The position numbers were made by a program, and so were the translations under genes. Positions 1 to 56,353 of a stretch of DNA of 56,353 nucleotides are shown piece after piece; position 1 is the first letter of the stretch; each line of letters starts with the position of its first letter. The notes beneath the pieces are model-generated. The model was not told the DNA's origin. It was given only the letters and a program-made list of their open reading frames with translations, and ran no database searches. The stretch is from Gammaproteobacteria bacterium (GTDB taxonomy: Bacteria; Pseudomonadota; Gammaproteobacteria; GCA-001735895), in contig JBLIOG010000002.1 in the NCBI GenBank assembly GCA_047639625.1, positions 1-56,353 on the forward strand, written 5' to 3'.

Positions 1-205
1 CGACGTTTTTCGCGGCAACCGCTATGACATCGAATGCCTCGGGCTCTTCACTCCAGTAGATTCCGAACGCGAGCATAATGATTAAAATGACCGCCAGTGG
101 TGCCAGGATTTTTGTTGTGTAGCTACCAGATTCAGACTGACTGAAATTGAATTTGAGGTCTTCAATCCATCCTTCGAGTTTCTCTTTCATCGCCTTGATA
201 AACAT
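1..205 (-). CDS. DUF2333-like membrane protein, N-terminal part (gene continues past the left edge)
   Basis: There is an ATG at 205-203 on the minus strand. The translation is MFIKAMKEKLEGWIEDLKFNFSQSESGSYTTKILAPLAVILIIMLAFGIYWSEEPEAFDVIAVAAKNV. It has one TM helix followed by GIYWSEEP, a motif I associate from memory with DUF2333 proteins. It is absent from the ORF track because no stop codon lies inside the window. Confidence 0.5.
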   Translation of the reverse strand, partial: MFIKAMKEKLEGWIEDLKFNFSQSESGSYTTKILAPLAVILIIMLAFGIYWSEEPEAFDVIAVAAKNV

Positions 206-258
206 CCGGTTTCGTGACACATTGGATTATTATATATGGGCAGGCTCGTGACGTCGCA

Positions 259-2466
259 ATGAAAAAGATCATTAAATTAATTGTTTACACATTGTTGGTG
301 GCTATTGTGTTTGTAATAGGCACGGTCAGCGTATTTGTCTCAATATTTGACGCCAATGAATACAAACAGGATTTGTCGGATCTGGTCGCTGAGCAAACCG
401 GGCGAAATCTACAGTTTTTTGGTGATGTCAGTTTAACCGTCTATCCTGCCCTCGGAATGAAGCTCGGTGCCCTCAGCCTTTCCAATGCGCCAGGCTTTGG
501 GCCTGAGCCTATGGTAAAAGTGAATAAGGCCAGTGTTAGTGTCGATGTAGCTTCTCTGTTTGCATTCAAGCCTGAAATTGATCAATTTGTTCTGGATGGG
601 CTTGAGATCAATTTACAAAAAGATAAAAACGGTGTTACCAACTGGGACGATCTCGTCGCATCTTCCACATCCGATCCTGCGGCAGACGAACAAGAGGGAG
701 TAGCGTCTACGCAAAACACAATCAGCGATTCTGAGCCCATGGATATACAAGGTGCCTTCGGTGGATTGCAGATAAAAAATGCCAACCTGCTATGGAAAGA
801 TGCACAGGCTGGTGCCGAATATCGAGTTCAGAGAATGAATATTATCAGCGGTCGTATTACACCAGATAAACCGTTCTCGATTTCCGTTAGTGCTGCGATA
901 AACAGTGCAAATGAACTGGATGCCACGATTGATCTCAAAACTAGCATCCAATATTTATTGAAAACAGGGCAATTGAACATAGCCAATCTTTCGCTGTCGG
1001 TGGATGCCAGTGGCCCAATGTTACCGACTGAAACTTTGCTTCTGACGATTGATTCTAAAGCTCTGGCTCTCGATACCGTCAGCTCAAAGTTAAAACTTAC
1101 TCATTTAAACATCGGTATCGAGGCACGCGGAGATCTTTTTCAGCTGGGTAAAATCAAAGCGGGTATTGGCGGGCAGAGTGTTTTGCTTGACCTTCCCGAG
1201 AATGAGTTGACGATTGATGGGTTAAAACTAGCCATTGATGATGTGTTGTTCGAGGGTAATCTTAAGTTAATTGATTTCACCCAACCGGCTGTCCAATTTG
1301 TCCTGACGGCTAATAATCTGGATATCGATGCTTTGCTGGGAACTCCACCCCCGAGTAAAGCCGAGGTTGTCGAAGAGCCTGTACTGGTAGAAACTGGGTC
1401 AGATGAAGATGTGCAAATTGCGTTGCCAATAGAATTGTTGCGATCAATATTCATCGATGGTCGCCTCAAAATCAACACACTAAAGTTGCAAAATCTTAAT
1501 ATTGCACAGGTAGATTTCGGCATTCAGGCAGACAATGGGTTGATCGATATAAATCCATTGGCGATGGATTTATATAACGGGAAATTTGATGGACGGATTC
1601 AACTGGATGTCACCGGTACGGCGCCAGTTTATAAGGTGAGTAAAAAATTCAATGGTGTACAGATAGGGCCCTTACTCAACGATTTTGCACTGATAGATAA
1701 AATCGAAGGAGGACTAACGGCCTCGGTGACGGTTGAAACTAAAGGCGAGTGGCTGAGCGAATTAAAGAAAAACAGTCAGGGTGATATGCAGCTCGCGTTC
1801 GAAGATGGGGTGTTAAAAGGATTTAATCTTCGCCATATGATTGATAAGGCCAAAGCAAAAATTCGAAAAGAGAAAGCGCCCGCGGAACAAACTCTGACAA
1901 CTGATTTCTCAGCTCTAACGCTTAGCGGTATCATTCGTAATGGAGTGTTCAGTAGTGATGATCTTAGCTTACAGGCGCCATTAGTCAGAGTCGGTGGAAA
2001 GGGTAAAGCTGACTTAAATACCAATGTTGTTGATTATCTGGTTAGAGCCAAGCTGGTCGAATCGGTTGGTGGACAGGATGGTGGTGAGATTGATGACCTT
2101 AAAGGAATTTTGATTCCAGTCCGTATTAAAGGACCTTTTTCGGCGCCGAGAATTGATGTTCAGCTCGATGAAATGTTAAAGGATCAGGCTGCTCAATTAT
2201 TGGCCAAAGAAAAGGCGCAATTAGAAGCGAATGTTGCTGCTCAAAAAGCTGCGTTACAAGAGCAGCTGGTGGCCGAAAAAGTTAAGCTTGAAGCCGCGAA
2301 GCAAGCAGAGTTTAAAAAACAGAAAGCGGTACTAGAAGCTCGCAAAAATGCTGAAGCAGAGAAACTGGCTGCAGAAAAAGCGCGCCTGAAAGCTGAGCTT
2401 GATGCAAAGAAGAAAGCGGCGAAAAAGAAAGCCAGGGAAGAACTTTTAAAGCAATTAACGGATTGA
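259..2466 (+). CDS. AsmA-family outer-membrane assembly protein
   Basis: The ORF is 214..2466. The likely start is the ATG at 259 ([27 protein letters not shown], an N-terminal membrane anchor). The body is long and beta-rich, and the C-terminal AsmA-like segment reads [20 protein letters not shown]...[13 protein letters not shown]. It ends in a K/A/E-rich tail and has a 4-nt ATGA overlap with mutY. Confidence 0.75.
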
Positions 2467-3539
2467 TGCCTGCAATTAACCATGAATCGGGACAGCTTAT
2501 TCCCGATGCTTTTGCGGTTAAGTTGCTTGACTGGCAAAAACTGAATGGCCGGCATGACCTGCCCTGGCAACACCAGGATGCCTACCGGGTCTGGCTCTCA
2601 GAAATCATGTTGCAGCAAACGCAGGTTGCCACAGTCATTCCCTATTATCATGCCTTTCTTGAGCATTTTCCAACCGTTATTGACCTTGCCAATGCAAATA
2701 TTGATGAGGTGCTTCGGTCATGGCAGGGTTTGGGTTATTACGCCCGTGCTCGAAATCTGTATCGTGCCGCGGGCATTATTCGAGATGAACACAAAGGCCA
2801 ATTCCCGCAAACCCTCGAAGCAGTTTGTGCACTTCCAGGTGTTGGCCGTTCAACCGCTGGTGCGATATTAAGTTTTGCCTTTCAGCAACCCTGGCCGATT
2901 CTTGATGGAAATGTAAAGCGAGTCCTGGCTCGATGTTTCCAGGTGTCAGGCTGGTATGGCAAAAGCGATACTTTAAAAAAGCTGTGGTCTCTGTCTGAGT
3001 CGGTGACACCCCATCAGGAAACAGCCGCGTTTAATCAGGCGATGATGGACCTGGGTTCGATGCTTTGCCTGAAGTCCCGGCCGAAATGCGAGCTTTGTCC
3101 TGTTTCCGGTTGTTGTGCTAGTTTCCGAGATAATGGCCAACATTTATTTCCTGAATCTAAGCCGAAAAAATCGAAACCAATCAAAGCAACCCTCATGATA
3201 TTGCATCAATGTCAGGGCCAAATCCTAATGTGGCGTCGACCAGAATCGGGTATCTGGGGCGGATTGTGGTCATTGCCTGAAGTGACTGAGACAGATGACA
3301 TTGTGACCTGGCAATTAGCCGCCATTGGTTTGAGCCAGATTCCCCAAAAAACTCATGCCAATCTGCTTCGACATCAATTTACCCACTACAGTCTTGATAT
3401 TTCCCTGGCTATTGTCGATCTTGATCAATTCCCAGTTCAAATATCCGACAATGATAACTTTCGCTGGATCGACCTGAATGCTATCGCCAATTATGGTTTA
3501 CCGACACCCGTTAAATCTATTCTCAAAGCAAACTATTGA
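2463..3539 (+). CDS. mutY: A/G-specific adenine DNA glycosylase
   Basis: It has the HhH-GPD motif [17 protein letters not shown] and the Fe-S cluster loop [17 protein letters not shown] (C-X6-C-X2-C-X5-C). The C-terminal domain is NUDIX-like. Confidence 0.9.
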
Positions 3540-3663
3540 TCTGGCTGTTGGATCTATCCGTACTAGTTTCATTATAATTTAAATTTGGTTAAGTTAATTA
3601 AGATTGACTGAAACTGTGCCGCCTTTTAAGGTTGCCGGCATTTATATATAGTTGAGACATAGC

Positions 3664-5115
3664 ATGACCGAATCGAATCATAATTTCATCGCAGGCGAGT
3701 GGATTGCAGGCAGCAGTGAAGTTGCTAACATCAACCCTTCAGACTTGTCCGATACCATTGGGATGTATGCCCAGGCCGATAGTGCCCAATTACAGCGTGC
3801 GCTCGATGCTGCAACTAGTGCGCAAAAGGAATGGGGTCGTTCAGGTCTTGAAAAGCGCTATAGCGTTTTAATGGCGATTGGCAATGAATTGATTGAACGT
3901 TGTGAAGAGCTGGGTACTTTGCTGGCTCGTGAAGAAGGCAAAACACAGCCCGAAGGTAAAGGTGAAATTTATCGAGCGGGGCAATTTTTTACCTATTACG
4001 CCGCAGAATCCCTTCGCCAGATTGGTGATACAGCTGATTCGACTCGAGACGGAATTGAAGTTGATGTTCGTCGGGAACCAGTGGGTGTTATTGCTATTAT
4101 CTCACCGTGGAATTTCCCAACCGCGACCGCCGTCTGGAAAATTGCACCGGCATTGGCTTTTGGTAACTCAGTCATCTGGAAACCGGCTAATCTGGTCCCA
4201 GCATCTGCAGTTGCACTGACCCAAATTATTGCGAAACAGGACATCCCAGCAGGACTGTTTAATTTGGTCATGGGGTCTGGTCGAGAAATTGGTCAGGAAC
4301 TCATTGAGAGCCCGATGGTAAATGCGATCAGTTTTACCGGTTCGGTGCCTGTTGGTCGTCAGATTGCTATTTCAGCAGTCGCAAATTTCACAAAAATACA
4401 GCTTGAAATGGGTTCAAAGAATGCGTTAGCCATTATGGATGATGCCAATATGGATACAGCCGTTGCCTGTGCTTTAGGCGGAGCTTTTGGCAGTACGGGT
4501 CAGAAATGTACGGCATCTTCAAGGCTCGTTGTGCATTCGTCGGTCCACGATGAATTTGTCGACCGACTGGTCGCTGGTGCGCAAAAAATGGTGGTTGGGC
4601 ATGCACTCGAAGCGGATTCACAAATGGGTCCTGTTTCCAGTGAGGTGCAACTCACTCAAAATCTGGCTAATATTAAACTGGCTAAAAAGGAAGGTGGTGA
4701 ATTACGATGTGGCGGTGAGCGCGTTGAACGTGCGACTGAAGGTTATTACATGACGCCTGCAGTTTTTACCGGAACACAGAATAGTTGGCAGGTTAATCGA
4801 GATGAGTTATTTGCACCAATGGCTTGCGTGATCAAAGTTGATTCTTACGATGAAGCTCTGGCAACTGTGAACGATACGAAGTTCGGTTTGACTGCCGGGA
4901 TAATTACAACCAATCTGGCAAGGGCTACCCATTTCCGTCGACAGGCCAAAACTGGTTGTGTCATGGTGAATTTAGCAACTGCAGGAACGGATTATCATGT
5001 GCCTTTTGGTGGTCGTGGTGAGTCGTCTTATGGGCCGCGCGAGCAGGGTTCATACGCGAAAGAATTTTATACTCACGTTAAAACCGCTTACATCAGTAGC
5101 GGTAATCCCGAATAG
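3664..5115 (+). CDS. NAD(P)-dependent aldehyde dehydrogenase (2,5-dioxovalerate / alpha-ketoglutaric-semialdehyde dehydrogenase-like)
   Basis: It carries the ALDH catalytic Glu motif QLEMGSKNA and the Cys motif GQKCTASSR. The N-terminal INPSDLSDTIG resembles KGSADH-type ALDHs. The ORF opens at a TTG at 3652, but the ATG at 3664 (MTESNHNF) is the more likely start. Confidence 0.85.
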   Translation: MTESNHNFIAGEWIAGSSEVANINPSDLSDTIGMYAQADSAQLQRALDAATSAQKEWGRSGLEKRYSVLMAIGNELIERCEELGTLLAREEGKTQPEGKGEIYRAGQFFTYYAAESLRQIGDTADSTRDGIEVDVRREPVGVIAIISPWNFPTATAVWKIAPALAFGNSVIWKPANLVPASAVALTQIIAKQDIPAGLFNLVMGSGREIGQELIESPMVNAISFTGSVPVGRQIAISAVANFTKIQLEMGSKNALAIMDDANMDTAVACALGGAFGSTGQKCTASSRLVVHSSVHDEFVDRLVAGAQKMVVGHALEADSQMGPVSSEVQLTQNLANIKLAKKEGGELRCGGERVERATEGYYMTPAVFTGTQNSWQVNRDELFAPMACVIKVDSYDEALATVNDTKFGLTAGIITTNLARATHFRRQAKTGCVMVNLATAGTDYHVPFGGRGESSYGPREQGSYAKEFYTHVKTAYISSGNPE

Positions 5116-5124
5116 GTTGTCACT

Positions 5125-6114
5125 ATGTCCGAAACCAGTTATCGAATCGATGCGCTCCAATACGCCAACTGGTCTGAAGAAATATTTCAGCAGATGCGCG
5201 ATGGCGGTGTTGACGCCGTACATGTCACCATTGCTTATCATGAGAATTTTCGTGAAACAGTGGCTAATATGGAGCAATGGAACAGCTACTTTGAGCGTTT
5301 TCCGCATCTGATATTTCAGGGCTTTACCGGAGATGATGTTCGATTGGCGCGTGATACCAGTCGAACTGCTATCTTTTACGGGTTTCAGAACCCATCACCG
5401 ATTGAAGACGATATCCGTCTCGTCGAAATCCTGCACACCCTGGGTGCCCGATTCATGCAGTTAACCTATAACAATCAGTCGCTGTTGGCGACGGGTTGTT
5501 ACGAACCGAACGACAGCGGTATTACGCGGATGGGTCGGGAGGTTATTGATGAGATGAATCGAGTTGGCCTTGTCGTAGATATGAGTCATTCCGCAGAACG
5601 TTCAACCCTGGAAGCGATGGAAGTCAGTCAGCGACCGATTGTCATTACCCATGCTAATCCGGCTTCATGGCATTCGGCGTTGCGTAACAAATCAGATGCG
5701 GTCATGAAAGCGCTTGGTGAAACGGGCGGAATGTTGGGTTTTAGTATGTACCCCCATCATTTAAAAGATGGCAGCAATTGTAGCCTCGACAGTTTCTGTC
5801 AAATGATTGAACAAGCGGCTGAAACCATGGGTATCGAACATATCGGCCTGGGATCTGATCTCTGTCAAAATCAACCCGATTCCGTGGTTGAATGGATGCG
5901 AGTCGGTCGATGGACGAAAAAGATCGATTATGGCGAAGGGTCAAAATCGAATGCCGGTTTTCCACCGATGCCGGACTGGTTTGGTGGCAATAGTGATTTT
6001 TCAAATATTGAAAAAGGTTTACTGAATCGCGGATTTTCTAAGGAAGACACGGCCAGAGTGATGGGTAATAACTGGCTAAAATTTTTTGATGAAAACTTCG
6101 GCCCTGACTATTAA
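5125..6114 (+). CDS. Peptidase M19 (renal dipeptidase)-like amidohydrolase, atypical
   Basis: M19-like motifs VVDMSHSAERS, IVITHANP, GLGSD and FSKEDTARVMGNNWLKFF are present. The N-terminal DGHND metal motif is not recognisable. The gene begins 9 nt after the ALDH stop. Confidence 0.75.
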   Translation: MSETSYRIDALQYANWSEEIFQQMRDGGVDAVHVTIAYHENFRETVANMEQWNSYFERFPHLIFQGFTGDDVRLARDTSRTAIFYGFQNPSPIEDDIRLVEILHTLGARFMQLTYNNQSLLATGCYEPNDSGITRMGREVIDEMNRVGLVVDMSHSAERSTLEAMEVSQRPIVITHANPASWHSALRNKSDAVMKALGETGGMLGFSMYPHHLKDGSNCSLDSFCQMIEQAAETMGIEHIGLGSDLCQNQPDSVVEWMRVGRWTKKIDYGEGSKSNAGFPPMPDWFGGNSDFSNIEKGLLNRGFSKEDTARVMGNNWLKFFDENFGPDY

Positions 6115-6124
6115 TTAAGAAACC

Positions 6125-7798
6125 ATGAGCGATACACAAACTTCAATCAACCCCGCTACTGATCGTTTTCGGAGATCTCCGGAAACCGTCATGCGATTGG
6201 CCCGAATGGGCAGCTTTCATCAAACTCGCCTGTCGTTCATGCGCACTCTATTGCGCCGAATGAAACAGGAAAAGTGGCAGTTCAAGTGTAATCTCTGGGA
6301 AATCGACGATCAGGGTTTTGGCCGAGCTGTTTATACTGTTTACGGCCCCGAAAGAAATTATTCGCTGGTTGCTTTTTCGCACGATTTACCGGATCACATG
6401 CGCTCTGATCGCGTTATTGCCACCGCCTGGGACACAACCTTTACGTTATTTGACGGCATTCCTGAACGCGCTGATATTGAACGACTTGAACAGAATGTTC
6501 CAAAACAGGAAGCAGGACGAATTTCTGATTCGGAGCTCAGTTTGTCACGGGCCAATAAATCAGTGCGACTCTGGAATCACGTAGTCGATCGTTTGGCTGC
6601 CGGTGAGCAGCCTGATCGTGAGCAGCTTGAGTCGGTTGGATATCTGGTTAGAACAACGGCGGTGTATGGTTCAGGGAAATTTGGCGCGACTGATCGTTTG
6701 ACGATTGCAGGTCGATCAGAGGTGTCCGGTCCTTTCCAGGCGGAGTTATTATCAGTCTGGTTAACCCGAGCATTTGCCATGGATTTGTTAGAGCATGTTG
6801 CTTTGTTCAGAGGTGGTGACAATGCCGTTAAATTTGACCCTGCCTTGAGGCGACGCATTGGGGTCGGTAATTCAACTGGATTGGGTATGGCCCCCTTTCT
6901 CATAAACCACCCTGCCTTGATTAATAACTGGATGATGGCCAGAGAGGAGGCGATAGCCAAAGTACGGTCGTTGGAAACAGCGAGCAAGGACGAAGTCATT
7001 GAGTTTAAGGTCAATTTTGAGAGAGCCAGTTTCAACGTGTCGCAATGGCGATCCGAACATCCCATTCAGATCGAAAAACTGAGTGACCTGAAGGCTGATC
7101 TGATACTTATGAATCAGTATATTGATGATGAATCTCTGGTCACTAATCATCCCTGGGATCGATTTTACCGGTGGTCCGAAAAGAACCTGACGCTTGAAGG
7201 TCAGGAGTTATTAATTTCATTGATACTGGAGCCCTATGGCAGCTTAGTCGATGAATTAACTCATTGTATGGACGCCGACGAACATCGTAGTTTTTTTATT
7301 GATGGTTCAATGACGGTTAAAGCGCTGAAAAAAATAATTGAAGATCAATGTCAGTGGGCAATCGAAGAGGATTATAGCGACCCTAAACGTCGAGCAAGAT
7401 TCTGGTACTACTCGGCCGAAAAACTAGAGCCACGAGTGGGAGAACGATTTGATGAACCTGGTGCTGAATATGAAGAACCCTTGTGTATCGGTCTATTTAT
7501 CTCTGAGTTATTTGAGTGTATTTCTGAATGGGATAAGGATAAAACGGTCGCTGACTTTCTGCTCAAGCACCCCGAACATCGACATATAACTCGTCGGGTA
7601 CAAAATCTGGCCACTCAGCCCTATGCCGAAGTCCAGGACAATCTGATTGCTTCAGATATGCTGCCGATTGATCTGTTGCGTTGTAAGTTGTCATTTTTTG
7701 GTGCCACGCGTTTTGATCCTCGATCAGATCGCTGGGTCAGAATTTGTATGTATCAGGATGCGCCTTATCCGCATGAATTACTGGAAGCGGCTCCGTGA
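6125..7798 (+). CDS. Hypothetical soluble protein, 557 aa, no recognisable motif
   Basis: This is a long uninterrupted ORF starting 10 nt after the M19-like gene. Its stop overlaps the next gene's GTG start (GTGA). I see no TM segments and recognise no family. Confidence 0.8.
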   Translation: MSDTQTSINPATDRFRRSPETVMRLARMGSFHQTRLSFMRTLLRRMKQEKWQFKCNLWEIDDQGFGRAVYTVYGPERNYSLVAFSHDLPDHMRSDRVIATAWDTTFTLFDGIPERADIERLEQNVPKQEAGRISDSELSLSRANKSVRLWNHVVDRLAAGEQPDREQLESVGYLVRTTAVYGSGKFGATDRLTIAGRSEVSGPFQAELLSVWLTRAFAMDLLEHVALFRGGDNAVKFDPALRRRIGVGNSTGLGMAPFLINHPALINNWMMAREEAIAKVRSLETASKDEVIEFKVNFERASFNVSQWRSEHPIQIEKLSDLKADLILMNQYIDDESLVTNHPWDRFYRWSEKNLTLEGQELLISLILEPYGSLVDELTHCMDADEHRSFFIDGSMTVKALKKIIEDQCQWAIEEDYSDPKRRARFWYYSAEKLEPRVGERFDEPGAEYEEPLCIGLFISELFECISEWDKDKTVADFLLKHPEHRHITRRVQNLATQPYAEVQDNLIASDMLPIDLLRCKLSFFGATRFDPRSDRWVRICMYQDAPYPHELLEAAP

Positions 7799-8451
7799 GT
7801 TATTTATTAACCTTAGCCGAGTGCGAAGTTTATTTGCGTAAATGTGCCCGTGCTACGGGCCTAAGCTGGGGTATTGCAGAAGAAGCAGGAAAAACATCTC
7901 GTTGGCTCGCAGCCTATAATTTACCCGGTCCTCAAATGGGTTTGGCCCACCTGGAAAAATTACAGGGCAAGCGCTACCAGGACTTTGTTCCTGATTGCTC
8001 GATTGGAGTCTGGCAGGCAAGTGGAGGCCTACTTTGTCCTGTCATTACGGGAGCAGCATTAGCGGATCGGTCGTACAAAATGCTGCAGGGGCGAAAATTT
8101 GAACTCAGTAATGTCGCCTATCCTATTTTGCTATTGGCACCCGTTGGAATGGCGGCGAGATATTATCGAACCACTTTTACCATTCGATGGGGTTCTGTGT
8201 CTGTTAGTTGTTATGAGAATGGAATCAGGATTGAAGGTGATCGAGAAGATCTACAATCACACACAATTGACTCGGTTATCTGTGAGCCTGGTCTGTCATC
8301 AACCCAGGCTGATCAGCAGCCAATGACCCTGTCCTATGCAATTCCTGATAAAGTATGGGTTGCCATTGATACTTTATCGTTTAAAACCTATGCTCCGGCA
8401 ACCGACGCTTCGCGAGCGGGCGCAGGTGCTGGTCTGACCGATAATGACTAA
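7795..8451 (+). CDS. Hypothetical protein, 218 aa (possibly DUF3726-like)
   Basis: The GTG start overlaps the upstream stop by 4 nt. The N-terminal segment ATGLSWGIAEEAGKTSRWLAAYNLPGP resembles what I remember of DUF3726 proteins. That is recollection only and needs an HMM check. Confidence 0.7.
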   Translation: MSYLLTLAECEVYLRKCARATGLSWGIAEEAGKTSRWLAAYNLPGPQMGLAHLEKLQGKRYQDFVPDCSIGVWQASGGLLCPVITGAALADRSYKMLQGRKFELSNVAYPILLLAPVGMAARYYRTTFTIRWGSVSVSCYENGIRIEGDREDLQSHTIDSVICEPGLSSTQADQQPMTLSYAIPDKVWVAIDTLSFKTYAPATDASRAGAGAGLTDND

Positions 8452-8486
8452 AGGTGCCCAATTTGAGAGTCCTCTCGAAGGGTTTA

Positions 8487-9146
8487 TTAACGGTTTTCCA
8501 GTTGTCGTTTTAGCGCGACATTCTCGCTTTCGAGTTGGCTGATTCGTAGTTCAAGTTCGTCAATTCTTTTCTGTAACGCCGAGGGTTCGCGTTTACGGCT
8601 TTCACCAGCGTCTGCCAGTGCATCGATATCAATTGGCCCTCCGAACAGGTGCATGTACTCGGAGTCTTTGCGCCCGGCGGTCCGCAGTAGTTTGACCAGC
8701 AAAGGGCCTGACTCGAAGGCTATTAACTGGTCAATGGATGCAATCACTGCTTGATTGTCGTCAAAACCGTGAAGTCTCGGGCTTCGCGCTCGAAATTCTC
8801 CCGGTGTTTGTGGACCTCTTAACATTAACAAACAAACGATGGCATATTGTGCCGGATCCAGCTGAAGTTCACTGTATGACGAGTTGCAGAAACGATGAAC
8901 ATACTTTTCGATGCCTCGACTGAAGTTTTCTTCGACTCGAATTAAATGCCGTACTTCCAGTCCTCTGACGCAATGTTGTACCTCACCGGGCTTTAACGAC
9001 ATAACTGGATTACGACCAGACTTCTGATTGCAGGCCAGTACCAGTGCATTCAATGTGAGTGGGTACTGGTCGGGTGTGGTCACCGATTTTTCCATCAGGC
9101 AGCCAATGATACGAAGTTCAATGTTAGTTAAATCGTTAATAGCCAT
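8487..9146 (-). CDS. yceH: YceH-family protein (DUF480)
   Basis: The N-terminus LTNIELRIIGCLMEKSVTTPDQYPLTLNALVLACNQKSGRNPVM is typical of YceH/DUF480. The C-terminus is a coiled coil. Confidence 0.85.
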   Translation of the reverse strand: MAINDLTNIELRIIGCLMEKSVTTPDQYPLTLNALVLACNQKSGRNPVMSLKPGEVQHCVRGLEVRHLIRVEENFSRGIEKYVHRFCNSSYSELQLDPAQYAIVCLLMLRGPQTPGEFRARSPRLHGFDDNQAVIASIDQLIAFESGPLLVKLLRTAGRKDSEYMHLFGGPIDIDALADAGESRKREPSALQKRIDELELRISQLESENVALKRQLENR

Positions 9147-9198
9147 ATTTTATTACCACTGAAATAATTGAAAGGTGATATCAAGAAATCAGAGTTCT

Positions 9199-9519
9199 CT
9201 AAAGGGTTGAAATTTCCTGGACGAGAATCCAGGGGTTCACAACAACTGTCCAGAGCTCACTGTCTTTCTCGAACCATCCCTTCGCCTGGTCAATGCTGAC
9301 GTCGCCTAGCGTGCCGGATTCTTTCCAGTTTCGGACCTGTTCAACATCGTCAGTGTGAATAGAATAGGCGACATCAACTAAATCTAGTTCAGAAGAAACA
9401 AATAAGGTACTTCCTGACGCAAAAAAACGTTGTAAATCTTTCCAGGGCATTTTGGCGGTTTCGCCATTAATATTGGCCCGAATCAACGATTTATCGTGTG
9501 TTACGAGATTGTCCGACAT
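9199..9519 (-). CDS. Small conserved protein (DUF2288-like)
   Basis: This 106-aa ORF starts immediately after the oxyR stop with no spacer. The family assignment is from memory of DUF2288-type sequences. Confidence 0.6.
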   Translation of the reverse strand: MSDNLVTHDKSLIRANINGETAKMPWKDLQRFFASGSTLFVSSELDLVDVAYSIHTDDVEQVRNWKESGTLGDVSIDQAKGWFEKDSELWTVVVNPWILVQEISTL

Positions 9520-10440
9520 TTAATTAATGATCGTCACGCCTTCGAGAGGGCCGCTCTGAATAGTTTTTCGTATCGTGTGTATCGTTTCTTTTCTTGGATA
9601 ATGCTTGCGCCAGGCGATTGCTACTGTCCGGCTTGGCGATGGGTCTTTAAAGGGTTTAATCTGAATCAATGAATTCATACGTTGATCGTGAATGATACTG
9701 GTGCGCGGCAAGACGGTAATTCCGGTCCCTGCGGCAACCATTTGGCGAATGGTTTCCAGTGAACCACCTTCAAGCGTTCGAGTTAATTCGCTACTGCCTG
9801 ACATGCAATTAGGACAGGCTCGAATCACCTGGTCACGAAAACAATGCCCGGCACCAAGCAACATCAAATCCTGCGATGCCAGATCTTTGGGTGGAATTTG
9901 ATCGAGATCCTGCCATTCATGATTACGGGGCAGTGCGACGATGAAGGGTTCTTCATATAATGGTGCGGTTTCAATGCCAGCTTCTTCGAATGGAAGCGAT
10001 ATGACGATGGCATCCAGAGCGCCCTGCTTTAACGAGTGAAATAAATTGGCAGTAAAGTTTTCTTCAATAATAAGACGAAGGTTAGGTGCAATTTCGTTTA
10101 ACTTGGGGATCAGGCTCGGCAGGAGATAGGGGCCTATTGTATAAATAACGCCAAGGCGGAATTTTCCTGATAAAGGATCTTTTCCTTGTTGGGCGATTTC
10201 GGTCAGAATTTGTGCTTCTTGTAAAACAATATAGGCTTGATTGATGATTTGCTGACCTATTTCGGTAATTCTGACTTCATTTTTTGAGCTTCGCTCAAAT
10301 AACCGAACATCGAGCTCTTCTTCAAGCTTTTTGATCGCTATACTTAACGTTGGTTGACTGACGAAACAGGATTGCGCCGCTTTACCAAAATGATTTTTCT
10401 GGGAAACGGCGACGACATAACGTAATTCGGTTAAGGTCAT
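9520..10440 (-). CDS. oxyR: LysR-family hydrogen-peroxide sensor/activator OxyR
   Basis: MTLTELRYVVAVSQKNHFGKAAQSCFVSQPTLSIAIKKLEEEL closely parallels Pseudomonas OxyR. The redox cysteine pair is in OxyR spacing (GHCFRDQVIRAC, C and C+9). I take the start as the ATG at 10440 rather than the ORF-track start at 10485. Confidence 0.85.
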   Translation of the reverse strand: MTLTELRYVVAVSQKNHFGKAAQSCFVSQPTLSIAIKKLEEELDVRLFERSSKNEVRITEIGQQIINQAYIVLQEAQILTEIAQQGKDPLSGKFRLGVIYTIGPYLLPSLIPKLNEIAPNLRLIIEENFTANLFHSLKQGALDAIVISLPFEEAGIETAPLYEEPFIVALPRNHEWQDLDQIPPKDLASQDLMLLGAGHCFRDQVIRACPNCMSGSSELTRTLEGGSLETIRQMVAAGTGITVLPRTSIIHDQRMNSLIQIKPFKDPSPSRTVAIAWRKHYPRKETIHTIRKTIQSGPLEGVTIIN

Positions 10441-10531
10441 AATAGTTCTAGGGTTTATCTGGGCACTAATTGTCCATAATACCATCGAACGTGCAATTGA
10501 AAACTACGAGCCAATCAAATAAAACTATGGA

Positions 10532-10990
10532 ATGCCTATGAAATTTTTGATCGATAAACTTTTTGGCGATAAATTAATAAGCCAATCACCCGAAAAACAG
10601 GAGCACCGGCTACAAGTCGCAACGGCTACACTCCTGCTCGAAGTCGTCCGTGCGGACTTTGAGACTGATGAGCGTGAAGTAAAACGCATGCGTCAGTTAC
10701 TGATAAAGTTTTTTGATTTGTCGGATGATGAGTTGAATGATCTGATTGCGGGAGCGGAGGAGGAGGCCAATCAACTGGTTTCAATTCAGCATTTAACCCG
10801 ATTGCTGAATGAGCAGTATGCTGAGCCGGATAAAATACGCATAATTGAAATGATGTGGCAGCTCGTGTTTGCGGACGGTAACCTGGATCATTATGAAGAG
10901 CATTTAATCCGCCAGGTTGCGGAACTTCTATATCTGCCTCATTCTGCTTTTATCCAGGCAAGGCATAAAGCTGAACCTCCGGTCATGTAA
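10532..10990 (+). CDS. TerB-family (tellurite-resistance-like) protein
   Basis: This is a 152-aa acidic helical protein of TerB-like type (ATATLLLEVVRADFETDEREVKRM ... MMWQLVFADGNLDHYEEHLIRQVAELL). It is divergent from oxyR. Confidence 0.65.
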   Translation: MPMKFLIDKLFGDKLISQSPEKQEHRLQVATATLLLEVVRADFETDEREVKRMRQLLIKFFDLSDDELNDLIAGAEEEANQLVSIQHLTRLLNEQYAEPDKIRIIEMMWQLVFADGNLDHYEEHLIRQVAELLYLPHSAFIQARHKAEPPVM

Positions 10991-10994
10991 AAAG

Positions 10995-11600
10995 CTAAAA
11001 ACTTCCGAGTGCCACTAACGGCGGAATGACCAGCATTTTGATGACCATAATGGCGAGGCCGGCGAACAAGGGCGAAAGATCCATACCGCCGAACGGAGGT
11101 AGAAACTTTTGAATCGGTCGCATGATCGGACGCGATAAAGTTGTCACTAAGCCAATAACCGGATTGTGGGTTCCAGGGCTAACCCAGCTTAAAATAACCT
11201 GTATGAATATGGCGATTAAAAACACTGTAAAAACCAGCGCTAGCAGATCCGCAATACTGATAATAAGCAGGCCTGCATAGCTGATGCTACCGATAGCCGC
11301 TATAACGTTTCCAATTTGAACCACACCGACATCGAGCAATCGCAATAAAATAAATTTCAGATAAATGAGAGCCAGGCACAGCAATAGTGCCGCTGTGTCT
11401 TGTCCTTGTATGCTAGGAATAAAGCGTCGCAGGTGGCGTAAAGGTGGTGTTGTTAAGCGGACTATAAATTGAGAAACCGGATTGTAAAAATCGGCACGAA
11501 GCGTTTGTAACATGAATCGTAGGAGTACCAGCAGGATATACAGTTCGAATATCGTGTTGATAATGAGTGTTAGTGGTGACAGTAGGTAGTTTGAGCCCAT
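10995..11600 (-). CDS. yggT: YggT-family integral membrane protein
   Basis: It has two YggT repeats with TM helices. Its position downstream of proC-yggS matches the conserved yggS-proC-yggT arrangement. Confidence 0.8.
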   Translation of the reverse strand: MGSNYLLSPLTLIINTIFELYILLVLLRFMLQTLRADFYNPVSQFIVRLTTPPLRHLRRFIPSIQGQDTAALLLCLALIYLKFILLRLLDVGVVQIGNVIAAIGSISYAGLLIISIADLLALVFTVFLIAIFIQVILSWVSPGTHNPVIGLVTTLSRPIMRPIQKFLPPFGGMDLSPLFAGLAIMVIKMLVIPPLVALGSF

Positions 11601-11614
11601 GATTAATATCGACC

Positions 11615-12442
11615 TTAGTCTGTTTTTACATCCAGTTCGTTAGAGAGTTCTTGCGATCGGCGTTGTGCGGCAGCGGTTGCGGTCTCTACCAGGCCGCACA
11701 AATTGTTATTCTGAAATGAGAGTATCGCCTGTTCGGTTGTTCCTTTTTTCGAAGTAACCTGTTCTCTTAATGTCACGACATCATTGTTAAGCGCCATAGT
11801 TGCAGCCCCTAGTGCGGTCTGTCGAGCCAGTTTAGCTGAGGTTTCTGGAGACAGGCCCATTTTTTCACCGGCGGCCTGAAGGCATTCGATAAAGTAGAAG
11901 AAATAGGCCGGCCCACTGCCTGAAACAGCCGTTACAGCGTCGAGGTCTTTTTCTTCATCAACCCAGAGAGTAATGCCGACTGCCTGAAGAATTGCCTCTG
12001 CAGTTGTTCTTTGTTGCGTACCGACATTTTCGTTCGCGTACAAACCTGTTGCACCCATTTGCAGCAGTGCGGGCGTGTTTGGCATGCATCGAATGACTGC
12101 TCGGTTACCACCCATCCAGCGATTAATAGAAGCGCCAGTTACTCCTGCAGCAATACTAATAAATAATCGAGATTGTTCCACACTGAGTTTTGCCAGGGGT
12201 TCGCAAACCAGAGACATAACCTGTGGTTTAACGGCGAGTATTACAACATCGGCAGTCTGAACTGAAGACAGGTTATCGGTTGATACATTGATGCCGTAAC
12301 GACTCTTAAGGTTGTCTAATTGCTCCTCATTGATATCGCAGGCAGTAATACTTGAAGCGGGGACTTTATTTGCAATCATGCCGCCGATCAGGCTCGATGC
12401 CATATTACCGGCTCCAATAAAACAAATAGTTTGTTGTGTCAC
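11615..12442 (-). CDS. proC: Pyrroline-5-carboxylate reductase
   Basis: It has the N-terminal Rossmann motif ICFIGAGNMASSLIGG and the C-terminal ProC dimerisation domain (SKKGTTEQAI). It has a 4-nt overlap with yggS. Confidence 0.9.
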   Translation of the reverse strand: MTQQTICFIGAGNMASSLIGGMIANKVPASSITACDINEEQLDNLKSRYGINVSTDNLSSVQTADVVILAVKPQVMSLVCEPLAKLSVEQSRLFISIAAGVTGASINRWMGGNRAVIRCMPNTPALLQMGATGLYANENVGTQQRTTAEAILQAVGITLWVDEEKDLDAVTAVSGSGPAYFFYFIECLQAAGEKMGLSPETSAKLARQTALGAATMALNNDVVTLREQVTSKKGTTEQAILSFQNNNLCGLVETATAAAQRRSQELSNELDVKTD

Positions 12443-13122
12443 AGGCGTTCTCCGAAAATTGCTGTTCCTATTCTAACCAGTGTAGAGCCCTCTGCAATGG
12501 CCGCTTCAAGATCATTGCTCATACCCATCGACAGCGTATCGCAGTTAATTCCGATACTCTGCAGATTGGTCAGGCATTCTTTCAGTTGAGCGAAAGGCTT
12601 TCGTTGTTCGGACTCTGTTTCACCTCGAGCCGGGATTGCCATTAATCCTCTTAATTTTATATTTGGCAGACTTGAAATAGCTTTGGCCAAAGCTTCTACT
12701 GCTTCAATGGCAACGCCTGCTTTGGTGGCTTCCTGGTCTATGTTGACTTGAATACAGATATTGAGTGGGGGTAGGTTCGTGGGGCGCTGATCGTTCAGGC
12801 GTTGAGCAACCTTTAGGCGTTCGACGCAGTGAACCCAGGAGAAATTCTCAGCAATTGGTCGGGTCTTATTAGATTGAATGGCCCCAATAAAATGCCATTC
12901 AATGTCGTAATCGGATAGATCTGATATTTTTTCGAGCGCTTCCTGCAGATAATTTTCACCGAAACAGCGCTGTCCATATTCAAAAGCCGCGCGAATATCG
13001 GACGCAGGTTTGCGCTTACTAACCGCGAGTAGTGTGACGTCACCATCAGCGCGTTGAAAGTGCTGACAGATATCCCCGATTTGATGCTTGATATTACTAA
13101 GATTCTTTTCGATGTTCTGCAT
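12439..13122 (-). CDS. yggS: YggS-family pyridoxal-phosphate homeostasis protein
   Basis: Motifs LLAVSKRKP (PLP lysine), WHFIGAIQSNK and LSMGMSNDLEAAI are present. Confidence 0.9.
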   Translation of the reverse strand: MQNIEKNLSNIKHQIGDICQHFQRADGDVTLLAVSKRKPASDIRAAFEYGQRCFGENYLQEALEKISDLSDYDIEWHFIGAIQSNKTRPIAENFSWVHCVERLKVAQRLNDQRPTNLPPLNICIQVNIDQEATKAGVAIEAVEALAKAISSLPNIKLRGLMAIPARGETESEQRKPFAQLKECLTNLQSIGINCDTLSMGMSNDLEAAIAEGSTLVRIGTAIFGERL

Positions 13123-13308
13123 AGCTTTTGCTATAGTTTAGGAGGCCTGACATCAGCCCGCTATAGTGAAAAAGATGGTGGTCGGCGACTAACCGACGGT
13201 GAACCTGTGATTATAATGGGTTTGCCCTGAATCGTAAGGAAAAAAACGCTACTAGCTCGTTGAAAGCATAAAGACAATAATGACAAACATTTACGTAGAG
13301 GAATTCAA

Positions 13309-14343
13309 ATGGATATAGCTCAATTGCTGGCCTTTGGTGTTAAACAAGGTGCATCAGATTTACATCTTTCTGCCGGCCTTCCTCCGATGATTCGTGTTGA
13401 TGGTGACATTCGCCGAATTAATGTCCCGGAAATGGACCATAAACAAGTTCATGACATGATTTATGACATCATGAGTGATAAACAGAGAAAAGATTATGAA
13501 GAATTTCTTGAAACGGATTTTTCATTTGAAATTCCAGGGCTGGCCCGTTTTCGTGTTAATGCTTTTAATCATAACCGCGGAGCTGGCGCTGTATTTAGAA
13601 CCATTCCATCCAAAATTCTTAGTTTGGAAGATTTAGGTGCGCCAAAAATTTTCCAGGAAATATCAGAATATCCTCGCGGTATTGTGCTGGTAACTGGCCC
13701 GACGGGTTCTGGTAAGTCCACGACTTTAGCGGGAATGGTTGATTATAAGAATGATACCGAATATGGACATATTTTGACGGTAGAAGATCCCATTGAATTT
13801 GTTCATGAAAGTAAGCGTTGTCTGGTTAATCAACGTGAAATTCATCGCGATACCCTGGGGTTTAACGAAGCTTTACGATCTGCCTTACGGGAAGATCCAG
13901 ACACGATTCTGGTTGGCGAAATGCGCGACCTCGAGACGATCCGATTAGCCTTATCAGCGGCCGAAACGGGTCACCTGGTTTTCGGTACCTTGCATACCAG
14001 TTCAGCAGCCAAAACCATCGATCGAATTGTTGACGTGTTTCCAGCTGCTGAGAAATCGATGGTTCGCTCGATGTTATCCGAGTCGTTGAAAGCGGTCATA
14101 TCGCAAACCTTATTGAAAAAGATTGGGGGTGGCAGAGTCGCTGCGCATGAAATTATGATTGGTACGCCTGCTATCAGAAACCTGATTCGAGAAGATAAGG
14201 TTGCTCAAATGTATTCGGCGATTCAGACCGGTCAAAACGTTGGCATGCAAACCCTTGATCAGAATCTAAAAGGATTGCTAGCTCAGGGCGTCGTGGCAAA
14301 GGATGAGGCCATGCGTAAAGCGGCTAATCCAGATTCATTGTAA
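13309..14343 (+). CDS. pilT: Type IV pilus retraction ATPase PilT
   Basis: It has Walker A GPTGSGKST, Walker B ILVGEMRD and the His box GHLVFGTLHT. It also has the PilT-specific AIRNLIRE motif. Confidence 0.95.
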   Translation: MDIAQLLAFGVKQGASDLHLSAGLPPMIRVDGDIRRINVPEMDHKQVHDMIYDIMSDKQRKDYEEFLETDFSFEIPGLARFRVNAFNHNRGAGAVFRTIPSKILSLEDLGAPKIFQEISEYPRGIVLVTGPTGSGKSTTLAGMVDYKNDTEYGHILTVEDPIEFVHESKRCLVNQREIHRDTLGFNEALRSALREDPDTILVGEMRDLETIRLALSAAETGHLVFGTLHTSSAAKTIDRIVDVFPAAEKSMVRSMLSESLKAVISQTLLKKIGGGRVAAHEIMIGTPAIRNLIREDKVAQMYSAIQTGQNVGMQTLDQNLKGLLAQGVVAKDEAMRKAANPDSL

Positions 14344-14372
14344 TCAGATCGTAATTAGAAAGGGGGTTTGAG

Positions 14373-15542
14373 ATGGATCGTAACAAAGCGATAAGCTTCA
14401 TGCATGACTTGCTACGTATGATGGTTAGCAAGGATGGTTCGGATTTATTTATTACCACTGGTTCACCACCGGCTATGAAAATCGACGGTAATATGACTAC
14501 GGTATCAAGGCAAAACCTGTCACCTAATCATACTCAAATGTTGGCGCGTTCAATTATGAACGACAAACAGGTTTCTGAATTTGAAGCATCTCAGGAGTGT
14601 AATTTTTCGATTGCCCTGCCCGGAGTGGCCCGATTTCGTGTCAATGCATTTGTGCAACGGGGCAGTACAGGGCTGGTTCTACGAATCATTAATTCCGAAA
14701 TTCCAACTTTTGAAGAATTACATCTGCCACCTATATTGAGAGATATTGCGATGACCAAACGCGGTCTCGTCATATTTGTTGGGGGGACAGGTTCGGGTAA
14801 GTCTACTTCGCTTGCCTCTATGGTCGATTATCGTAATAAAAATAGCCACGGCCATATTATTACTATTGAAGATCCTGTCGAATTTGTTCACGATCATGGC
14901 AACTGTCTAGTCACGCAGCGCGAAGTCGGGGTTGATACCGATTCTTACGAAATAGCCCTGAAAAACACACTACGACAGGCACCGGATGTTATTTTAATCG
15001 GTGAAATTCGGGATCGTGAGACGATGGAGCATGCGATTGCGTTTGCAGAAACCGGACACCTTTGTCTATCGACCCTGCACGCAAACAGCACCAACCAGGC
15101 TCTTGATCGTATTATTAACTTTTTCCCCGACGAACGTCGGTCACAATTATTGATGGATTTGTCGTTGAATTTGAAAGGATTAATTTCTCAGCGACTGATT
15201 CCGAAAATTGATGGAGCCGGTCGAGTTCCGGCGATTGAAGTCATGTTAAATACGCCACTGATGGCTGACCTGATATTCAAAGGCGATGTGCATGAAATGA
15301 AAACTTTGATTTCGAAGTCTAACGAAGCCGGCATGCAAACCTTTGATCAGGCCTTGTTTACTATGTTTGAGGAACAAAAAATCACCTTCGAAGACGCGTT
15401 GCGTAATGCAGATTCGGTGAATGATATTCGACTTAGAATTAAGCTTGAATCTGATACGGCGAGAAAAATGGGCCTGGTCGAAGATCATCGTGATTTTGAA
15501 CTGGAAGAGTCGGAAGATGACGAACGTGGTGGGCTGATCTAG
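14373..15542 (+). CDS. pilU: PilU-type PilT-family ATPase
   Basis: It has Walker A GGTGSGKST, Walker B ILIGEIRD and the His box GHLCLSTLHA. AIRNLIRE is replaced by PLMADLIFKGD. The C-terminal tail is extended and acidic. Confidence 0.9.
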   Translation: MDRNKAISFMHDLLRMMVSKDGSDLFITTGSPPAMKIDGNMTTVSRQNLSPNHTQMLARSIMNDKQVSEFEASQECNFSIALPGVARFRVNAFVQRGSTGLVLRIINSEIPTFEELHLPPILRDIAMTKRGLVIFVGGTGSGKSTSLASMVDYRNKNSHGHIITIEDPVEFVHDHGNCLVTQREVGVDTDSYEIALKNTLRQAPDVILIGEIRDRETMEHAIAFAETGHLCLSTLHANSTNQALDRIINFFPDERRSQLLMDLSLNLKGLISQRLIPKIDGAGRVPAIEVMLNTPLMADLIFKGDVHEMKTLISKSNEAGMQTFDQALFTMFEEQKITFEDALRNADSVNDIRLRIKLESDTARKMGLVEDHRDFELEESEDDERGGLI

Positions 15543-15543
15543 C

Positions 15544-16704
15544 ATGTCAAAAGAGCCGACAACAAAACTACTCGAACCCTATCTTCGACTCATGGTTGAA
15601 AAGCAGGGGTCCGATCTATTTTTTGTGACTGGCGCTCCACCCAATATGAAAGTTCAGGGCAAGACAAGCCCTATCGCCAAAAAAGCATTTGAACCTGGTC
15701 AGGTCGAAAAGTTGGCGTTAAGCATTCTTAATGAAGAACAAATGAGAGACTTTGACATCAATCGTGAAATGAATCTGGGTTTTACACTCCAGGATGTAGG
15801 ACGTTTCAGGGTTAATATCTATATTCAGCGGTCTGAAGTGTCGATGGTTATTCGTTATATCAAATGGGATATTCCAACCATTGATGAACTCGGATTACCT
15901 CAAATTCTAAAAGAAATTGTCATGAACAAAAACGGGATGGTTCTTGTCGTTGGATCGACTGGATCAGGGAAATCTACCACACTTGCGTCGATGATTGATC
16001 ATCGTAATATGGCAGAGGGTGGCCATATTTTAACGATTGAAGACCCGATCGAATTTGTATTTAGGCATAAAAAATCCATTGTTTCACAACGTGAAGTGGG
16101 TATTGATACGCTCACTTATGAAAATGCCCTGCGTGAAGCCCTGCGCGAAGCTCCCGAGGTTATTATGATTGGAGAGGCCCGGGATGGAGAAACCATGAAG
16201 GCTGCCATCAACTTCGCAGATACTGGGCATCTTTGCCTAACGACATTACATGCGGTTAATTCGAATCAGGCGATGGACCGAATCATGAATATGTTTCCGT
16301 CTGATATGCGTGAGCAATTGTTGATGGATTTATCGCTCAATTTAAGAGCGGTTGTTTCGCAGCGTCTCGTGCCAGGGATGTATGGGAAATTGGCCTGCGC
16401 GGTCGAAATAATGATGAATACGCCCTATATCTCACAACTGTTGCGGGAAGGGAGCTTTAATGAGATTAAAGTAATTATGGAGAAAGGAGATATGGCGGGA
16501 ATGCAAACCTTTGATCAATCGCTCTACCAATTGTATAAAGCAGATGCGATATCGATCAAATCTGCTCTGGCTTATGCAGATTCCAGTACTAATCTCGAAT
16601 GGAAAATCAATTTTGGTGGAGAAGTGAAGCCGAAGGACACGCGACATAATTTGAATCAACAAGGTGGACTCGACGACCTGATTTTACCCTCCGATGAAGA
16701 ATAG
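15544..16704 (+). CDS. Second PilU-like PilT-family ATPase (third tandem paralogue)
   Basis: It has Walker A GSTGSGKST, Walker B IMIGEARD and the His box GHLCLTTLHA. There is no AIRNLIRE (PYISQLLREGS instead). The ATG lies 1 nt after the pilU stop. Confidence 0.9.
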   Translation: MSKEPTTKLLEPYLRLMVEKQGSDLFFVTGAPPNMKVQGKTSPIAKKAFEPGQVEKLALSILNEEQMRDFDINREMNLGFTLQDVGRFRVNIYIQRSEVSMVIRYIKWDIPTIDELGLPQILKEIVMNKNGMVLVVGSTGSGKSTTLASMIDHRNMAEGGHILTIEDPIEFVFRHKKSIVSQREVGIDTLTYENALREALREAPEVIMIGEARDGETMKAAINFADTGHLCLTTLHAVNSNQAMDRIMNMFPSDMREQLLMDLSLNLRAVVSQRLVPGMYGKLACAVEIMMNTPYISQLLREGSFNEIKVIMEKGDMAGMQTFDQSLYQLYKADAISIKSALAYADSSTNLEWKINFGGEVKPKDTRHNLNQQGGLDDLILPSDEE

Positions 16705-16722
16705 ATCGAGATCATCACCGGA

Positions 16723-18000
16723 TTATCGTTCAAATACCAATTCCCCGTTTACCCAGGTGTGACTGACCTGGCCTTCCAGTCTCCAGCCTTCGAACGCTGT
16801 ATTTTTACCTTTTGAAACAAACTGCTTAGATTCGCAGCTTCTAGTTATAGTTGGATCGACAATGATTAGGTCTGCGATGCTTCCTTGACTAATCTGGCCA
16901 CCGGGCAAGCCCATGATTCTTGACGGCGCCAGGCTGACCTTTTCGATCAATTGTGGCAGTGTCAGCAATTGATCTTCAACAAGTCGCAAGCCCAAACAGA
17001 GAAAAGTGTCGAGTGCGCTAATACCGGGTTCTGCTGATGGGAAAGGACGTAATTTGGCGTCAATTTCATGGGGCTGATGATCCGAGCAGATGCAATCAAT
17101 GGTTCCGTCAGCGACGCCTGCACGCAGTGCATCGCGGTCATATTGGCTGCGAAGTGGCGGAATTGTCAGTTTGTTGCTGTCAAAGTTACCGATGTCATGA
17201 TCGGTTAAAAACAATTGATGCATCGCGCAGTCAGCGGTAATTGGTAAGCCTTTTATGCGGGCACGCCGAATCATGTCGACGGATCGGGCGCAGGATAATT
17301 GGCCAAAATGGGTCCGGGCACCTGTTTGTGCGACCAGCTCTATATCTTTTGCCAATGCAGCGGTTTCTGCAGCTTCTGGGATTGCAGGCAGGCCCAGCCG
17401 AGTTGCAATAGCGCCTTCGTGGGCGCAACCGCCACCCTGTAAATCATGATCTCGAGGTTGAATGATGACTAGCATATTCAAACCTGCCGCATATTCCATC
17501 GCGCGGCGCTGTATTAAATTGTTACCCAAAGGTCGGGTGGCATTACTAACGGCTACGCAACCATCATCACGTAAGCTAGCCATATTACTCAGTTGATCGC
17601 CGTCGAGATTTCGGGTTAATGCGCCAATCGGATAGACCTTGGCATGAAATCCGAAGGTTTCATTGCGATGGTGGATTAACTCGACTGTTGCAGAGTTATC
17701 TATGACCGGTTGGGTGTCGGGAGGCAAACAAAGACTGGTGATACCATTCTTGATTGCGGCTTCAGTTTCGCTTTGAATGTTGGCTTTTTCGGGCTGTCCC
17801 GGGTCTCGTAATCGGGCCTGAATATCGACCAGTCCGGGCATAACCCAATGTCCTTTCGCGTCGATTTCCTGATCGATATTAAACCCATCCGGTACCTGAC
17901 CTACCGCAATGATGGTATCGCCGGATAGGAATAAATCTGCATTCAGAATCTTTTTTTGAACCGGGTCGATCAGCTGCCCGTTTCGAATAACCTGATTCAT
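16723..18000 (-). CDS. Dihydroorotase-like protein, probably the non-catalytic PyrC' subunit of aspartate carbamoyltransferase
   Basis: It has a DHOase fold ([16 protein letters not shown]), but the first metal motif D-x-H-x-H reads [11 protein letters not shown]. It has a 4-nt overlap with pyrB. Confidence 0.85.
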
Positions 18001-18977
18001 GTCTTTACTCCCGTCGCGAGACCCGATTGCCCCACGATTAATGACATTACTGCCATACGGACCAGAATCCCAAAGCTGACCTGTTGAAGAATAACCGATT
18101 GATTGCCGTCCATAACGCTGGATTCAATTTCGACGCCACGATTGGCGGGACCGGGATGCATGACTATCGCATCAGGTTTGGCGTATCGAAGACGCTCCTG
18201 AGTGAGGCCAAACTGTCGGAAGTATTCTTTTTCACTGGGCAGTAAAGCGCCCTGCATTCGTTCTTTTTGGAGTCGTAGCATGATGACGACGTCGGCATCT
18301 TCAATTCCTTTTTCAAGATTATCGTAAATTTCGACCCCGAGATCTTCGCAATCAGCGGGTATTAAGGTTTTAGGTGCCACCACACGGACATTAGCAGTAT
18401 TTAATATATTCAATGCATGGATTTGAGATCGTGCAACGCGTGAGTGCATGATATCCCCGACAATAGCGACTCGAAGCTGACTGAAGTCCTTTTTATGATG
18501 ACGAATGGTGAACATGTCCAACATGGCCTGTGTCGGATGGGCATGTTGTCCATCGCCAGCGTTTAAGACGCTGACTCCCGGTTTGACGTGTTGTGCAAAA
18601 AAATGGGCACTGCCGCTGTCCTGATGGCGGATTACAAACATATCAATTTGCATAGCTTCAAGATTGTGTAACGTATCCAGCAGCGACTCACCTTTGGCTG
18701 TTGCCGATGTACTCACATTCAGATTAAGAATGTCAGCCGATAAACGTTGCGCTGCTAGTTCGAAAGTTGAGCGGGTGCGTGTGCTGGCTTCGAAAAATAA
18801 ATTAGCAACCGTTTTCCCTCGAAGCAGAGGGACTTTTCTGATCGTATTATCTGGGCTTGCGAGAAAAGTAGCGGCGGTATCGAGTATTTCAGTCAGGATT
18901 TCGGCGCTGAGTCCTTCGATACTGAGGAAATGACGAAGTTTTCCGCTGTCATCCAGTTGTAAATGCATGTCCTGCAT
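17997..18977 (-). CDS. pyrB: Aspartate carbamoyltransferase catalytic chain
   Basis: Motifs [21 protein letters not shown] and MHPGPANRG are present. Confidence 0.95.
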
Positions 18978-18980
18978 GAA

Positions 18981-19493
18981 CTATTCTGCTCTCATTGAGA
19001 GCGATAGCGGCTCGGGGCCGGTTAGTTTGATATGTTGGCCTTTCATTAGTTGCATGGTCTCTCCTACAAAGTCAGGTTGAATCGGGATTTCTCGTTCTCC
19101 CCGGTCAATTAGAATAGCGAGCATAATTTGGCTGGGCCGGCCAAAATCGAATAATTCGTTCATTGCTGCGCGGACAGTTCTACCTGAATAAAGTACGTCA
19201 TCAACCAGTATGATTCGACGATCATCAATGGGTTCTGGGAGGACTGAAGGCTTTACCGTTGGGTGCAGTCCAATGCGAGAGAAATCATCACGATAAAAAG
19301 AGATATTAAGTCGCCCAAGCTGTGTTTTCGGTGAGATAGCGCGATGGATTGCTTCAGCAACCCAGACGCCACCTGAGTCAATACCGACGATAAGCGGTTG
19401 TTGTTCATCATCGCTGTTAGAAAAGAGAGGTTTAATGGCCTCGATCAGCTTGTTTAGAAGAGGGTCTACTGCGGGTAAGGTCACATATTTCAC
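18981..19493 (-). CDS. pyrR: PyrR, pyrimidine operon regulator / uracil phosphoribosyltransferase
   Basis: It has the PRPP-binding motif IILVDDVLYSGRT and is 170 aa long. It sits immediately upstream of pyrB. The start is a GTG. Confidence 0.9.
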   Translation of the reverse strand: MKYVTLPAVDPLLNKLIEAIKPLFSNSDDEQQPLIVGIDSGGVWVAEAIHRAISPKTQLGRLNISFYRDDFSRIGLHPTVKPSVLPEPIDDRRIILVDDVLYSGRTVRAAMNELFDFGRPSQIMLAILIDRGEREIPIQPDFVGETMQLMKGQHIKLTGPEPLSLSMRAE

Positions 19494-19558
19494 CGGTTGG
19501 AAACTGCTAGGCGTTATAGCATAAATTGATTTCGGGTTCAGCAGATTTGGCGGAATGT

Positions 19559-19999
19559 CTAGCCGAAATTGAACTGCGATAACCAGCTTTCTGTGATCAG
19601 AGCTGCTGCAATACTATCAATTTCATTTTTCTGACGCCGCTTTCCGCTTTCAATCGCCAATAACCAGGCTTCCCGGCTGGTCAATCGTTCGTCAACTAGC
19701 TCGCAGTGGAGTTGAAATTTTTCTGATAATTGGCGGCTGAATCTACGTGCTTTTTTTGTCATGGGTTGGGGGTCGCCATTCATGTCGAGTGGCAAACCTA
19801 CCACCAGTATTTGTGGTTTCCATTGACTTATGATGTCAGATATTTTTATCCAGTCGGGTTTATTATTAACCACCCGGATGGCATTTAAAGGCGTGGCCTG
19901 ACAGGTTAGCGTTTGGCCGACAGCTACGCCTGTCCAGCGGGTTCCGGGATCAAAGCCTATGACAGAGGTTGGTTTGGAAGTTGGTTTGTCGTCAAGCAT
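19559..19999 (-). CDS. ruvX: Putative pre-16S rRNA nuclease / Holliday-junction-resolvase-like YqgF
   Basis: It has the N-terminal motif IGFDPGTRWTGVAVG. I chose the ATG at 19999, which gives an 8-nt overlap with the yqgE stop. The longer ORF-track start at 20080 would run deep into yqgE. Confidence 0.85.
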   Translation of the reverse strand: MLDDKPTSKPTSVIGFDPGTRWTGVAVGQTLTCQATPLNAIRVVNNKPDWIKISDIISQWKPQILVVGLPLDMNGDPQPMTKKARRFSRQLSEKFQLHCELVDERLTSREAWLLAIESGKRRQKNEIDSIAAALITESWLSQFNFG

Positions 20000-20561
20000 T
20001 GCCACTGACAGGTGACAGGTTGCTAATATCAAAACCGAGACTGTCAAATGCCTTTTGCCAGCGCATATCAGGCTCGACATCGAATAATAAATCAGGGCTG
20101 GAGTTTGAGGTTAACCACGAGTTTTGTTGAAGTTCTGATTCCAGCTGGCCCGGAGCCCAGCCAGAAAAACCGAGCGTTACCAGGTAATGTTTGGGCCCGC
20201 GTTGACCGGCGATATCCTCGAGTATATCTAACGAACTGGTCAACTTGATTTCATCAGAGATATCGACTGTGCCCTGCCACCTTCCATCGTTGCTATGAAG
20301 AACAAAACCCTGTTCGATTTTTACAGGGCCGCCCAAATAAACAGGCTGGTTTTGAATGCTGGGATCTTCACAGGATATGTTCAGTTGGCTAAAAATATCA
20401 TTTAGCACCTGTGTCGTCTGTTGATTGACCACCAGGCCCATACTGCCATCGGTATTGTGTTCGCAAATATAAACAAGACTTGCAGCAAATAATCCATCCT
20501 GGATCGCGGGCGTAGCGATCAGGCATTTGTCAGCCAAACTCGATTCCTGTCCTGTCATCAT
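19992..20561 (-). CDS. yqgE: YqgE/AlgH-family protein (UPF0301)
   Basis: Conserved AlgH motifs are present (FAASLVYICEHNTDGSMGLVVN, GGPV, GFSGWAPGQLE). It lies next to ruvX, as in Pseudomonas. Confidence 0.9.
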   Translation of the reverse strand: MMTGQESSLADKCLIATPAIQDGLFAASLVYICEHNTDGSMGLVVNQQTTQVLNDIFSQLNISCEDPSIQNQPVYLGGPVKIEQGFVLHSNDGRWQGTVDISDEIKLTSSLDILEDIAGQRGPKHYLVTLGFSGWAPGQLESELQQNSWLTSNSSPDLLFDVEPDMRWQKAFDSLGFDISNLSPVSGNA

Positions 20562-21448
20562 CCCACTCCGCTAACTGTTTTAAACTGATTGCTTTTGAAG
20601 TCCCAGGTTCTAATAATAACCAATTGATCGGCTCGTTGTTTAAGTTCTTCAGGGAAAACAGGAAATGGTTCAGCGAGCCGGAGTATTCTTCGAGCGGCTT
20701 CGTCGAGAACGCTGCTTCCTGATGAGCGAGTGATTTCAACTTCAAGAATTTCTCCCTTTGAGTTGAGACGAACACTCAAACGTAACTGGCCATCAATTTT
20801 ATTAACACGGGCTTCCGCGGGATAATTTAGATTGCCTGTTTGTTCGATTTTTCGAACCCAGGCCGCGAGGTAACCGGCTTCGACCGCTTTTTGGGTGCTG
20901 GCGGTAAGCGTTAATACTTTAGGACGCCTGGCATAATCAATAGTCATCTGCCTGATTTCCGCTTGTAATCTTGCGATACGGGCGTGGCGTTGCTGAATTT
21001 TATGAGTTTGTGTGCTCTGATCCTGTAATTGGTCTTTGGCCGGTTTTGATTGGGTTTTGGTGTCGCTTGTTATTTGCGAGATAAAAGTCAGATTCTTTAT
21101 CGCCAACTGATTTTTATGAAGCTCCTGACGAGCCTGCTCTTCAAGTCCTTTTTGTTCAATGGGTGAATTCGCGGAAACCGGCGCACTCGGTCTTGCCTTG
21201 TCATCGGATTTTCCGCCTCCGGCCTGATTGGATTGAGCCAGGTAGTCGGGATTTTCCGCTTCCTCAAAACTATTTGAATTTGCTAGTATGATTTCGAGAC
21301 TGGGTAATGATTTTTGGCTGGAATTGGAGCTACTCGAGAAGCCAACTCCGAGGACAATAATGGCATGAACAGCAAGAGCTAAAAACAAGGTAAAACCGAG
21401 GCGATCACTGGCGGTTATTCGAGGTGAGGTGTTAGAGCTGGTAGTCAT
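20558..21448 (-). CDS. TonB-family protein (TonB3-like, C-terminal TonB domain)
   Basis: It has an N-terminal TM helix (LGFTLFLALAVHAIIVLGVGF). The C-terminal TonB_C-like segment reads YPAEARVNKIDGQLRLSVRLNSKGEILEVEITRSSGSSVLDEAARRIL. The spacer is Q/S/K-rich rather than Pro-rich. Confidence 0.75.
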   Translation of the reverse strand: MTTSSNTSPRITASDRLGFTLFLALAVHAIIVLGVGFSSSSNSSQKSLPSLEIILANSNSFEEAENPDYLAQSNQAGGGKSDDKARPSAPVSANSPIEQKGLEEQARQELHKNQLAIKNLTFISQITSDTKTQSKPAKDQLQDQSTQTHKIQQRHARIARLQAEIRQMTIDYARRPKVLTLTASTQKAVEAGYLAAWVRKIEQTGNLNYPAEARVNKIDGQLRLSVRLNSKGEILEVEITRSSGSSVLDEAARRILRLAEPFPVFPEELKQRADQLVIIRTWDFKSNQFKTVSGVG

Positions 21449-21519
21449 TTAGTCATCTATTGTGCCAAGTTCGTGGCACGATCACCAGAAAAACTACCCT
21501 CTGATTTAATACAGAGAAA

Positions 21520-22545
21520 TTATTCCGGCTCAATGATGTTGACGGGCCAGGGAGTATATAACTCAAGTTGGTCGTATAGCTGCCGACTTACAATGACCCT
21601 TTTGTCTTTATCAATGATCAAATAATGATCGATGCCAAGTCGTTTTGAGATATTGTGGTGGTTTTCGATGCCATCAATCATCAAGGTTGTAGCGGCTACA
21701 TCGGCGAGAACGGGGTCGGTTGACATGACAGTTGCAGACGCAATATTTATGGATGGCAATCCGTTTCGTGGATCAATAATGTGATGAACGATTCGGCCTC
21801 CTTTTCGATAAAAACGTTGATAATTACCTGATGTAAATAAACTATTGTCTGATTCAAGTTTGATCCCGGCAACCACTCCCGGGGCAAAGGGATTCTGTAT
21901 GCCGATTTTCCAGGGTTTACCATTGCGCATTCCGGCGCTGGTTATATCGCCTCCTGCATTGAGAAGATAATTGTTTATTCCGTTGCTATCTAACATGTTG
22001 GCTATTCGAGACAAGGCGAGTCCTTTGGCGATCCCGCCAAAATCGAGTGCCAGGTTTTGATTAGTACTACGTATCAATTGACCATGCCATTGAAGATCAC
22101 TCATGACTGGAATATCAGTTCGAATCGCGTCTATTTTGTTAACATTACCAAACTCGGGATTATGAAATCCATACGCAGCAACTAAATCCCCCAGCGCTGG
22201 ATTAAATAAATTGTTGGTTTTTTCCGAATAACCGATAGATAACTCGACCAGGTCTTTGACGGAATCAGGTACTGCAACAAATTCTCCACTGCTGAGCGCC
22301 AAATTAAATTCACTCAGATCAGATTTTTCCCAGGCGTGCCATTGCCGCCTTTGACTGTGTAAACATGCTTCAATCTGGTCAAATATATTTTCAGCATTCT
22401 GATGATCGCCGAGCACTAGCGTAACTTTTATCAGCGTTCCAAATTCAATGAATGTTTGCTCGGCGATTTTGGCAGTTGGTTGGCAGGCGACAAGACCGAT
22501 CCCAATAATAATCGGAAATAACCGCTTAATAAATGAGACGATCAA
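21520..22545 (-). CDS. apbE: ApbE-family FAD:protein FMN transferase, lipoprotein
   Basis: It has a signal peptide with a lipobox (IGIGLVAC). ApbE motifs DFGGIAKG, NAGGD, TSGNYQRF and HHIIDPRNG are present. It has a 4-nt overlap with gshB. Confidence 0.85.
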   Translation of the reverse strand: MIVSFIKRLFPIIIGIGLVACQPTAKIAEQTFIEFGTLIKVTLVLGDHQNAENIFDQIEACLHSQRRQWHAWEKSDLSEFNLALSSGEFVAVPDSVKDLVELSIGYSEKTNNLFNPALGDLVAAYGFHNPEFGNVNKIDAIRTDIPVMSDLQWHGQLIRSTNQNLALDFGGIAKGLALSRIANMLDSNGINNYLLNAGGDITSAGMRNGKPWKIGIQNPFAPGVVAGIKLESDNSLFTSGNYQRFYRKGGRIVHHIIDPRNGLPSINIASATVMSTDPVLADVAATTLMIDGIENHHNISKRLGIDHYLIIDKDKRVIVSRQLYDQLELYTPWPVNIIEPE

Positions 22546-23489
22546 TGCAAATGTTTTTCTATGGTGTTAAACAGATCGGCACTGATATTTAAGTTAAATT
22601 CGCTATCGAGTTCGCGAATACAGGTAGGGCTGGTGACATTAATTTCAGTCAGGTAATCACCAATGACATCAATCCCGACAAAAATTAAGCCGCGGTCACG
22701 AAGGGCAGGTCCGATTTGTTCGCAGATCCAGTAGTCCCGATCGCTCAACGGCTGTCCACGGGTTGTTGCGCCTGCAGCAATGTTTCCACGGTTTTCACCT
22801 TTGGCAGGTAGTCGTGCCAGCGCATAGGGAACTGGTATTCCATCGATGAGTAGTATTCTTTTATCGCCTTGAGTGATTTCTGGAATAAATTTTTGAGCCA
22901 TAGTTTGCGATTTTCCACGCTGAGTGACTGTTTCGAGAATGACGTTGGTATTACTGTCACCGGCTTTAACCCTGAAAATAGACTCGCCCCCCATACCATC
23001 AAGCGGTTTGATAATGACATCCTGGTGCTGGTTTATGAACTCTATAAGACGCTTAGGGTCTCGACTGACACGTGTATCGACGCAGCATTGTGGGAAATAC
23101 CGAGTAAACATTTTCTCATTGCAATCGCGCAGACTTGAGGGCCGGTTCACGACTAGAGTTCCTGCTTCACTAGCTTGTTCGAGTAAGTAGGTTGCGTAAA
23201 TATATTCGAGATCAAAGGGTGGGTCTTTGCGCATAATAACGACATCGAGTGAATCTAATAGACAGCTTTCGTAGTCAGATTGTTCAAACCAGTTTTGATT
23301 GTCGTCGATCAGGGTAAGCCGTCGGTATCGCGCCATCGAGATACCGTTATCCATATATAGATCGTTGATTTGCATGTAATAAATCGGCCAGCCGCGTGCC
23401 TGGGCTTCAAGCATCATTGCGAAACTGGAGTCTTTCCAGGGTTTGATGGATTCAATTGGGTCCATTACCACGCCTAGTTTACGAGTCAT
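22542..23489 (-). CDS. gshB: Glutathione synthetase
   Basis: It is a prokaryotic GshB ATP-grasp protein of 315 aa (MRKDPPFD, IIKPLDGMGG, NIAAGA, GIDVIGDYLTEINVTSP). Confidence 0.9.
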   Translation of the reverse strand: MTRKLGVVMDPIESIKPWKDSSFAMMLEAQARGWPIYYMQINDLYMDNGISMARYRRLTLIDDNQNWFEQSDYESCLLDSLDVVIMRKDPPFDLEYIYATYLLEQASEAGTLVVNRPSSLRDCNEKMFTRYFPQCCVDTRVSRDPKRLIEFINQHQDVIIKPLDGMGGESIFRVKAGDSNTNVILETVTQRGKSQTMAQKFIPEITQGDKRILLIDGIPVPYALARLPAKGENRGNIAAGATTRGQPLSDRDYWICEQIGPALRDRGLIFVGIDVIGDYLTEINVTSPTCIRELDSEFNLNISADLFNTIEKHLH

Positions 23490-23797
23490 GAGGTCTCTCT
23501 ATATAATTAATGCGGCGACTTGCCGCTTTCTTGTTTCAACATTAACTTTACAAACGATTCAGTCTGCAGTTATTAGCGGATAAATGATCATACGCAGGTG
23601 ATGATGATTTATGAGTATACAAGGGAGGCGGTTTAATTAACACGACGAGAGGAAGGCTACAGCATGAAGAATAACCTATTCGAATATAGAATTTACATTA
23701 CCAAGTTCAAATAAATGACTGGTTTTGCTTGGAAATATAAATATAATCGGGGCATTGACTATATCTGATTTTAACCATCAATCCTATTGGGGGATGC

Positions 23798-24229
23798 GTG
23801 AACGACGAGTCTCGACAGCCTGATGATAGTCAGGGTACGCCTACTTTGAATGTCAAAGTTATGGTTATCGACGACAGCAAAACTATCAGACGGAGTGCAG
23901 AAACTCTGTTGAAAAAAGTGGGCTGTGAAGTAATCACTGCAATCGATGGTTTTGAAGCGCTGGCAAAAATAACCGTGCACAGACCGGATATCATTTTTGT
24001 CGATATCATGATGCCAAGGCTGGACGGCTACCAGACCTGTGCTCTCATCAAAAATAACGAAAATTTTAAGTCGACGCCGGTCATAATGTTATCGAGCAAG
24101 GACAGCATTTTTGATCGAGCGCGAGGGCGGATTGTCGGGTCTGAAAAATACCTGACCAAACCTTTTTCCAAAGAAGATCTCATTAATGCTATTAACACCC
24201 ATGTCGGACAAATTGTCGGCCCTGAATAA
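23798..24229 (+). CDS. pilG: Twitching-motility response regulator PilG (CheY-like)
   Basis: Long stretches match P. aeruginosa PilG as I remember it (VMVIDDSKTIRRSAETLLKKVGCEVITAIDGFEALAKI, IFVDIMMPRLDGYQTCALIKNN, YLTKPFSKE). The start is a GTG at 23798. Confidence 0.9.
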   Translation: MNDESRQPDDSQGTPTLNVKVMVIDDSKTIRRSAETLLKKVGCEVITAIDGFEALAKITVHRPDIIFVDIMMPRLDGYQTCALIKNNENFKSTPVIMLSSKDSIFDRARGRIVGSEKYLTKPFSKEDLINAINTHVGQIVGPE

Positions 24230-24254
24230 CCGGTAACTACGAGGATAAGTTTCA

Positions 24255-24617
24255 GTGACACATATATTGATCATCGATGATTCGCCAACGGAAGTTCACG
24301 TTTTCAGGGCTATTCTAGAACGGCATGAAATCCAGGTATCAGTAGCAGTGAATGGTGAAGAAGGTATAGAAAAAGCCATCGAAATAAACCCCGATTTAAT
24401 ACTAATGGACGTGGTGATGCCTGGTAAAAATGGTTTTCAGGCTACCCGTGATTTGAGTAGAAATCCCAGTACTGCAAATATCCCGGTGATTATCATCACT
24501 ACAAAAGATCAGGAAACTGACAAAATTTGGGGAATGCGGCAGGGGGCTCGAGATTATATTGTCAAGCCGACCAAAGAACATGATTTAATGGAACGTATTA
24601 ATCGACTTTTGAATTGA
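24255..24617 (+). CDS. pilH: Response regulator PilH (CheY-like)
   Basis: This is a single receiver domain (ILIIDDS, LILMDVVMPG, YIVKP). It sits between pilG and pilI. The start is a GTG. Confidence 0.9.
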   Translation: MTHILIIDDSPTEVHVFRAILERHEIQVSVAVNGEEGIEKAIEINPDLILMDVVMPGKNGFQATRDLSRNPSTANIPVIIITTKDQETDKIWGMRQGARDYIVKPTKEHDLMERINRLLN

Positions 24618-24621
24618 TACC

Positions 24622-25155
24622 ATGTCGATTACCTCTCCATTTGAGATGCTGGTTGCCCTGGATGACCGCTGTCGTCGCAATTCTCAGGGGTTGCCTGTCA
24701 ATAAATCGGTTACCGATGAGTGGGTCGGTATAGGTTTCCGAATTGGTGATCGAGCATTGTTGGCGAAGATGGATGAAATCAGTGAGATTTTACCGCCACC
24801 GCCAACGATCCGTGTACCCGGCGTTCGTTTTTGGGTCAAGGGCCTGTCCAATATTCGCGGTAACTTGTTACCTATTCTAGATATGAAAGCATTCCTTGAT
24901 GGCAATATTACAGAAACAAAAAAAGAAAGTCGGATTCTGGTGATCGATAAACAGGGTCTTAGGGCTGGGCTGATTGTGGATGAGGTTTATGGATTGCGAC
25001 GATTCAAGCCCGATGAGCTGAAAACCGAGGAATCGACTTTGACGGGCACCATTAAAAATTATCTTGCTGGAATTTTTGATGACTCAATTCGTCGTTGGGA
25101 CGTATTCAGTGTTGAAAAACTGGTCAAGTCTGATCAATTTATCAGGGTTGTGTAG
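24622..25155 (+). CDS. pilI: CheW-like coupling protein PilI
   Basis: It has a CheW-like domain (NIRGNLLPILDMKAFL, ILVIDKQGLRAGLIVDEVYG) and the expected position. Confidence 0.85.
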   Translation: MSITSPFEMLVALDDRCRRNSQGLPVNKSVTDEWVGIGFRIGDRALLAKMDEISEILPPPPTIRVPGVRFWVKGLSNIRGNLLPILDMKAFLDGNITETKKESRILVIDKQGLRAGLIVDEVYGLRRFKPDELKTEESTLTGTIKNYLAGIFDDSIRRWDVFSVEKLVKSDQFIRVV

Positions 25156-25191
25156 CTTAATGAAGATCTGTCAATTTGTAAAGAGAGGCCA

Positions 25192-27339
25192 ATGGCACTT
25201 TTAAATAAACTGAAAAATATATTTACACGCGATAGTTCGGGATCTCCTGCTGTAATGTCCAGCGGCGGTGGTCGAAGCATTTATCGTAAGGTCCAGGTGC
25301 TGGGTGTCTTGTTAATTCTGTCGATTGTCGTCATGGCAGTTGTATTCACTATTGAAAATATCTCTGCGCGACAAAATAAAACCTATTTCACGCTTTCTTC
25401 GCAACAGGAAGTTTTATCGCAGCAAATCGCAATAAATGCTTTGGAAGCGTCTACTGCTGATCGTGATGGCTTTAAGGAGCTGGCATCAAATCAAGCTCAA
25501 TTTTTGAATAACTTATCAATCCTTCAAAATGGGGATCCTCAAACAGGATTGCCTGCGTTGCCGGATATTTATAACCTTGAATTTTCTGATTTGAGGTCCT
25601 CCTGGAATGGCTACAATAAAAGTATCACGACCATTGTGCAGGCAGGCGATTCAATGCAAACCGTTAGTAATCTGATTGTGGATATCGAAGAAACACTGCC
25701 TGAGCTTGTTACTCTGTCCGAAGATGTTATCTCTATATTGGCGAATGCAAAAGCACCGCAACGTGATGTAGCAGTTGCGGCTCGCCAGCTGGCATTAGTC
25801 GTTGGTCTTAAAAGCAGTCTTAATCAGATACTCAACGAGGGTGATGTGGTTATGGAGGCCGCACATAAGTTTTCAATCGATGCAGAATTAATCGGTCGGC
25901 AGGCGGATGGCATGTTAAAGGGCAGCAGCGAGCTAAAAATCAAAAAATTCACCAATGCAGAAGCCATTACAAAACTGGTAAGATTTAAAGACGAATATTC
26001 CGTCGTAGCCGGTTACGTCAATCAAATTGATGTTAACTCGCAGGAATTGTTCAATGTGCACGAATCGGTCATCAATATTCAGGCGTTGAGCGAAGGCGTA
26101 CTTAATCGCTCCCGTCAATTGGGTGCACGGATAGAATTAGGGGATAGTGATCTCAAAACCCTGAGTCTGGTTGGTTATGCTTTTGGTGTGCTCGCACTTC
26201 TTTTACTTGGATTGTTGGCCGCTTTAATCATTCGTGAATCTCAGCAACGATTGACTGAATCACAGGAACAAAACGACAAAAACCAACGAGCGATTCTTCG
26301 GCTACTCGATGAAATGACCAATCTGGCCGATGGTGATCTATCGACGCACACCACAGTAACTGAGGATATTACTGGCGCTATCGCCGACTCCGTAAATTAT
26401 TCAATCGATGCATTGCGGGATCTGGTCGGTACCATTAATAACACTGCGGTGCAGGTTAGTAGTGCGGTTCGTCGTACTCAGAAAACCACGATTCTGCTGG
26501 CGGAAGCGAGTGAGACTCAGGCAAAGGAAATTGCCAGTGCCAGTTCAGCCGTTACGAGAATTTCAGACTCGATGTCGAGCGTATCGGAGCGAGCAACTGA
26601 TTCAGCAGAAGTCGCGCGAAAGTCAGTCAGTATTGCGCATAAAGGTGGTGAAACTGTGCGGCAGACGATCGAAGGTATGGAAACGATTCGCGAACAGATT
26701 CAGGAGACTTCCAAGCGGATTAAGCGGCTTGGTGAAAGTTCCCAGGAAATAGGGGACATAGTAGGCTTAATTACTGAAATCTCCGACCAGACTAATATTC
26801 TCGCTCTAAATGCTGCGATTCAGGCGTCGATGGCGGGTGAAGCCGGTCGTGGTTTCGCAGTCGTAGCGGACGAAGTTCAACGACTTGCTGAGCGAACTGG
26901 TGATGCTACCAAGCAGATAGAAGCGCTGGTAAAAACGATTCAGGCCGATACCAATGAAGCAACCGTCTCGATGGAGCATAGTACTTCGAACGTAGTTAAA
27001 GGTGCTCGACTGGCAGAGAATGCAGGTAGCGCGCTCGACAGAATCGAACAGGTATCGATGAACCTGGCTCAACGGATACTTGAGATTTCCGACTCAACTA
27101 AAGAGCAGGCTGCTGATAGTGTCAAAATAACCAAAAGTATGGATGCCATTCAGAGCATCACACTCCGTACTTCAGAAGGAACAACCGAAGCGTCTAATGC
27201 CATGGGCCAGCTTGCAAGTATGGTCGGAGAAATGCATAACTCAGTCGATGGTTTTAAACTTCCAGGTATGGGTTCGTCAGACAGCACAATGATTTCCCAT
27301 TTGGATGATTTGGCTGGATTCAATCTTAATGAAGAGTAA
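25192..27339 (+). CDS. pilJ: Methyl-accepting chemotaxis-like receptor PilJ
   Basis: It has two TM helices flanking a roughly 290-aa periplasmic domain. It has a HAMP domain and the MCP signalling hairpin [41 protein letters not shown]. Confidence 0.9.
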
Positions 27340-27365
27340 CTGAGCCTTCGTAATCGGACAGTAAT

Positions 27366-30300
27366 ATGAATCTTCAAGAATCGTCGATAAAACAGAGTGC
27401 GCTTGGCTGGGTCAAGAAGTCTATCGATGACTATTTGTCTGAAATCAAAACCAATCTTAAACTCTATATCGAAGAAGGTGATGAAAACCTGCTCGAAAAC
27501 GTAAATGACCGCCTTAGTCTGATCCAGGGCGTTCTGATGATGATAGAGCAGTATGGCGCCGCCATGCTGACCGAAGAAATGTTATCGCTGGGTCAATATA
27601 TCCTCGACAAGCAAAATGATAATAGTAATCAGGCATTGGAGGTATTATTACGAGCAGTGCTTCAACTGCCAGATTATCTCGAACATATTCAGTCAGGACA
27701 TAAAGATATCCCGATTGCGATCCTGCCATTATTAAACGATATTCGAACAGTCAAAAATCAGGATCTATTTTCAGAAAAACTACTATTTCTGCCTGATCTT
27801 TCGATGCACAAACAGGCTGCAGATCTTGAGACAATTGATGACCGTAAAAACCACGCGTCAAAATTGCTGGCAAAGAAATTACGCCCGGTTTATCAAATAT
27901 CCCTGCTAAATGTTATCAAAGATCAAAAGATCGAGGAAAGTTTACGCAAGCTTGAAAAAGTGTGTGATGTACTCGAAGAGCGTTCTGCATCTGAGCAAAT
28001 AGCAAGAATCTGGTGGATTATTGGAGCCCTGATTGAATCTCTGAAACGTCAGCAACTCGAGTTAGGCGTATCGATCAAAAGTCTACTTGGTAAGGTTGAT
28101 GCGTTATTCCGGGTGCTTTTAATCATCGGTGAAAAAGGGTTGTTACAACGGCAGCCCGTAGATCTAATAAAAAACTTCCTGTATTACCTCGCGCAGCCAG
28201 AGTGTGATGGTCCGAAAACAAAAGCAATAAAAACGGCCTATAGACTTGAGCAGTTTCTACCCAGTGAAGCGGCTCGAAGCAAAGTTTTAAGTAATATTGC
28301 CGGCCCGAATCAGGCCCTACTAAAAACAGTAGCTGAAGCTGTCAAAGCTGATATAGAAACGGTTAAATCAACTCTCGAAGTTTATGTCAATGGTGATCCA
28401 GCGAATATAAGCTTGATAAAAGACCTTCCCCATGAACTCCATATAATTTCTGATACCCTCGCAATGATCGGGTTTGGGCAGCAGCGTCAACTGATTGAGG
28501 GGCAAATTGGTGTTGTTAAAAAGATAATTAGTAGTGAAATATCGGCGGATGAAGAACAATTACTGTTAATGGCCGAAGAGCTGATTCAAGTTGAGCAATC
28601 TCTTGATTTGATGCAATTTCGTATACCGGTTGTGGCCGAAGAAAGTCGTGACGAATCCACCATGTCGCGAGATTTCGAATTTGGCAATGTGATTTCTGCG
28701 GTTGTTTCTGCCGCACTTGATAATATTCAGAAAACAAAGAGTGCCATACTCGAATTCGTCAAAGATACCAGCCGCTACGATAATATTGAACTTTGCAATG
28801 TGATGCTGAATGAAGCGCGTGGTGCATTGATATTGATGAATCATGATCGTGCTGTTTCAGTTATAGATGGTCTGATGTTGTACCTTAAAGACTATGACCC
28901 TGATACCTTTATTGAAGCGGCTAGTCTTGATAGCCTTTCGCAGGTAGTTGTTAGCCTTGAGTATTATCTGGAGGCAGTAGGAGAGCATCGTGGCGATGTT
29001 GATGACATCCTGGGTTTTGCAAATATTCAATTACAGGGCCTCCTCTCGGGCGTAAAAATCGAGGAATTCACCCCGCTTGAACCGGAAGAAGAACTGGTCA
29101 TTTCTGGTGAAGACCAATCGAAGGTCGATGTTGAGTCTGAATTAGATATTAGTATAGATTTACCGAGCATAAAAACCGTCGACGAGTCTATAGATCTAGA
29201 CTTAATTGACCGTGGTGTAAATGTTCTTTCTGATCCGTCGGATGAGCTTTCTGACGATGAAGTGGGTGTTTCCAGCCAGCAGGTAGGGACTGGGTCTGAG
29301 ATCGAAGAAGAGCCAGATCATGCAAAGGTATTGATTGATGTACCTGGATTTGCTCTGCCTGAAACTGACCAGGAGATAGTCCACGAGCTCAGTGGGGAGC
29401 TCGAAGATCTTCATGCGGTTTTAGAAATTGACGAATCTGGTCAAGTTCCGAGTCTGTCCGAAATTGAACAAACAGACAGCCAGTACGAAGACAGGCAATG
29501 GATAGCCGAGGCTAAAGATACTGGAGCCAGACATGTTGTGCCAGTGGTTGAAGAGCTTGAAATATTAAAGGAGGGTAGCGATCCTGAAATACTTGAAATT
29601 TACCTGGAAGAAGCTGAAGAAGAGTCCATAAATATCGCGCGAATGCAGCAAGATTGGTTAATGCACCCCGAAGATGAGAATGCATTAAGGAATATTCGTC
29701 GGGCTTTCCATACCATCAAGGGCAGCGGTCGTTTGGTTGGTGCAAGCAAAATTGGAGAATTTGCTTGGGATTATGAGCAGTTGCTCAATCGTGTTATTGA
29801 TAAAACAGTTATTACAGACTCTGAGCTGATTGGCGCAGTAGGACTTGCCTCAGGAGCAATGTTCGAACTTGTTGAAGAATTGAAGTCAAGAAAGCCACCG
29901 GGTTGCGATATTGCCTGGTTACGCGGGTTAGCAAGAAGTTTATCTGAATTTAGGGCAGATAAGGTGCTTAGCGAACATACTATGACCCTGCAACGGACAG
30001 AGACCGACGATGATCGGATAACTGACGAACCTCTTGACCCAGCTCGACTGGTTGATATCGATGACGATGATTTTGCAACTCCGATTGATTCTTCTGATCG
30101 GGTAAATCCAAACACTCAAGGGATTTCAGAGCATGATCCGGAGTCTGCTGTGGCAGCTGTTCAGGAAGAAGCGTTCCAGTCGGTCACTGATGATCCAGTA
30201 GAAGAAATTGAATTAACCGGCCTGCCCGGGATGGAGCAAGTCTCCGATTCTCCGATGGACGCTATCGCACAACTTGCGCATAACCTGCGCGATCCCGAAA

Positions 30301-33300
30301 GAATCGAAGTTGAAGATTCGATAGAACTGGGGTCAGAAAGCCTTATGGACCTTGAGGCCTCTTTGATTATTCCGAGATCCGAACTTGGACCGATCGAACA
30401 GGATTATGATCTCGATGACGAGGCTGAAAATGAAGCAGCTAATTTTCCCGATGAACCGGGAATTGACTCTTTCGACGTCGATGATAGCTTGGCCTTTGAA
30501 GAAGCCGAAGCAATCGCTATTTCGAATCCTGACCACGAAGAAATATTGATTTCTGTCGATGAGGCACTCAGGCCCGAAAAAATAGATGTGGGTTTTGATG
30601 GAGACCCCCCGACAGCCCCTTTAGCCGATCTGACAGGGACAGTCAAGGGCGGCGAAAAAATCGAAGCAGTGCCACGTTTAAATCAAGGACTGACAGAACC
30701 AACAGACCTGTCATTCGATCCGGAACTTCTAACGATTTACCAGCAAGAGGTCGAACAGCACCTAAGCATCGTAAATTCCGTCCTTAAAAATGCAGAGCAG
30801 TCGGGAGAGCTGGTACCCGGGGAGGATATTTATCGCGCTCTCCATACCATTCATGGGGCTTCCCGAACCGCTGATATTGGTAGCATAGGTGAACTTTCCG
30901 GTCTGATGGAAAAACCACTTAAATCGGCCATCGCTCAGAGGATGGCTCTTGATCTGGAAATCGTGGCGCTTTATCAGCAAGGGCATGATGCTTTAAAGAA
31001 AATGACCGCCGAACTGGTTGAAACACGACGTTTACCCAGTATTGATAATGATTTAAAAATCAGTTTTTGGGCTCTGGCGGAAGATTTTGAGGAACACACT
31101 GTAGAAATACCTGGTGATAGTGAGCTACCGACGGGTGAATTCATTGATACTTTGACGATGATGAATGAAATGGCCGGTCTTCCCAAAGAACAGGATGACG
31201 AACTGCTCACCATCTTTATCGATGAAGCGAACGAATTGCTCGAAATGAGCGACCATACTTTGGATAGCTGGTCAAAACTAGAAGCGGATGAAAGTGGTAA
31301 TTACGATTTCTCAGCGGTGATGGAATTACAGCGCTATTTGCATACCCTGAAGGGTGGTGCACGTATGGCTGAATTAAATGAAATTAGTGATTTAAGCCAT
31401 GAAATGGAATCCCTGTTTATTGCGGTTATCGATGGACGGGTCGATAAAAGTGAAGATCTGGTTGACGTAATTCGAGGCAGTTTTGATCTCTTGCAACAGC
31501 AGGTAGTTGAAGCCGAGAAAAGTGAACCGCTTAGCTCACCGGAAAGTCAGTTAAAACTGATTCATCAGATGCGATTCGGTGAGGATGACGATCATTCAAC
31601 CGGCGATGGTATGCCGAATGATCAACTTGATAGCGAAGATATAGATATAGTCGCGGAGAATTTTACGGGTGAAGTGCGTTCACAAACAGACAGACCGGGA
31701 GCTGATGTCATCAAAGTCCGTTCTGATTTGCTCGACAACCTGGTTAATTCGGCAGGTGAGGTCAGTATTTATCGAGCACGCATGGAACAGCAGATTACAG
31801 GCCTGGGCTCCTATCTGGGCGAACTCGGGCAAACCATCAATCGTCTCAAGAATCAACTACGAAATCTAGAGGCAGAAACTGACACGCAAATACATTTCAG
31901 CCACAAAACTCAGGATAAAAACCACGAAGAATTCGATCCACTTGAGCTTGATCGATATACCGTGATTCAGGAGTTATCAAGATCTCTTAGTGAAAGTGTT
32001 AACGATCTGTCGAGTTTACAAAATATGCTGGGTGATCAGGTAAAAGACTCTGAGACGTTACTATTGCAGCAATCGCGCGTTAATACTGACCTTCAAGATG
32101 GTTTAATTAAAAGTCGAATGGTTCGATTTTCGGGATTATTATCGCGTTTACGCCGTCTGGTTCGTCAAAGTAGTCAGGAAGTAGGACGCAAAGCCGAGTT
32201 AATTGTTTCCGGTGAAAACAACGAGGTCGATAACAAGGTTCTGGATAGAATGATTGCACCGCTTGAGCATATCATTCGTAATGCTATTTCTCATGGTATT
32301 GAAACGCCCGTTGAAAGAGTAAAAAAAGGTAAACCTGAAACTGGAATTATCTCAATAGAGATTCAACGTGAAGGTTCCGACATCGTAATTAAAGTCAGTG
32401 ATGATGGATCTGGAATTAATACTGATAAGATCAGAAGTCGAGCACTACAACTGGGTTTAATTAATGAAAATCAGGCGGTTACAGATGCCGAGCTGGTTCA
32501 GTATATTCTCGAGCCTGGTTTCAGCACTGCTGAACATGTAACTCAGTTGTCGGGCCGCGGTGTTGGCATGGATGTTGTCTCTATTGAGATCAAGCAACTG
32601 GGTGGTACTTTGCAAATTGACACCAATCCACAGGGCACCGCTTTTATAGCCCGGCTACCGTTCACTTTGTCGATTAATCAGGCGATTATGGTACGAACGG
32701 GTGAAGAATTATATGCAATACCGCTTATCAATATCGAGGGAATTACCCGGCTAGACACCTCGCAGCTGTTAGATTATTACAGCCAGGACAGCCCGAAGAT
32801 TGAATATACAGGTCAAAGCTATGCCTTACATCATCTAGGTAAACTAGTGGAAGCGAGCGAAATTTCCAAACCTGACGAAGCTACTAAACAGTCCGTCATT
32901 CTGGGACGGGCCGGCGATACGCGGGTTGCCTTGCATGTTGATGAGATTTTGGGCAACAGGGAAATTGTTGTGAAACCCCTGGGTAAGCAGTTAAGTCAGG
33001 TAAAGAGCCTGGCGGGTGCGAGTATTTTAGCCGATGGTAGTGTTGTATTGATTCTCGATATCGGAGGCATAATCCGTCACAGCGTGAGTAACCCTGTAAA
33101 AATAGTTTATAGCAGCGAAGTTCCAAAGGTTGCTGAAACCCAGCGCAGTAAAGTTATGGTGGTTGACGATTCAATAACCATGCGCAGGGTAGCCAGTAAA
33201 CTACTGGAGAGGCACGATTATGACGTAGTTACAGCAAAAGACGGTGTCGATGCTTTGGCGCAGCTCGAAGATACTCGACCTGATGTGATGCTGCTAGATG

Positions 33301-33515
33301 TAGAAATGCCGCGTATGGATGGTTTTGAACTGGCAACCTATATGCGAAATGAGGCTTCCTACTCGAATATTCCTATTATTATGATTACCTCCAGAACCGG
33401 TGAAAAACATCGAGATCGAGCTTTTGAAATCGGTGTCACTAACTATATGGGGAAACCCTATCAGGAAGACGAGCTGATCAGTAACATTCAGTCTGCTTTA
33501 AGCAATCGAAAATAA
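27366..33515 (+). CDS. chpA: ChpA, multi-Hpt CheA-type hybrid histidine kinase with C-terminal receiver
   Basis: The protein is 2049 aa. It has three canonical Hpt motifs: FHTIKGSGR (His codon 29709), LHTIHGASR (30843) and LHTLKGGAR (31341). It has a CheA dimerisation/HATPase core (HIIRNAISHGIE, GRGVGMDVV), a CheW-like domain and a receiver domain (VMVVDDS ... LLDVEMPRMDG ... YMGKP). Confidence 0.95.
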   Translation: MNLQESSIKQSALGWVKKSIDDYLSEIKTNLKLYIEEGDENLLENVNDRLSLIQGVLMMIEQYGAAMLTEEMLSLGQYILDKQNDNSNQALEVLLRAVLQLPDYLEHIQSGHKDIPIAILPLLNDIRTVKNQDLFSEKLLFLPDLSMHKQAADLETIDDRKNHASKLLAKKLRPVYQISLLNVIKDQKIEESLRKLEKVCDVLEERSASEQIARIWWIIGALIESLKRQQLELGVSIKSLLGKVDALFRVLLIIGEKGLLQRQPVDLIKNFLYYLAQPECDGPKTKAIKTAYRLEQFLPSEAARSKVLSNIAGPNQALLKTVAEAVKADIETVKSTLEVYVNGDPANISLIKDLPHELHIISDTLAMIGFGQQRQLIEGQIGVVKKIISSEISADEEQLLLMAEELIQVEQSLDLMQFRIPVVAEESRDESTMSRDFEFGNVISAVVSAALDNIQKTKSAILEFVKDTSRYDNIELCNVMLNEARGALILMNHDRAVSVIDGLMLYLKDYDPDTFIEAASLDSLSQVVVSLEYYLEAVGEHRGDVDDILGFANIQLQGLLSGVKIEEFTPLEPEEELVISGEDQSKVDVESELDISIDLPSIKTVDESIDLDLIDRGVNVLSDPSDELSDDEVGVSSQQVGTGSEIEEEPDHAKVLIDVPGFALPETDQEIVHELSGELEDLHAVLEIDESGQVPSLSEIEQTDSQYEDRQWIAEAKDTGARHVVPVVEELEILKEGSDPEILEIYLEEAEEESINIARMQQDWLMHPEDENALRNIRRAFHTIKGSGRLVGASKIGEFAWDYEQLLNRVIDKTVITDSELIGAVGLASGAMFELVEELKSRKPPGCDIAWLRGLARSLSEFRADKVLSEHTMTLQRTETDDDRITDEPLDPARLVDIDDDDFATPIDSSDRVNPNTQGISEHDPESAVAAVQEEAFQSVTDDPVEEIELTGLPGMEQVSDSPMDAIAQLAHNLRDPERIEVEDSIELGSESLMDLEASLIIPRSELGPIEQDYDLDDEAENEAANFPDEPGIDSFDVDDSLAFEEAEAIAISNPDHEEILISVDEALRPEKIDVGFDGDPPTAPLADLTGTVKGGEKIEAVPRLNQGLTEPTDLSFDPELLTIYQQEVEQHLSIVNSVLKNAEQSGELVPGEDIYRALHTIHGASRTADIGSIGELSGLMEKPLKSAIAQRMALDLEIVALYQQGHDALKKMTAELVETRRLPSIDNDLKISFWALAEDFEEHTVEIPGDSELPTGEFIDTLTMMNEMAGLPKEQDDELLTIFIDEANELLEMSDHTLDSWSKLEADESGNYDFSAVMELQRYLHTLKGGARMAELNEISDLSHEMESLFIAVIDGRVDKSEDLVDVIRGSFDLLQQQVVEAEKSEPLSSPESQLKLIHQMRFGEDDDHSTGDGMPNDQLDSEDIDIVAENFTGEVRSQTDRPGADVIKVRSDLLDNLVNSAGEVSIYRARMEQQITGLGSYLGELGQTINRLKNQLRNLEAETDTQIHFSHKTQDKNHEEFDPLELDRYTVIQELSRSLSESVNDLSSLQNMLGDQVKDSETLLLQQSRVNTDLQDGLIKSRMVRFSGLLSRLRRLVRQSSQEVGRKAELIVSGENNEVDNKVLDRMIAPLEHIIRNAISHGIETPVERVKKGKPETGIISIEIQREGSDIVIKVSDDGSGINTDKIRSRALQLGLINENQAVTDAELVQYILEPGFSTAEHVTQLSGRGVGMDVVSIEIKQLGGTLQIDTNPQGTAFIARLPFTLSINQAIMVRTGEELYAIPLINIEGITRLDTSQLLDYYSQDSPKIEYTGQSYALHHLGKLVEASEISKPDEATKQSVILGRAGDTRVALHVDEILGNREIVVKPLGKQLSQVKSLAGASILADGSVVLILDIGGIIRHSVSNPVKIVYSSEVPKVAETQRSKVMVVDDSITMRRVASKLLERHDYDVVTAKDGVDALAQLEDTRPDVMLLDVEMPRMDGFELATYMRNEASYSNIPIIMITSRTGEKHRDRAFEIGVTNYMGKPYQEDELISNIQSALSNRK

Positions 33516-33533
33516 CCGCGTAGGAATTTAAAA

Positions 33534-34016
33534 ATGAACGATGGTAGTACCCGGTCAGTTCGATGCATGTTGTTGCCGTTGGTATCGATCAATCTGCTGA
33601 TTCCTAACTCTGCGGTAGCGGAAATACTGGCTTACAGTCGACCTCAGTCGCTGGCTGATAGTAGTGACTGGTTTAAGGGCGTCGTGTCCTGGCGTGGCGT
33701 TTATTTGCCGGTGGTGGCCGTAGAAGAGATGTGTTTTCTCGGTGCCACAGTCGTAGGTCCACGTTCGCGAATCGCGGTATTATATAACCCGGTTAAAGAC
33801 AGTGATTTACCCTATCTGGGCATACATATGCAGGATATTCCTCGGGCCTATCTCGCCGAATCCCCTAAAATGGAATCAGGCTCTGATACGGTTTTAAGTC
33901 GATATTTACTGTCCCGAGTCGATGATGAATCCTTGTCCCGGATGATTCCAAATCTGGATAATATATTCGGTGATCTAAAAGCTGAATTCACAGCGGACAA
34001 GCTACTGGCTTTGTAG
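33534..34016 (+). CDS. chpC: CheW-like protein ChpC
   Basis: This is a 160-aa CheW-like domain protein immediately after chpA (VSWRGVYLPVVAVEE ... IAVLY). Confidence 0.75.
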   Translation: MNDGSTRSVRCMLLPLVSINLLIPNSAVAEILAYSRPQSLADSSDWFKGVVSWRGVYLPVVAVEEMCFLGATVVGPRSRIAVLYNPVKDSDLPYLGIHMQDIPRAYLAESPKMESGSDTVLSRYLLSRVDDESLSRMIPNLDNIFGDLKAEFTADKLLAL

Positions 34017-34027
34017 CGAGCAAGCCT

Positions 34028-34765
34028 TCAGATATCTCCGGCAATTGATTGTGCAAGTGTGACCGCAACAGTCGTAGCCGTTTCAGTACGAAGTACTCTT
34101 GGGCCGAGTCCTAATTTTAAAAACCCATTCTGAATAGCAAGGTCAATTTCTGTTTTTGATAAACCGCCTTCTGGCCCCACCAGCAAAGCCATACTCCGAA
34201 TCCGGTCGAGACCTTTAATAATATCCTGAAAATTTCGGCCCTCAAAATGAGTAATTAATTTCAAGTCATTGATGTCAATCTCATGCAATAGCCGGGCAAA
34301 ATTAGGCTGGAATTGAATATCAGGGACGTGATGACGCTGGCTCTGCTCGCAGGCTTTAATTGCGACGGCCTGCCAGTGTTTCATTTTCTTCTCTAATTGT
34401 CCTGATTTGATCGGCGACTGACTATGATTAGCATTAAACAGGGATATTTTTGAAACACCCAGTTCGGTTGTTTTTTGAATGCTCCAGTCGAGATGGTCGC
34501 GACTGCTGACGCCCACCAGTAAATGTATTTTTAATGGTGATTCGTGATCAAACTCTAAGCAGGAAGTAATATCAGCAAAGCAATGCTTAGAACCAATGCT
34601 GAGTGTGGCAAGAAAATCTGCTGAGGTTGAATGATTAAAGAGATATATCGATTGTCCGCTTTTGAGGCGAAGTACGTTGCGTACATAATGGCTTTGATCG
34701 GTGTCGAGGATGATCTGATCACCGATGGCCATCGTCTGTTCGCAATAAACTCTAGAAATGCGCAT
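34028..34765 (-). CDS. rsmE: 16S rRNA (uracil1498-N3)-methyltransferase
   Basis: RsmE motifs are present (HYVRNVLRLK, LLVGPEGGLSKTE, LGPRVLRTETA). Confidence 0.9.
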   Translation of the reverse strand: MRISRVYCEQTMAIGDQIILDTDQSHYVRNVLRLKSGQSIYLFNHSTSADFLATLSIGSKHCFADITSCLEFDHESPLKIHLLVGVSSRDHLDWSIQKTTELGVSKISLFNANHSQSPIKSGQLEKKMKHWQAVAIKACEQSQRHHVPDIQFQPNFARLLHEIDINDLKLITHFEGRNFQDIIKGLDRIRSMALLVGPEGGLSKTEIDLAIQNGFLKLGLGPRVLRTETATTVAVTLAQSIAGDI

Positions 34766-34799
34766 GCTGCAGACGATGGCCTGATCGAATAAATACTAA

Positions 34800-36218
34800 C
34801 TAGTAACGATAATGCTCTGGCTTATAAGGTCCTTTAACATCAACGCTAATGTAATCAGCCTGCTCTGGCGTCAATTCAGTTAGCTCCGCCCCTATTTTTT
34901 CCAAATGTAGTCGAGCAACTTCTTCATCGAGATGTTTAGGCAGCGTGTAAACTTCATTTTTATATTTACCAGGATTGGCGAAAATCTCAATCTGAGCCAG
35001 AGTTTGATTGGTAAAAGAATTAGACATAACGAAACTTGGATGACCTGTGCCGCAACCGAGATTAACCAGACGACCTTCAGCTAACAGAATGATACGTTTT
35101 CCATCAGGAAAAATAACATGATCAACTTGTGGCTTGATATTTTCCCATTCGTATTGCTTTAATTCAGCGACTTCAATTTCATTATCAAAATGTCCGATGT
35201 TACAAACGATAGCCTGATTTTTCATCTTGATCATGTGCTCGTGGCGAATAACATTAAAATTGCCCGTGGTCGTAACAAAGATATCAACATCAGCACAAAC
35301 TTTATCCATTTGTACGACCCTGAATCCTTCCATCGCTGCCTGCAAAGCACAGATTGGGTCAATTTCACTGATCATAACGCTCGCACCAAGGCCTTTTAGT
35401 GATTGCGCGCTGCCTTTACCAACATCGCCATATCCCAGAACAAGCGCCACCTTACCGGCAATCATAACGTCGGTTGCACGTTTGATCGAATCTACCAGGG
35501 ATTCGCGGCAGCCATATAGATTGTCAAATTTTGATTTAGTGACAGAGTCATTGACGTTAAATGCAGGAAACGGTAACTCGCCACTAGCCTGCAATTTGTA
35601 GAGTCGAAGAACACCCGTTGTGGTTTCTTCGGTGACACCTTTGATATTCTTCTGAATATTTGAATACCAGTTCGGAGACGTTTTAAGTTTCTCTTTAATA
35701 GAAGCGTACATGATGATTTCTTCTTCACTACCGGGGTGATCAAGTACAGAAATATCGGATTCAGCTTTAGTGCCAAGATTAACCAGCATAGTGGCATCAC
35801 CACCGTCATCGAGAATCATATTCGGTGTACCACCATCATGCCATTCCATGATTTTGTGAGAGTACTGCCAATAATCTTCAAGAGATTCACCTTTGAACGC
35901 AAAAACTGGAACACCTGAAGTTGCAATCGCTGCGGCTGCGTGATCTTGCGTAGAGAAAATATTACAGGATGCCCAGCGTACCTCTGCGCCTAAAGAAACT
36001 AGCGTTTCAATAAGAACGGCAGTCTGAATTGTCATGTGCAGAGAGCCTGCTATTCGGGCGCCTTTGAGGGGCTTTTCATCGCCGTATTTGGTTCGTAAAA
36101 AAACCAGTCCGGGCATTTCTGTTTCGGCAATTGCTATTTCCTTTCTACCCCAGGCAGAAAGAGCAATATCCGCTATGATATAGTCGTTGTTTAGTGAGTC
36201 TTGAACTTTCGCGTTCAT
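34800..36218 (-). CDS. ahcY: Adenosylhomocysteinase
   Basis: It has the NAD-binding motif [12 protein letters not shown], plus IGHFDNEI and a C-terminal KPEHYRY. Confidence 0.95.
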
Positions 36219-36244
36219 AAATAAACCTCTTTTTCTTGCATTTA

Positions 36245-36316
36245 TTTATGAGCGCCGTTAAAAATTACTGTCTATCAAGCCTGGCAGAAAATCTGTCGCA
36301 GCGCCCCTCAATAGCC
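36245..36316 (-). promoter_or_regulatory. SAH (S-adenosylhomocysteine) riboswitch in the ahcY leader
   Basis: The minus-strand read is UUGAGGGGCGCUGCGACAGAUUUUCUGCCAGGCUUGAUAGACAGUAAUUUUUAACGGCGCUCAUAA. It contains the three conserved SAH-element blocks (GAGG(A/G)GCGCUGCGAC, CAGGCU, AACGGCGCUCA). The 5' GGGCGC can pair with the 3' GCGCUC. It lies about 30 nt upstream of the ahcY SD/ATG. Confidence 0.75.
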
Positions 36317-36395
36317 AGGTGTCCGTAGTGGACTTTTACAGTCTGTTTAAATCAATGGTATGGCACCATCGCCGAGTGAAATTATTAGAGCTAAC

Positions 36396-37562
36396 TTACA
36401 AGCCTGCATCAGATTTCAGTTGTTCAGCTCTATCTGTACGTTCCCAACTGACATTTAGATCTTCCCGACCAAAATGACCGTAGGCTGCAGTCGGTTCGTA
36501 AATTGGTTTTAACAAGTCCAACATCGCAATTAAGCCTTTAGGACGGAGATCAAAATGTTGACGTACCAGAGTAGCAATACGATCATCATCTATCTTGCCA
36601 GTACCAAAAGTCTCAATACTAATAGAGGTCGGTTCGGCGACGCCAATCGCATATGACACCTGAATTTCACATCTATCCGCTATGCCAGCAGCGACTATAT
36701 TTTTAGCAACATACCGAGCTGCGTAAGCGGCAGAACGATCAACCTTCGATGGATCTTTTCCTGAAAATGCACCACCACCGTGCCTTGCCATTCCACCATA
36801 GGTATCGACAATAATTTTACGACCGGTAAGGCCAGCATCACCGACAGGTCCGCCAATGACAAAACGACCAGTTGGATTAATATGGATGTTCTCGCTTTTA
36901 CATTGCGATAACCATTCGGCTGGGAGAACCGGCTTTAATATTGATTCCATAACACCTTCACGCAGTGTCTTGAGATCCACGGACTCTTTATGCTGCGTTG
37001 AAAGCACCACGGCCTCAATGCCTACGGGTTGATGGTTTTCATATCGAAGGGTGATCTGGCTCTTGGCATCGGGTTGTAGCCACTCGAGTTCACCTGAGCG
37101 TCGAACTTCTGCCTGACGTTGGACAAGCCTGTGGGCGTAGGTGATGGGTGCGGGCATCAAAACATCTGTTTCATTACAGGCATATCCGAACATCAGGCCC
37201 TGGTCTCCAGCGCCTTGTTCATGGTCACTCGATTCGTCGACTCCCATGGCGATATCGTCTGACTGTTTACCCAGCCCAACGATTACGGCGCAGGTATTAC
37301 CATCGAATCCGCATTCAGCGTTGTCATATCCAATGCGGTTGACGGTATCCCGAACCAGTTTCTCCATATCAACCCAGGCATGCGTGGTTATTTCACCCGC
37401 TAGCATGACCATGCCGGTTTTTACCAAAGTTTCACAGGCAACTCTCGAGCGGTGATCTTGCTCCAGTAAAGCATCAAGAACTGCATCCGAAATTTGATCA
37501 GAAACCTTATCCGGATGTCCTTCCGAAACCGACTCGGATGTGAAAATAAAAGAACTGGCCAT
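36396..37562 (-). CDS. metK: S-adenosylmethionine synthase
   Basis: Motifs [24 protein letters not shown] and [19 protein letters not shown] are present. Confidence 0.95.
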
Positions 37563-37882
37563 ATGATTTCCTCTTGATATGTTTTAAAAAATGTACATTA
37601 TTCTGGAATGGCCATTATAAGGAGGCGTTCAAAAAAAAATACCGCCTATGGGCAATTATTTATCTCAATAGGGAGATTTGTCAGACAATTAGACAATTTT
37701 TATTAATAACCATAAAACTTATTTTGTGTTGCCGCTATCTGGCATTTACGAGAGAATATCGCGCCTTGTCCAAAGAGGCCCTGATTACGGGCTATTTGGC
37801 CGTTTTTTCTGATCGAATAATTGGGTGCTCCGAGTAATGGATATCGAAAAATACCAGAAACGCGGAATATCCGGAGAGAAAA

Positions 37883-40964
<3,082 letters not shown>

Positions 40965-41020
40965 TCAGGTTTTTCAAGTTGCTGAAATTATCACGATAAT
41001 TTCTACACTTAATATTTAAC

Positions 41021-41051
41021 GGGCCCTCACACAATGTCGAGGGCTTTTTTT
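41021..41051 (+). terminator. Rho-independent terminator/attenuator after gap
   Basis: The sequence is GGGCCCTCacacaatgtcGAGGGCTTTTTTTAT, a GC stem followed by a T-run. It lies 57 nt after the gap stop. Confidence 0.7.
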
Positions 41052-41086
41052 ATCATTCTGAAATTTTTAAGCAGGAGAATCGATCC

Positions 41087-42277
41087 ATGACCGTTTTGAA
41101 AATGTTTGACCTGGATTTGTCCGAAAAGCGTGTTTTGATTCGACAGGATCTAAATGTACCGGTTAAAAATGGACAGGTAACCAGTGATCAACGTATTCAG
41201 GCTTCCTTGCCAGCGATAAAGGCCTGTAGTAAATCAGGTGCTAGCCTGATGATTATGTCCCACTTAGGTAGGCCTGTTGAAGGTAAAACCGAGGCGGTAT
41301 TTTCTTTGCAGCCAGTTGCCGATCACTTGTCCCGGTTACTCGATAGGCCAGTGCGGCTGGTTAAAGATTATTTAGAGACGCCGCCGGTTCTAGCCTCTGG
41401 AGAAGTAGTGCTGCTCGAAAATGTTCGCTTCAATATAGGTGAGAAAGCAAACGACGAAACTCTGGCCAGGCAATATGCGGCGCTTTGTGATATTTTTGTC
41501 ATGGACGCTTTTGGCACTGCGCATAGGGCACAGGCATCGACTTACGGTGTTGCTGAATTCGCAACAGTCGCCTGTGCTGGCCCTTTGCTTGCGGGTGAAT
41601 TAGATGCTTTATCGAAAGCGCTTCTTAAACCAGAACGTCCCGTTGTAGCCATTGTTGGAGGCTCAAAGGTTTCTACAAAATTGACGGTTCTCGATTCGCT
41701 TTCAGGAATTGTAGACCAGCTGATCCCGGGAGGAGGGATCGCCAACACATTTATCGCGGCTGCTGGCTATAATGTGGGTAAGTCATTAGTAGAAACTGAT
41801 TTGATTGGAGAAGCAAAGCGGTTAATCGAAGATGCTGAAAAAAGTGGTCGCCACATACCCATTCCCACGGATGTAGTTTGTGGGAAGGAATTTTCTGAGC
41901 AGGCTAAAGCTGAAATTAAATCCGTCGAAGCGGTTGAAGACGACGATATGATTTTTGATATAGGGCCTGAAACATCGGCGAAGTTTGCGTCATTATTAAA
42001 AACCGCAAAAACCATCGTCTGGAACGGCCCGGTGGGTGTTTTTGAATTTGATCAGTTCGGCGAGGGAACCCGATCTATATCAATGGCTATTGCCGAATCT
42101 GAAGCATTTTCGATAGCGGGTGGTGGTGACACGCTCGCTGCCGTCGATAAGTATGGCATAACCGAAGACGTTTCTTACATTTCTACCGGTGGCGGTGCTT
42201 TTCTCGAATTCCTCGAAGGCAAAGCGTTGCCCGCCGTTTCAATACTTGAACAAAGATGCAGGGATTATGAGAGATAG
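41087..42277 (+). CDS. pgk: Phosphoglycerate kinase
   Basis: Motifs MSHLGRP, FGTAHRA and GGGDTLAAV are present. Confidence 0.95.
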
Positions 42278-43721
42278 TATAAGAAGAACAAAAATTGTAG
42301 CCACTTTAGGGCCTGCGACTGAATCCGCTGAGGCGCTGGATAGCTTGATTAAAGCAGGGGTTGATGTCGTAAGACTAAACTTTTCGCACGGTGACCCCGA
42401 ATCTCATTGCGCACGAGCGGAAAGAGTTCGTCAAATTGGCAATGACAATGAAAGGCACCTCGCGATTCTGGCCGATTTGCAGGGCCCAAAAATTCGAATT
42501 GAGAAATTCAAAGATACAAAGATTCATCTCAACCACGGTGATAAATTTTCACTTAACATGGACTGTGGTGTTAACGATGGAAATCAGAACGAAGTTGGCG
42601 TTACTTACAAAAAACTGATTAATGATGTAAAGGTTAACGACACACTAGTGCTTGATGATGGTCGAATCGTATTAGAGATAATCGCCATAAACGGTTCCCG
42701 GATCGAGACTGAGGTATCTGTGGGTGGTGAGCTGTCGAACAATAAGGGTATTAATTTAAAAGGCGGTGGGCTCACGGCGGAAGCTTTAACTGAAAAAGAC
42801 AAAATAGATATAAAAACAGCCGCTATGTTAAACGCCGATTATCTAGCCGTTTCCTTCCCGCGAACTGCAGACGATATAAACCTGGCCAGAGCATTATTAC
42901 GCGAAGCCGGTGGGCAGGGCGGGATAGTCGCCAAGATTGAACGAGCTGAGGCGCTTGAAAATATCGAAGAAATTATTGAAGCTTCCGATGCCGTCATGAT
43001 TGCGCGAGGCGATTTGGGCGTAGAAATGGGCGATGCAAATCTTCCTGCCATACAAAAACAAATTATCAAGAAAGCCCGCAGTATGAACCGGGTCATTATT
43101 ACAGCGACACAAATGATGGAATCGATGCGTGATAATCCGATTCCTACCCGCGCTGAAGTATTTGATGTTGCCAATGCGGTTCTGGACGGAACTGATGCTG
43201 TTATGTTATCGGCGGAAACCGCAACTGGGCTTTTCCCTAGTGAAACGGTTTTGGCCATGTCGGATATCTGTCTCAATGCTGAAAAGCAGGATCGAGCTGC
43301 AAAATCCTCTCATCGACTGAACTCTACTTTCGAACGGGTTGATGAAGCCATTGCTATGGCGACGATGTATACCGCTAATCATCTCAATGTCCAGGCAATT
43401 GCGTCATTGACTGAATCAGGTTCTACCGCTTTGTGGATGTCGAGGATCAGTTCATCGATCCCGATTTATGCTTTGTCCCGCCACGAATCGACCAATCGTA
43501 AAGTGAATTTATATCGGGGTGTTTTCCCTGTCTTTTTCCCCACGATTCATACCAACCATGCCAAGGCAAATTTGGAAGCGGTTAATCTGATGAAAAAACA
43601 GGGAACTATTCGAGATGGCGACCTGGTGATTATCACTAAAGGCGATTTGATGGGAACGGGTGGTGGAACCAACGCCATGAAAATAGTCGAAGTTGGAAAC
43701 ATGCCCGATTTCATCGATTAA
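42267..43721 (+). CDS. pyk: Pyruvate kinase
   Basis: Motifs [31 protein letters not shown] and MLSAETA are present. I chose the ATG at 42267, which has AGGGA 5 nt upstream. This gives an 11-nt overlap with the pgk 3' end. Confidence 0.9.
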
Positions 43722-44187
43722 TTCGGAATGTCATAATTTGATTATCCGTAAAGCTACCAATAACGACCTGACTGAAATTAAAGATTGTGCAGTTACTGCT
43801 TATCAAATCTATGTAGAGCGAATCGGCCGGAAACCCGCGCCGATGATTGCTGACTTTCAGGCCAGTATCGATCTAGAGCAACTTTATATCGCCGATTGGG
43901 ATGGCAAAGTTGCCGGATTTGTCGTGTTTTATGCAAAGATTGATCATGTCCATCTGGAAAATATCGCGGTTAATTCTGCTTTACAAAAAAAGGGAATTGG
44001 CCTGCAATTGATTCAGTTTGTTGAGGGCCAAACTTTAGAATCTGGCTTTGGTCGAGTTGAGTTGTACACCCACGAGAAGATGACGGAAAACCTGGGTATC
44101 TACCCACGGCTTGGTTATCGAGAGTTTGATCGGCGAACCGAAGATGGCTTCGACCGTGTTTTTTTCGAGAAGTATTTAATAGAATAA
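43693..44187 (+). CDS. GNAT-family N-acetyltransferase
   Basis: It has the acetyl-CoA motif LQKKGIGLQLI and a GNAT fold pattern. The start is ambiguous. Both candidates are TTG (43693, overlapping the pyk end, or 43738, giving LIIRKATNNDL), and neither has a clear SD. Confidence 0.7.
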   Translation: METCPISSINSECHNLIIRKATNNDLTEIKDCAVTAYQIYVERIGRKPAPMIADFQASIDLEQLYIADWDGKVAGFVVFYAKIDHVHLENIAVNSALQKKGIGLQLIQFVEGQTLESGFGRVELYTHEKMTENLGIYPRLGYREFDRRTEDGFDRVFFEKYLIE

Positions 44188-44247
44188 TTTGAGTTTAAAT
44201 TTATTGTGGATGAGCGTCCCTGCACATCATGTATCTTTAATGATCAA

Positions 44248-45801
44248 CTATCGAGTGTATCGCGCTGTTTTCTTCTTGTAGTGGCCTTGAATAATACGAT
44301 CAATGACCATTGCACAAAATAGGATTGCAAGACCCGCTAGCATGCCCTGACCTTTGGCTGCATACTGTAATGCGATCAGCACGTCTTGTCCGAGGCCTTT
44401 GGCACCGATCAAAGATGCGATAACCACCATCGACAGGCACATCAGAATGGTTTGGTTAATGCCGGTCATTATAGAAGGCATGGCCAAAGGTAGTTCGACG
44501 TCTTTCAGCAAAGTCCATTTGGTCGCACCAAATGCTATTGCTGCCTCTTTGGTGGTTTCGGGTACGCCACGCATTCCGAGTGCGGTTAGACGGATTACCG
44601 GAGGCATACCGAAGATGATGGTCGCTAGAACACCAGGCGGTTTGCCCGTTCCAAAAAAAGCAATGATTGGAATTAGGTAAACAAAGGCAGGCATGGTTTG
44701 CATGAAGTCGAGTATAGGCAGCGCTGAATTATAAGCGCGTTTACTCTTGCCAAACCAGATGCCGAGGGGTATTCCCATGAGCAGGCATAGAAACGCCGCT
44801 GCTCCGAGCAGTGCGACAGTAATCATGCTGGTTTCCCACATACCCAGGAAGCCAAGGTAAGCCAGTGATGCAGCGGTAAATATAGCAACTCTCGGGCCGG
44901 CTAATCGAAAGGCAGTGACTATAATAACCGTCATAACAACCGGCCATGGAGTTCCGACGAAGACCGTTTCCAGCCCATCAAGTACGGTGCGAATCGTGAT
45001 CACTACTCCATCGAACACGCCTGCACCACTGATTGATAACTGATCAAAACCATCTTCCATCCAGTTGGCAACCGGTGAAAAGTAGGCTTTTTTCTCAACC
45101 GGAAACCCAAGGGTATAGGCTTCAAGTTCAGGTGCAATCTTACCCACAGTGAACCGGTAAAGCGTTAACGGAACGATTGCGAGCCAGAGTATTGCGCCTA
45201 TCACAACTCGCATCCAGCTCAGTCCAATTATTGACTTGTCATGTTCGGCGCGCCATGTCAGGTACTGATTTTCATATCGGATATTGGCGGAGAAGCCCTG
45301 GAATAGCCGGAGTGCTACAAAAAACAGCAACCCAACGATGAGATAGGTAGTCGCACCTTCAGCTGCGGCGGTAGCTTCAACCATCAAACGATCGACTACT
45401 TTCTGTAGGTTTTCTGAACGCGCGAGGTAATTCGCCGCATCTTCGGGTTTAGCGGCTTCCAGCGCGACTTGATATTTTTCATAAAAAGACTGTATTTTGG
45501 GTTCCATCTTCTCGATTCGCGCCAGCTTGTCTGCTCCGAGTTCACCCCATAGTCCTTTACCTATCTGCACCAGTGCCAAAATCTCTAGTACCAGGAAAGT
45601 CCAGAACCCCCCCCATAATCCTCTGGCTGCCCCCCAAAAGGGACCACCAATTGCAGCCCAGATATTCCACGATCGAGGAATTTTGGTAGCAGACTGAATT
45701 TTTTCAAATTCACGGCGGTAGTATTCGGTGTTTTCGACAACAAAGTCGTCTATTGAGCTGCCCAGTTTAGCGGGTTCAGCAGAAAATCCTGATTCCTGCA
45801 T
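44248..45801 (-). CDS. Glycine-betaine/proline-type ABC transporter permease with about 230-aa N-terminal extension
   Basis: The C-terminal roughly 290 aa is ProW/OpuAB-like, with the permease loop EAAIAFGATKWTLLKDVELPLAMPSI. The N-terminal part has extra TM helices and a segment (YYRREFEKIQ...SWNIWAAIGGPFWGAARGLWGGFW) resembling DUF2628-type domains. It has a 1-nt overlap with the ATPase gene stop. Confidence 0.85.
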   Translation of the reverse strand: MQESGFSAEPAKLGSSIDDFVVENTEYYRREFEKIQSATKIPRSWNIWAAIGGPFWGAARGLWGGFWTFLVLEILALVQIGKGLWGELGADKLARIEKMEPKIQSFYEKYQVALEAAKPEDAANYLARSENLQKVVDRLMVEATAAAEGATTYLIVGLLFFVALRLFQGFSANIRYENQYLTWRAEHDKSIIGLSWMRVVIGAILWLAIVPLTLYRFTVGKIAPELEAYTLGFPVEKKAYFSPVANWMEDGFDQLSISGAGVFDGVVITIRTVLDGLETVFVGTPWPVVMTVIIVTAFRLAGPRVAIFTAASLAYLGFLGMWETSMITVALLGAAAFLCLLMGIPLGIWFGKSKRAYNSALPILDFMQTMPAFVYLIPIIAFFGTGKPPGVLATIIFGMPPVIRLTALGMRGVPETTKEAAIAFGATKWTLLKDVELPLAMPSIMTGINQTILMCLSMVVIASLIGAKGLGQDVLIALQYAAKGQGMLAGLAILFCAMVIDRIIQGHYKKKTARYTR

Positions 45802-46847
45802 TATTCTTTCCCCCCTTTAATACCCTTTAACAAGGTTGATTTACTGACCACCCCAATGTCTTTACCATCGTCTGTTATTACGATGGGCTGATTGGTTGTG
45901 GTAGAGATATCAATCAGGCCGCTTAGATCGGTATCATGTGGTGCACGTAAGGCTTCCGACAAATCCTCGTGCGGTTGAACCTGGTACTCGTCATACTTTT
46001 CCATGATTGAATGAGCAAAAATAAGTTTTAGTGTTGAAATACCTTCGACAAAATCGGTGACATACTCGTCGATCGGGTTAGTCACAATCTCTTCCGGTGT
46101 ACCGATTTGAACGATGACGCCGTCTTTCATGATCGCTATACGATTACCAATTCGTATGGCTTCGTCAAGATCGTGGGTGATAAAAACGGTGGTTTTGTTT
46201 AGATCCGCCGACAGGGCCATGAATTGCTCCTGCAATTGACGTCGGATTAAGGGATCCAGGGCCGAAAATGGTTCATCCATTAGCAGAATTTCGGGGTCAG
46301 AGGCTAGCGCTCGCGCAAGTCCGACACGTTGCTGCATACCACCCGATAACTCGCTTGGGAAACGATCTTCGTATCCGTCGAGATTGACCAGATTGAGGCA
46401 GCGCTGTGATTCTTCCCAGCGTCTTGATTTCGATTCACCCTGAACCTGTAACGGGAATGCCACATTGTCGCGAACCGTCCTGTGGGGGAACAACGCCATA
46501 TGCTGAAAAACCATACCGATGTGAGCGGCGCGCAGTTTTCGCAATTCTTCTGGGGGCAATTTGAGGACGTCTCGGCCCAATACTTCTATCGATCCGCTGG
46601 TAGGTTCGATTAGTCGATTTAAATGACGCACCATGGTGGATTTTCCGGAGCCGGAGAGGCCCATGACACAAAATATTTCACCTCTTGGAACCTCAAAAGA
46701 GCATTCAGCAATACCAACCACACAGCCAAATTTTTCGAGTACTTGCGGCTTGGTCAGACCTTCAGTCTTGATCGCCGCCATAGCTTCTTCGGCACGAGAG
46801 CCAAAAATCTTCCAGACATCGTCAAGTTTAATAACCGCTTCGCTCAA
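45801..46847 (-). CDS. Glycine-betaine/proline-type ABC transporter ATP-binding protein
   Basis: It has Walker A GLSGSGKST, the signature LSGGMQQRV and Walker B ILLMDEPFSALD. The N-terminus is ProV/OpuAA-like and the C-terminal regulatory domain is short. Confidence 0.9.
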   Translation of the reverse strand: MSEAVIKLDDVWKIFGSRAEEAMAAIKTEGLTKPQVLEKFGCVVGIAECSFEVPRGEIFCVMGLSGSGKSTMVRHLNRLIEPTSGSIEVLGRDVLKLPPEELRKLRAAHIGMVFQHMALFPHRTVRDNVAFPLQVQGESKSRRWEESQRCLNLVNLDGYEDRFPSELSGGMQQRVGLARALASDPEILLMDEPFSALDPLIRRQLQEQFMALSADLNKTTVFITHDLDEAIRIGNRIAIMKDGVIVQIGTPEEIVTNPIDEYVTDFVEGISTLKLIFAHSIMEKYDEYQVQPHEDLSEALRAPHDTDLSGLIDISTTTNQPIVITDDGKDIGVVSKSTLLKGIKGGKE

Positions 46848-46868
46848 CTGACTACCCTCATTGCTTAC

Positions 46869-46905
46869 AAAAAAAAACGGGCGAATTCTTAAGATTTCAC
46901 CCGTT
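46869..46905 (-). terminator. Intra-operon hairpin plus U-run between the binding-protein and ATPase genes
   Basis: The minus-strand read is AACGGGTGAAatcttaagaaTTCGCCCGTTTTTTTTTT. It forms a 10-bp stem with one G.U pair, followed by a T-run. Confidence 0.65.
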
Positions 46906-46945
46906 CCTTAGTTTTAGTCGATTCGCATAATGCGATCCGGTGAAA

Positions 46946-47902
46946 TTATTTCAACCAGGAATCAACTGTTTTCTCGTTAGCCATAACCCATTCCTTGGCA
47001 TAGTCATTTGGATCCTTTTGGTCGACTACCAGCGCATAGGTCATTGCAGATACCTGATCAGTAGTCAGACTTATGCTATTCAGCATATCAGCAACTCCAG
47101 GGTGAGCTTTCTTCAGGGATACCGCGTAGTGAACATGAAGATAAGCTTTATCCCAGGCAACAGGCGCGTTTGAAACTTCAAGCCAGTTGGGGTCGTCAGT
47201 GGGCTGAACTACGTTCCACTTGGACTCGTCGTAGGCTGGTTCATCGAGAATAACCAGTTCGTGCAATGCAAACAGATGGTGCGGGGTGTAGCAGAAGAAC
47301 ACAGAATCTTCTTTTTTGGCGACGGCATTATCAACACCCGCCAAAGCGACAGACTCGTCCATTTCCATCAGGTTCATGGTCTCGTCATAGCCATAGCTCT
47401 TGGCACGGATTTTTTCTACACTGGTTGATGCCCAGCCTGAAGCACCGATCCATACTTCACCTTTACCATCGCCGTCGGTATCGAAGTTTTGCGCCATGTC
47501 CGGATCTGACAGGTCGGATAATTTCTTGATGCCGGTACGCTCGGCGGTGCCTTTGGTTACACACATGCCCTGGAACGCCGGCACACCCTTAGGTGCTTGT
47601 AGAACAGTTTTCTTTTGATTGACAAAGGTGTTGTTGAGGTTTGCCTGGTTTGGTAGCCATACTTCAGGATGGATATGCATGCTGCCGGAGTCCATGGCTT
47701 CAAATACAACTGGGTTGGATGCATTTTGAAGTTCAACTTCGAGACCAAAATTATCTTCTATGACGGCTTTAAGGATGCTGGCAGTTGCCGCAACTGATGG
47801 CCAGTTTGGAACACCAATAACCACATCGGCAGCACTTGCATAGCTGGAAACACCCAGGCTGGCCGCAACTAATACACCCATTAGGGACTTTTTTAATTTC
47901 AT
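46946..47902 (-). CDS. Periplasmic substrate-binding protein, glycine-betaine (ProX/OpuAC)-type
   Basis: It has a signal peptide (MKLKKSLMGVLVAASLGVSSYASA). It has an OpuAC-like pattern (VVIGVPNWPSVAATASILKAVIE, HPEVWLP) with Trp/Tyr residues compatible with an aromatic ligand box. Confidence 0.85.
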   Translation of the reverse strand: MKLKKSLMGVLVAASLGVSSYASAADVVIGVPNWPSVAATASILKAVIEDNFGLEVELQNASNPVVFEAMDSGSMHIHPEVWLPNQANLNNTFVNQKKTVLQAPKGVPAFQGMCVTKGTAERTGIKKLSDLSDPDMAQNFDTDGDGKGEVWIGASGWASTSVEKIRAKSYGYDETMNLMEMDESVALAGVDNAVAKKEDSVFFCYTPHHLFALHELVILDEPAYDESKWNVVQPTDDPNWLEVSNAPVAWDKAYLHVHYAVSLKKAHPGVADMLNSISLTTDQVSAMTYALVVDQKDPNDYAKEWVMANEKTVDSWLK

Positions 47903-48154
47903 ACTAACCTCCTCAGGTTTTTATAATGTATAGAAAGTAGATCCACCTTTATGAATGGCGGCTTAATTCACTAGTATTTGATGTCAATCGATAGTCATTG
48001 AGTATGACTCGATAAACAATGAACGATATTAACCCAATTTTCGGGTCGATGACAATTGCCTTATCTTAATTTTTTTAGAATGGGAGCTTTTTATTCGATA
48101 TCACCTTTTTCAATCTCTAAGACCCACTTAAACGAGGTTTCGAGGTAGGAATAA

Positions 48155-49071
48155 TCAGTGCTTTGCCAATATATTGAGCAATTGATTGCTAAAGGCTTCG
48201 GTCATTGTGATGTTTCGTGGCGTTCGGTGTTTGACGTGGGATAGTTCAGTTTCGATAGTGATTTGATCCGCTATCAGTGGTTTGAACTCGTTTCGAACGC
48301 ACCAGTTATGTGCGTAATAAGGCGGTAAAAATCCAATATATTTGCCGGTTTGAATCAATATGGCGGTTACTTCGAGGCTTGAAGCAAATGCTTTCGAATT
48401 CATTGAAATGGGTGGATCAGTACGACTGCTTGTTTCCCCGTAAGTGCGTTCGATAAATGCCGCCGTTTGAATGTCTTCAAGTTTAAGACCGGGTTCTTTC
48501 TTGTTAAAAAGCGGGTGGCCTTCACCACCATAGAGCAATAATTGCTCCGTGCATAAAGTCTGATAAATCAACCCAGCTGACCGGTGATAAAAGACGCCGA
48601 TCGCAGAATGTAATTTATGATCGAGAACCGCGCGCTCCAGTTCCGAAGGTGGCATGGTATAGAGTGAAATTTCGAGATCGACGGCTGCCTCTTAAACTCG
48701 CGCAATAGCGGTTGAGGTCGGGAGATTAGGGTCAAAAATCATATTATCGATCAAGCCAAGACGCAGTTCTCCGTGGATAGCGCCTTTTGCTGCACCTATT
48801 TCTGTAATGAAGTTTTCATGAGCCAGTAGCAAGGCCTGACAGGCCTGATAAACAGCTTCGCCTTCAGGCATTAATGAAAAGCCACTCCTGCCTCTTAGGC
48901 AAAGCTGCAGTCCGAGACGTTCTTCAAGCTCGGTCATTCTTAGGCTAATGGTCGATGCACTTAGATTTAACTCGTGTTGAGCCAGGGTAAACCCCCGCAT
49001 TCGACGATTGTCATGTAGATTCGGAGACACTTGATGTCAATATCGTGAAGATTTCCAATCATCGTATCCAT
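48155..49071 (-). pseudogene. LysR-family transcriptional regulator, disrupted (1-nt frameshift plus in-frame TAA)
   Basis: Frame A from the ATG at 49071 gives MDTMIGNLHDIDIKCLRIYMTIVECGG, then runs out of frame at the G5T3 run (48989-48996). Frame B continues the HTH with FTLAQHELNLSASTISLRMTELEERLGLQL and reaches an in-frame TAA at 48692-48694. The same frame continues directly after it as EAAVDLEISLYTMPPSELERAVLDHKLHSAIGVF, the LysR effector domain, to 48155. Confidence 0.8.
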
Positions 49072-49099
49072 GTGTTTGACCTTCAATTAGTTAATAAAA

Positions 49100-49118
49100 A
49101 TCGAAAGTGTACTTCGAT
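49100..49118. promoter_or_regulatory. Interrupted dyad, candidate LysR-type operator
   Basis: The sequence is ATCGAA-N7-TTCGAT, a perfect 6+6 dyad. It lies in the 119-bp divergent region between the LysR pseudogene (ATG 49071) and the enzyme operon (ATG 49191). Confidence 0.4.
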
Positions 49119-49190
49119 TAATTAATATTTTTTCAAATTAAAGTGTGTGCGACAGTGATTGCTGTTACTGAAAACGACCGGGAGAAACTA

Positions 49191-50069
49191 ATGACTAATC
49201 CAACTCGATCACCCGATTACTGGGGTATAGATAATGATTATGGTGTCTTACGCGATGTGCTGCTGGGTAAACGTGAGTGTTTTCGTTGGGTAGAAGAAGG
49301 TCCTTTAATCGGACACACCCTGAAAAATATGCATAAGACCGGCCATGCATTCGATTTTGATCTTTCGCAACGGCAGTTTTGGGAGATGGTTAAAGTGTAT
49401 GAAGATGCCGGTGTGACCTGTCATTACCTCGACTCAGATCCGGTGTTGCACCGAAATTTCTTTGCGCGAGATTCTAGCGCTATTACTCCCTGGGGCGCAT
49501 TGATTTGCCACATGCAGTTAAAATGTCGGCGGGCAGATTATGTAACGACAATCAAATTTTATCAGGACAACAATATTCCAATCTGGAATTACGCAACGGC
49601 CGGTCATTTCGAAGGCGGAGATTTTGTCATCCTCGAGCCGGGAACCGTATTAATCGGATACTGTGGTGAACGCTCTGAACAGGTCGCTGAATTTGTGCGT
49701 AAAGAAGGTTGGGATGTGGAAGTGGCGCCTATTCCCGCTTTGTTTGTACATATGGATGGTTTGGTGGTTCCGCTCGATGAGAAGTTGGTGGTAACCTGTC
49801 TGGATGCGCTCGAAGGTTGGGTCATAGATTGGCTGAAGAAAAACGGCTTCGATTTTGTCGATGTTGACTTTGGCGAAGCGAAAGATTTGGGTGTTAATCT
49901 GGTCTCGCTGGGGAACAAAAAAGTTTTGTCGACGGTGGGCAGTGTTAATTTGAATGAAAATTTACGCAAACGTGGCTATAAGGTCTTTGCACCTGATATG
50001 TCGATGTTTACACTGGGTGGCGGAGGCGTGCATTGTATGTGTCAGGCCTTAAAACGCGATCTTGTTTAG
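49191..50069 (+). CDS. Guanidino-group-modifying enzyme superfamily protein (arginine deiminase / amidinotransferase / DDAH-like)
   Basis: The C-terminal catalytic motif GGGGVHCMCQAL has the Cys nucleophile preceded by His. The size is about 292 aa. The SD GGAGAA sits 5 nt upstream of the ATG at 49191. The ORF-track start at 49143 is less likely. Confidence 0.75.
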   Translation: MTNPTRSPDYWGIDNDYGVLRDVLLGKRECFRWVEEGPLIGHTLKNMHKTGHAFDFDLSQRQFWEMVKVYEDAGVTCHYLDSDPVLHRNFFARDSSAITPWGALICHMQLKCRRADYVTTIKFYQDNNIPIWNYATAGHFEGGDFVILEPGTVLIGYCGERSEQVAEFVRKEGWDVEVAPIPALFVHMDGLVVPLDEKLVVTCLDALEGWVIDWLKKNGFDFVDVDFGEAKDLGVNLVSLGNKKVLSTVGSVNLNENLRKRGYKVFAPDMSMFTLGGGGVHCMCQALKRDLV

Positions 50070-50099
50070 AAACTAACTTTTAGAATTGGTGAGAAATCC

Positions 50100-51338
50100 A
50101 TGACGGAATTAAAAGATCTTCGGGTAGATGGAAATCGTCTATGGCAAAGTATTATGGCAATGGCGGAAATTGGGCCCGGCCAGCATGGTGGGTCCTGTCG
50201 GCTGGCGCTTACCGATGCCGACCGCGATGGCAGAGAGTTGTTCCTCGGCTGGTGTCGTGAGATTGGATGTTCGTTGAAAGTTGATGATATGGGGAATTTG
50301 TTTGTTCGGCGTGACGGCGGTAATCCAAACCGTGACCCAATAGCGTCAGGTAGTCATCTTGATACGCAGCCGCACGGTGGAAAGTTTGATGGCATTTATG
50401 GCGTATTGGCAACCCTGGAAGTTTTTCGTGCCTTGCACGATGCCGATGTTGTAACGGATGCTCCGCTTGAAATTATCGTCTGGACCAATGAAGAAGGTTC
50501 GCGCTTTGCACCTGCAATGATCGCTTCGGGGGTTTATGCCGGATTGTTTGAAAAAGAATTTGCCTGGTCTCAAACCGATACCGATGGAATCACTCTGAAG
50601 TCAGAACTCGAGCGAACCGGTTATATGGGTGACGAAATTTGTGGTGACCATAAAATTGCTGCATTACTGGAAGCTCATATTGAACAGGGTCCGATTCTTG
50701 AACGGTTTAGTGATCAAATTGGTGTGGTCCAGGGAGCCCAGGGTCAGCGCTGGTTTGATGTAGTCATTAGAGGCCAGGATTCGCACGCGGGTTCAACACC
50801 GATGGAAGGTCGCAAAGATGCGTTGGTAGCGTCGTCAGAAATCATAGGAAAACTTCAAACGCTCGCACTCGACAACGCGCCTGACGCGGTCGCGACTGTC
50901 GGCCAGTTGATTGTTAGTCCTAATTCGCGGAATACCATTCCGGGAGAGGTTTCCTTTTCGGTCGATATGCGAAATCCAGATGATCAGGTTTTGTCTTCAA
51001 TGAATGAGGCATTCCGGTCTTTTGCGAACGAAGCTGCTGCAAAGCAATCCGTAGAAATCGATATACAGCAGATCTGGCATATTCCACCGATCTTATTTGA
51101 TGAAGCGTGCGTTGCTGCTGTTGAAAGTTCAGCGGTTGAGTTGGGTTATGCCCATCGTTCAATAGTTTCAGGGGCCGGGCACGATGCCTGCCAGGTCTGC
51201 CAGAAAATTCCTACCGCAATGATCTTTGTGCCCTGTGCTGGAGGCCTCAGTCACAATGAAGCCGAAAGTGCCACATTGGAAGACCTTGAAGCGGGTTGTA
51301 ATGTGTTGCTGCAAAGTATTCTTAAATTAGCCAGTTAA
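50100..51338 (+). CDS. Peptidase M20-family Zn amidohydrolase (N-carbamoyl-amino-acid / allantoate amidohydrolase-like)
   Basis: Motifs GSHLDTQPHGGKFDG, WTNEEGSRF and GAGHDA are present. The length of 412 aa is typical of the AmaB/AllC subfamily. Confidence 0.85.
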   Translation: MTELKDLRVDGNRLWQSIMAMAEIGPGQHGGSCRLALTDADRDGRELFLGWCREIGCSLKVDDMGNLFVRRDGGNPNRDPIASGSHLDTQPHGGKFDGIYGVLATLEVFRALHDADVVTDAPLEIIVWTNEEGSRFAPAMIASGVYAGLFEKEFAWSQTDTDGITLKSELERTGYMGDEICGDHKIAALLEAHIEQGPILERFSDQIGVVQGAQGQRWFDVVIRGQDSHAGSTPMEGRKDALVASSEIIGKLQTLALDNAPDAVATVGQLIVSPNSRNTIPGEVSFSVDMRNPDDQVLSSMNEAFRSFANEAAAKQSVEIDIQQIWHIPPILFDEACVAAVESSAVELGYAHRSIVSGAGHDACQVCQKIPTAMIFVPCAGGLSHNEAESATLEDLEAGCNVLLQSILKLAS

Positions 51339-51351
51339 CGAGTATCAAAAA

Positions 51352-52305
51352 ATGTCTAATTCGAAAAATGATCAAGATCCTATTACTCGACCCCGTTTTA
51401 CCGGGTTACCTACCTTTATGCGGGCACCCTATCGAGAGAGTTTTGAAGATGTAGATATAGGTTTGATTGGTGTCCCTTTTGACGGCGGTGTGACCAATCG
51501 TCCGGGCGCCCGTCATGGACCAAGAGAAATTAGAAATCAATCGAGCTTAATTCGAAAAATGAATCAGGCGACTGGAATTTCTCCGCATGACATTTGCCGC
51601 GTGGCTGATATAGGTGATGCCTGGGTAGAAAAACCCTTCACTCTAGAAGGCAGTCATCAGGAAATAGAAGCCTATTATCGAGATGTAATCGCCGCAGGGA
51701 TTACGCCATTATCTGCAGGTGGCGACCATTCTATTACTTTACCGATATTTCGAGCACTGGCAAAAGACGGGCCGATTGGTATGGTTCATTTTGATGCGCA
51801 TTGTGATACTGGCGATGATTATCTGGGGTCAAAGTTTCACCATGGCGCTCCCTTCAGTCGCGCTGTTGAAGAAGGTTTGCTCGATCCAAAACGAACCATA
51901 CAAATTGGTATCAGAGGATCAGTGAATGACCCTGATATCTGGAAATTCAGCCACGATTCCGGCATGCGGGTCATCTATATCGAAGAGTATTTCGATATGG
52001 GCCATAAGGCGGTCATCGAAGAAGCGCGACGAGTAGTGGGTGACGGTAAGACCTATATCAGTTTTGATGTAGACGCACTCGATCCGGTTTATGCGCCTGG
52101 TACCGGAACACCCGAAGTCGGTGGATACAGCACGCTTGAAGCACAAATGATGATTCGCGGATTAAGTGGCCTCGATTTAATTGGTGGTGATGTGGTTGAG
52201 GTGTCGCCGCCTTTCGATCCAACGGGTAATACGGCACTGGTTGGAGCTACTATGATGTTTGAAATTCTTTGTGTACTTGCAGAATCTCGGGCTGTGAGAG
52301 GGTAG
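51352..52305 (+). CDS. Ureohydrolase of the agmatinase / guanidinobutyrase / guanidinopropionase family
   Basis: It has the arginase-fold Mn ligand motifs GGDHSIT, HFDAHCDT and SFDVDALDP. The N-terminus FMRAPY...DIGLIGVPFDGG is typical of the SpeB/Gbu family. Confidence 0.9.
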   Translation: MSNSKNDQDPITRPRFTGLPTFMRAPYRESFEDVDIGLIGVPFDGGVTNRPGARHGPREIRNQSSLIRKMNQATGISPHDICRVADIGDAWVEKPFTLEGSHQEIEAYYRDVIAAGITPLSAGGDHSITLPIFRALAKDGPIGMVHFDAHCDTGDDYLGSKFHHGAPFSRAVEEGLLDPKRTIQIGIRGSVNDPDIWKFSHDSGMRVIYIEEYFDMGHKAVIEEARRVVGDGKTYISFDVDALDPVYAPGTGTPEVGGYSTLEAQMMIRGLSGLDLIGGDVVEVSPPFDPTGNTALVGATMMFEILCVLAESRAVRG

Positions 52306-52436
52306 GGAATATTAGTAAGTGATTAGCAAGAATACTCAGTTCAAGCTGAAAATTTAATATCAAAGTATAGAATTCAAGTATGCTTGATTGCCTGTTTGCT
52401 AAACATTTTTCCACACCCAAATGACACCTGTATTCC

Positions 52437-52858
52437 ATAGTGACTCCCTCTATGGGGTACGCCTCACTTTTGAAGCCCCAAAAGTAAGCAGGTCGTTCCT
52501 TCGCAGAGCCTGACCCGTGAGTACAGCGAATGCCTTGGGTATCCATGCGACCACGACATACCGTTCATCCTGAACATAAAGTGCGCACTCTCTAATGGGC
52601 ATTTAAAGTCAAAAGAAAACACAACTATCTCGATACCTACGATGTTTTTTAATTCCCTTTCAAGCCCGCGGATCAATAGCGTTTTAATCGGGGTCAATCG
52701 GCATGGACGCCAATTGAGGCTTAGCGCGGTGGACCCGCGTCTGAGCCGACCGTGGTTAAAGTGATATTTATTCGATGATGGGCTTGTTGGGGGACGGCGT
52801 TTTGCTTATTTTTCTACTGTAGGAAAAGTGAGGCGTACCCTGCCGAGAGAGTTACTAT
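52437..52858. mobile_element. Non-coding element of about 420 bp bounded by long imperfect inverted repeats (MITE-like, with Tn3-family-like ends)
   Basis: The left arm 52437-52490 is ATAGTGACTCCCTCTATGGGGTACGCCTCACTTTTGAAGCCCCAAAAGTAAGCA. The reverse complement of the right arm 52803-52858 is ATAGTAACTCTCTCGGCAGGGTACGCCTCACTTTTCCTACAGTAGAAAAATAAGCA. They share a 17-nt perfect core (GGGTACGCCTCACTTTT) plus flanking matches. Reading inward from GGGG the pattern is GGGG...TAAG over about 35-38 nt, as in Tn3-family IRs. There is no convincing ORF inside. Confidence 0.5.
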
Positions 52859-52981
52859 AAAATTAGGTAGCATTAAGGGTGCGAAATCATTGCACATGAC
52901 ACCCATGAGTGACCATTAATTGTATCCTGCTGAATTAGGTTGCCAATCACCAATTAATATATTGCTGTTAGATATTTAACG

Positions 52982-53872
52982 TTAAACCCGACTAGTCCGA
53001 CTGTCTCTAATCAGGCCAAACGTAAACAACACAAGACCAATCCAGATGCCGACAAACCCCAGTAGTTTGTCGGTATTAAATGCTTCCTGCAGGATGATCA
53101 CGCCTGATAAAAACTGCAAGGTAGGCGTCACATAAAATAGAACTCCCACCGAAGTCATCGGAATCATGCGCGTTCCGGCAGTAAAGAAAACTAAAGGTAT
53201 GATGGTTATAGGGCCGCCAATAATCAGCAGCCAGTTGGTTTGTGAATTAAGATTCATGAATACTGCACTACCGGTTTGATGCAACCAGCCCAGCGCGATT
53301 AAGGTGAATGGCAGTAGCAACAATGTTTCAATTAATAATCCGGGTATTGCATTGGTTTCCATTTTCTTTCGACAAATCCCGTATGCGGAAAAACTCGCGC
53401 CCAACGCCAATCCTATCCAGGGAATAATTCCTGTTCCGATGATGTAATAAAAAACACCTGCAGCGGCAAAAATAATTGCGATTATTTTTAAATGATCGAG
53501 ACGTTCCTTAAATATGAAGTACCCGGCAATAACATTCATTAAAGGTGTTAAAAAGTACCCCATGCTGGCTTCAATCACTTGATGGTTATTAACGGCCCAA
53601 ATATAAACTCCCCAGTTAAAGCAGATAAACAGACTCGATACCATAAGCCCTCGCATCGTCTTGAATGACGAGAATGCAGTTAAGACCTGTTGCTTGCGGC
53701 GCGGACTAATCAGCACCAATAACAGTAAAAAAGGAATTGCCCAGATCATCCGGTGCAATAACACTTCGAGCGAGGGAACGTGGGTTAGTAGAGCCCAATA
53801 AAGTGGGAAGAGGCCCCAGCCGATGTATCCGCAGAGGATGATCGGATAACCCTTATTCATTTGTATTGGCAA
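52982..53872 (-). CDS. rarD: EamA/DMT-family transporter RarD
   Basis: It is a 10-TM DMT protein of 296 aa. The N-terminus is RarD-like (GYIGWGLFPLYW). Confidence 0.8.
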   Translation of the reverse strand: MPIQMNKGYPIILCGYIGWGLFPLYWALLTHVPSLEVLLHRMIWAIPFLLLLVLISPRRKQQVLTAFSSFKTMRGLMVSSLFICFNWGVYIWAVNNHQVIEASMGYFLTPLMNVIAGYFIFKERLDHLKIIAIIFAAAGVFYYIIGTGIIPWIGLALGASFSAYGICRKKMETNAIPGLLIETLLLLPFTLIALGWLHQTGSAVFMNLNSQTNWLLIIGGPITIIPLVFFTAGTRMIPMTSVGVLFYVTPTLQFLSGVIILQEAFNTDKLLGFVGIWIGLVLFTFGLIRDSRTSRV

Positions 53873-53905
53873 TTAATGATCAACGCCAATAATCGGCGTC
53901 AATGA

Positions 53906-54172
53906 TCAACGACGAAGATCGCGAGCGAGAACGAGAATCAAACCTATCACCTGGAGAAAAATTGCAATGCTATAAATGAGGGTATTATTATTTTCGATCG
54001 AGTTTTTTCGTGCCTCTAGATCAAGAATTTCAAAATAAGTATTGTTGATGGATTGTATGATTTTCTTTTGTGATTGAGCCCCGACATCGAGTAGCAGCTG
54101 AATATTGTTTTCAATGGGCGTATTTAACGGGTTTGCAAATTGAGTCAAACCATGGCTGTTAATGAGCTTCAT
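53906..54172 (-). CDS. Hypothetical small protein with C-terminal TM helix
   Basis: This 88-aa ORF lies between bioD and rarD on the same strand. The body is N/Q/I-rich and ends in a hydrophobic tail (LIYSIAIFLQVIGLILVLA) followed by RDLRR. There is no clear SD. Confidence 0.3.
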   Translation of the reverse strand: MKLINSHGLTQFANPLNTPIENNIQLLLDVGAQSQKKIIQSINNTYFEILDLEARKNSIENNNTLIYSIAIFLQVIGLILVLARDLRR

Positions 54173-54280
54173 CGTTTAGACCAATGAAATAATGTGTAAG
54201 CACTGCTGATAAAATATTAAAAACGACCCCGGTTAATACGAAAACCCAGGGAGCAAAAATAGCCTTGGAGTTGATAGATA

Positions 54281-54958
54281 TCATGCCTGTTTAACGATGG
54301 ATTGTTTGAAAATATTCGCCAACGCTTGCTCAAACCCGCATTCAAATACCGGCGCTGAATTGAACCGAGAAAAATCCTCCGCGTTTTGCATGCCTGACTC
54401 GTGATCCGCATGGGTCCGATTAAAAATAACAGCTGCAACAGTCAAGTGTTGTTGTTCGACCGCGGCAACGGTTAAAAGTGCCTGATTGACGGCCCCCACT
54501 CGATCATCGATCACCAGGATTACCGGTAATTGGAGAGCCGTTGCAATATTTGCATTCAAGCCATCATCGGCAATGGGTGAATAAAACCCACCCGCACCTT
54601 CGACAATTAAACAGCTACCTTCGGATTGATTTAGGCTGGCATCGATCAATTGCTTAATAGAAAGTGACTTACCTTCTAATCCAGCCGCTCGATGAGGTGC
54701 AAGAGCAGCCTGGAATCGATGCGGGCAAATCACGTCCAGAGATTCTTTATTGTTATTCGCCGTTTGTAAGGCGATTGCATCGGCAGGGAGTCGGTTATCG
54801 TTATCATCTGACCGGCATCCAGATTCGGCTGGTTTGCGGGTTACAACTTTTAGCGGGAATTTATTGAGCTGTTTGATCAGTTGACAGGCAATATAAGTTT
54901 TTCCGGCGTCGGTGTCCGAAGCACTAATGAAATAGCCGTCAGGGTTTAGATTTATCAT
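54281..54958 (-). CDS. bioD: Dethiobiotin synthase (ATP-dependent)
   Basis: It has the P-loop SASDTDAGKT near the N-terminus, KPAESG and VEGAGG. I chose the ATG at 54958 so that the P-loop sits at the usual distance from the start. Confidence 0.8.
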   Translation of the reverse strand: MINLNPDGYFISASDTDAGKTYIACQLIKQLNKFPLKVVTRKPAESGCRSDDNDNRLPADAIALQTANNNKESLDVICPHRFQAALAPHRAAGLEGKSLSIKQLIDASLNQSEGSCLIVEGAGGFYSPIADDGLNANIATALQLPVILVIDDRVGAVNQALLTVAAVEQQHLTVAAVIFNRTHADHESGMQNAEDFSRFNSAPVFECGFEQALANIFKQSIVKQA

Positions 54959-55048
54959 GTTGACATTCTGTTCAAGAATCCCAGTCACTTCAAGCAATGA
55001 TTAAAGCCTGCTGATATAATTGCAGCCATATTTTTAATGAGTAGTCAC

Positions 55049-56353
55049 ATGCAGGAATTTCACCTCGGTCAGCGCTGGATTAGTGCTGCCGAACTTCATC
55101 TCGGTCTTGGTATGGTAATCGAGGTTGAGCATCGTACTGTCAGTATTATTTTTCCCTCAAGCGGCGAAACGCGAATATATTCGAGGCAGGAAGCACCCTT
55201 ATCACGGGTACGATTTAATGCCGGTGACGTCATTCAAAATCAGAATGACGATTCCTTCACTATCTTGCATATTGAGGAGTCTGACGGGCTAATATTTTAT
55301 GCCTGTACTGATGAATCGGGTCAGTCGGTTCTGTTACCCGAAGGTAAGCTTAATAACTTTCTACAGCTCAATCGCCCTGTTGAGCGTTTAATGAATGGTC
55401 ATATCGACCGTAACAAATGGTTTCGGTTACGCAATCGTGCCAGACAATTGTCAAATCAGCTCCAGAAGTCTTCGGTATTTGGTTTGGCAGGCTGTCGCAC
55501 GAGTTTGATCGAGCATCAGCTATATATTGCAAATGAAGTATCACAACGGTATGCCCCACGAGTATTACTGGCCGATGAAGTTGGGCTCGGAAAAACCATT
55601 GAAGCGGGTCTGGTTATACATCAGCAGCTTTTACAGGAGCGCGTAAAACGCGTACTAATTGTCGTCCCTGAGTCGTTGGTTCATCAATGGCTAGTTGAAA
55701 TGTTACGACGTTTTAACTTGATGTTCAGTGTTTACAACGAAGCGCGGGTCTTAAATGCGAATGATGACGACGACGAAGACCTGCTGAATTCAGATAATAT
55801 ATTTCATGATGAACAACTGGTGATTTGTAGCCTGTCGTTACTGATTGATCATCCCAACCTGGCTGACCAGGCCATCGAAGGTGACTGGGACATGCTAGTT
55901 GTCGATGAAGCCCACCATCTCACCTGGTCGCGAGATGATGTTAGTCCTGGCTACGAACTTGTTGATCAATTGGCATCGGTTACTCCCGGCGTTTTATTGC
56001 TGACGGCAACTCCCGAACAGCTTGGAAAGGAAAGCCATTTCGCACGACTACGCTTACTCGATCCCCGGCGTTTTAATAATCTAGATGCGTTTCTCGCTCA
56101 GGAATCGTCTTATCAATCGTTGGCTGATTTGGTCGAACAACTTCGAGCAGCAGATGTTATTGATTCTGATACTTTGCAGAAGCTGGAAGAAATACTCGGC
56201 GCAGACAGTGTTGCGACTGTTCGCGTATTGCTCGATGACCCTGATCCTGAAATTAGCCAGCCTGCGATTCAGCAATTGACTGATCAATTACTCGATCGAC
56301 ATGGAACTGGTCGCGTATTGTTTCGTAACACTCGTCATGTCGTTAAAGGCTTT
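55049..56353 (+). CDS. rapA: RNA polymerase-associated SNF2-family ATPase RapA (HepA), N-terminal 435 codons; continues past the right edge
   Basis: The frame is open from the ATG at 55049 to the window end. The translation starts MQEFHLGQRWISAAELHLGLGMVIEVEHRTVSIIFP. Helicase motif I is LLADEVGLGKTIEAG and motif II is LVVDEAHHL. It is not in the ORF track because it has no stop. Confidence 0.9.
   Translation, partial: MQEFHLGQRWISAAELHLGLGMVIEVEHRTVSIIFPSSGETRIYSRQEAPLSRVRFNAGDVIQNQNDDSFTILHIEESDGLIFYACTDESGQSVLLPEGKLNNFLQLNRPVERLMNGHIDRNKWFRLRNRARQLSNQLQKSSVFGLAGCRTSLIEHQLYIANEVSQRYAPRVLLADEVGLGKTIEAGLVIHQQLLQERVKRVLIVVPESLVHQWLVEMLRRFNLMFSVYNEARVLNANDDDDEDLLNSDNIFHDEQLVICSLSLLIDHPNLADQAIEGDWDMLVVDEAHHLTWSRDDVSPGYELVDQLASVTPGVLLLTATPEQLGKESHFARLRLLDPRRFNNLDAFLAQESSYQSLADLVEQLRAADVIDSDTLQKLEEILGADSVATVRVLLDDPDPEISQPAIQQLTDQLLDRHGTGRVLFRNTRHVVKGF

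Follow-up and report, generated by a model that had tools for sequence, protein, structure and literature searches.

A Four-Gene Block between mutY and yceH in a Gammaproteobacterial Genome Is Very Likely a Minimal Homarine Catabolic Operon

Organization of the Gene Block

Analysis of a gammaproteobacterial DNA stretch of 56,353 nucleotides (hereafter, the window) indicated that the block at positions 3664–8451 is very likely a minimal operon for the catabolism of homarine (N-methylpicolinate), with the gene order homD-homC-homB-homA (Table 1). This identification was made because its composition, order, and gene sizes equal those of the homABCDER operon for homarine breakdown (Ferrer-Gonzalez et al., Nat Microbiol 2026, PMC13236597). 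The first-pass annotation had considered these genes to be of largely unknown function, a view that the 2026 description of the pathway has overtaken: the locus is already explained at the pathway level. Few small nitrogen metabolites are as abundant in marine plankton as homarine, and no route for its use by bacteria other than the hom operon has been described; recognizing this operon assigns a concrete role in biogeochemistry to a “hypothetical” locus.

Table 1. Features of the putative hom block (positions counted from the first nucleotide of the window).
Feature	Positions	Strand	Basis
mutY-homD intergenic region, presumed promoter/operator	3540–3663	+	124 nt without ORF
homD, NAD(P)-dependent aldehyde dehydrogenase, 483 aa (probable start)	3664–5115	+	Pfam Aldedh; mechanical ORF 3652–5115
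homC, M19-fold amidohydrolase with degenerate metal site, 329 aa	5125–6114	+	Pfam Peptidase_M19
homB, 557 aa, large unannotated family	6125–7798	+	ORF; 1,674 nt
homA, 218-aa DUF3726 protein, predicted truncated Ldh_2-like fold	7795–8451	+	Pfam DUF3726; 657 nt

The tight packing of the four genes on the + strand was confirmed by reading the sequence, with 9 nt between homD and homC (TAG at 5113–5115, ATG at 5125), 10 nt between homC and homB (TAA at 6112–6114, ATG at 6125), and a 4 nt overlap (a spacer of −4) between homB and homA, where the GTG at 7795 and the TGA at 7796–7798 are read as GTGA. The start of homD is probably the in-frame ATG at 3664 in place of the TTG at 3652 chosen mechanically. 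No convincing sigma-70 match was found upstream of this start, the sole match beginning at 3652, within the ORF. Inside the four-gene block, promoter-like and terminator-like sites were no commoner than in shuffled sequences, which fits a single transcript.

Searches against Pfam and NCBIfam identified the flanking genes as those of an AsmA family protein, MutY, DUF480/YceH, a DUF2288 protein, and an OxyR-like LysR protein, in agreement with the asmA-family, mutY, yceH, and oxyR assignments made at first reading. No regulator gene adjoins the operon, which has mutY upstream and yceH downstream. The proposal that the block is an inserted module is plausible in that the nearest relatives have these four genes elsewhere on the chromosome, but no compositional anomaly was detected (G+C of 0.42–0.50 inside the block vs. 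0.41–0.50 in the flanks), no direct or inverted repeats above chance flank it, and no mobility gene was found with it.

Correspondence with the Published hom Operon

In R. pomeroyi, the published operon comprises SPO3192 (homR), SPO3191 (homD, aldehyde dehydrogenase), SPO3190 (homC, peptidase), SPO3189 (homB, ~1,700 nt), and SPO3188 (homA, ~700 nt, “hypothetical”), and in Cobetia sp. OBi1 (ACFLL8_11490–11520), the order is homE-homA-homB-homT-homC-homD-homR, with homT encoding a glycine betaine transporter (PMC13236597). Knockouts of homB, homC, homD, and homR abolished growth on homarine, and knockouts together with metabolomics revealed its conversion to N-methylglutamate, the phenotype and the conversion having been shown in R. 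pomeroyi and Cobetia only (PMC13236597). In this route, the pyridinium ring is opened with retention of the N-methyl group, and N-methylglutamate is then demethylated to glutamate by an N-methylglutamate dehydrogenase (NMGDH) encoded elsewhere (PMC13236597). The accompanying genome survey, which used homABCD only as its criterion, found the operon in Rhodobacterales and marine Gammaproteobacteria, with homA and homB adjacent in 97.7% of the surveyed genomes, homR in all homarine-utilising isolates, and homE in 93% of Gammaproteobacteria; homE and homT were described as variable (PMC13236597).

The four core genes of the window agree with those of the operons of R. pomeroyi and Cobetia in kind, relative order, and size, and the taxa are the same. 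Its homA (657 nt, for ~700 nt published) adjoins homB (1,674 nt, for ~1,700 nt), homC and homD lie directly upstream, within 10 kb of homAB, and the loci related to that of the window belong to the surveyed groups, Rhodobacterales and marine Gammaproteobacteria. By position and family, HomD is the counterpart of SPO3191; orthology to the SPO3188–SPO3191 and Cobetia genes is judged from synteny, the sizes and families of the genes, and relatives at the genus level. The catabolism of an N-substituted small molecule with an aldehyde oxidation, as anticipated in the first-pass annotation, fits the published homarine pathway.

In contrast to the operons of R. pomeroyi and Cobetia, the window has homDCBA without adjacent homR, homT, or homE. 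Several observations count against the identification. No homR was found in the 56-kb window, and its LysR genes (9520–10485, OxyR-like, and ~48.3–49.0 kb) share only 23% identity with the LysR that accompanies the related clusters. A search by name within 120 homologues listed for a Ruegeria HomB gave other Ruegeria “hypothetical proteins” but no R. pomeroyi. In addition, homologues of Ldh_2 (homE) and BCCT (homT) proteins were absent from the whole 56-kb window, as were mgd/sox genes.

Co-Conservation in Other Genomes

A set of 81 distinct loci from other genomes, fetched through the 557-aa protein (HomB), was used for comparison. The genes are found together in these loci and in the same order as in the window, with a LysR regulator gene in most of them and a BCCT transporter or Ldh_2 oxidoreductase gene in many. 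A DUF3726 gene lies directly downstream of the homB homologue in 76 of the 81 loci, an M19 gene upstream in 74 (HomC identity 65–86%), and an orthologous aldehyde dehydrogenase gene in 66 (identity 60–83%), most of the apparent absences being accounted for by contig ends. This four-gene arrangement is far beyond chance; the genes behave as one operon and are co-conserved across Alpha- and Gammaproteobacteria.

The accessory genes fall at the positions expected from the published operons. In about 26 loci, a BCCT transporter gene separates the M19 gene from the 557-aa gene, exactly the position of homT in Cobetia, and in 37 loci, an Ldh_2 oxidoreductase gene follows the DUF3726 gene, at the position of homE; from this position, homE is probably the Ldh_2 gene next to homA. 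Loci of five Ruegeria species showed the arrangement LysR-aldehyde dehydrogenase-M19-557 aa-DUF3726, with HomB 58–59% and HomC 69–72% identical to those of the window. RidA was also observed among the neighbours of related loci.

The best-surviving alternative, although an improbable one, is that the operon of the window degrades another N-methylated heterocycle or betaine (trigonelline, an N-methylpipecolate-type compound, or another pyridinium); in that case, only the operons of Alphaproteobacteria and Cobetia would act on homarine. In favour of this reading, the family of HomB is a deep one, comprising over 8000 clusters at 90% identity and 1499 at 50%, extending down to ~30% identity, and it includes clearly different cluster types, such as that of S. 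meliloti pSymB and Aminobacter pAA02 (29–31% identity), in which an IclR gene, HomB' and HomA' genes, an M19 gene, an ABC transporter, and a class III aminotransferase gene follow each other; moreover, the window has no transporter and regulator that could hint at specificity. However, its proteins are 56–86% identical to those of Rhodobacterales clusters of the published architecture (lower, 26–61%, for the DUF3726 protein), and the validated pair, Cobetia (gamma) and Ruegeria (alpha), is already phylogenetically wide.

Pathways for dimethylglycine/betaine, DMSP cleavage, carnitine, hydroxyproline betaine, and creatine, suggested by the BCCT, LysR, Ldh_2, RidA, and sarcosine oxidase neighbours as well as by the dgc operon, were also considered and were dropped, the hom operon matching gene for gene.

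The Aldehyde Dehydrogenase HomD and the M19-Like Protein HomC

HomD matched Pfam Aldedh (PF00171) with an E-value of 2e-146 and 488.6 bits over profile positions 1–460 of 461, and its translation contains the catalytic Glu and Cys motifs LEMGSKN and GQKCTA, which places it in the aldehyde dehydrogenase superfamily. Its best NCBIfam models were those of alpha-ketoglutaric semialdehyde and 2,5-dioxovalerate dehydrogenases, both below cut-off (479 vs. 770 bits), and no NCBIfam equivalog cut-off was reached. This resemblance to alpha-ketoglutarate semialdehyde dehydrogenases supports the step proposed below for HomD, as the compound on which these enzymes act is closely analogous to the substrate proposed for it.

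HomC matched Pfam Peptidase_M19 (PF01244) as a whole domain (residues 12–322, 246 bits, E-value of 7e-73) and had no NCBIfam match. The canonical site of M19 enzymes (DPEP1, Sco3058) has as ligands a His-x-Asp pair, a bridging Glu, and two His, together with the catalytic His of an LTHN motif. HomC shares the fold family of human renal dipeptidase DPEP1 and of Sco3058, but differs from them in that HxD is replaced by LQY (L11-Q12-Y13), the bridging Glu by Q88, and the His of LTHN by Y115. It thus lacks the catalytic His along with three of five canonical metal ligands, and only H155, H176, and D245 are kept. Among 65 orthologues, Q12, Q88, and Y115 were invariant, and L11 and Y13 were found in 64. 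These residues set HomC apart from the canonical zinc dipeptidases, and a simple role as metallo-hydrolase is uncertain because the canonical M19 ligands are missing. Its best solved relative is the “amidohydrolase” 2i5g (E-value of 2e-57), presumably the P. aeruginosa protein PA5396, with the same degenerate metal site.

This relative points to the glycine betaine/dimethylglycine catabolic operons, and it is very unlikely that the module of the window serves that catabolism. In the dgc operons of P. aeruginosa (PA5396, a putative dipeptidase-PA5397-dgcA-dgcB) and V. natriegens (pepD-hp-dgcAB-fixAB), an M19-like “dipeptidase” gene and a small hypothetical gene come first, the same pair preceding dgcAB in Vibrio, and we take PA5397 to be a DUF3726 protein; in addition, hom clusters often lie in islands with genes for sarcosine oxidase, DMG-dehydrogenase-like, and Rieske proteins. 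However, the dgc operons contain neither HomB nor an aldehyde dehydrogenase and are coupled to the DgcAB demethylase, and no dgcA or dgcB was found near any HomB locus examined. The published knockouts showed a homarine phenotype, and the sarcosine-oxidase-like neighbours have been explained as NMGDH/sox (PMC13236597). That the genes merely serve the use of dipeptides or peptides, as could be suggested by the Peptidase_M19 match and by “membrane dipeptidase”, the product name given in RefSeq, is hardly credible, given that three of five zinc ligands and the catalytic His are replaced throughout the orthologues, with at most one exception, and that the conserved partners are an aldehyde dehydrogenase, BCCT transporters, and two non-peptidase proteins.

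HomB and HomA

The homarine operon assignment leaves the two proteins for which no motif had been found at first reading. Profile searches placed neither of them in a characterised enzyme family, although the 218-aa protein did match DUF3726. HomB had no match in Pfam or NCBIfam, and a sequence search of the PDB with HomB and HomA gave no match at E-values up to 1. The AF2 model of HomB (pLDDT 93.8, pTM 0.92) found no fold match in the PDB with Foldseek, the best hit having an E-value of 0.46 and a TM below 0.2.

HomA matched only DUF3726 in Pfam (E-value of 5.5e-14) and nothing in NCBIfam; a literature search on DUF3726 found nothing, nor did searches on a dipeptidase with BCCT in Ruegeria or on renal dipeptidase with betaine. 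When its AF2 model (pLDDT 89.9) was compared with the PDB by Foldseek, the top 27 matches all belonged to the Ldh_2 family (probability 0.84–1.00, TMq 0.39–0.59), that of the type-2 malate/L-lactate dehydrogenases (AllD, YiaK, ComC, and DpkA), and these are the only proteins on which it superposes. No Pfam Ldh_2 match was obtained, and hhalign aligned HomA to Ldh_2 weakly, with a probability of only 28% over 123 columns; in this weak alignment, the His of the SHG motif pairs with Y41, which is Phe in most homologues. HomA differs from Ldh_2 proteins in its length (218 vs. ~335 aa) and in the apparent change of the SHG His to Tyr/Phe, and in the 37 loci mentioned above, homA is followed by a gene for a full-length Ldh_2 protein. 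As modelled, HomA has a truncated Ldh_2-like fold and not an evident FAD/flavin domain.

In many homologues, HomA is fused to the C-terminus of HomB, and these natural fusions give independent support to the HomA-HomB heterodimer predicted for the published operon (PMC13236597). The enzymology of ring opening is narrowed by these results: HomB represents a very large and highly conserved family without Pfam model or structural relative, its partner HomA is Ldh_2-like, the two occur as fusions, and HomC is non-canonical.

A related system is known for trigonelline, an isomeric N-methylpyridinium carboxylate that is catabolized in Acinetobacter baylyi by tgnA-F; the two-component flavin-dependent oxygenase TgnAB opens the ring with retention of the N-methyl group, and hydrolase and semialdehyde dehydrogenase steps follow. 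The hom and tgn systems resemble each other in their N-methylpyridinium carboxylate substrate, N-methyl-retaining ring opening, and later hydrolase/dehydrogenase, and the tgn cluster has been cited as a hom analogue (PMC13236597). However, no resemblance of HomA or HomB to flavin reductases or flavin-dependent oxygenases was seen in either sequence or fold, and the end product is N-methylglutamate for hom vs. succinate and methylamine for tgn. Neither HomA nor HomB had a flavin-related match in Pfam or NCBIfam, and the flavin reductase domain and flavin-dependent oxygenase fold that define a TgnAB-type enzyme were not found in them. The lack of a flavin signature and the match of the HomA model to NAD(P)H-dependent Ldh_2 enzymes only make it less likely that HomA-HomB is itself a TgnAB and leave room for a TgnAB-like ring opening.

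Proposed Pathway

Features with the formulas C6H9NO3, C6H9NO4, and C7H9NO5 have been reported to accumulate (PMC13236597), and steps were assigned to enzymes by inference from these formulas. A heterodimer of HomB, with its novel fold, and HomA, a degenerate Ldh_2-like protein that may bind NAD(P)H, would attack and open the N-methylpyridinium ring, yielding a compound of the N-formyl-N-methyl dehydroglutamate semialdehyde type. HomD would then oxidize the aldehyde to the acid, C7H9NO5 fitting N-formyl-N-methyl-dehydroglutamate. HomC, which has the fold of the renal “dehydropeptidase”, would deformylate this N-acyl dehydroamino acid, a kind of compound that M19 enzymes hydrolyse and that suits the role proposed for HomC; C6H9NO4 fits the resulting N-methyl-dehydroglutamate or its imine. 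Reduction of the imine to N-methylglutamate could be carried out, where present, by the product of the Ldh_2 gene next to homA (probably homE), related to the imine reductase DpkA, a delta1-piperideine-2-carboxylate/N-methyl amino acid dehydrogenase of the Ldh_2 family. The window contains no Ldh_2 gene, so that the genome studied here would require a different reductase, and with neither homT nor homR in the 56 kb, uptake and regulation must be encoded elsewhere.

Finally, we tentatively suggest, as an idea that may well prove wrong, that HomA-HomB could represent a new, non-TgnAB type of N-methylpyridinium ring-opening enzyme, in which catalysis would lie with HomB, whose fold would have no counterpart in the PDB, and HomA would be a shortened Ldh_2-like subunit with degenerate catalytic residues, docking NAD(P)H for hydride reduction of the NAD+-like pyridinium before its opening. 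On the same tentative footing, HomB, HomA, and an M19 protein with a degenerate metal site might constitute a reusable three-part module, extended to other N-compounds through the distant versions on rhizobial megaplasmids and the pair of M19 and small protein at the head of the dgc operons.

Genetic Organization of the Four-Gene Block

The first-pass annotation had described four coupled genes between mutY and yceH, and the ORF coordinates confirmed this arrangement, with junctions that, read off the sequence in gene order, measure 9 nt, 10 nt, and a GTGA overlap. For the aldehyde dehydrogenase (ALDH), the ATG at 3664 is a likelier start than the TTG of the mechanical ORF. The flanks proposed at that stage (asmA-family, mutY, yceH, and oxyR) were borne out by Pfam and NCBIfam, which placed an AsmA-family gene, mutY, DUF480/yceH, DUF2288, and an OxyR-like LysR gene around the operon. 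Farther downstream, yggT, proC, yggS, pilT/pilU paralogues, a pyrC-like gene, pyrB, pyrR, and ruvX were found. Here, three T2SSE-family ATPase genes (pilT/pilU-like) lie in a row, adjoining yggS-proC-yggT, and the region around them through ruvX is an ordinary housekeeping context. The G+C content of the operon was unremarkable, promoter-like and terminator-like sites within the four-gene block showed no excess over shuffles, no repeats flanking the operon were found, and no mobility genes were seen around it (3540–8486).

Features of the window and of loci from other genomes (L-handles); identity to the window protein across loci is given as median (range).
Feature	Position	Strand	Matches or accompanying genes	Identity
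homD, aldehyde dehydrogenase	3664–5115 (mechanical ORF from 3652)	+	Pfam Aldedh, E 2e-146	69% (60–83%)
homC, M19-like	5125–6114	+	Pfam Peptidase_M19, E 7e-73	70% (65–86%)
homB, 557 aa	6125–7798	+	No match in Pfam or NCBIfam	58% (56–76%)
homA, 218 aa	7795–8451	+	DUF3726, the only match	33% (26–61%)
Three T2SSE-family ATPase genes	13309–16704			
L084, Phaeobacter inhibens plasmid pP54_a, hom cluster	1–19632			
L085, S. meliloti pSymB, distant triad	8229–17860		Class III aminotransferase alongside, RidA gene nearby	
L088, Aminobacter pAA02, distant triad	8232–16723		RidA gene alongside	
L089, Mesorhizobium plasmid, HomB-HomA fusion	6216–8657		LysR-ALDH-M19-fusion-Ldh_2 cluster	

Conservation across Genomes

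Homologues of the 557-aa protein, named "hypothetical proteins", form a very large family, with more than 8000 matching clusters at 90% identity and 1499 at 50% identity (E up to 1e-3); the best matches were marine gammaproteobacterial sequences, 73–79% identical. In a scan with one genome per species, at least 595 loci were confirmed; most of the 80 best came from Rhodobacterales (Ruegeria, Roseovarius, Phaeobacter, Leisingera, Paracoccus, and Shimia). The co-occurrence of the four genes across genomes was checked in 81 distinct loci and they proved to be co-conserved: the DUF3726 gene lay directly 3' of the 557-aa gene in 76 of them, the M19 gene 5' of it in 74, and an orthologous ALDH was present in 66, the exceptions being mostly contig ends. 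In addition, a 418-kb metagenomic contig carried the four genes in identical order, flanked by unrelated genes.

Clustering of the ORFs of these loci revealed a usual order of LysR, ALDH, M19, the 557-aa gene, and DUF3726, with optional insertions: a BCCT transporter gene between the M19 and 557-aa genes (about 26 loci), an Ldh_2 oxidoreductase gene after DUF3726 (37 loci), and a second BCCT gene after the latter (14 loci). Genes for RidA, sarcosine-oxidase-like proteins, and ABC transporters were also detected near loci of this type, and annotated plasmids of Phaeobacter, Aminobacter, Pseudomonas sp. MPC6, and Mesorhizobium gave a picture in agreement with that of the loci.

Correspondence with the Homarine Operon

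The first-pass annotation had considered this block to be of largely unknown function and guessed at the catabolism of an N-compound. The guess was a good one, but the operon type is already known, having been defined as the homarine (N-methylpicolinate) operon homABCDER (Ferrer-Gonzalez et al., Nat Microbiol 2026, PMC13236597). In Ruegeria pomeroyi DSS-3, it spans SPO3188 (homA, ~700 nt, called "hypothetical protein" in an older paper), SPO3189 (homB, ~1,700 nt), SPO3190 (homC, predicted peptidase), SPO3191 (homD, aldehyde dehydrogenase), and SPO3192 (homR), whereas the order in Cobetia sp. OBi1 is homE-homA-homB-homT-homC-homD-homR, where homT is a "glycine betaine transporter" (PMC13236597). 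Growth on homarine was lost in transposon or deletion mutants of homB, homC, homD, and homR and reduced upon deletion of homT (PMC13236597). Genomes carrying the operon numbered 11,755, with homA and homB adjacent in 97.7% of them; they were chiefly from Gamma- and Alphaproteobacteria, including SAR11, SAR116, SAR92, Porticoccaceae, Vibrio, and Rhodobacterales (PMC13236597).

Gene families, sizes, order, BCCT position, and taxa all agree between that operon and the loci found here, as does the optional extra gene at the matching position beside homA, so the Ldh_2 gene is probably homE. The loci of five Ruegeria species show exactly the layout of SPO3192 to SPO3188. Because of these coincidences with the published operon, we assign the window genes, very probably correctly, as homD, homC, homB, and homA, matched to the validated genes by family, size, order, and taxa.

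Neither beside the operon nor elsewhere in the 56-kb window was a homR, homT, or Ldh_2 gene found, and mgd/sox genes were likewise absent from the window. The closest gammaproteobacterial relatives (L001 and L004, HomB 75–76% identical) have the same bare four-gene form at a different site, flanked there by an MBL-fold gene and a DEAD-box helicase and in the window by mutY and yceH. In view of the lack of homR, homT, and mgd in the window and of the bare form in these relatives, this lineage therefore has a minimal homDCBA and must rely on genes elsewhere for its regulation, for uptake, and for the demethylation that follows.

The hom clusters on two plasmids sit in methylated-amine catabolism islands. 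In P. inhibens pP54_a, the cluster is surrounded by genes for sarcosine-oxidase-like subunits, a DMG-dehydrogenase-like FAD/GCV_T protein, a Rieske oxygenase with an ALDH, and an AraC/GlxA-type regulator. In the plasmid of Pseudomonas sp. MPC6 (L086), a Rieske oxygenase with an ALDH, RidA, and mandelate racemase-type genes appear together with a second BCCT gene.

Structure of HomA, HomB, and HomC

Profile searches, structure prediction, and Foldseek were run on HomB and returned no Pfam, NCBIfam, or PDB fold match. Its AlphaFold model was confident (pLDDT 93.8, pTM 0.92), the best Foldseek hit in the PDB had an E of 0.46 and a TM below 0.2, and no PDB entry matched by sequence. The residues conserved among the homologues are Arg-, Trp-, and Gly-rich and include the motif G-[IV]-G-N-[SA]-[TS]-G-[LVI]-G-[ML], with no conserved Cys. 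One homologue, from Ruegeria halocynthiae (P0458), bears the UniRef name "EH_Signature domain-containing protein"; this domain was not matched by Pfam in the window HomB at E up to 1e-3, and the name is probably an artefact of automatic annotation.

For HomA (model m02703e378772, pLDDT 89.9), the top 27 PDB matches were all type-2 malate/lactate dehydrogenases (Ldh_2), including AllD, YiaK, ComC, and DpkA, with probabilities of 0.84–1.00 and TMq of 0.39–0.59. The profile-profile signal was weak (probability 28%) and pointed in the same direction; in that weak alignment, Tyr41 of HomA, a Phe in most homologues, stands opposite the His of the Ldh_2 SHG motif. As modelled, DUF3726 is thus structurally a truncated Ldh_2 fold. 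The published description is different: there, HomA is said to carry FAD-binding motifs, and HomAB is likened to the flavin-dependent TgnAB (PMC13236597); no flavin-related domain or fold was detected in HomA or HomB with Pfam, NCBIfam, or Foldseek against the PDB. The HomA-HomB heterodimer predicted in the same work is supported by natural fusions, as many homologues of 760–816 aa are HomB-HomA proteins with DUF3726 at the C-terminus. Fusions such as P0241, P0242, P0244, P0248, and P0374 and that of L089 span 760–912 aa, the last lying inside an otherwise typical cluster.

In HomC, the canonical M19 sites are replaced (HxD by L11-Q12-Y13, the bridging Glu by Q88, and the His of LTHN by Y115), and H155, H176, and D245 are kept. 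Q12, Q88, and Y115 were invariant in 65 orthologues, L11 and Y13 were kept in 64 of the 65, and the closest solved relative, the "amidohydrolase" 2i5g, has identical substitutions. These residues set HomC apart from the canonical M19 dipeptidases, in a distinct subfamily. Everywhere, this subfamily of HomC and 2i5g is annotated as "membrane dipeptidase".

Proposed Chemistry

For this operon type, it was shown that the genes are required, that ring opening precedes demethylation, and that N-methylglutamate results; metabolomics and isotope tracing identified N-methylglutamate, N-methylglutamine, C6H9NO3, C6H9NO4, and C7H9NO5 as products, and glutamate is made by N-methylglutamate dehydrogenase, mgdABCD (PMC13236597). 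We infer the following assignment of steps. HomAB would attack the N-methylpyridinium ring. A route that starts with hydride transfer is as plausible here as one by oxygenation, given the NAD(P)H-enzyme fold of HomA and the likeness of the pyridinium substrate to NAD+. The ring-opened product would be an N-formyl-N-methyl dehydroglutamate semialdehyde-type compound, whose aldehyde would be oxidised by HomD, most similar in NCBIfam to alpha-ketoglutarate semialdehyde dehydrogenases; C7H9NO5 fits the resulting N-formyl-N-methyl-dehydroglutamate. HomC, from the "dehydropeptidase" fold family, would then remove the formyl group, where C6H9NO4 fits N-methyl-dehydroglutamate or its imine and C6H9NO3 the semialdehyde of N-methyl-dehydroglutamate. 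Finally, N-methylglutamate would be formed by an imine reductase, namely the Ldh_2 neighbour where present.

Distant and Partial Versions

Interest in this operon type now lies in how HomAB and HomC work as enzymes and in the wider distribution of the triad. In L085 and L088, a HomB-like protein (29–31% identity), a small partner without Pfam match, and an M19 protein are encoded with an IclR regulator and an ABC transporter, the ALDH and BCCT genes being absent; this distant, paralogous triad probably acts on another substrate. Dimethylglycine demethylase (dgc) operons are likewise headed by a gene for a dipeptidase-like protein, followed by a small hypothetical one, as in PA5396-PA5397-dgcA-dgcB of P. 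aeruginosa and pepD-hp-dgcAB-fixAB of V. natriegens. PA5397 is presumably a DUF3726 protein, and the pair at the start of these operons may correspond to HomC and HomA, with HomB missing.

What the first reader, a model, noticed from the sequence alone, without database searches (positions are those of the whole stretch)
44248..52305. Accessory island combining a betaine-type ABC importer, a broken LysR regulator and a guanidino-compound enzyme trio
On the minus strand lie the LysR pseudogene, a ProX-type binding protein, an ATPase and a permease. Divergent from the regulator, on the plus strand, lie a GME-superfamily enzyme, an M20 amidohydrolase and an agmatinase-family ureohydrolase. This is the classical layout of a substrate-specific uptake and catabolism module. 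ProX/OpuAC-type binding proteins recognise cationic quaternary-amine or similar head groups. All three enzymes act on guanidino or ureido groups. The likely substrate is a guanidino osmolyte or metabolite, for example guanidinoacetate, guanidinopropionate/butyrate, taurocyamine or a methylated arginine derivative. I do not know of a described system with this exact composition.
Basis: inference. Interest (0 to 1): 0.7.

Follow-up and report, generated by a model that had tools for sequence, protein, structure and literature searches.

The report
Guanidino-acid uptake and breakdown gene cluster
This is a real, widely conserved but uncharacterised gene cluster, common in sponge-associated marine bacteria. 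It most likely imports small guanidino acids and strips their nitrogen by two hydrolytic routes, and in this organism its own regulator gene is broken.

Summary
On the minus strand lie a ProW-like permease, a ProV-like ATPase, an OpuAC/ProX-type binding protein and a LysR gene with two lesions. Divergent on the plus strand lie a GME-superfamily hydrolase, an M20 carbamoylase-family amidase and an ureohydrolase 62% identical to P. aeruginosa 3-guanidinopropionase.

The transporter and the enzymes are linked in dozens of genomes, in several arrangements. These include single-strand operons and a complete LysR-controlled operon on plasmids of cultured Rhodobacterales. Most carriers are sponge-symbiont MAGs.

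The GME protein belongs to a small clade with no characterised member. It has the arginine-deiminase-type catalytic set (FxRD, EGGD, HxD, HC) and both carboxylate-binding arginines.

Best reading: import of a zwitterionic guanidino acid, then two routes.
- Deimination followed by decarbamoylation, giving the amino acid, CO2 and 2 NH3.
- Direct ureohydrolysis, giving the amino acid and urea.

The exact substrate is not established. The binding-protein residues conserved in the enzyme-linked group are almost all shared with paralogues that sit next to betaine-type methyltransferases. No paper describing this module was found. It is a new variant of a known kind, of moderate interest.

The parts
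44248..45801 (-). ABC importer permease, ProW/ChoW-like, 517 aa. It has a ~240-aa N-terminal extension before the BPD_transp_1 domain.
   Evidence: Pfam BPD_transp_1 2.1e-24. NCBIfam ChoW 260 bits and ProW 249 bits, both below the equivalog cut-offs. The N-terminal part gives only a weak DUF2628 hit. It is 70-75% identical over its full length in linked loci.
45801..46847 (-). ABC importer ATPase, ProV subfamily, 348 aa, without the tandem CBS module of ProV/OpuAA.
   Evidence: TIGR01186 349.5 bits against 326.6. The only C-terminal signal is a sub-threshold half-CBS match, E = 0.013. It overlaps the permease start by 1 nt.
46946..47902 (-). Periplasmic substrate-binding protein, OpuAC/ProX type, 318 aa, with a signal peptide ending ASA|AD.
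   Evidence: PF04069 1.6e-51. ProX equivalog 83.7 bits against 215 and ChoX 75.5 against 379, so neither is met. Best PDB match is E. coli ProX at only 4e-8. ProX cage residues W65 and W140 align with W82 and W157. N33, W34, E80, W82, N85, Q86, W157 and Y205 are invariant in 31 orthologues.
48155..49070 (-). LysR-family regulator pseudogene, divergent from the enzyme operon. It has a frame switch beside the G5 run at 48992-48996 and an in-frame TAA at 48692-48694.
   Evidence: HTH_1 and LysR_substrate hits lie on two separate ORFs. Sequence reading. tblastn with intact orthologue L011 gives 56% identity over the full length in two frames, with one internal stop. The lesions are identical in independent contig L086.
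49099..49119 (.). Perfect dyad AATCGAA-N7-TTCGATT in the lysR/GME intergenic region. It is a candidate LysR binding site, by inference only.
   Evidence: I5. It is unique in the window, but 42 of 100 shuffles give a match to the looser pattern. It lies 29 bp upstream of the lysR ATG. It is not conserved in sequence in other loci.
49191..50069 (+). GME-superfamily hydrolase of an uncharacterised clade. Proposed function: guanidino-acid deiminase.
   Evidence: PF02274 and PF19420 are above gathering, but all NCBIfam DDAH, ADI and arginine-dihydrolase equivalogs are far below their cut-offs. Motifs FARD (D94), EGGD (E141, D144), HMD (H187, D189) and HC (C282) align with ADI D166, E224, H278, D280 and C406. 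R114 and R161 align with the carboxylate-binding Arg of ADI (R185, R243) and DDAH (R85, R132). DDAH has HLK where this clade has HMD. AF2 model pLDDT 76. Best folds are NnhA, AGAT, ADI and DDAH at 13-17% identity.
50100..51338 (+). M20 hydantoinase/carbamoylase-family amidase. Proposed function: ureido-acid amidohydrolase.
   Evidence: TIGR01879 415 bits against 204. NF006769 617 bits against 452. PDB matches: Burkholderia carbamoylase-family amidases at 1e-146, and N-carbamoyl-beta-alanine amidohydrolase 8c46 at 9e-128. The motifs GSHLDTQP..GGKFDG, NEEGSRF, HIEQGP and SGAGHDA are conserved. Its start lies 30 nt after the GME stop.
51352..52305 (+). Ureohydrolase of the guanidino-acid hydrolase type, GpuA-like.
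   Evidence: PDB 3nip (P. aeruginosa 3-guanidinopropionase) 1e-124, 62% identity. 3nio (guanidinobutyrase) 5e-89, 49% identity. The Mn-site motifs GGDHS, DAHCDT and DVDALDP are conserved. Its start lies 13 nt after the M20 stop.

Best explanation
This is a nutrient-scavenging module for small zwitterionic guanidino acids. The best guesses for the substrate are 3-guanidinopropionate or taurocyamine-like compounds. Guanidinoacetate, 4-guanidinobutyrate and creatine are not excluded.

Proposed steps:
1. The ProX-type binding protein captures the compound in the periplasm, and the ProV/ProW-like ABC system imports it.
2. The ADI-like GME enzyme attacks the guanidino carbon through Cys282. It releases NH3 and leaves the ureido (N-carbamoyl) acid.
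3. The M20 carbamoylase hydrolyses that product to the amino acid, CO2 and NH3.
4. The GpuA-like ureohydrolase provides a parallel one-step route to the amino acid plus urea, for the same substrate or a neighbouring chain length.
5. A divergent LysR protein normally activates the enzyme operon when the substrate is present. In this organism that regulator is dead, so the module is probably uninducible or runs only at basal level.

Shown: gene content, family membership, intact catalytic motifs, the broken regulator, and conserved linkage. Inferred: the substrate class, the order of the reactions, and the role of the regulator.
For: Linkage.
- Among 17 genome loci with a GME orthologue of at least 78% identity and at least 6 kb of flank on each side, 14 have the M20 gene, 12 the ABC genes and 10 the GpuA-like gene. 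M20 lies directly downstream in 19 of 49 loci overall.
- The arrangement varies: divergent; one strand in L016, L022 and L028; SBP downstream of M20 in Ruegeria and Amylibacter. This argues for selection on linkage rather than inherited synteny.
- Cultured Alisedimentitalea scapharcae and Rhodobacteraceae M382 carry the arrangement LysR <-> GME-M20-SBP-ATPase-permease-arginase family-GpuA-like on plasmids. Every component is 51-74% identical to the window's.
- Searching from the binding protein gives the reciprocal result. All 5 loci with an SBP of at least 59% identity and enough flank carry M20, and 3 carry GME. None of those at 58% or below does.

Enzymes.
- The ureohydrolase is 62% identical to GpuA.
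- Enzymes of this clade need an acidic group on the substrate (PMC9772407).
- The GME has the ADI-type catalytic residues plus both carboxylate-binding arginines.
- The M20 falls in the carbamoylase family, next to N-carbamoyl-beta-alanine amidohydrolase.

Transporter.
- The ATPase lacks the osmosensing tandem CBS module. This fits nutrient uptake better than osmoprotection.

Ecology.
- Carriers are mostly sponge-symbiont MAGs and bacteria isolated from invertebrates.
- Sponges make creatine and creatinine, and host-derived guanidino compounds are already proposed as nitrogen sources for symbionts (PMC6742649).
Against: - No enzyme or binding assay exists for any member.
- Of the 107 binding-protein columns conserved in the enzyme-linked group, all but three are also conserved in the closest paralogue group (55-58% identical; L100-L103). 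One member of that group (L101) lies next to an MttB-family methyltransferase. More distant paralogues (L106, L108) lie next to MttB-family and/or dimethylglycine-dehydrogenase-like genes. The ligand head group could therefore be betaine-like.
- Two fragmentary metagenome contigs (L091, L093) have SBP and M20 with no GME between them.
- Some loci replace M20 with FrhB-like and polysaccharide-deacetylase-like genes, or replace the OpuAC transporter with an SBP_bac_5 or MFS system.
- Two routes to the same product in one operon look redundant.
- The GME model is only moderately confident, and the conserved segment 89-115 is poorly modelled.
Confidence: 0.55

Rival explanations
1. The module handles arginine derivatives. 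The GME enzyme acts as an arginine or methylarginine deiminase (ADI/DDAH-like) and gives citrulline. The M20 enzyme hydrolyses the ureido group to give ornithine. The ureohydrolase handles arginine-derived 4-guanidinobutyrate or a similar compound.
For: The only named relatives of the GME protein are ADI and DDAH. Both arginines that bind the alpha-carboxylate of L-arginine in ADI and DDAH are conserved. The A. scapharcae plasmid carries a 5-guanidino-2-oxopentanoate decarboxylase gene about 12 kb away.
Against: All ADI, DDAH and arginine-dihydrolase equivalog scores are far below their cut-offs: 57 against 300, 38 against 489, and 24 against 450. Identity to any solved GME enzyme is 13-17%. 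The HxD motif argues against a dimethylated leaving group, since DDAH has HLK. No OTC or carbamate kinase gene and no amino-acid-type (PAAT) transporter is linked; the linked importer is of the betaine type. The ureohydrolase is closest to a C3 guanidino-acid enzyme.
Confidence: 0.15
2. The ABC system is an ordinary quaternary-amine (betaine-type) importer. Either it merely sits beside an unrelated guanidino/ureido enzyme operon, or the true common substrate carries a methylated ammonium head group.
For: The binding protein keeps the aromatic cage positions of ProX. Nearly all residues conserved in the enzyme-linked group are shared with paralogues linked to MttB-family methyltransferases and DMGDH-like enzymes. 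Some GME homologues at 67-69% identity sit beside FMO-type and Rieske oxygenases typical of methylamine metabolism.
Against: Transporter and enzyme genes are fused into single-strand operons, with the transporter genes placed between enzyme genes, in several lineages. The ProX and ChoX equivalog scores are far below their cut-offs. The ATPase lacks the tandem CBS module.
Confidence: 0.12
3. The imported compounds are ureido acids, for example N-carbamoyl-beta-alanine or other carbamoyl amino acids. The M20 enzyme is the core catabolic step, and GME and the ureohydrolase are optional feeders.
For: M20 is the most constant partner of the binding protein in the reciprocal search, at 5 of 5 loci, two of them without GME. 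The M20 protein is about 50% identical to N-carbamoyl-beta-alanine amidohydrolase.
Against: The two contigs without GME are fragmentary, with frameshifted neighbouring genes. Several GME and ureohydrolase loci lack M20 altogether. A neutral ureido head group is an unlikely ligand for an aromatic-cage ProX-type protein (established knowledge of the family).
Confidence: 0.08
4. The GME protein is an amidinotransferase. It moves the amidino group of an imported compound onto an acceptor such as beta-alanine, and the GpuA-like enzyme then hydrolyses the product, regenerating the acceptor.
For: Amidinotransferases (AGAT, SxtG, StrB1, HsvA) are among the best structural matches. One plasmid annotation calls the orthologue 'amidinotransferase'.
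Against: The profile search gives AGAT only E = 0.5 and StrB1 E = 0.019, against 6e-8 for ADI and 7e-8 for DDAH. The clade has the EGGD motif shared with the hydrolases ADI and DDAH. The tightest partner is a carbamoylase, which has no role in a transfer cycle.
Confidence: 0.05

Closest known systems
P. aeruginosa gpuPAR / gbuA-gbuR guanidino-acid utilisation loci (from my own knowledge: Nakada and Itoh; structures 3nip and 3nio)
   Same: A LysR regulator is transcribed divergently from a guanidino-acid ureohydrolase. The window's ureohydrolase is 62% identical to GpuA and 49% to GbuA. The loci serve to use guanidino acids as a nitrogen source.
   Different: The Pseudomonas loci have no GME deiminase, no M20 carbamoylase and no ProU-type ABC importer. 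Here the ureohydrolase is the least constant member of the cluster. Similarity of the regulator to GpuR or GbuR was not tested.
Agmatine deiminase pathway (AguA plus AguB)
   Same: The proposed logic is the same. A GME-superfamily deiminase turns a guanidino group into a ureido group plus NH3. A second hydrolase then removes the carbamoyl group. A one-step ureohydrolase (SpeB) exists as an alternative route.
   Different: The substrate there is an amine, not an acid. AguB belongs to the nitrilase superfamily, not M20. The window's GME protein scores only against the ADI and DDAH family models, and far below their equivalog cut-offs.
ProU / OpuA / ChoXWV betaine-type ABC importers
   Same: The three-component architecture is the same, with an OpuAC-fold binding protein, a ProV-subfamily ATPase and a ProW-like permease with an N-terminal extension.
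   Different: The ProX, ChoX, ProW and ChoW equivalog cut-offs are not met. The ATPase has no tandem CBS domains. The system is embedded in a catabolic operon rather than an osmostress regulon.
M20 N-carbamoyl-amino-acid / beta-ureidopropionase amidohydrolases (hydantoinase/carbamoylase family; PDB 8c46, 8apz, 5thw)
   Same: About 50-57% identity, full-length alignment and conserved metal and catalytic motifs. Family cut-offs are met.
   Different: The genomic partner here is a GME hydrolase, not a hydantoinase or dihydropyrimidinase. The substrate is unknown.
Arginine deiminase and DDAH (GME-superfamily hydrolases)
   Same: The fold and the catalytic Cys, His and acidic residues are the same, as are the two substrate-carboxylate arginines.
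   Different: Identity is 13-17%. The protein is about 295 aa and lacks ADI's helical insertion. It has HxD like ADI rather than the HLK of DDAH. The clade is small: 55 cluster representatives at E <= 1e-30 among 1.84 billion.

Membership tests
GME superfamily hydrolases (ADI/DDAH type) | Pfam family match above the gathering score | tested here: met
   PF02274 60.2 bits against 22.8. PF19420 45 bits against 23.
GME superfamily hydrolases (ADI/DDAH type) | Catalytic Cys and His plus acidic guanidinium-binding residues | tested here: met
   C282, H187, D189, E141 and D94 align with ADI C406, H278, D280, E224 and D166, and are invariant in 52 homologues.
Dimethylargininase (DDAH) | NCBIfam equivalog score, and the HLK motif after the catalytic His | tested here: not met
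   NF045659 56.9 bits against 300. NF045660 40.2 bits against 340. The motif is HMD, not HLK.
Arginine deiminase (ArcA) | NCBIfam equivalog score and the ~410-aa architecture with a helical insertion | tested here: not met
   TIGR01078 38.5 bits against 489. The protein is 292 aa.
Guanidino-acid ureohydrolases (GpuA/GbuA clade) | Arginase fold with the binuclear Mn-site motifs | tested here: met
   PF00491 5.6e-87. GGDHS, DAHCDT and DVDALDP are conserved against 3nip.
Guanidino-acid ureohydrolases (GpuA/GbuA clade) | Closest characterised relative is GpuA rather than agmatinase or arginase | tested here: met
   3nip 1e-124 (62% identity). 3nio 5e-89. Agmatinases 1e-60 or weaker.
Guanidino-acid ureohydrolases (GpuA/GbuA clade) | Hydrolysis of 3-guanidinopropionate to beta-alanine and urea | not testable with these tools
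   Needs an enzyme assay.
M20 hydantoinase/carbamoylase-family amidases | Family model cut-off and the metal-binding motifs | tested here: met
   TIGR01879 415.4 bits against 204. NF006769 617 bits against 452. Motifs are conserved against 8c46 and 5thw.
ProU/OpuA/ChoXWV betaine importers | OpuAC-fold binding protein and ProV-subfamily ATPase | tested here: met
   PF04069 1.6e-51. TIGR01186 349.5 bits against 326.6.
ProU/OpuA/ChoXWV betaine importers | Equivalog-level match of the binding protein and permease to ProX/ChoX and ProW/ChoW | tested here: not met
   ProX 83.7 against 215. ChoX 75.5 against 379. ChoW 260 against 363. ProW 249 against 439.
ProU/OpuA/ChoXWV betaine importers | Tandem CBS domains at the C terminus of the ATPase (osmosensing) | tested here: not met
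   No CBS hit at E <= 0.001. The only signal is a 26-residue sub-threshold match, E = 0.013.
ProU/OpuA/ChoXWV betaine importers | Binding of glycine betaine, choline or proline betaine | not testable with these tools
   Needs DSF or ITC. Residue comparison with MttB-linked paralogues was inconclusive.
LysR-activated guanidino-acid operons (GpuR/GbuR type) | LysR gene divergent from the catabolic operon | tested here: met
   The layout is present in the window, as a pseudogene. It is present with an intact gene in L011, L014, L024, L043-L046, L053, L057, L084, L085 and L087.
LysR-activated guanidino-acid operons (GpuR/GbuR type) | Orthology of the regulator to GpuR or GbuR | not tested
NCBIfam gives only generic LysR hits.

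The most novel reading that the evidence does not exclude
The GME protein founds a new functional clade of the guanidino-group-modifying superfamily: a guanidino-acid deiminase, possibly acting on creatine or taurocyamine. Together with the M20 carbamoylase it forms a urease-independent route, the acid counterpart of the agmatine deiminase pathway. It is fed by a ProX-type transporter re-tuned from betaines to guanidinium head groups. Sponge symbionts and other invertebrate-associated bacteria would use this route to harvest host phosphagen-derived nitrogen.
Probability: 0.35. Interest if true: 0.65.

Novelty: new variant of a known kind. Interest (0 to 1): 0.5.

Why it matters
If confirmed, this would add three things.
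- A new enzyme activity, guanidino-acid deimination, in a well-studied superfamily.
- A new ligand class for OpuAC/ProX-type binding proteins, which annotation pipelines uniformly call glycine-betaine transporters.
- A concrete, testable route by which sponge symbionts take nitrogen from host guanidino compounds.

Cultured carriers make it directly testable: Alisedimentitalea scapharcae KCTC 42119 and Ruegeria atlantica.

The broken regulator in two independent assemblies of this population also gives a small natural case of a catabolic module losing its control gene while its structural genes stay intact.

Tried and rejected
- **Specificity-determining residues in the binding protein.** I compared 34 enzyme-linked orthologues with 7 paralogues. 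Only three hydrophobic positions (140, 185, 255) differ consistently, so no call on guanidinium versus trimethylammonium was possible.
- **Structure route for the GME protein.** The AF2 model is only moderate (pLDDT 76). Foldseek places it among all GME branches at 13-17% identity and cannot assign a sub-family.
- **Literature.** Seven of the eight full-text searches, on guanidino-acid deiminases, taurocyamine or guanidinopropionate catabolism, guanidino-binding SBPs and sponge-symbiont guanidino metabolism, found no description of this module. The eighth, a search on the MAG family names, found no functional information on it. The SAR11 SBP screen and the Ianthella taurine paper do not mention guanidino compounds.
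- **Promoter and terminator scans.** Counts were at chance level.
- **LysR box.** The dyad at 49099-49119 is unique in the window, but it is not statistically compelling and is not conserved in sequence elsewhere.
- **Island hallmarks.** Composition, tRNA genes and flanking repeats show nothing.
- **DDAH reading.** Rejected as the primary reading because of the HxD motif and the equivalog scores.
- **Extra neighbours seen in other loci.** APS kinase, FrhB-like, polysaccharide-deacetylase-like, RidA-like and SBP_bac_5 genes are absent from the window.

Full report
**Observation**

ORF listing and profile searches confirm the described content at the stated coordinates.

On the minus strand:
- a 517-aa ProW/ChoW-like permease (44248-45801);
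- a ProV-subfamily ATPase (45801-46847; TIGR01186 349.5 bits against a cut-off of 326.6);
- an OpuAC-fold binding protein with a signal peptide (46946-47902; PF04069 1.6e-51);
- two LysR fragments (48155-48655 and 48692-49030).

On the plus strand, with 30-nt and 13-nt gaps between genes:
- a GME-superfamily protein, whose likely start is the ATG at 49191 behind a GGGAGA ribosome-binding site;
- an M20 hydantoinase/carbamoylase-family amidase (50100-51338);
- an arginase-family ureohydrolase (51352-52305).

**The regulator is a real pseudogene**

Reading the minus strand shows a start at 49070 and a frame switch beside the G5 run at 48992-48996. It also shows an in-frame TAA at 48692-48694. 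An intact orthologue from locus L011 aligns over all 303 residues at 56% identity, in two frames and across the stop.

An independent JGI metagenome contig (L086) is 99.93% identical over 13.6 kb without gaps. Its gene calls show the same split. The six structural genes are full length with intact motifs.

**What the enzymes are**

*Ureohydrolase.* It matches P. aeruginosa 3-guanidinopropionase (3nip) at 1e-124 and 62% identity. It matches guanidinobutyrase (3nio) at 49%, and true agmatinases much less well. Work on the human member of this clade showed that these enzymes need an acidic group at the far end of the substrate, and that they take taurocyamine, guanidinobutyrate and guanidinopropionate (PMC9772407).

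*M20 protein.* It meets the carbamoylase-family cut-offs. It is about 50-57% identical to solved carbamoylase-family amidases, including N-carbamoyl-beta-alanine amidohydrolase.

*GME protein.* This is the unusual one.
- Pfam places it in the ADI/DDAH families, but every NCBIfam equivalog is far below its cut-off.
- No solved structure is closer than 13-17% identity. The best folds are 2-nitroimidazole nitrohydrolase NnhA, AGAT, ADI and DDAH.
- Only 55 cluster representatives out of 1.84 billion reach E <= 1e-30.
- Profile alignments show the ADI-type catalytic set: FARD, EGGD, HMD and HC. DDAH has HLK where this clade has HMD.
- Both arginines that hold the substrate carboxylate in ADI (R185, R243) and DDAH (R85, R132) are conserved.

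By inference, it is a hydrolase acting on an unsubstituted guanidino group attached to an acid.

A scan of one genome per species found 80 loci with a GME homologue of 50-87% identity. Most are sponge-symbiont MAGs (Poriferihabitaceae, Arenicellales, Spongiihabitans, Granulosicoccaceae), with some Rhodobacterales including cultured Ruegeria.

All-against-all clustering of the neighbouring ORFs shows that the most recurrent neighbour families are exactly the window's set. These are ATPase, permease, M20, binding protein, ureohydrolase and LysR. Among the 17 loci with at least 78% identity and at least 6 kb of flank, 14 carry M20, 12 the ABC genes and 10 the GpuA-like gene.

The arrangement varies. 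It is divergent in some loci, and all on one strand in L016, L022 and L028. In Ruegeria and Amylibacter the binding protein lies downstream of M20.

Plasmids of cultured Alisedimentitalea scapharcae (from an ark shell) and Rhodobacteraceae M382 carry the arrangement LysR <-> GME-M20-SBP-ATPase-permease-arginase family-GpuA-like. Every component is 51-74% identical to the window's.

A reciprocal metagenome scan starting from the binding protein agrees. All five loci with at least 59% identity and usable flanks carry M20, and three carry GME. Loci at 58% or below carry neither.

**Complications**

- The paralogous binding proteins at 47-58% identity sit next to MttB-family methyltransferases and dimethylglycine-dehydrogenase-like genes, which points to quaternary or methylated amines. 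They share nearly all 107 columns conserved in the enzyme-linked group. The sequence therefore cannot show that the pocket is tuned to guanidinium. The ProX cage positions W65 and W140 are retained as W82 and W157.
- Two fragmentary contigs have SBP and M20 without GME.
- Some loci swap M20 for FrhB-like and deacetylase-like genes. Others swap the OpuAC system for an SBP_bac_5 or MFS transporter.
- The ATPase lacks the tandem CBS osmosensor. This favours nutrient uptake over osmoprotection.

**Mechanism proposed**

A zwitterionic guanidino acid is imported and then processed by two routes.
- Route A: deimination by the GME enzyme to the ureido acid plus NH3, then decarbamoylation by M20 to the amino acid, CO2 and NH3.
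- Route B: direct hydrolysis by the GpuA-like enzyme to the amino acid and urea.

This is the acid counterpart of the agmatine deiminase (AguA/AguB) versus agmatinase (SpeB) dichotomy, which is established knowledge. The LysR protein would be the substrate-responsive activator, as in the Pseudomonas gpu and gbu loci (my own knowledge). Its loss here predicts a silent or basal operon.

Candidate substrates are 3-guanidinopropionate, taurocyamine, guanidinoacetate, 4-guanidinobutyrate and creatine. Sponges make creatine and creatinine, and host-derived guanidino compounds are already discussed as nitrogen sources for symbionts (PMC6742649).

**Novelty and verdict**

Seven of the eight full-text searches found no description of a guanidino-acid deiminase or of this module. 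The eighth, a search on the MAG family names, found no functional information on it. Public annotations call the genes 'arginine deiminase family protein', 'Zn-dependent hydrolase' and 'glycine betaine ABC transporter'.

The cluster is a new variant of a known kind: a substrate-specific uptake and catabolism operon built around an uncharacterised GME clade. The 'accessory island' label is not supported by the window itself. It is consistent with the plasmid location and the patchy, rearranged distribution elsewhere.

Interest is moderate at 0.5. The finding is not startling, but it is well supported, ecologically focused and directly testable in cultured carriers.

Noticed in passing
window 36243-36315 (-), with 34800-36218 (-) and 36396-37562 (-): An SAH riboswitch (RF01057, 48.7 bits against 37) sits directly upstream of S-adenosylhomocysteine hydrolase, with SAM synthetase just upstream of it. 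This is an ordinary methyl-cycle arrangement.
   Followed up: partly
window 27366-33515 (+): A 2049-aa hybrid CheA-like kinase with three Hpt stretches, an H-kinase dimerisation domain, HATPase_c, CheW and a receiver domain. It is ChpA-like and suggests a Chp/Pil-type chemosensory system.
   Followed up: no
L012, L013, L018, L020, L022, L025-L028, L031, L081-L083: An APS kinase (CysC) gene lies next to the cluster in 13 Arenicellales-type loci, in three different positions: after the permease, after the ureohydrolase, or divergent from GME. This is unexplained. It could hint at a sulfonated substrate such as taurocyamine, or be lineage synteny. No such gene is in the window.
   Followed up: partly
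L001, L017, L018, L081-L083: In these loci the M20 gene is missing. A FrhB/FdhB-like protein lies between GME and the GpuA-like gene. In L001, L017 and L018 it is joined by a polysaccharide-deacetylase (PuuE-like) protein, and in L018 also by an MmgE/PrpD protein. This is an alternative, unexplained version of the enzyme set.
   Followed up: partly
L101 10001-15177; L106 10001-18874; L108: Paralogous ProX-type transporters (40-58% identical SBP) are linked to MttB-family methyltransferases and to DAO-GCV_T (dimethylglycine-dehydrogenase-like) enzymes. This is probably an uncharacterised quaternary-amine demethylation module in aerobic marine bacteria.
   Followed up: partly
L064, L066, L068, L069, L071, L072: These Arenicellales loci carry two tandem ~515-aa permease genes in the transporter operon, next to a GME homologue at 61-66% identity, with no M20 and no ureohydrolase.
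   Followed up: no
L089 (A. scapharcae plasmid NZ_CP123586.1, 92253-97952): About 12 kb from the module, a second LysR-controlled cluster encodes a 5-guanidino-2-oxopentanoate decarboxylase, a CtBP-type dehydrogenase, a desaturase-like oxygenase with its ferredoxin, and an M24 Xaa-Pro peptidase/creatinase-family protein. The plasmid may collect several guanidino-compound pathways.
   Followed up: no
window 44248-45801 (-), N-terminal ~240 residues: The permease has a long N-terminal extension with only a weak DUF2628 match. It is conserved in length in orthologues (509-525 aa). Its function is unknown.
   Followed up: no
L040, L048, L052, L059: GME homologues at 67-69% identity have neither transporter nor M20. 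They sit beside an FMO-type monooxygenase, an FkbM methyltransferase, a carbonic anhydrase and a Rieske oxygenase. The clade may therefore have a second, methylamine-related context.
   Followed up: partly
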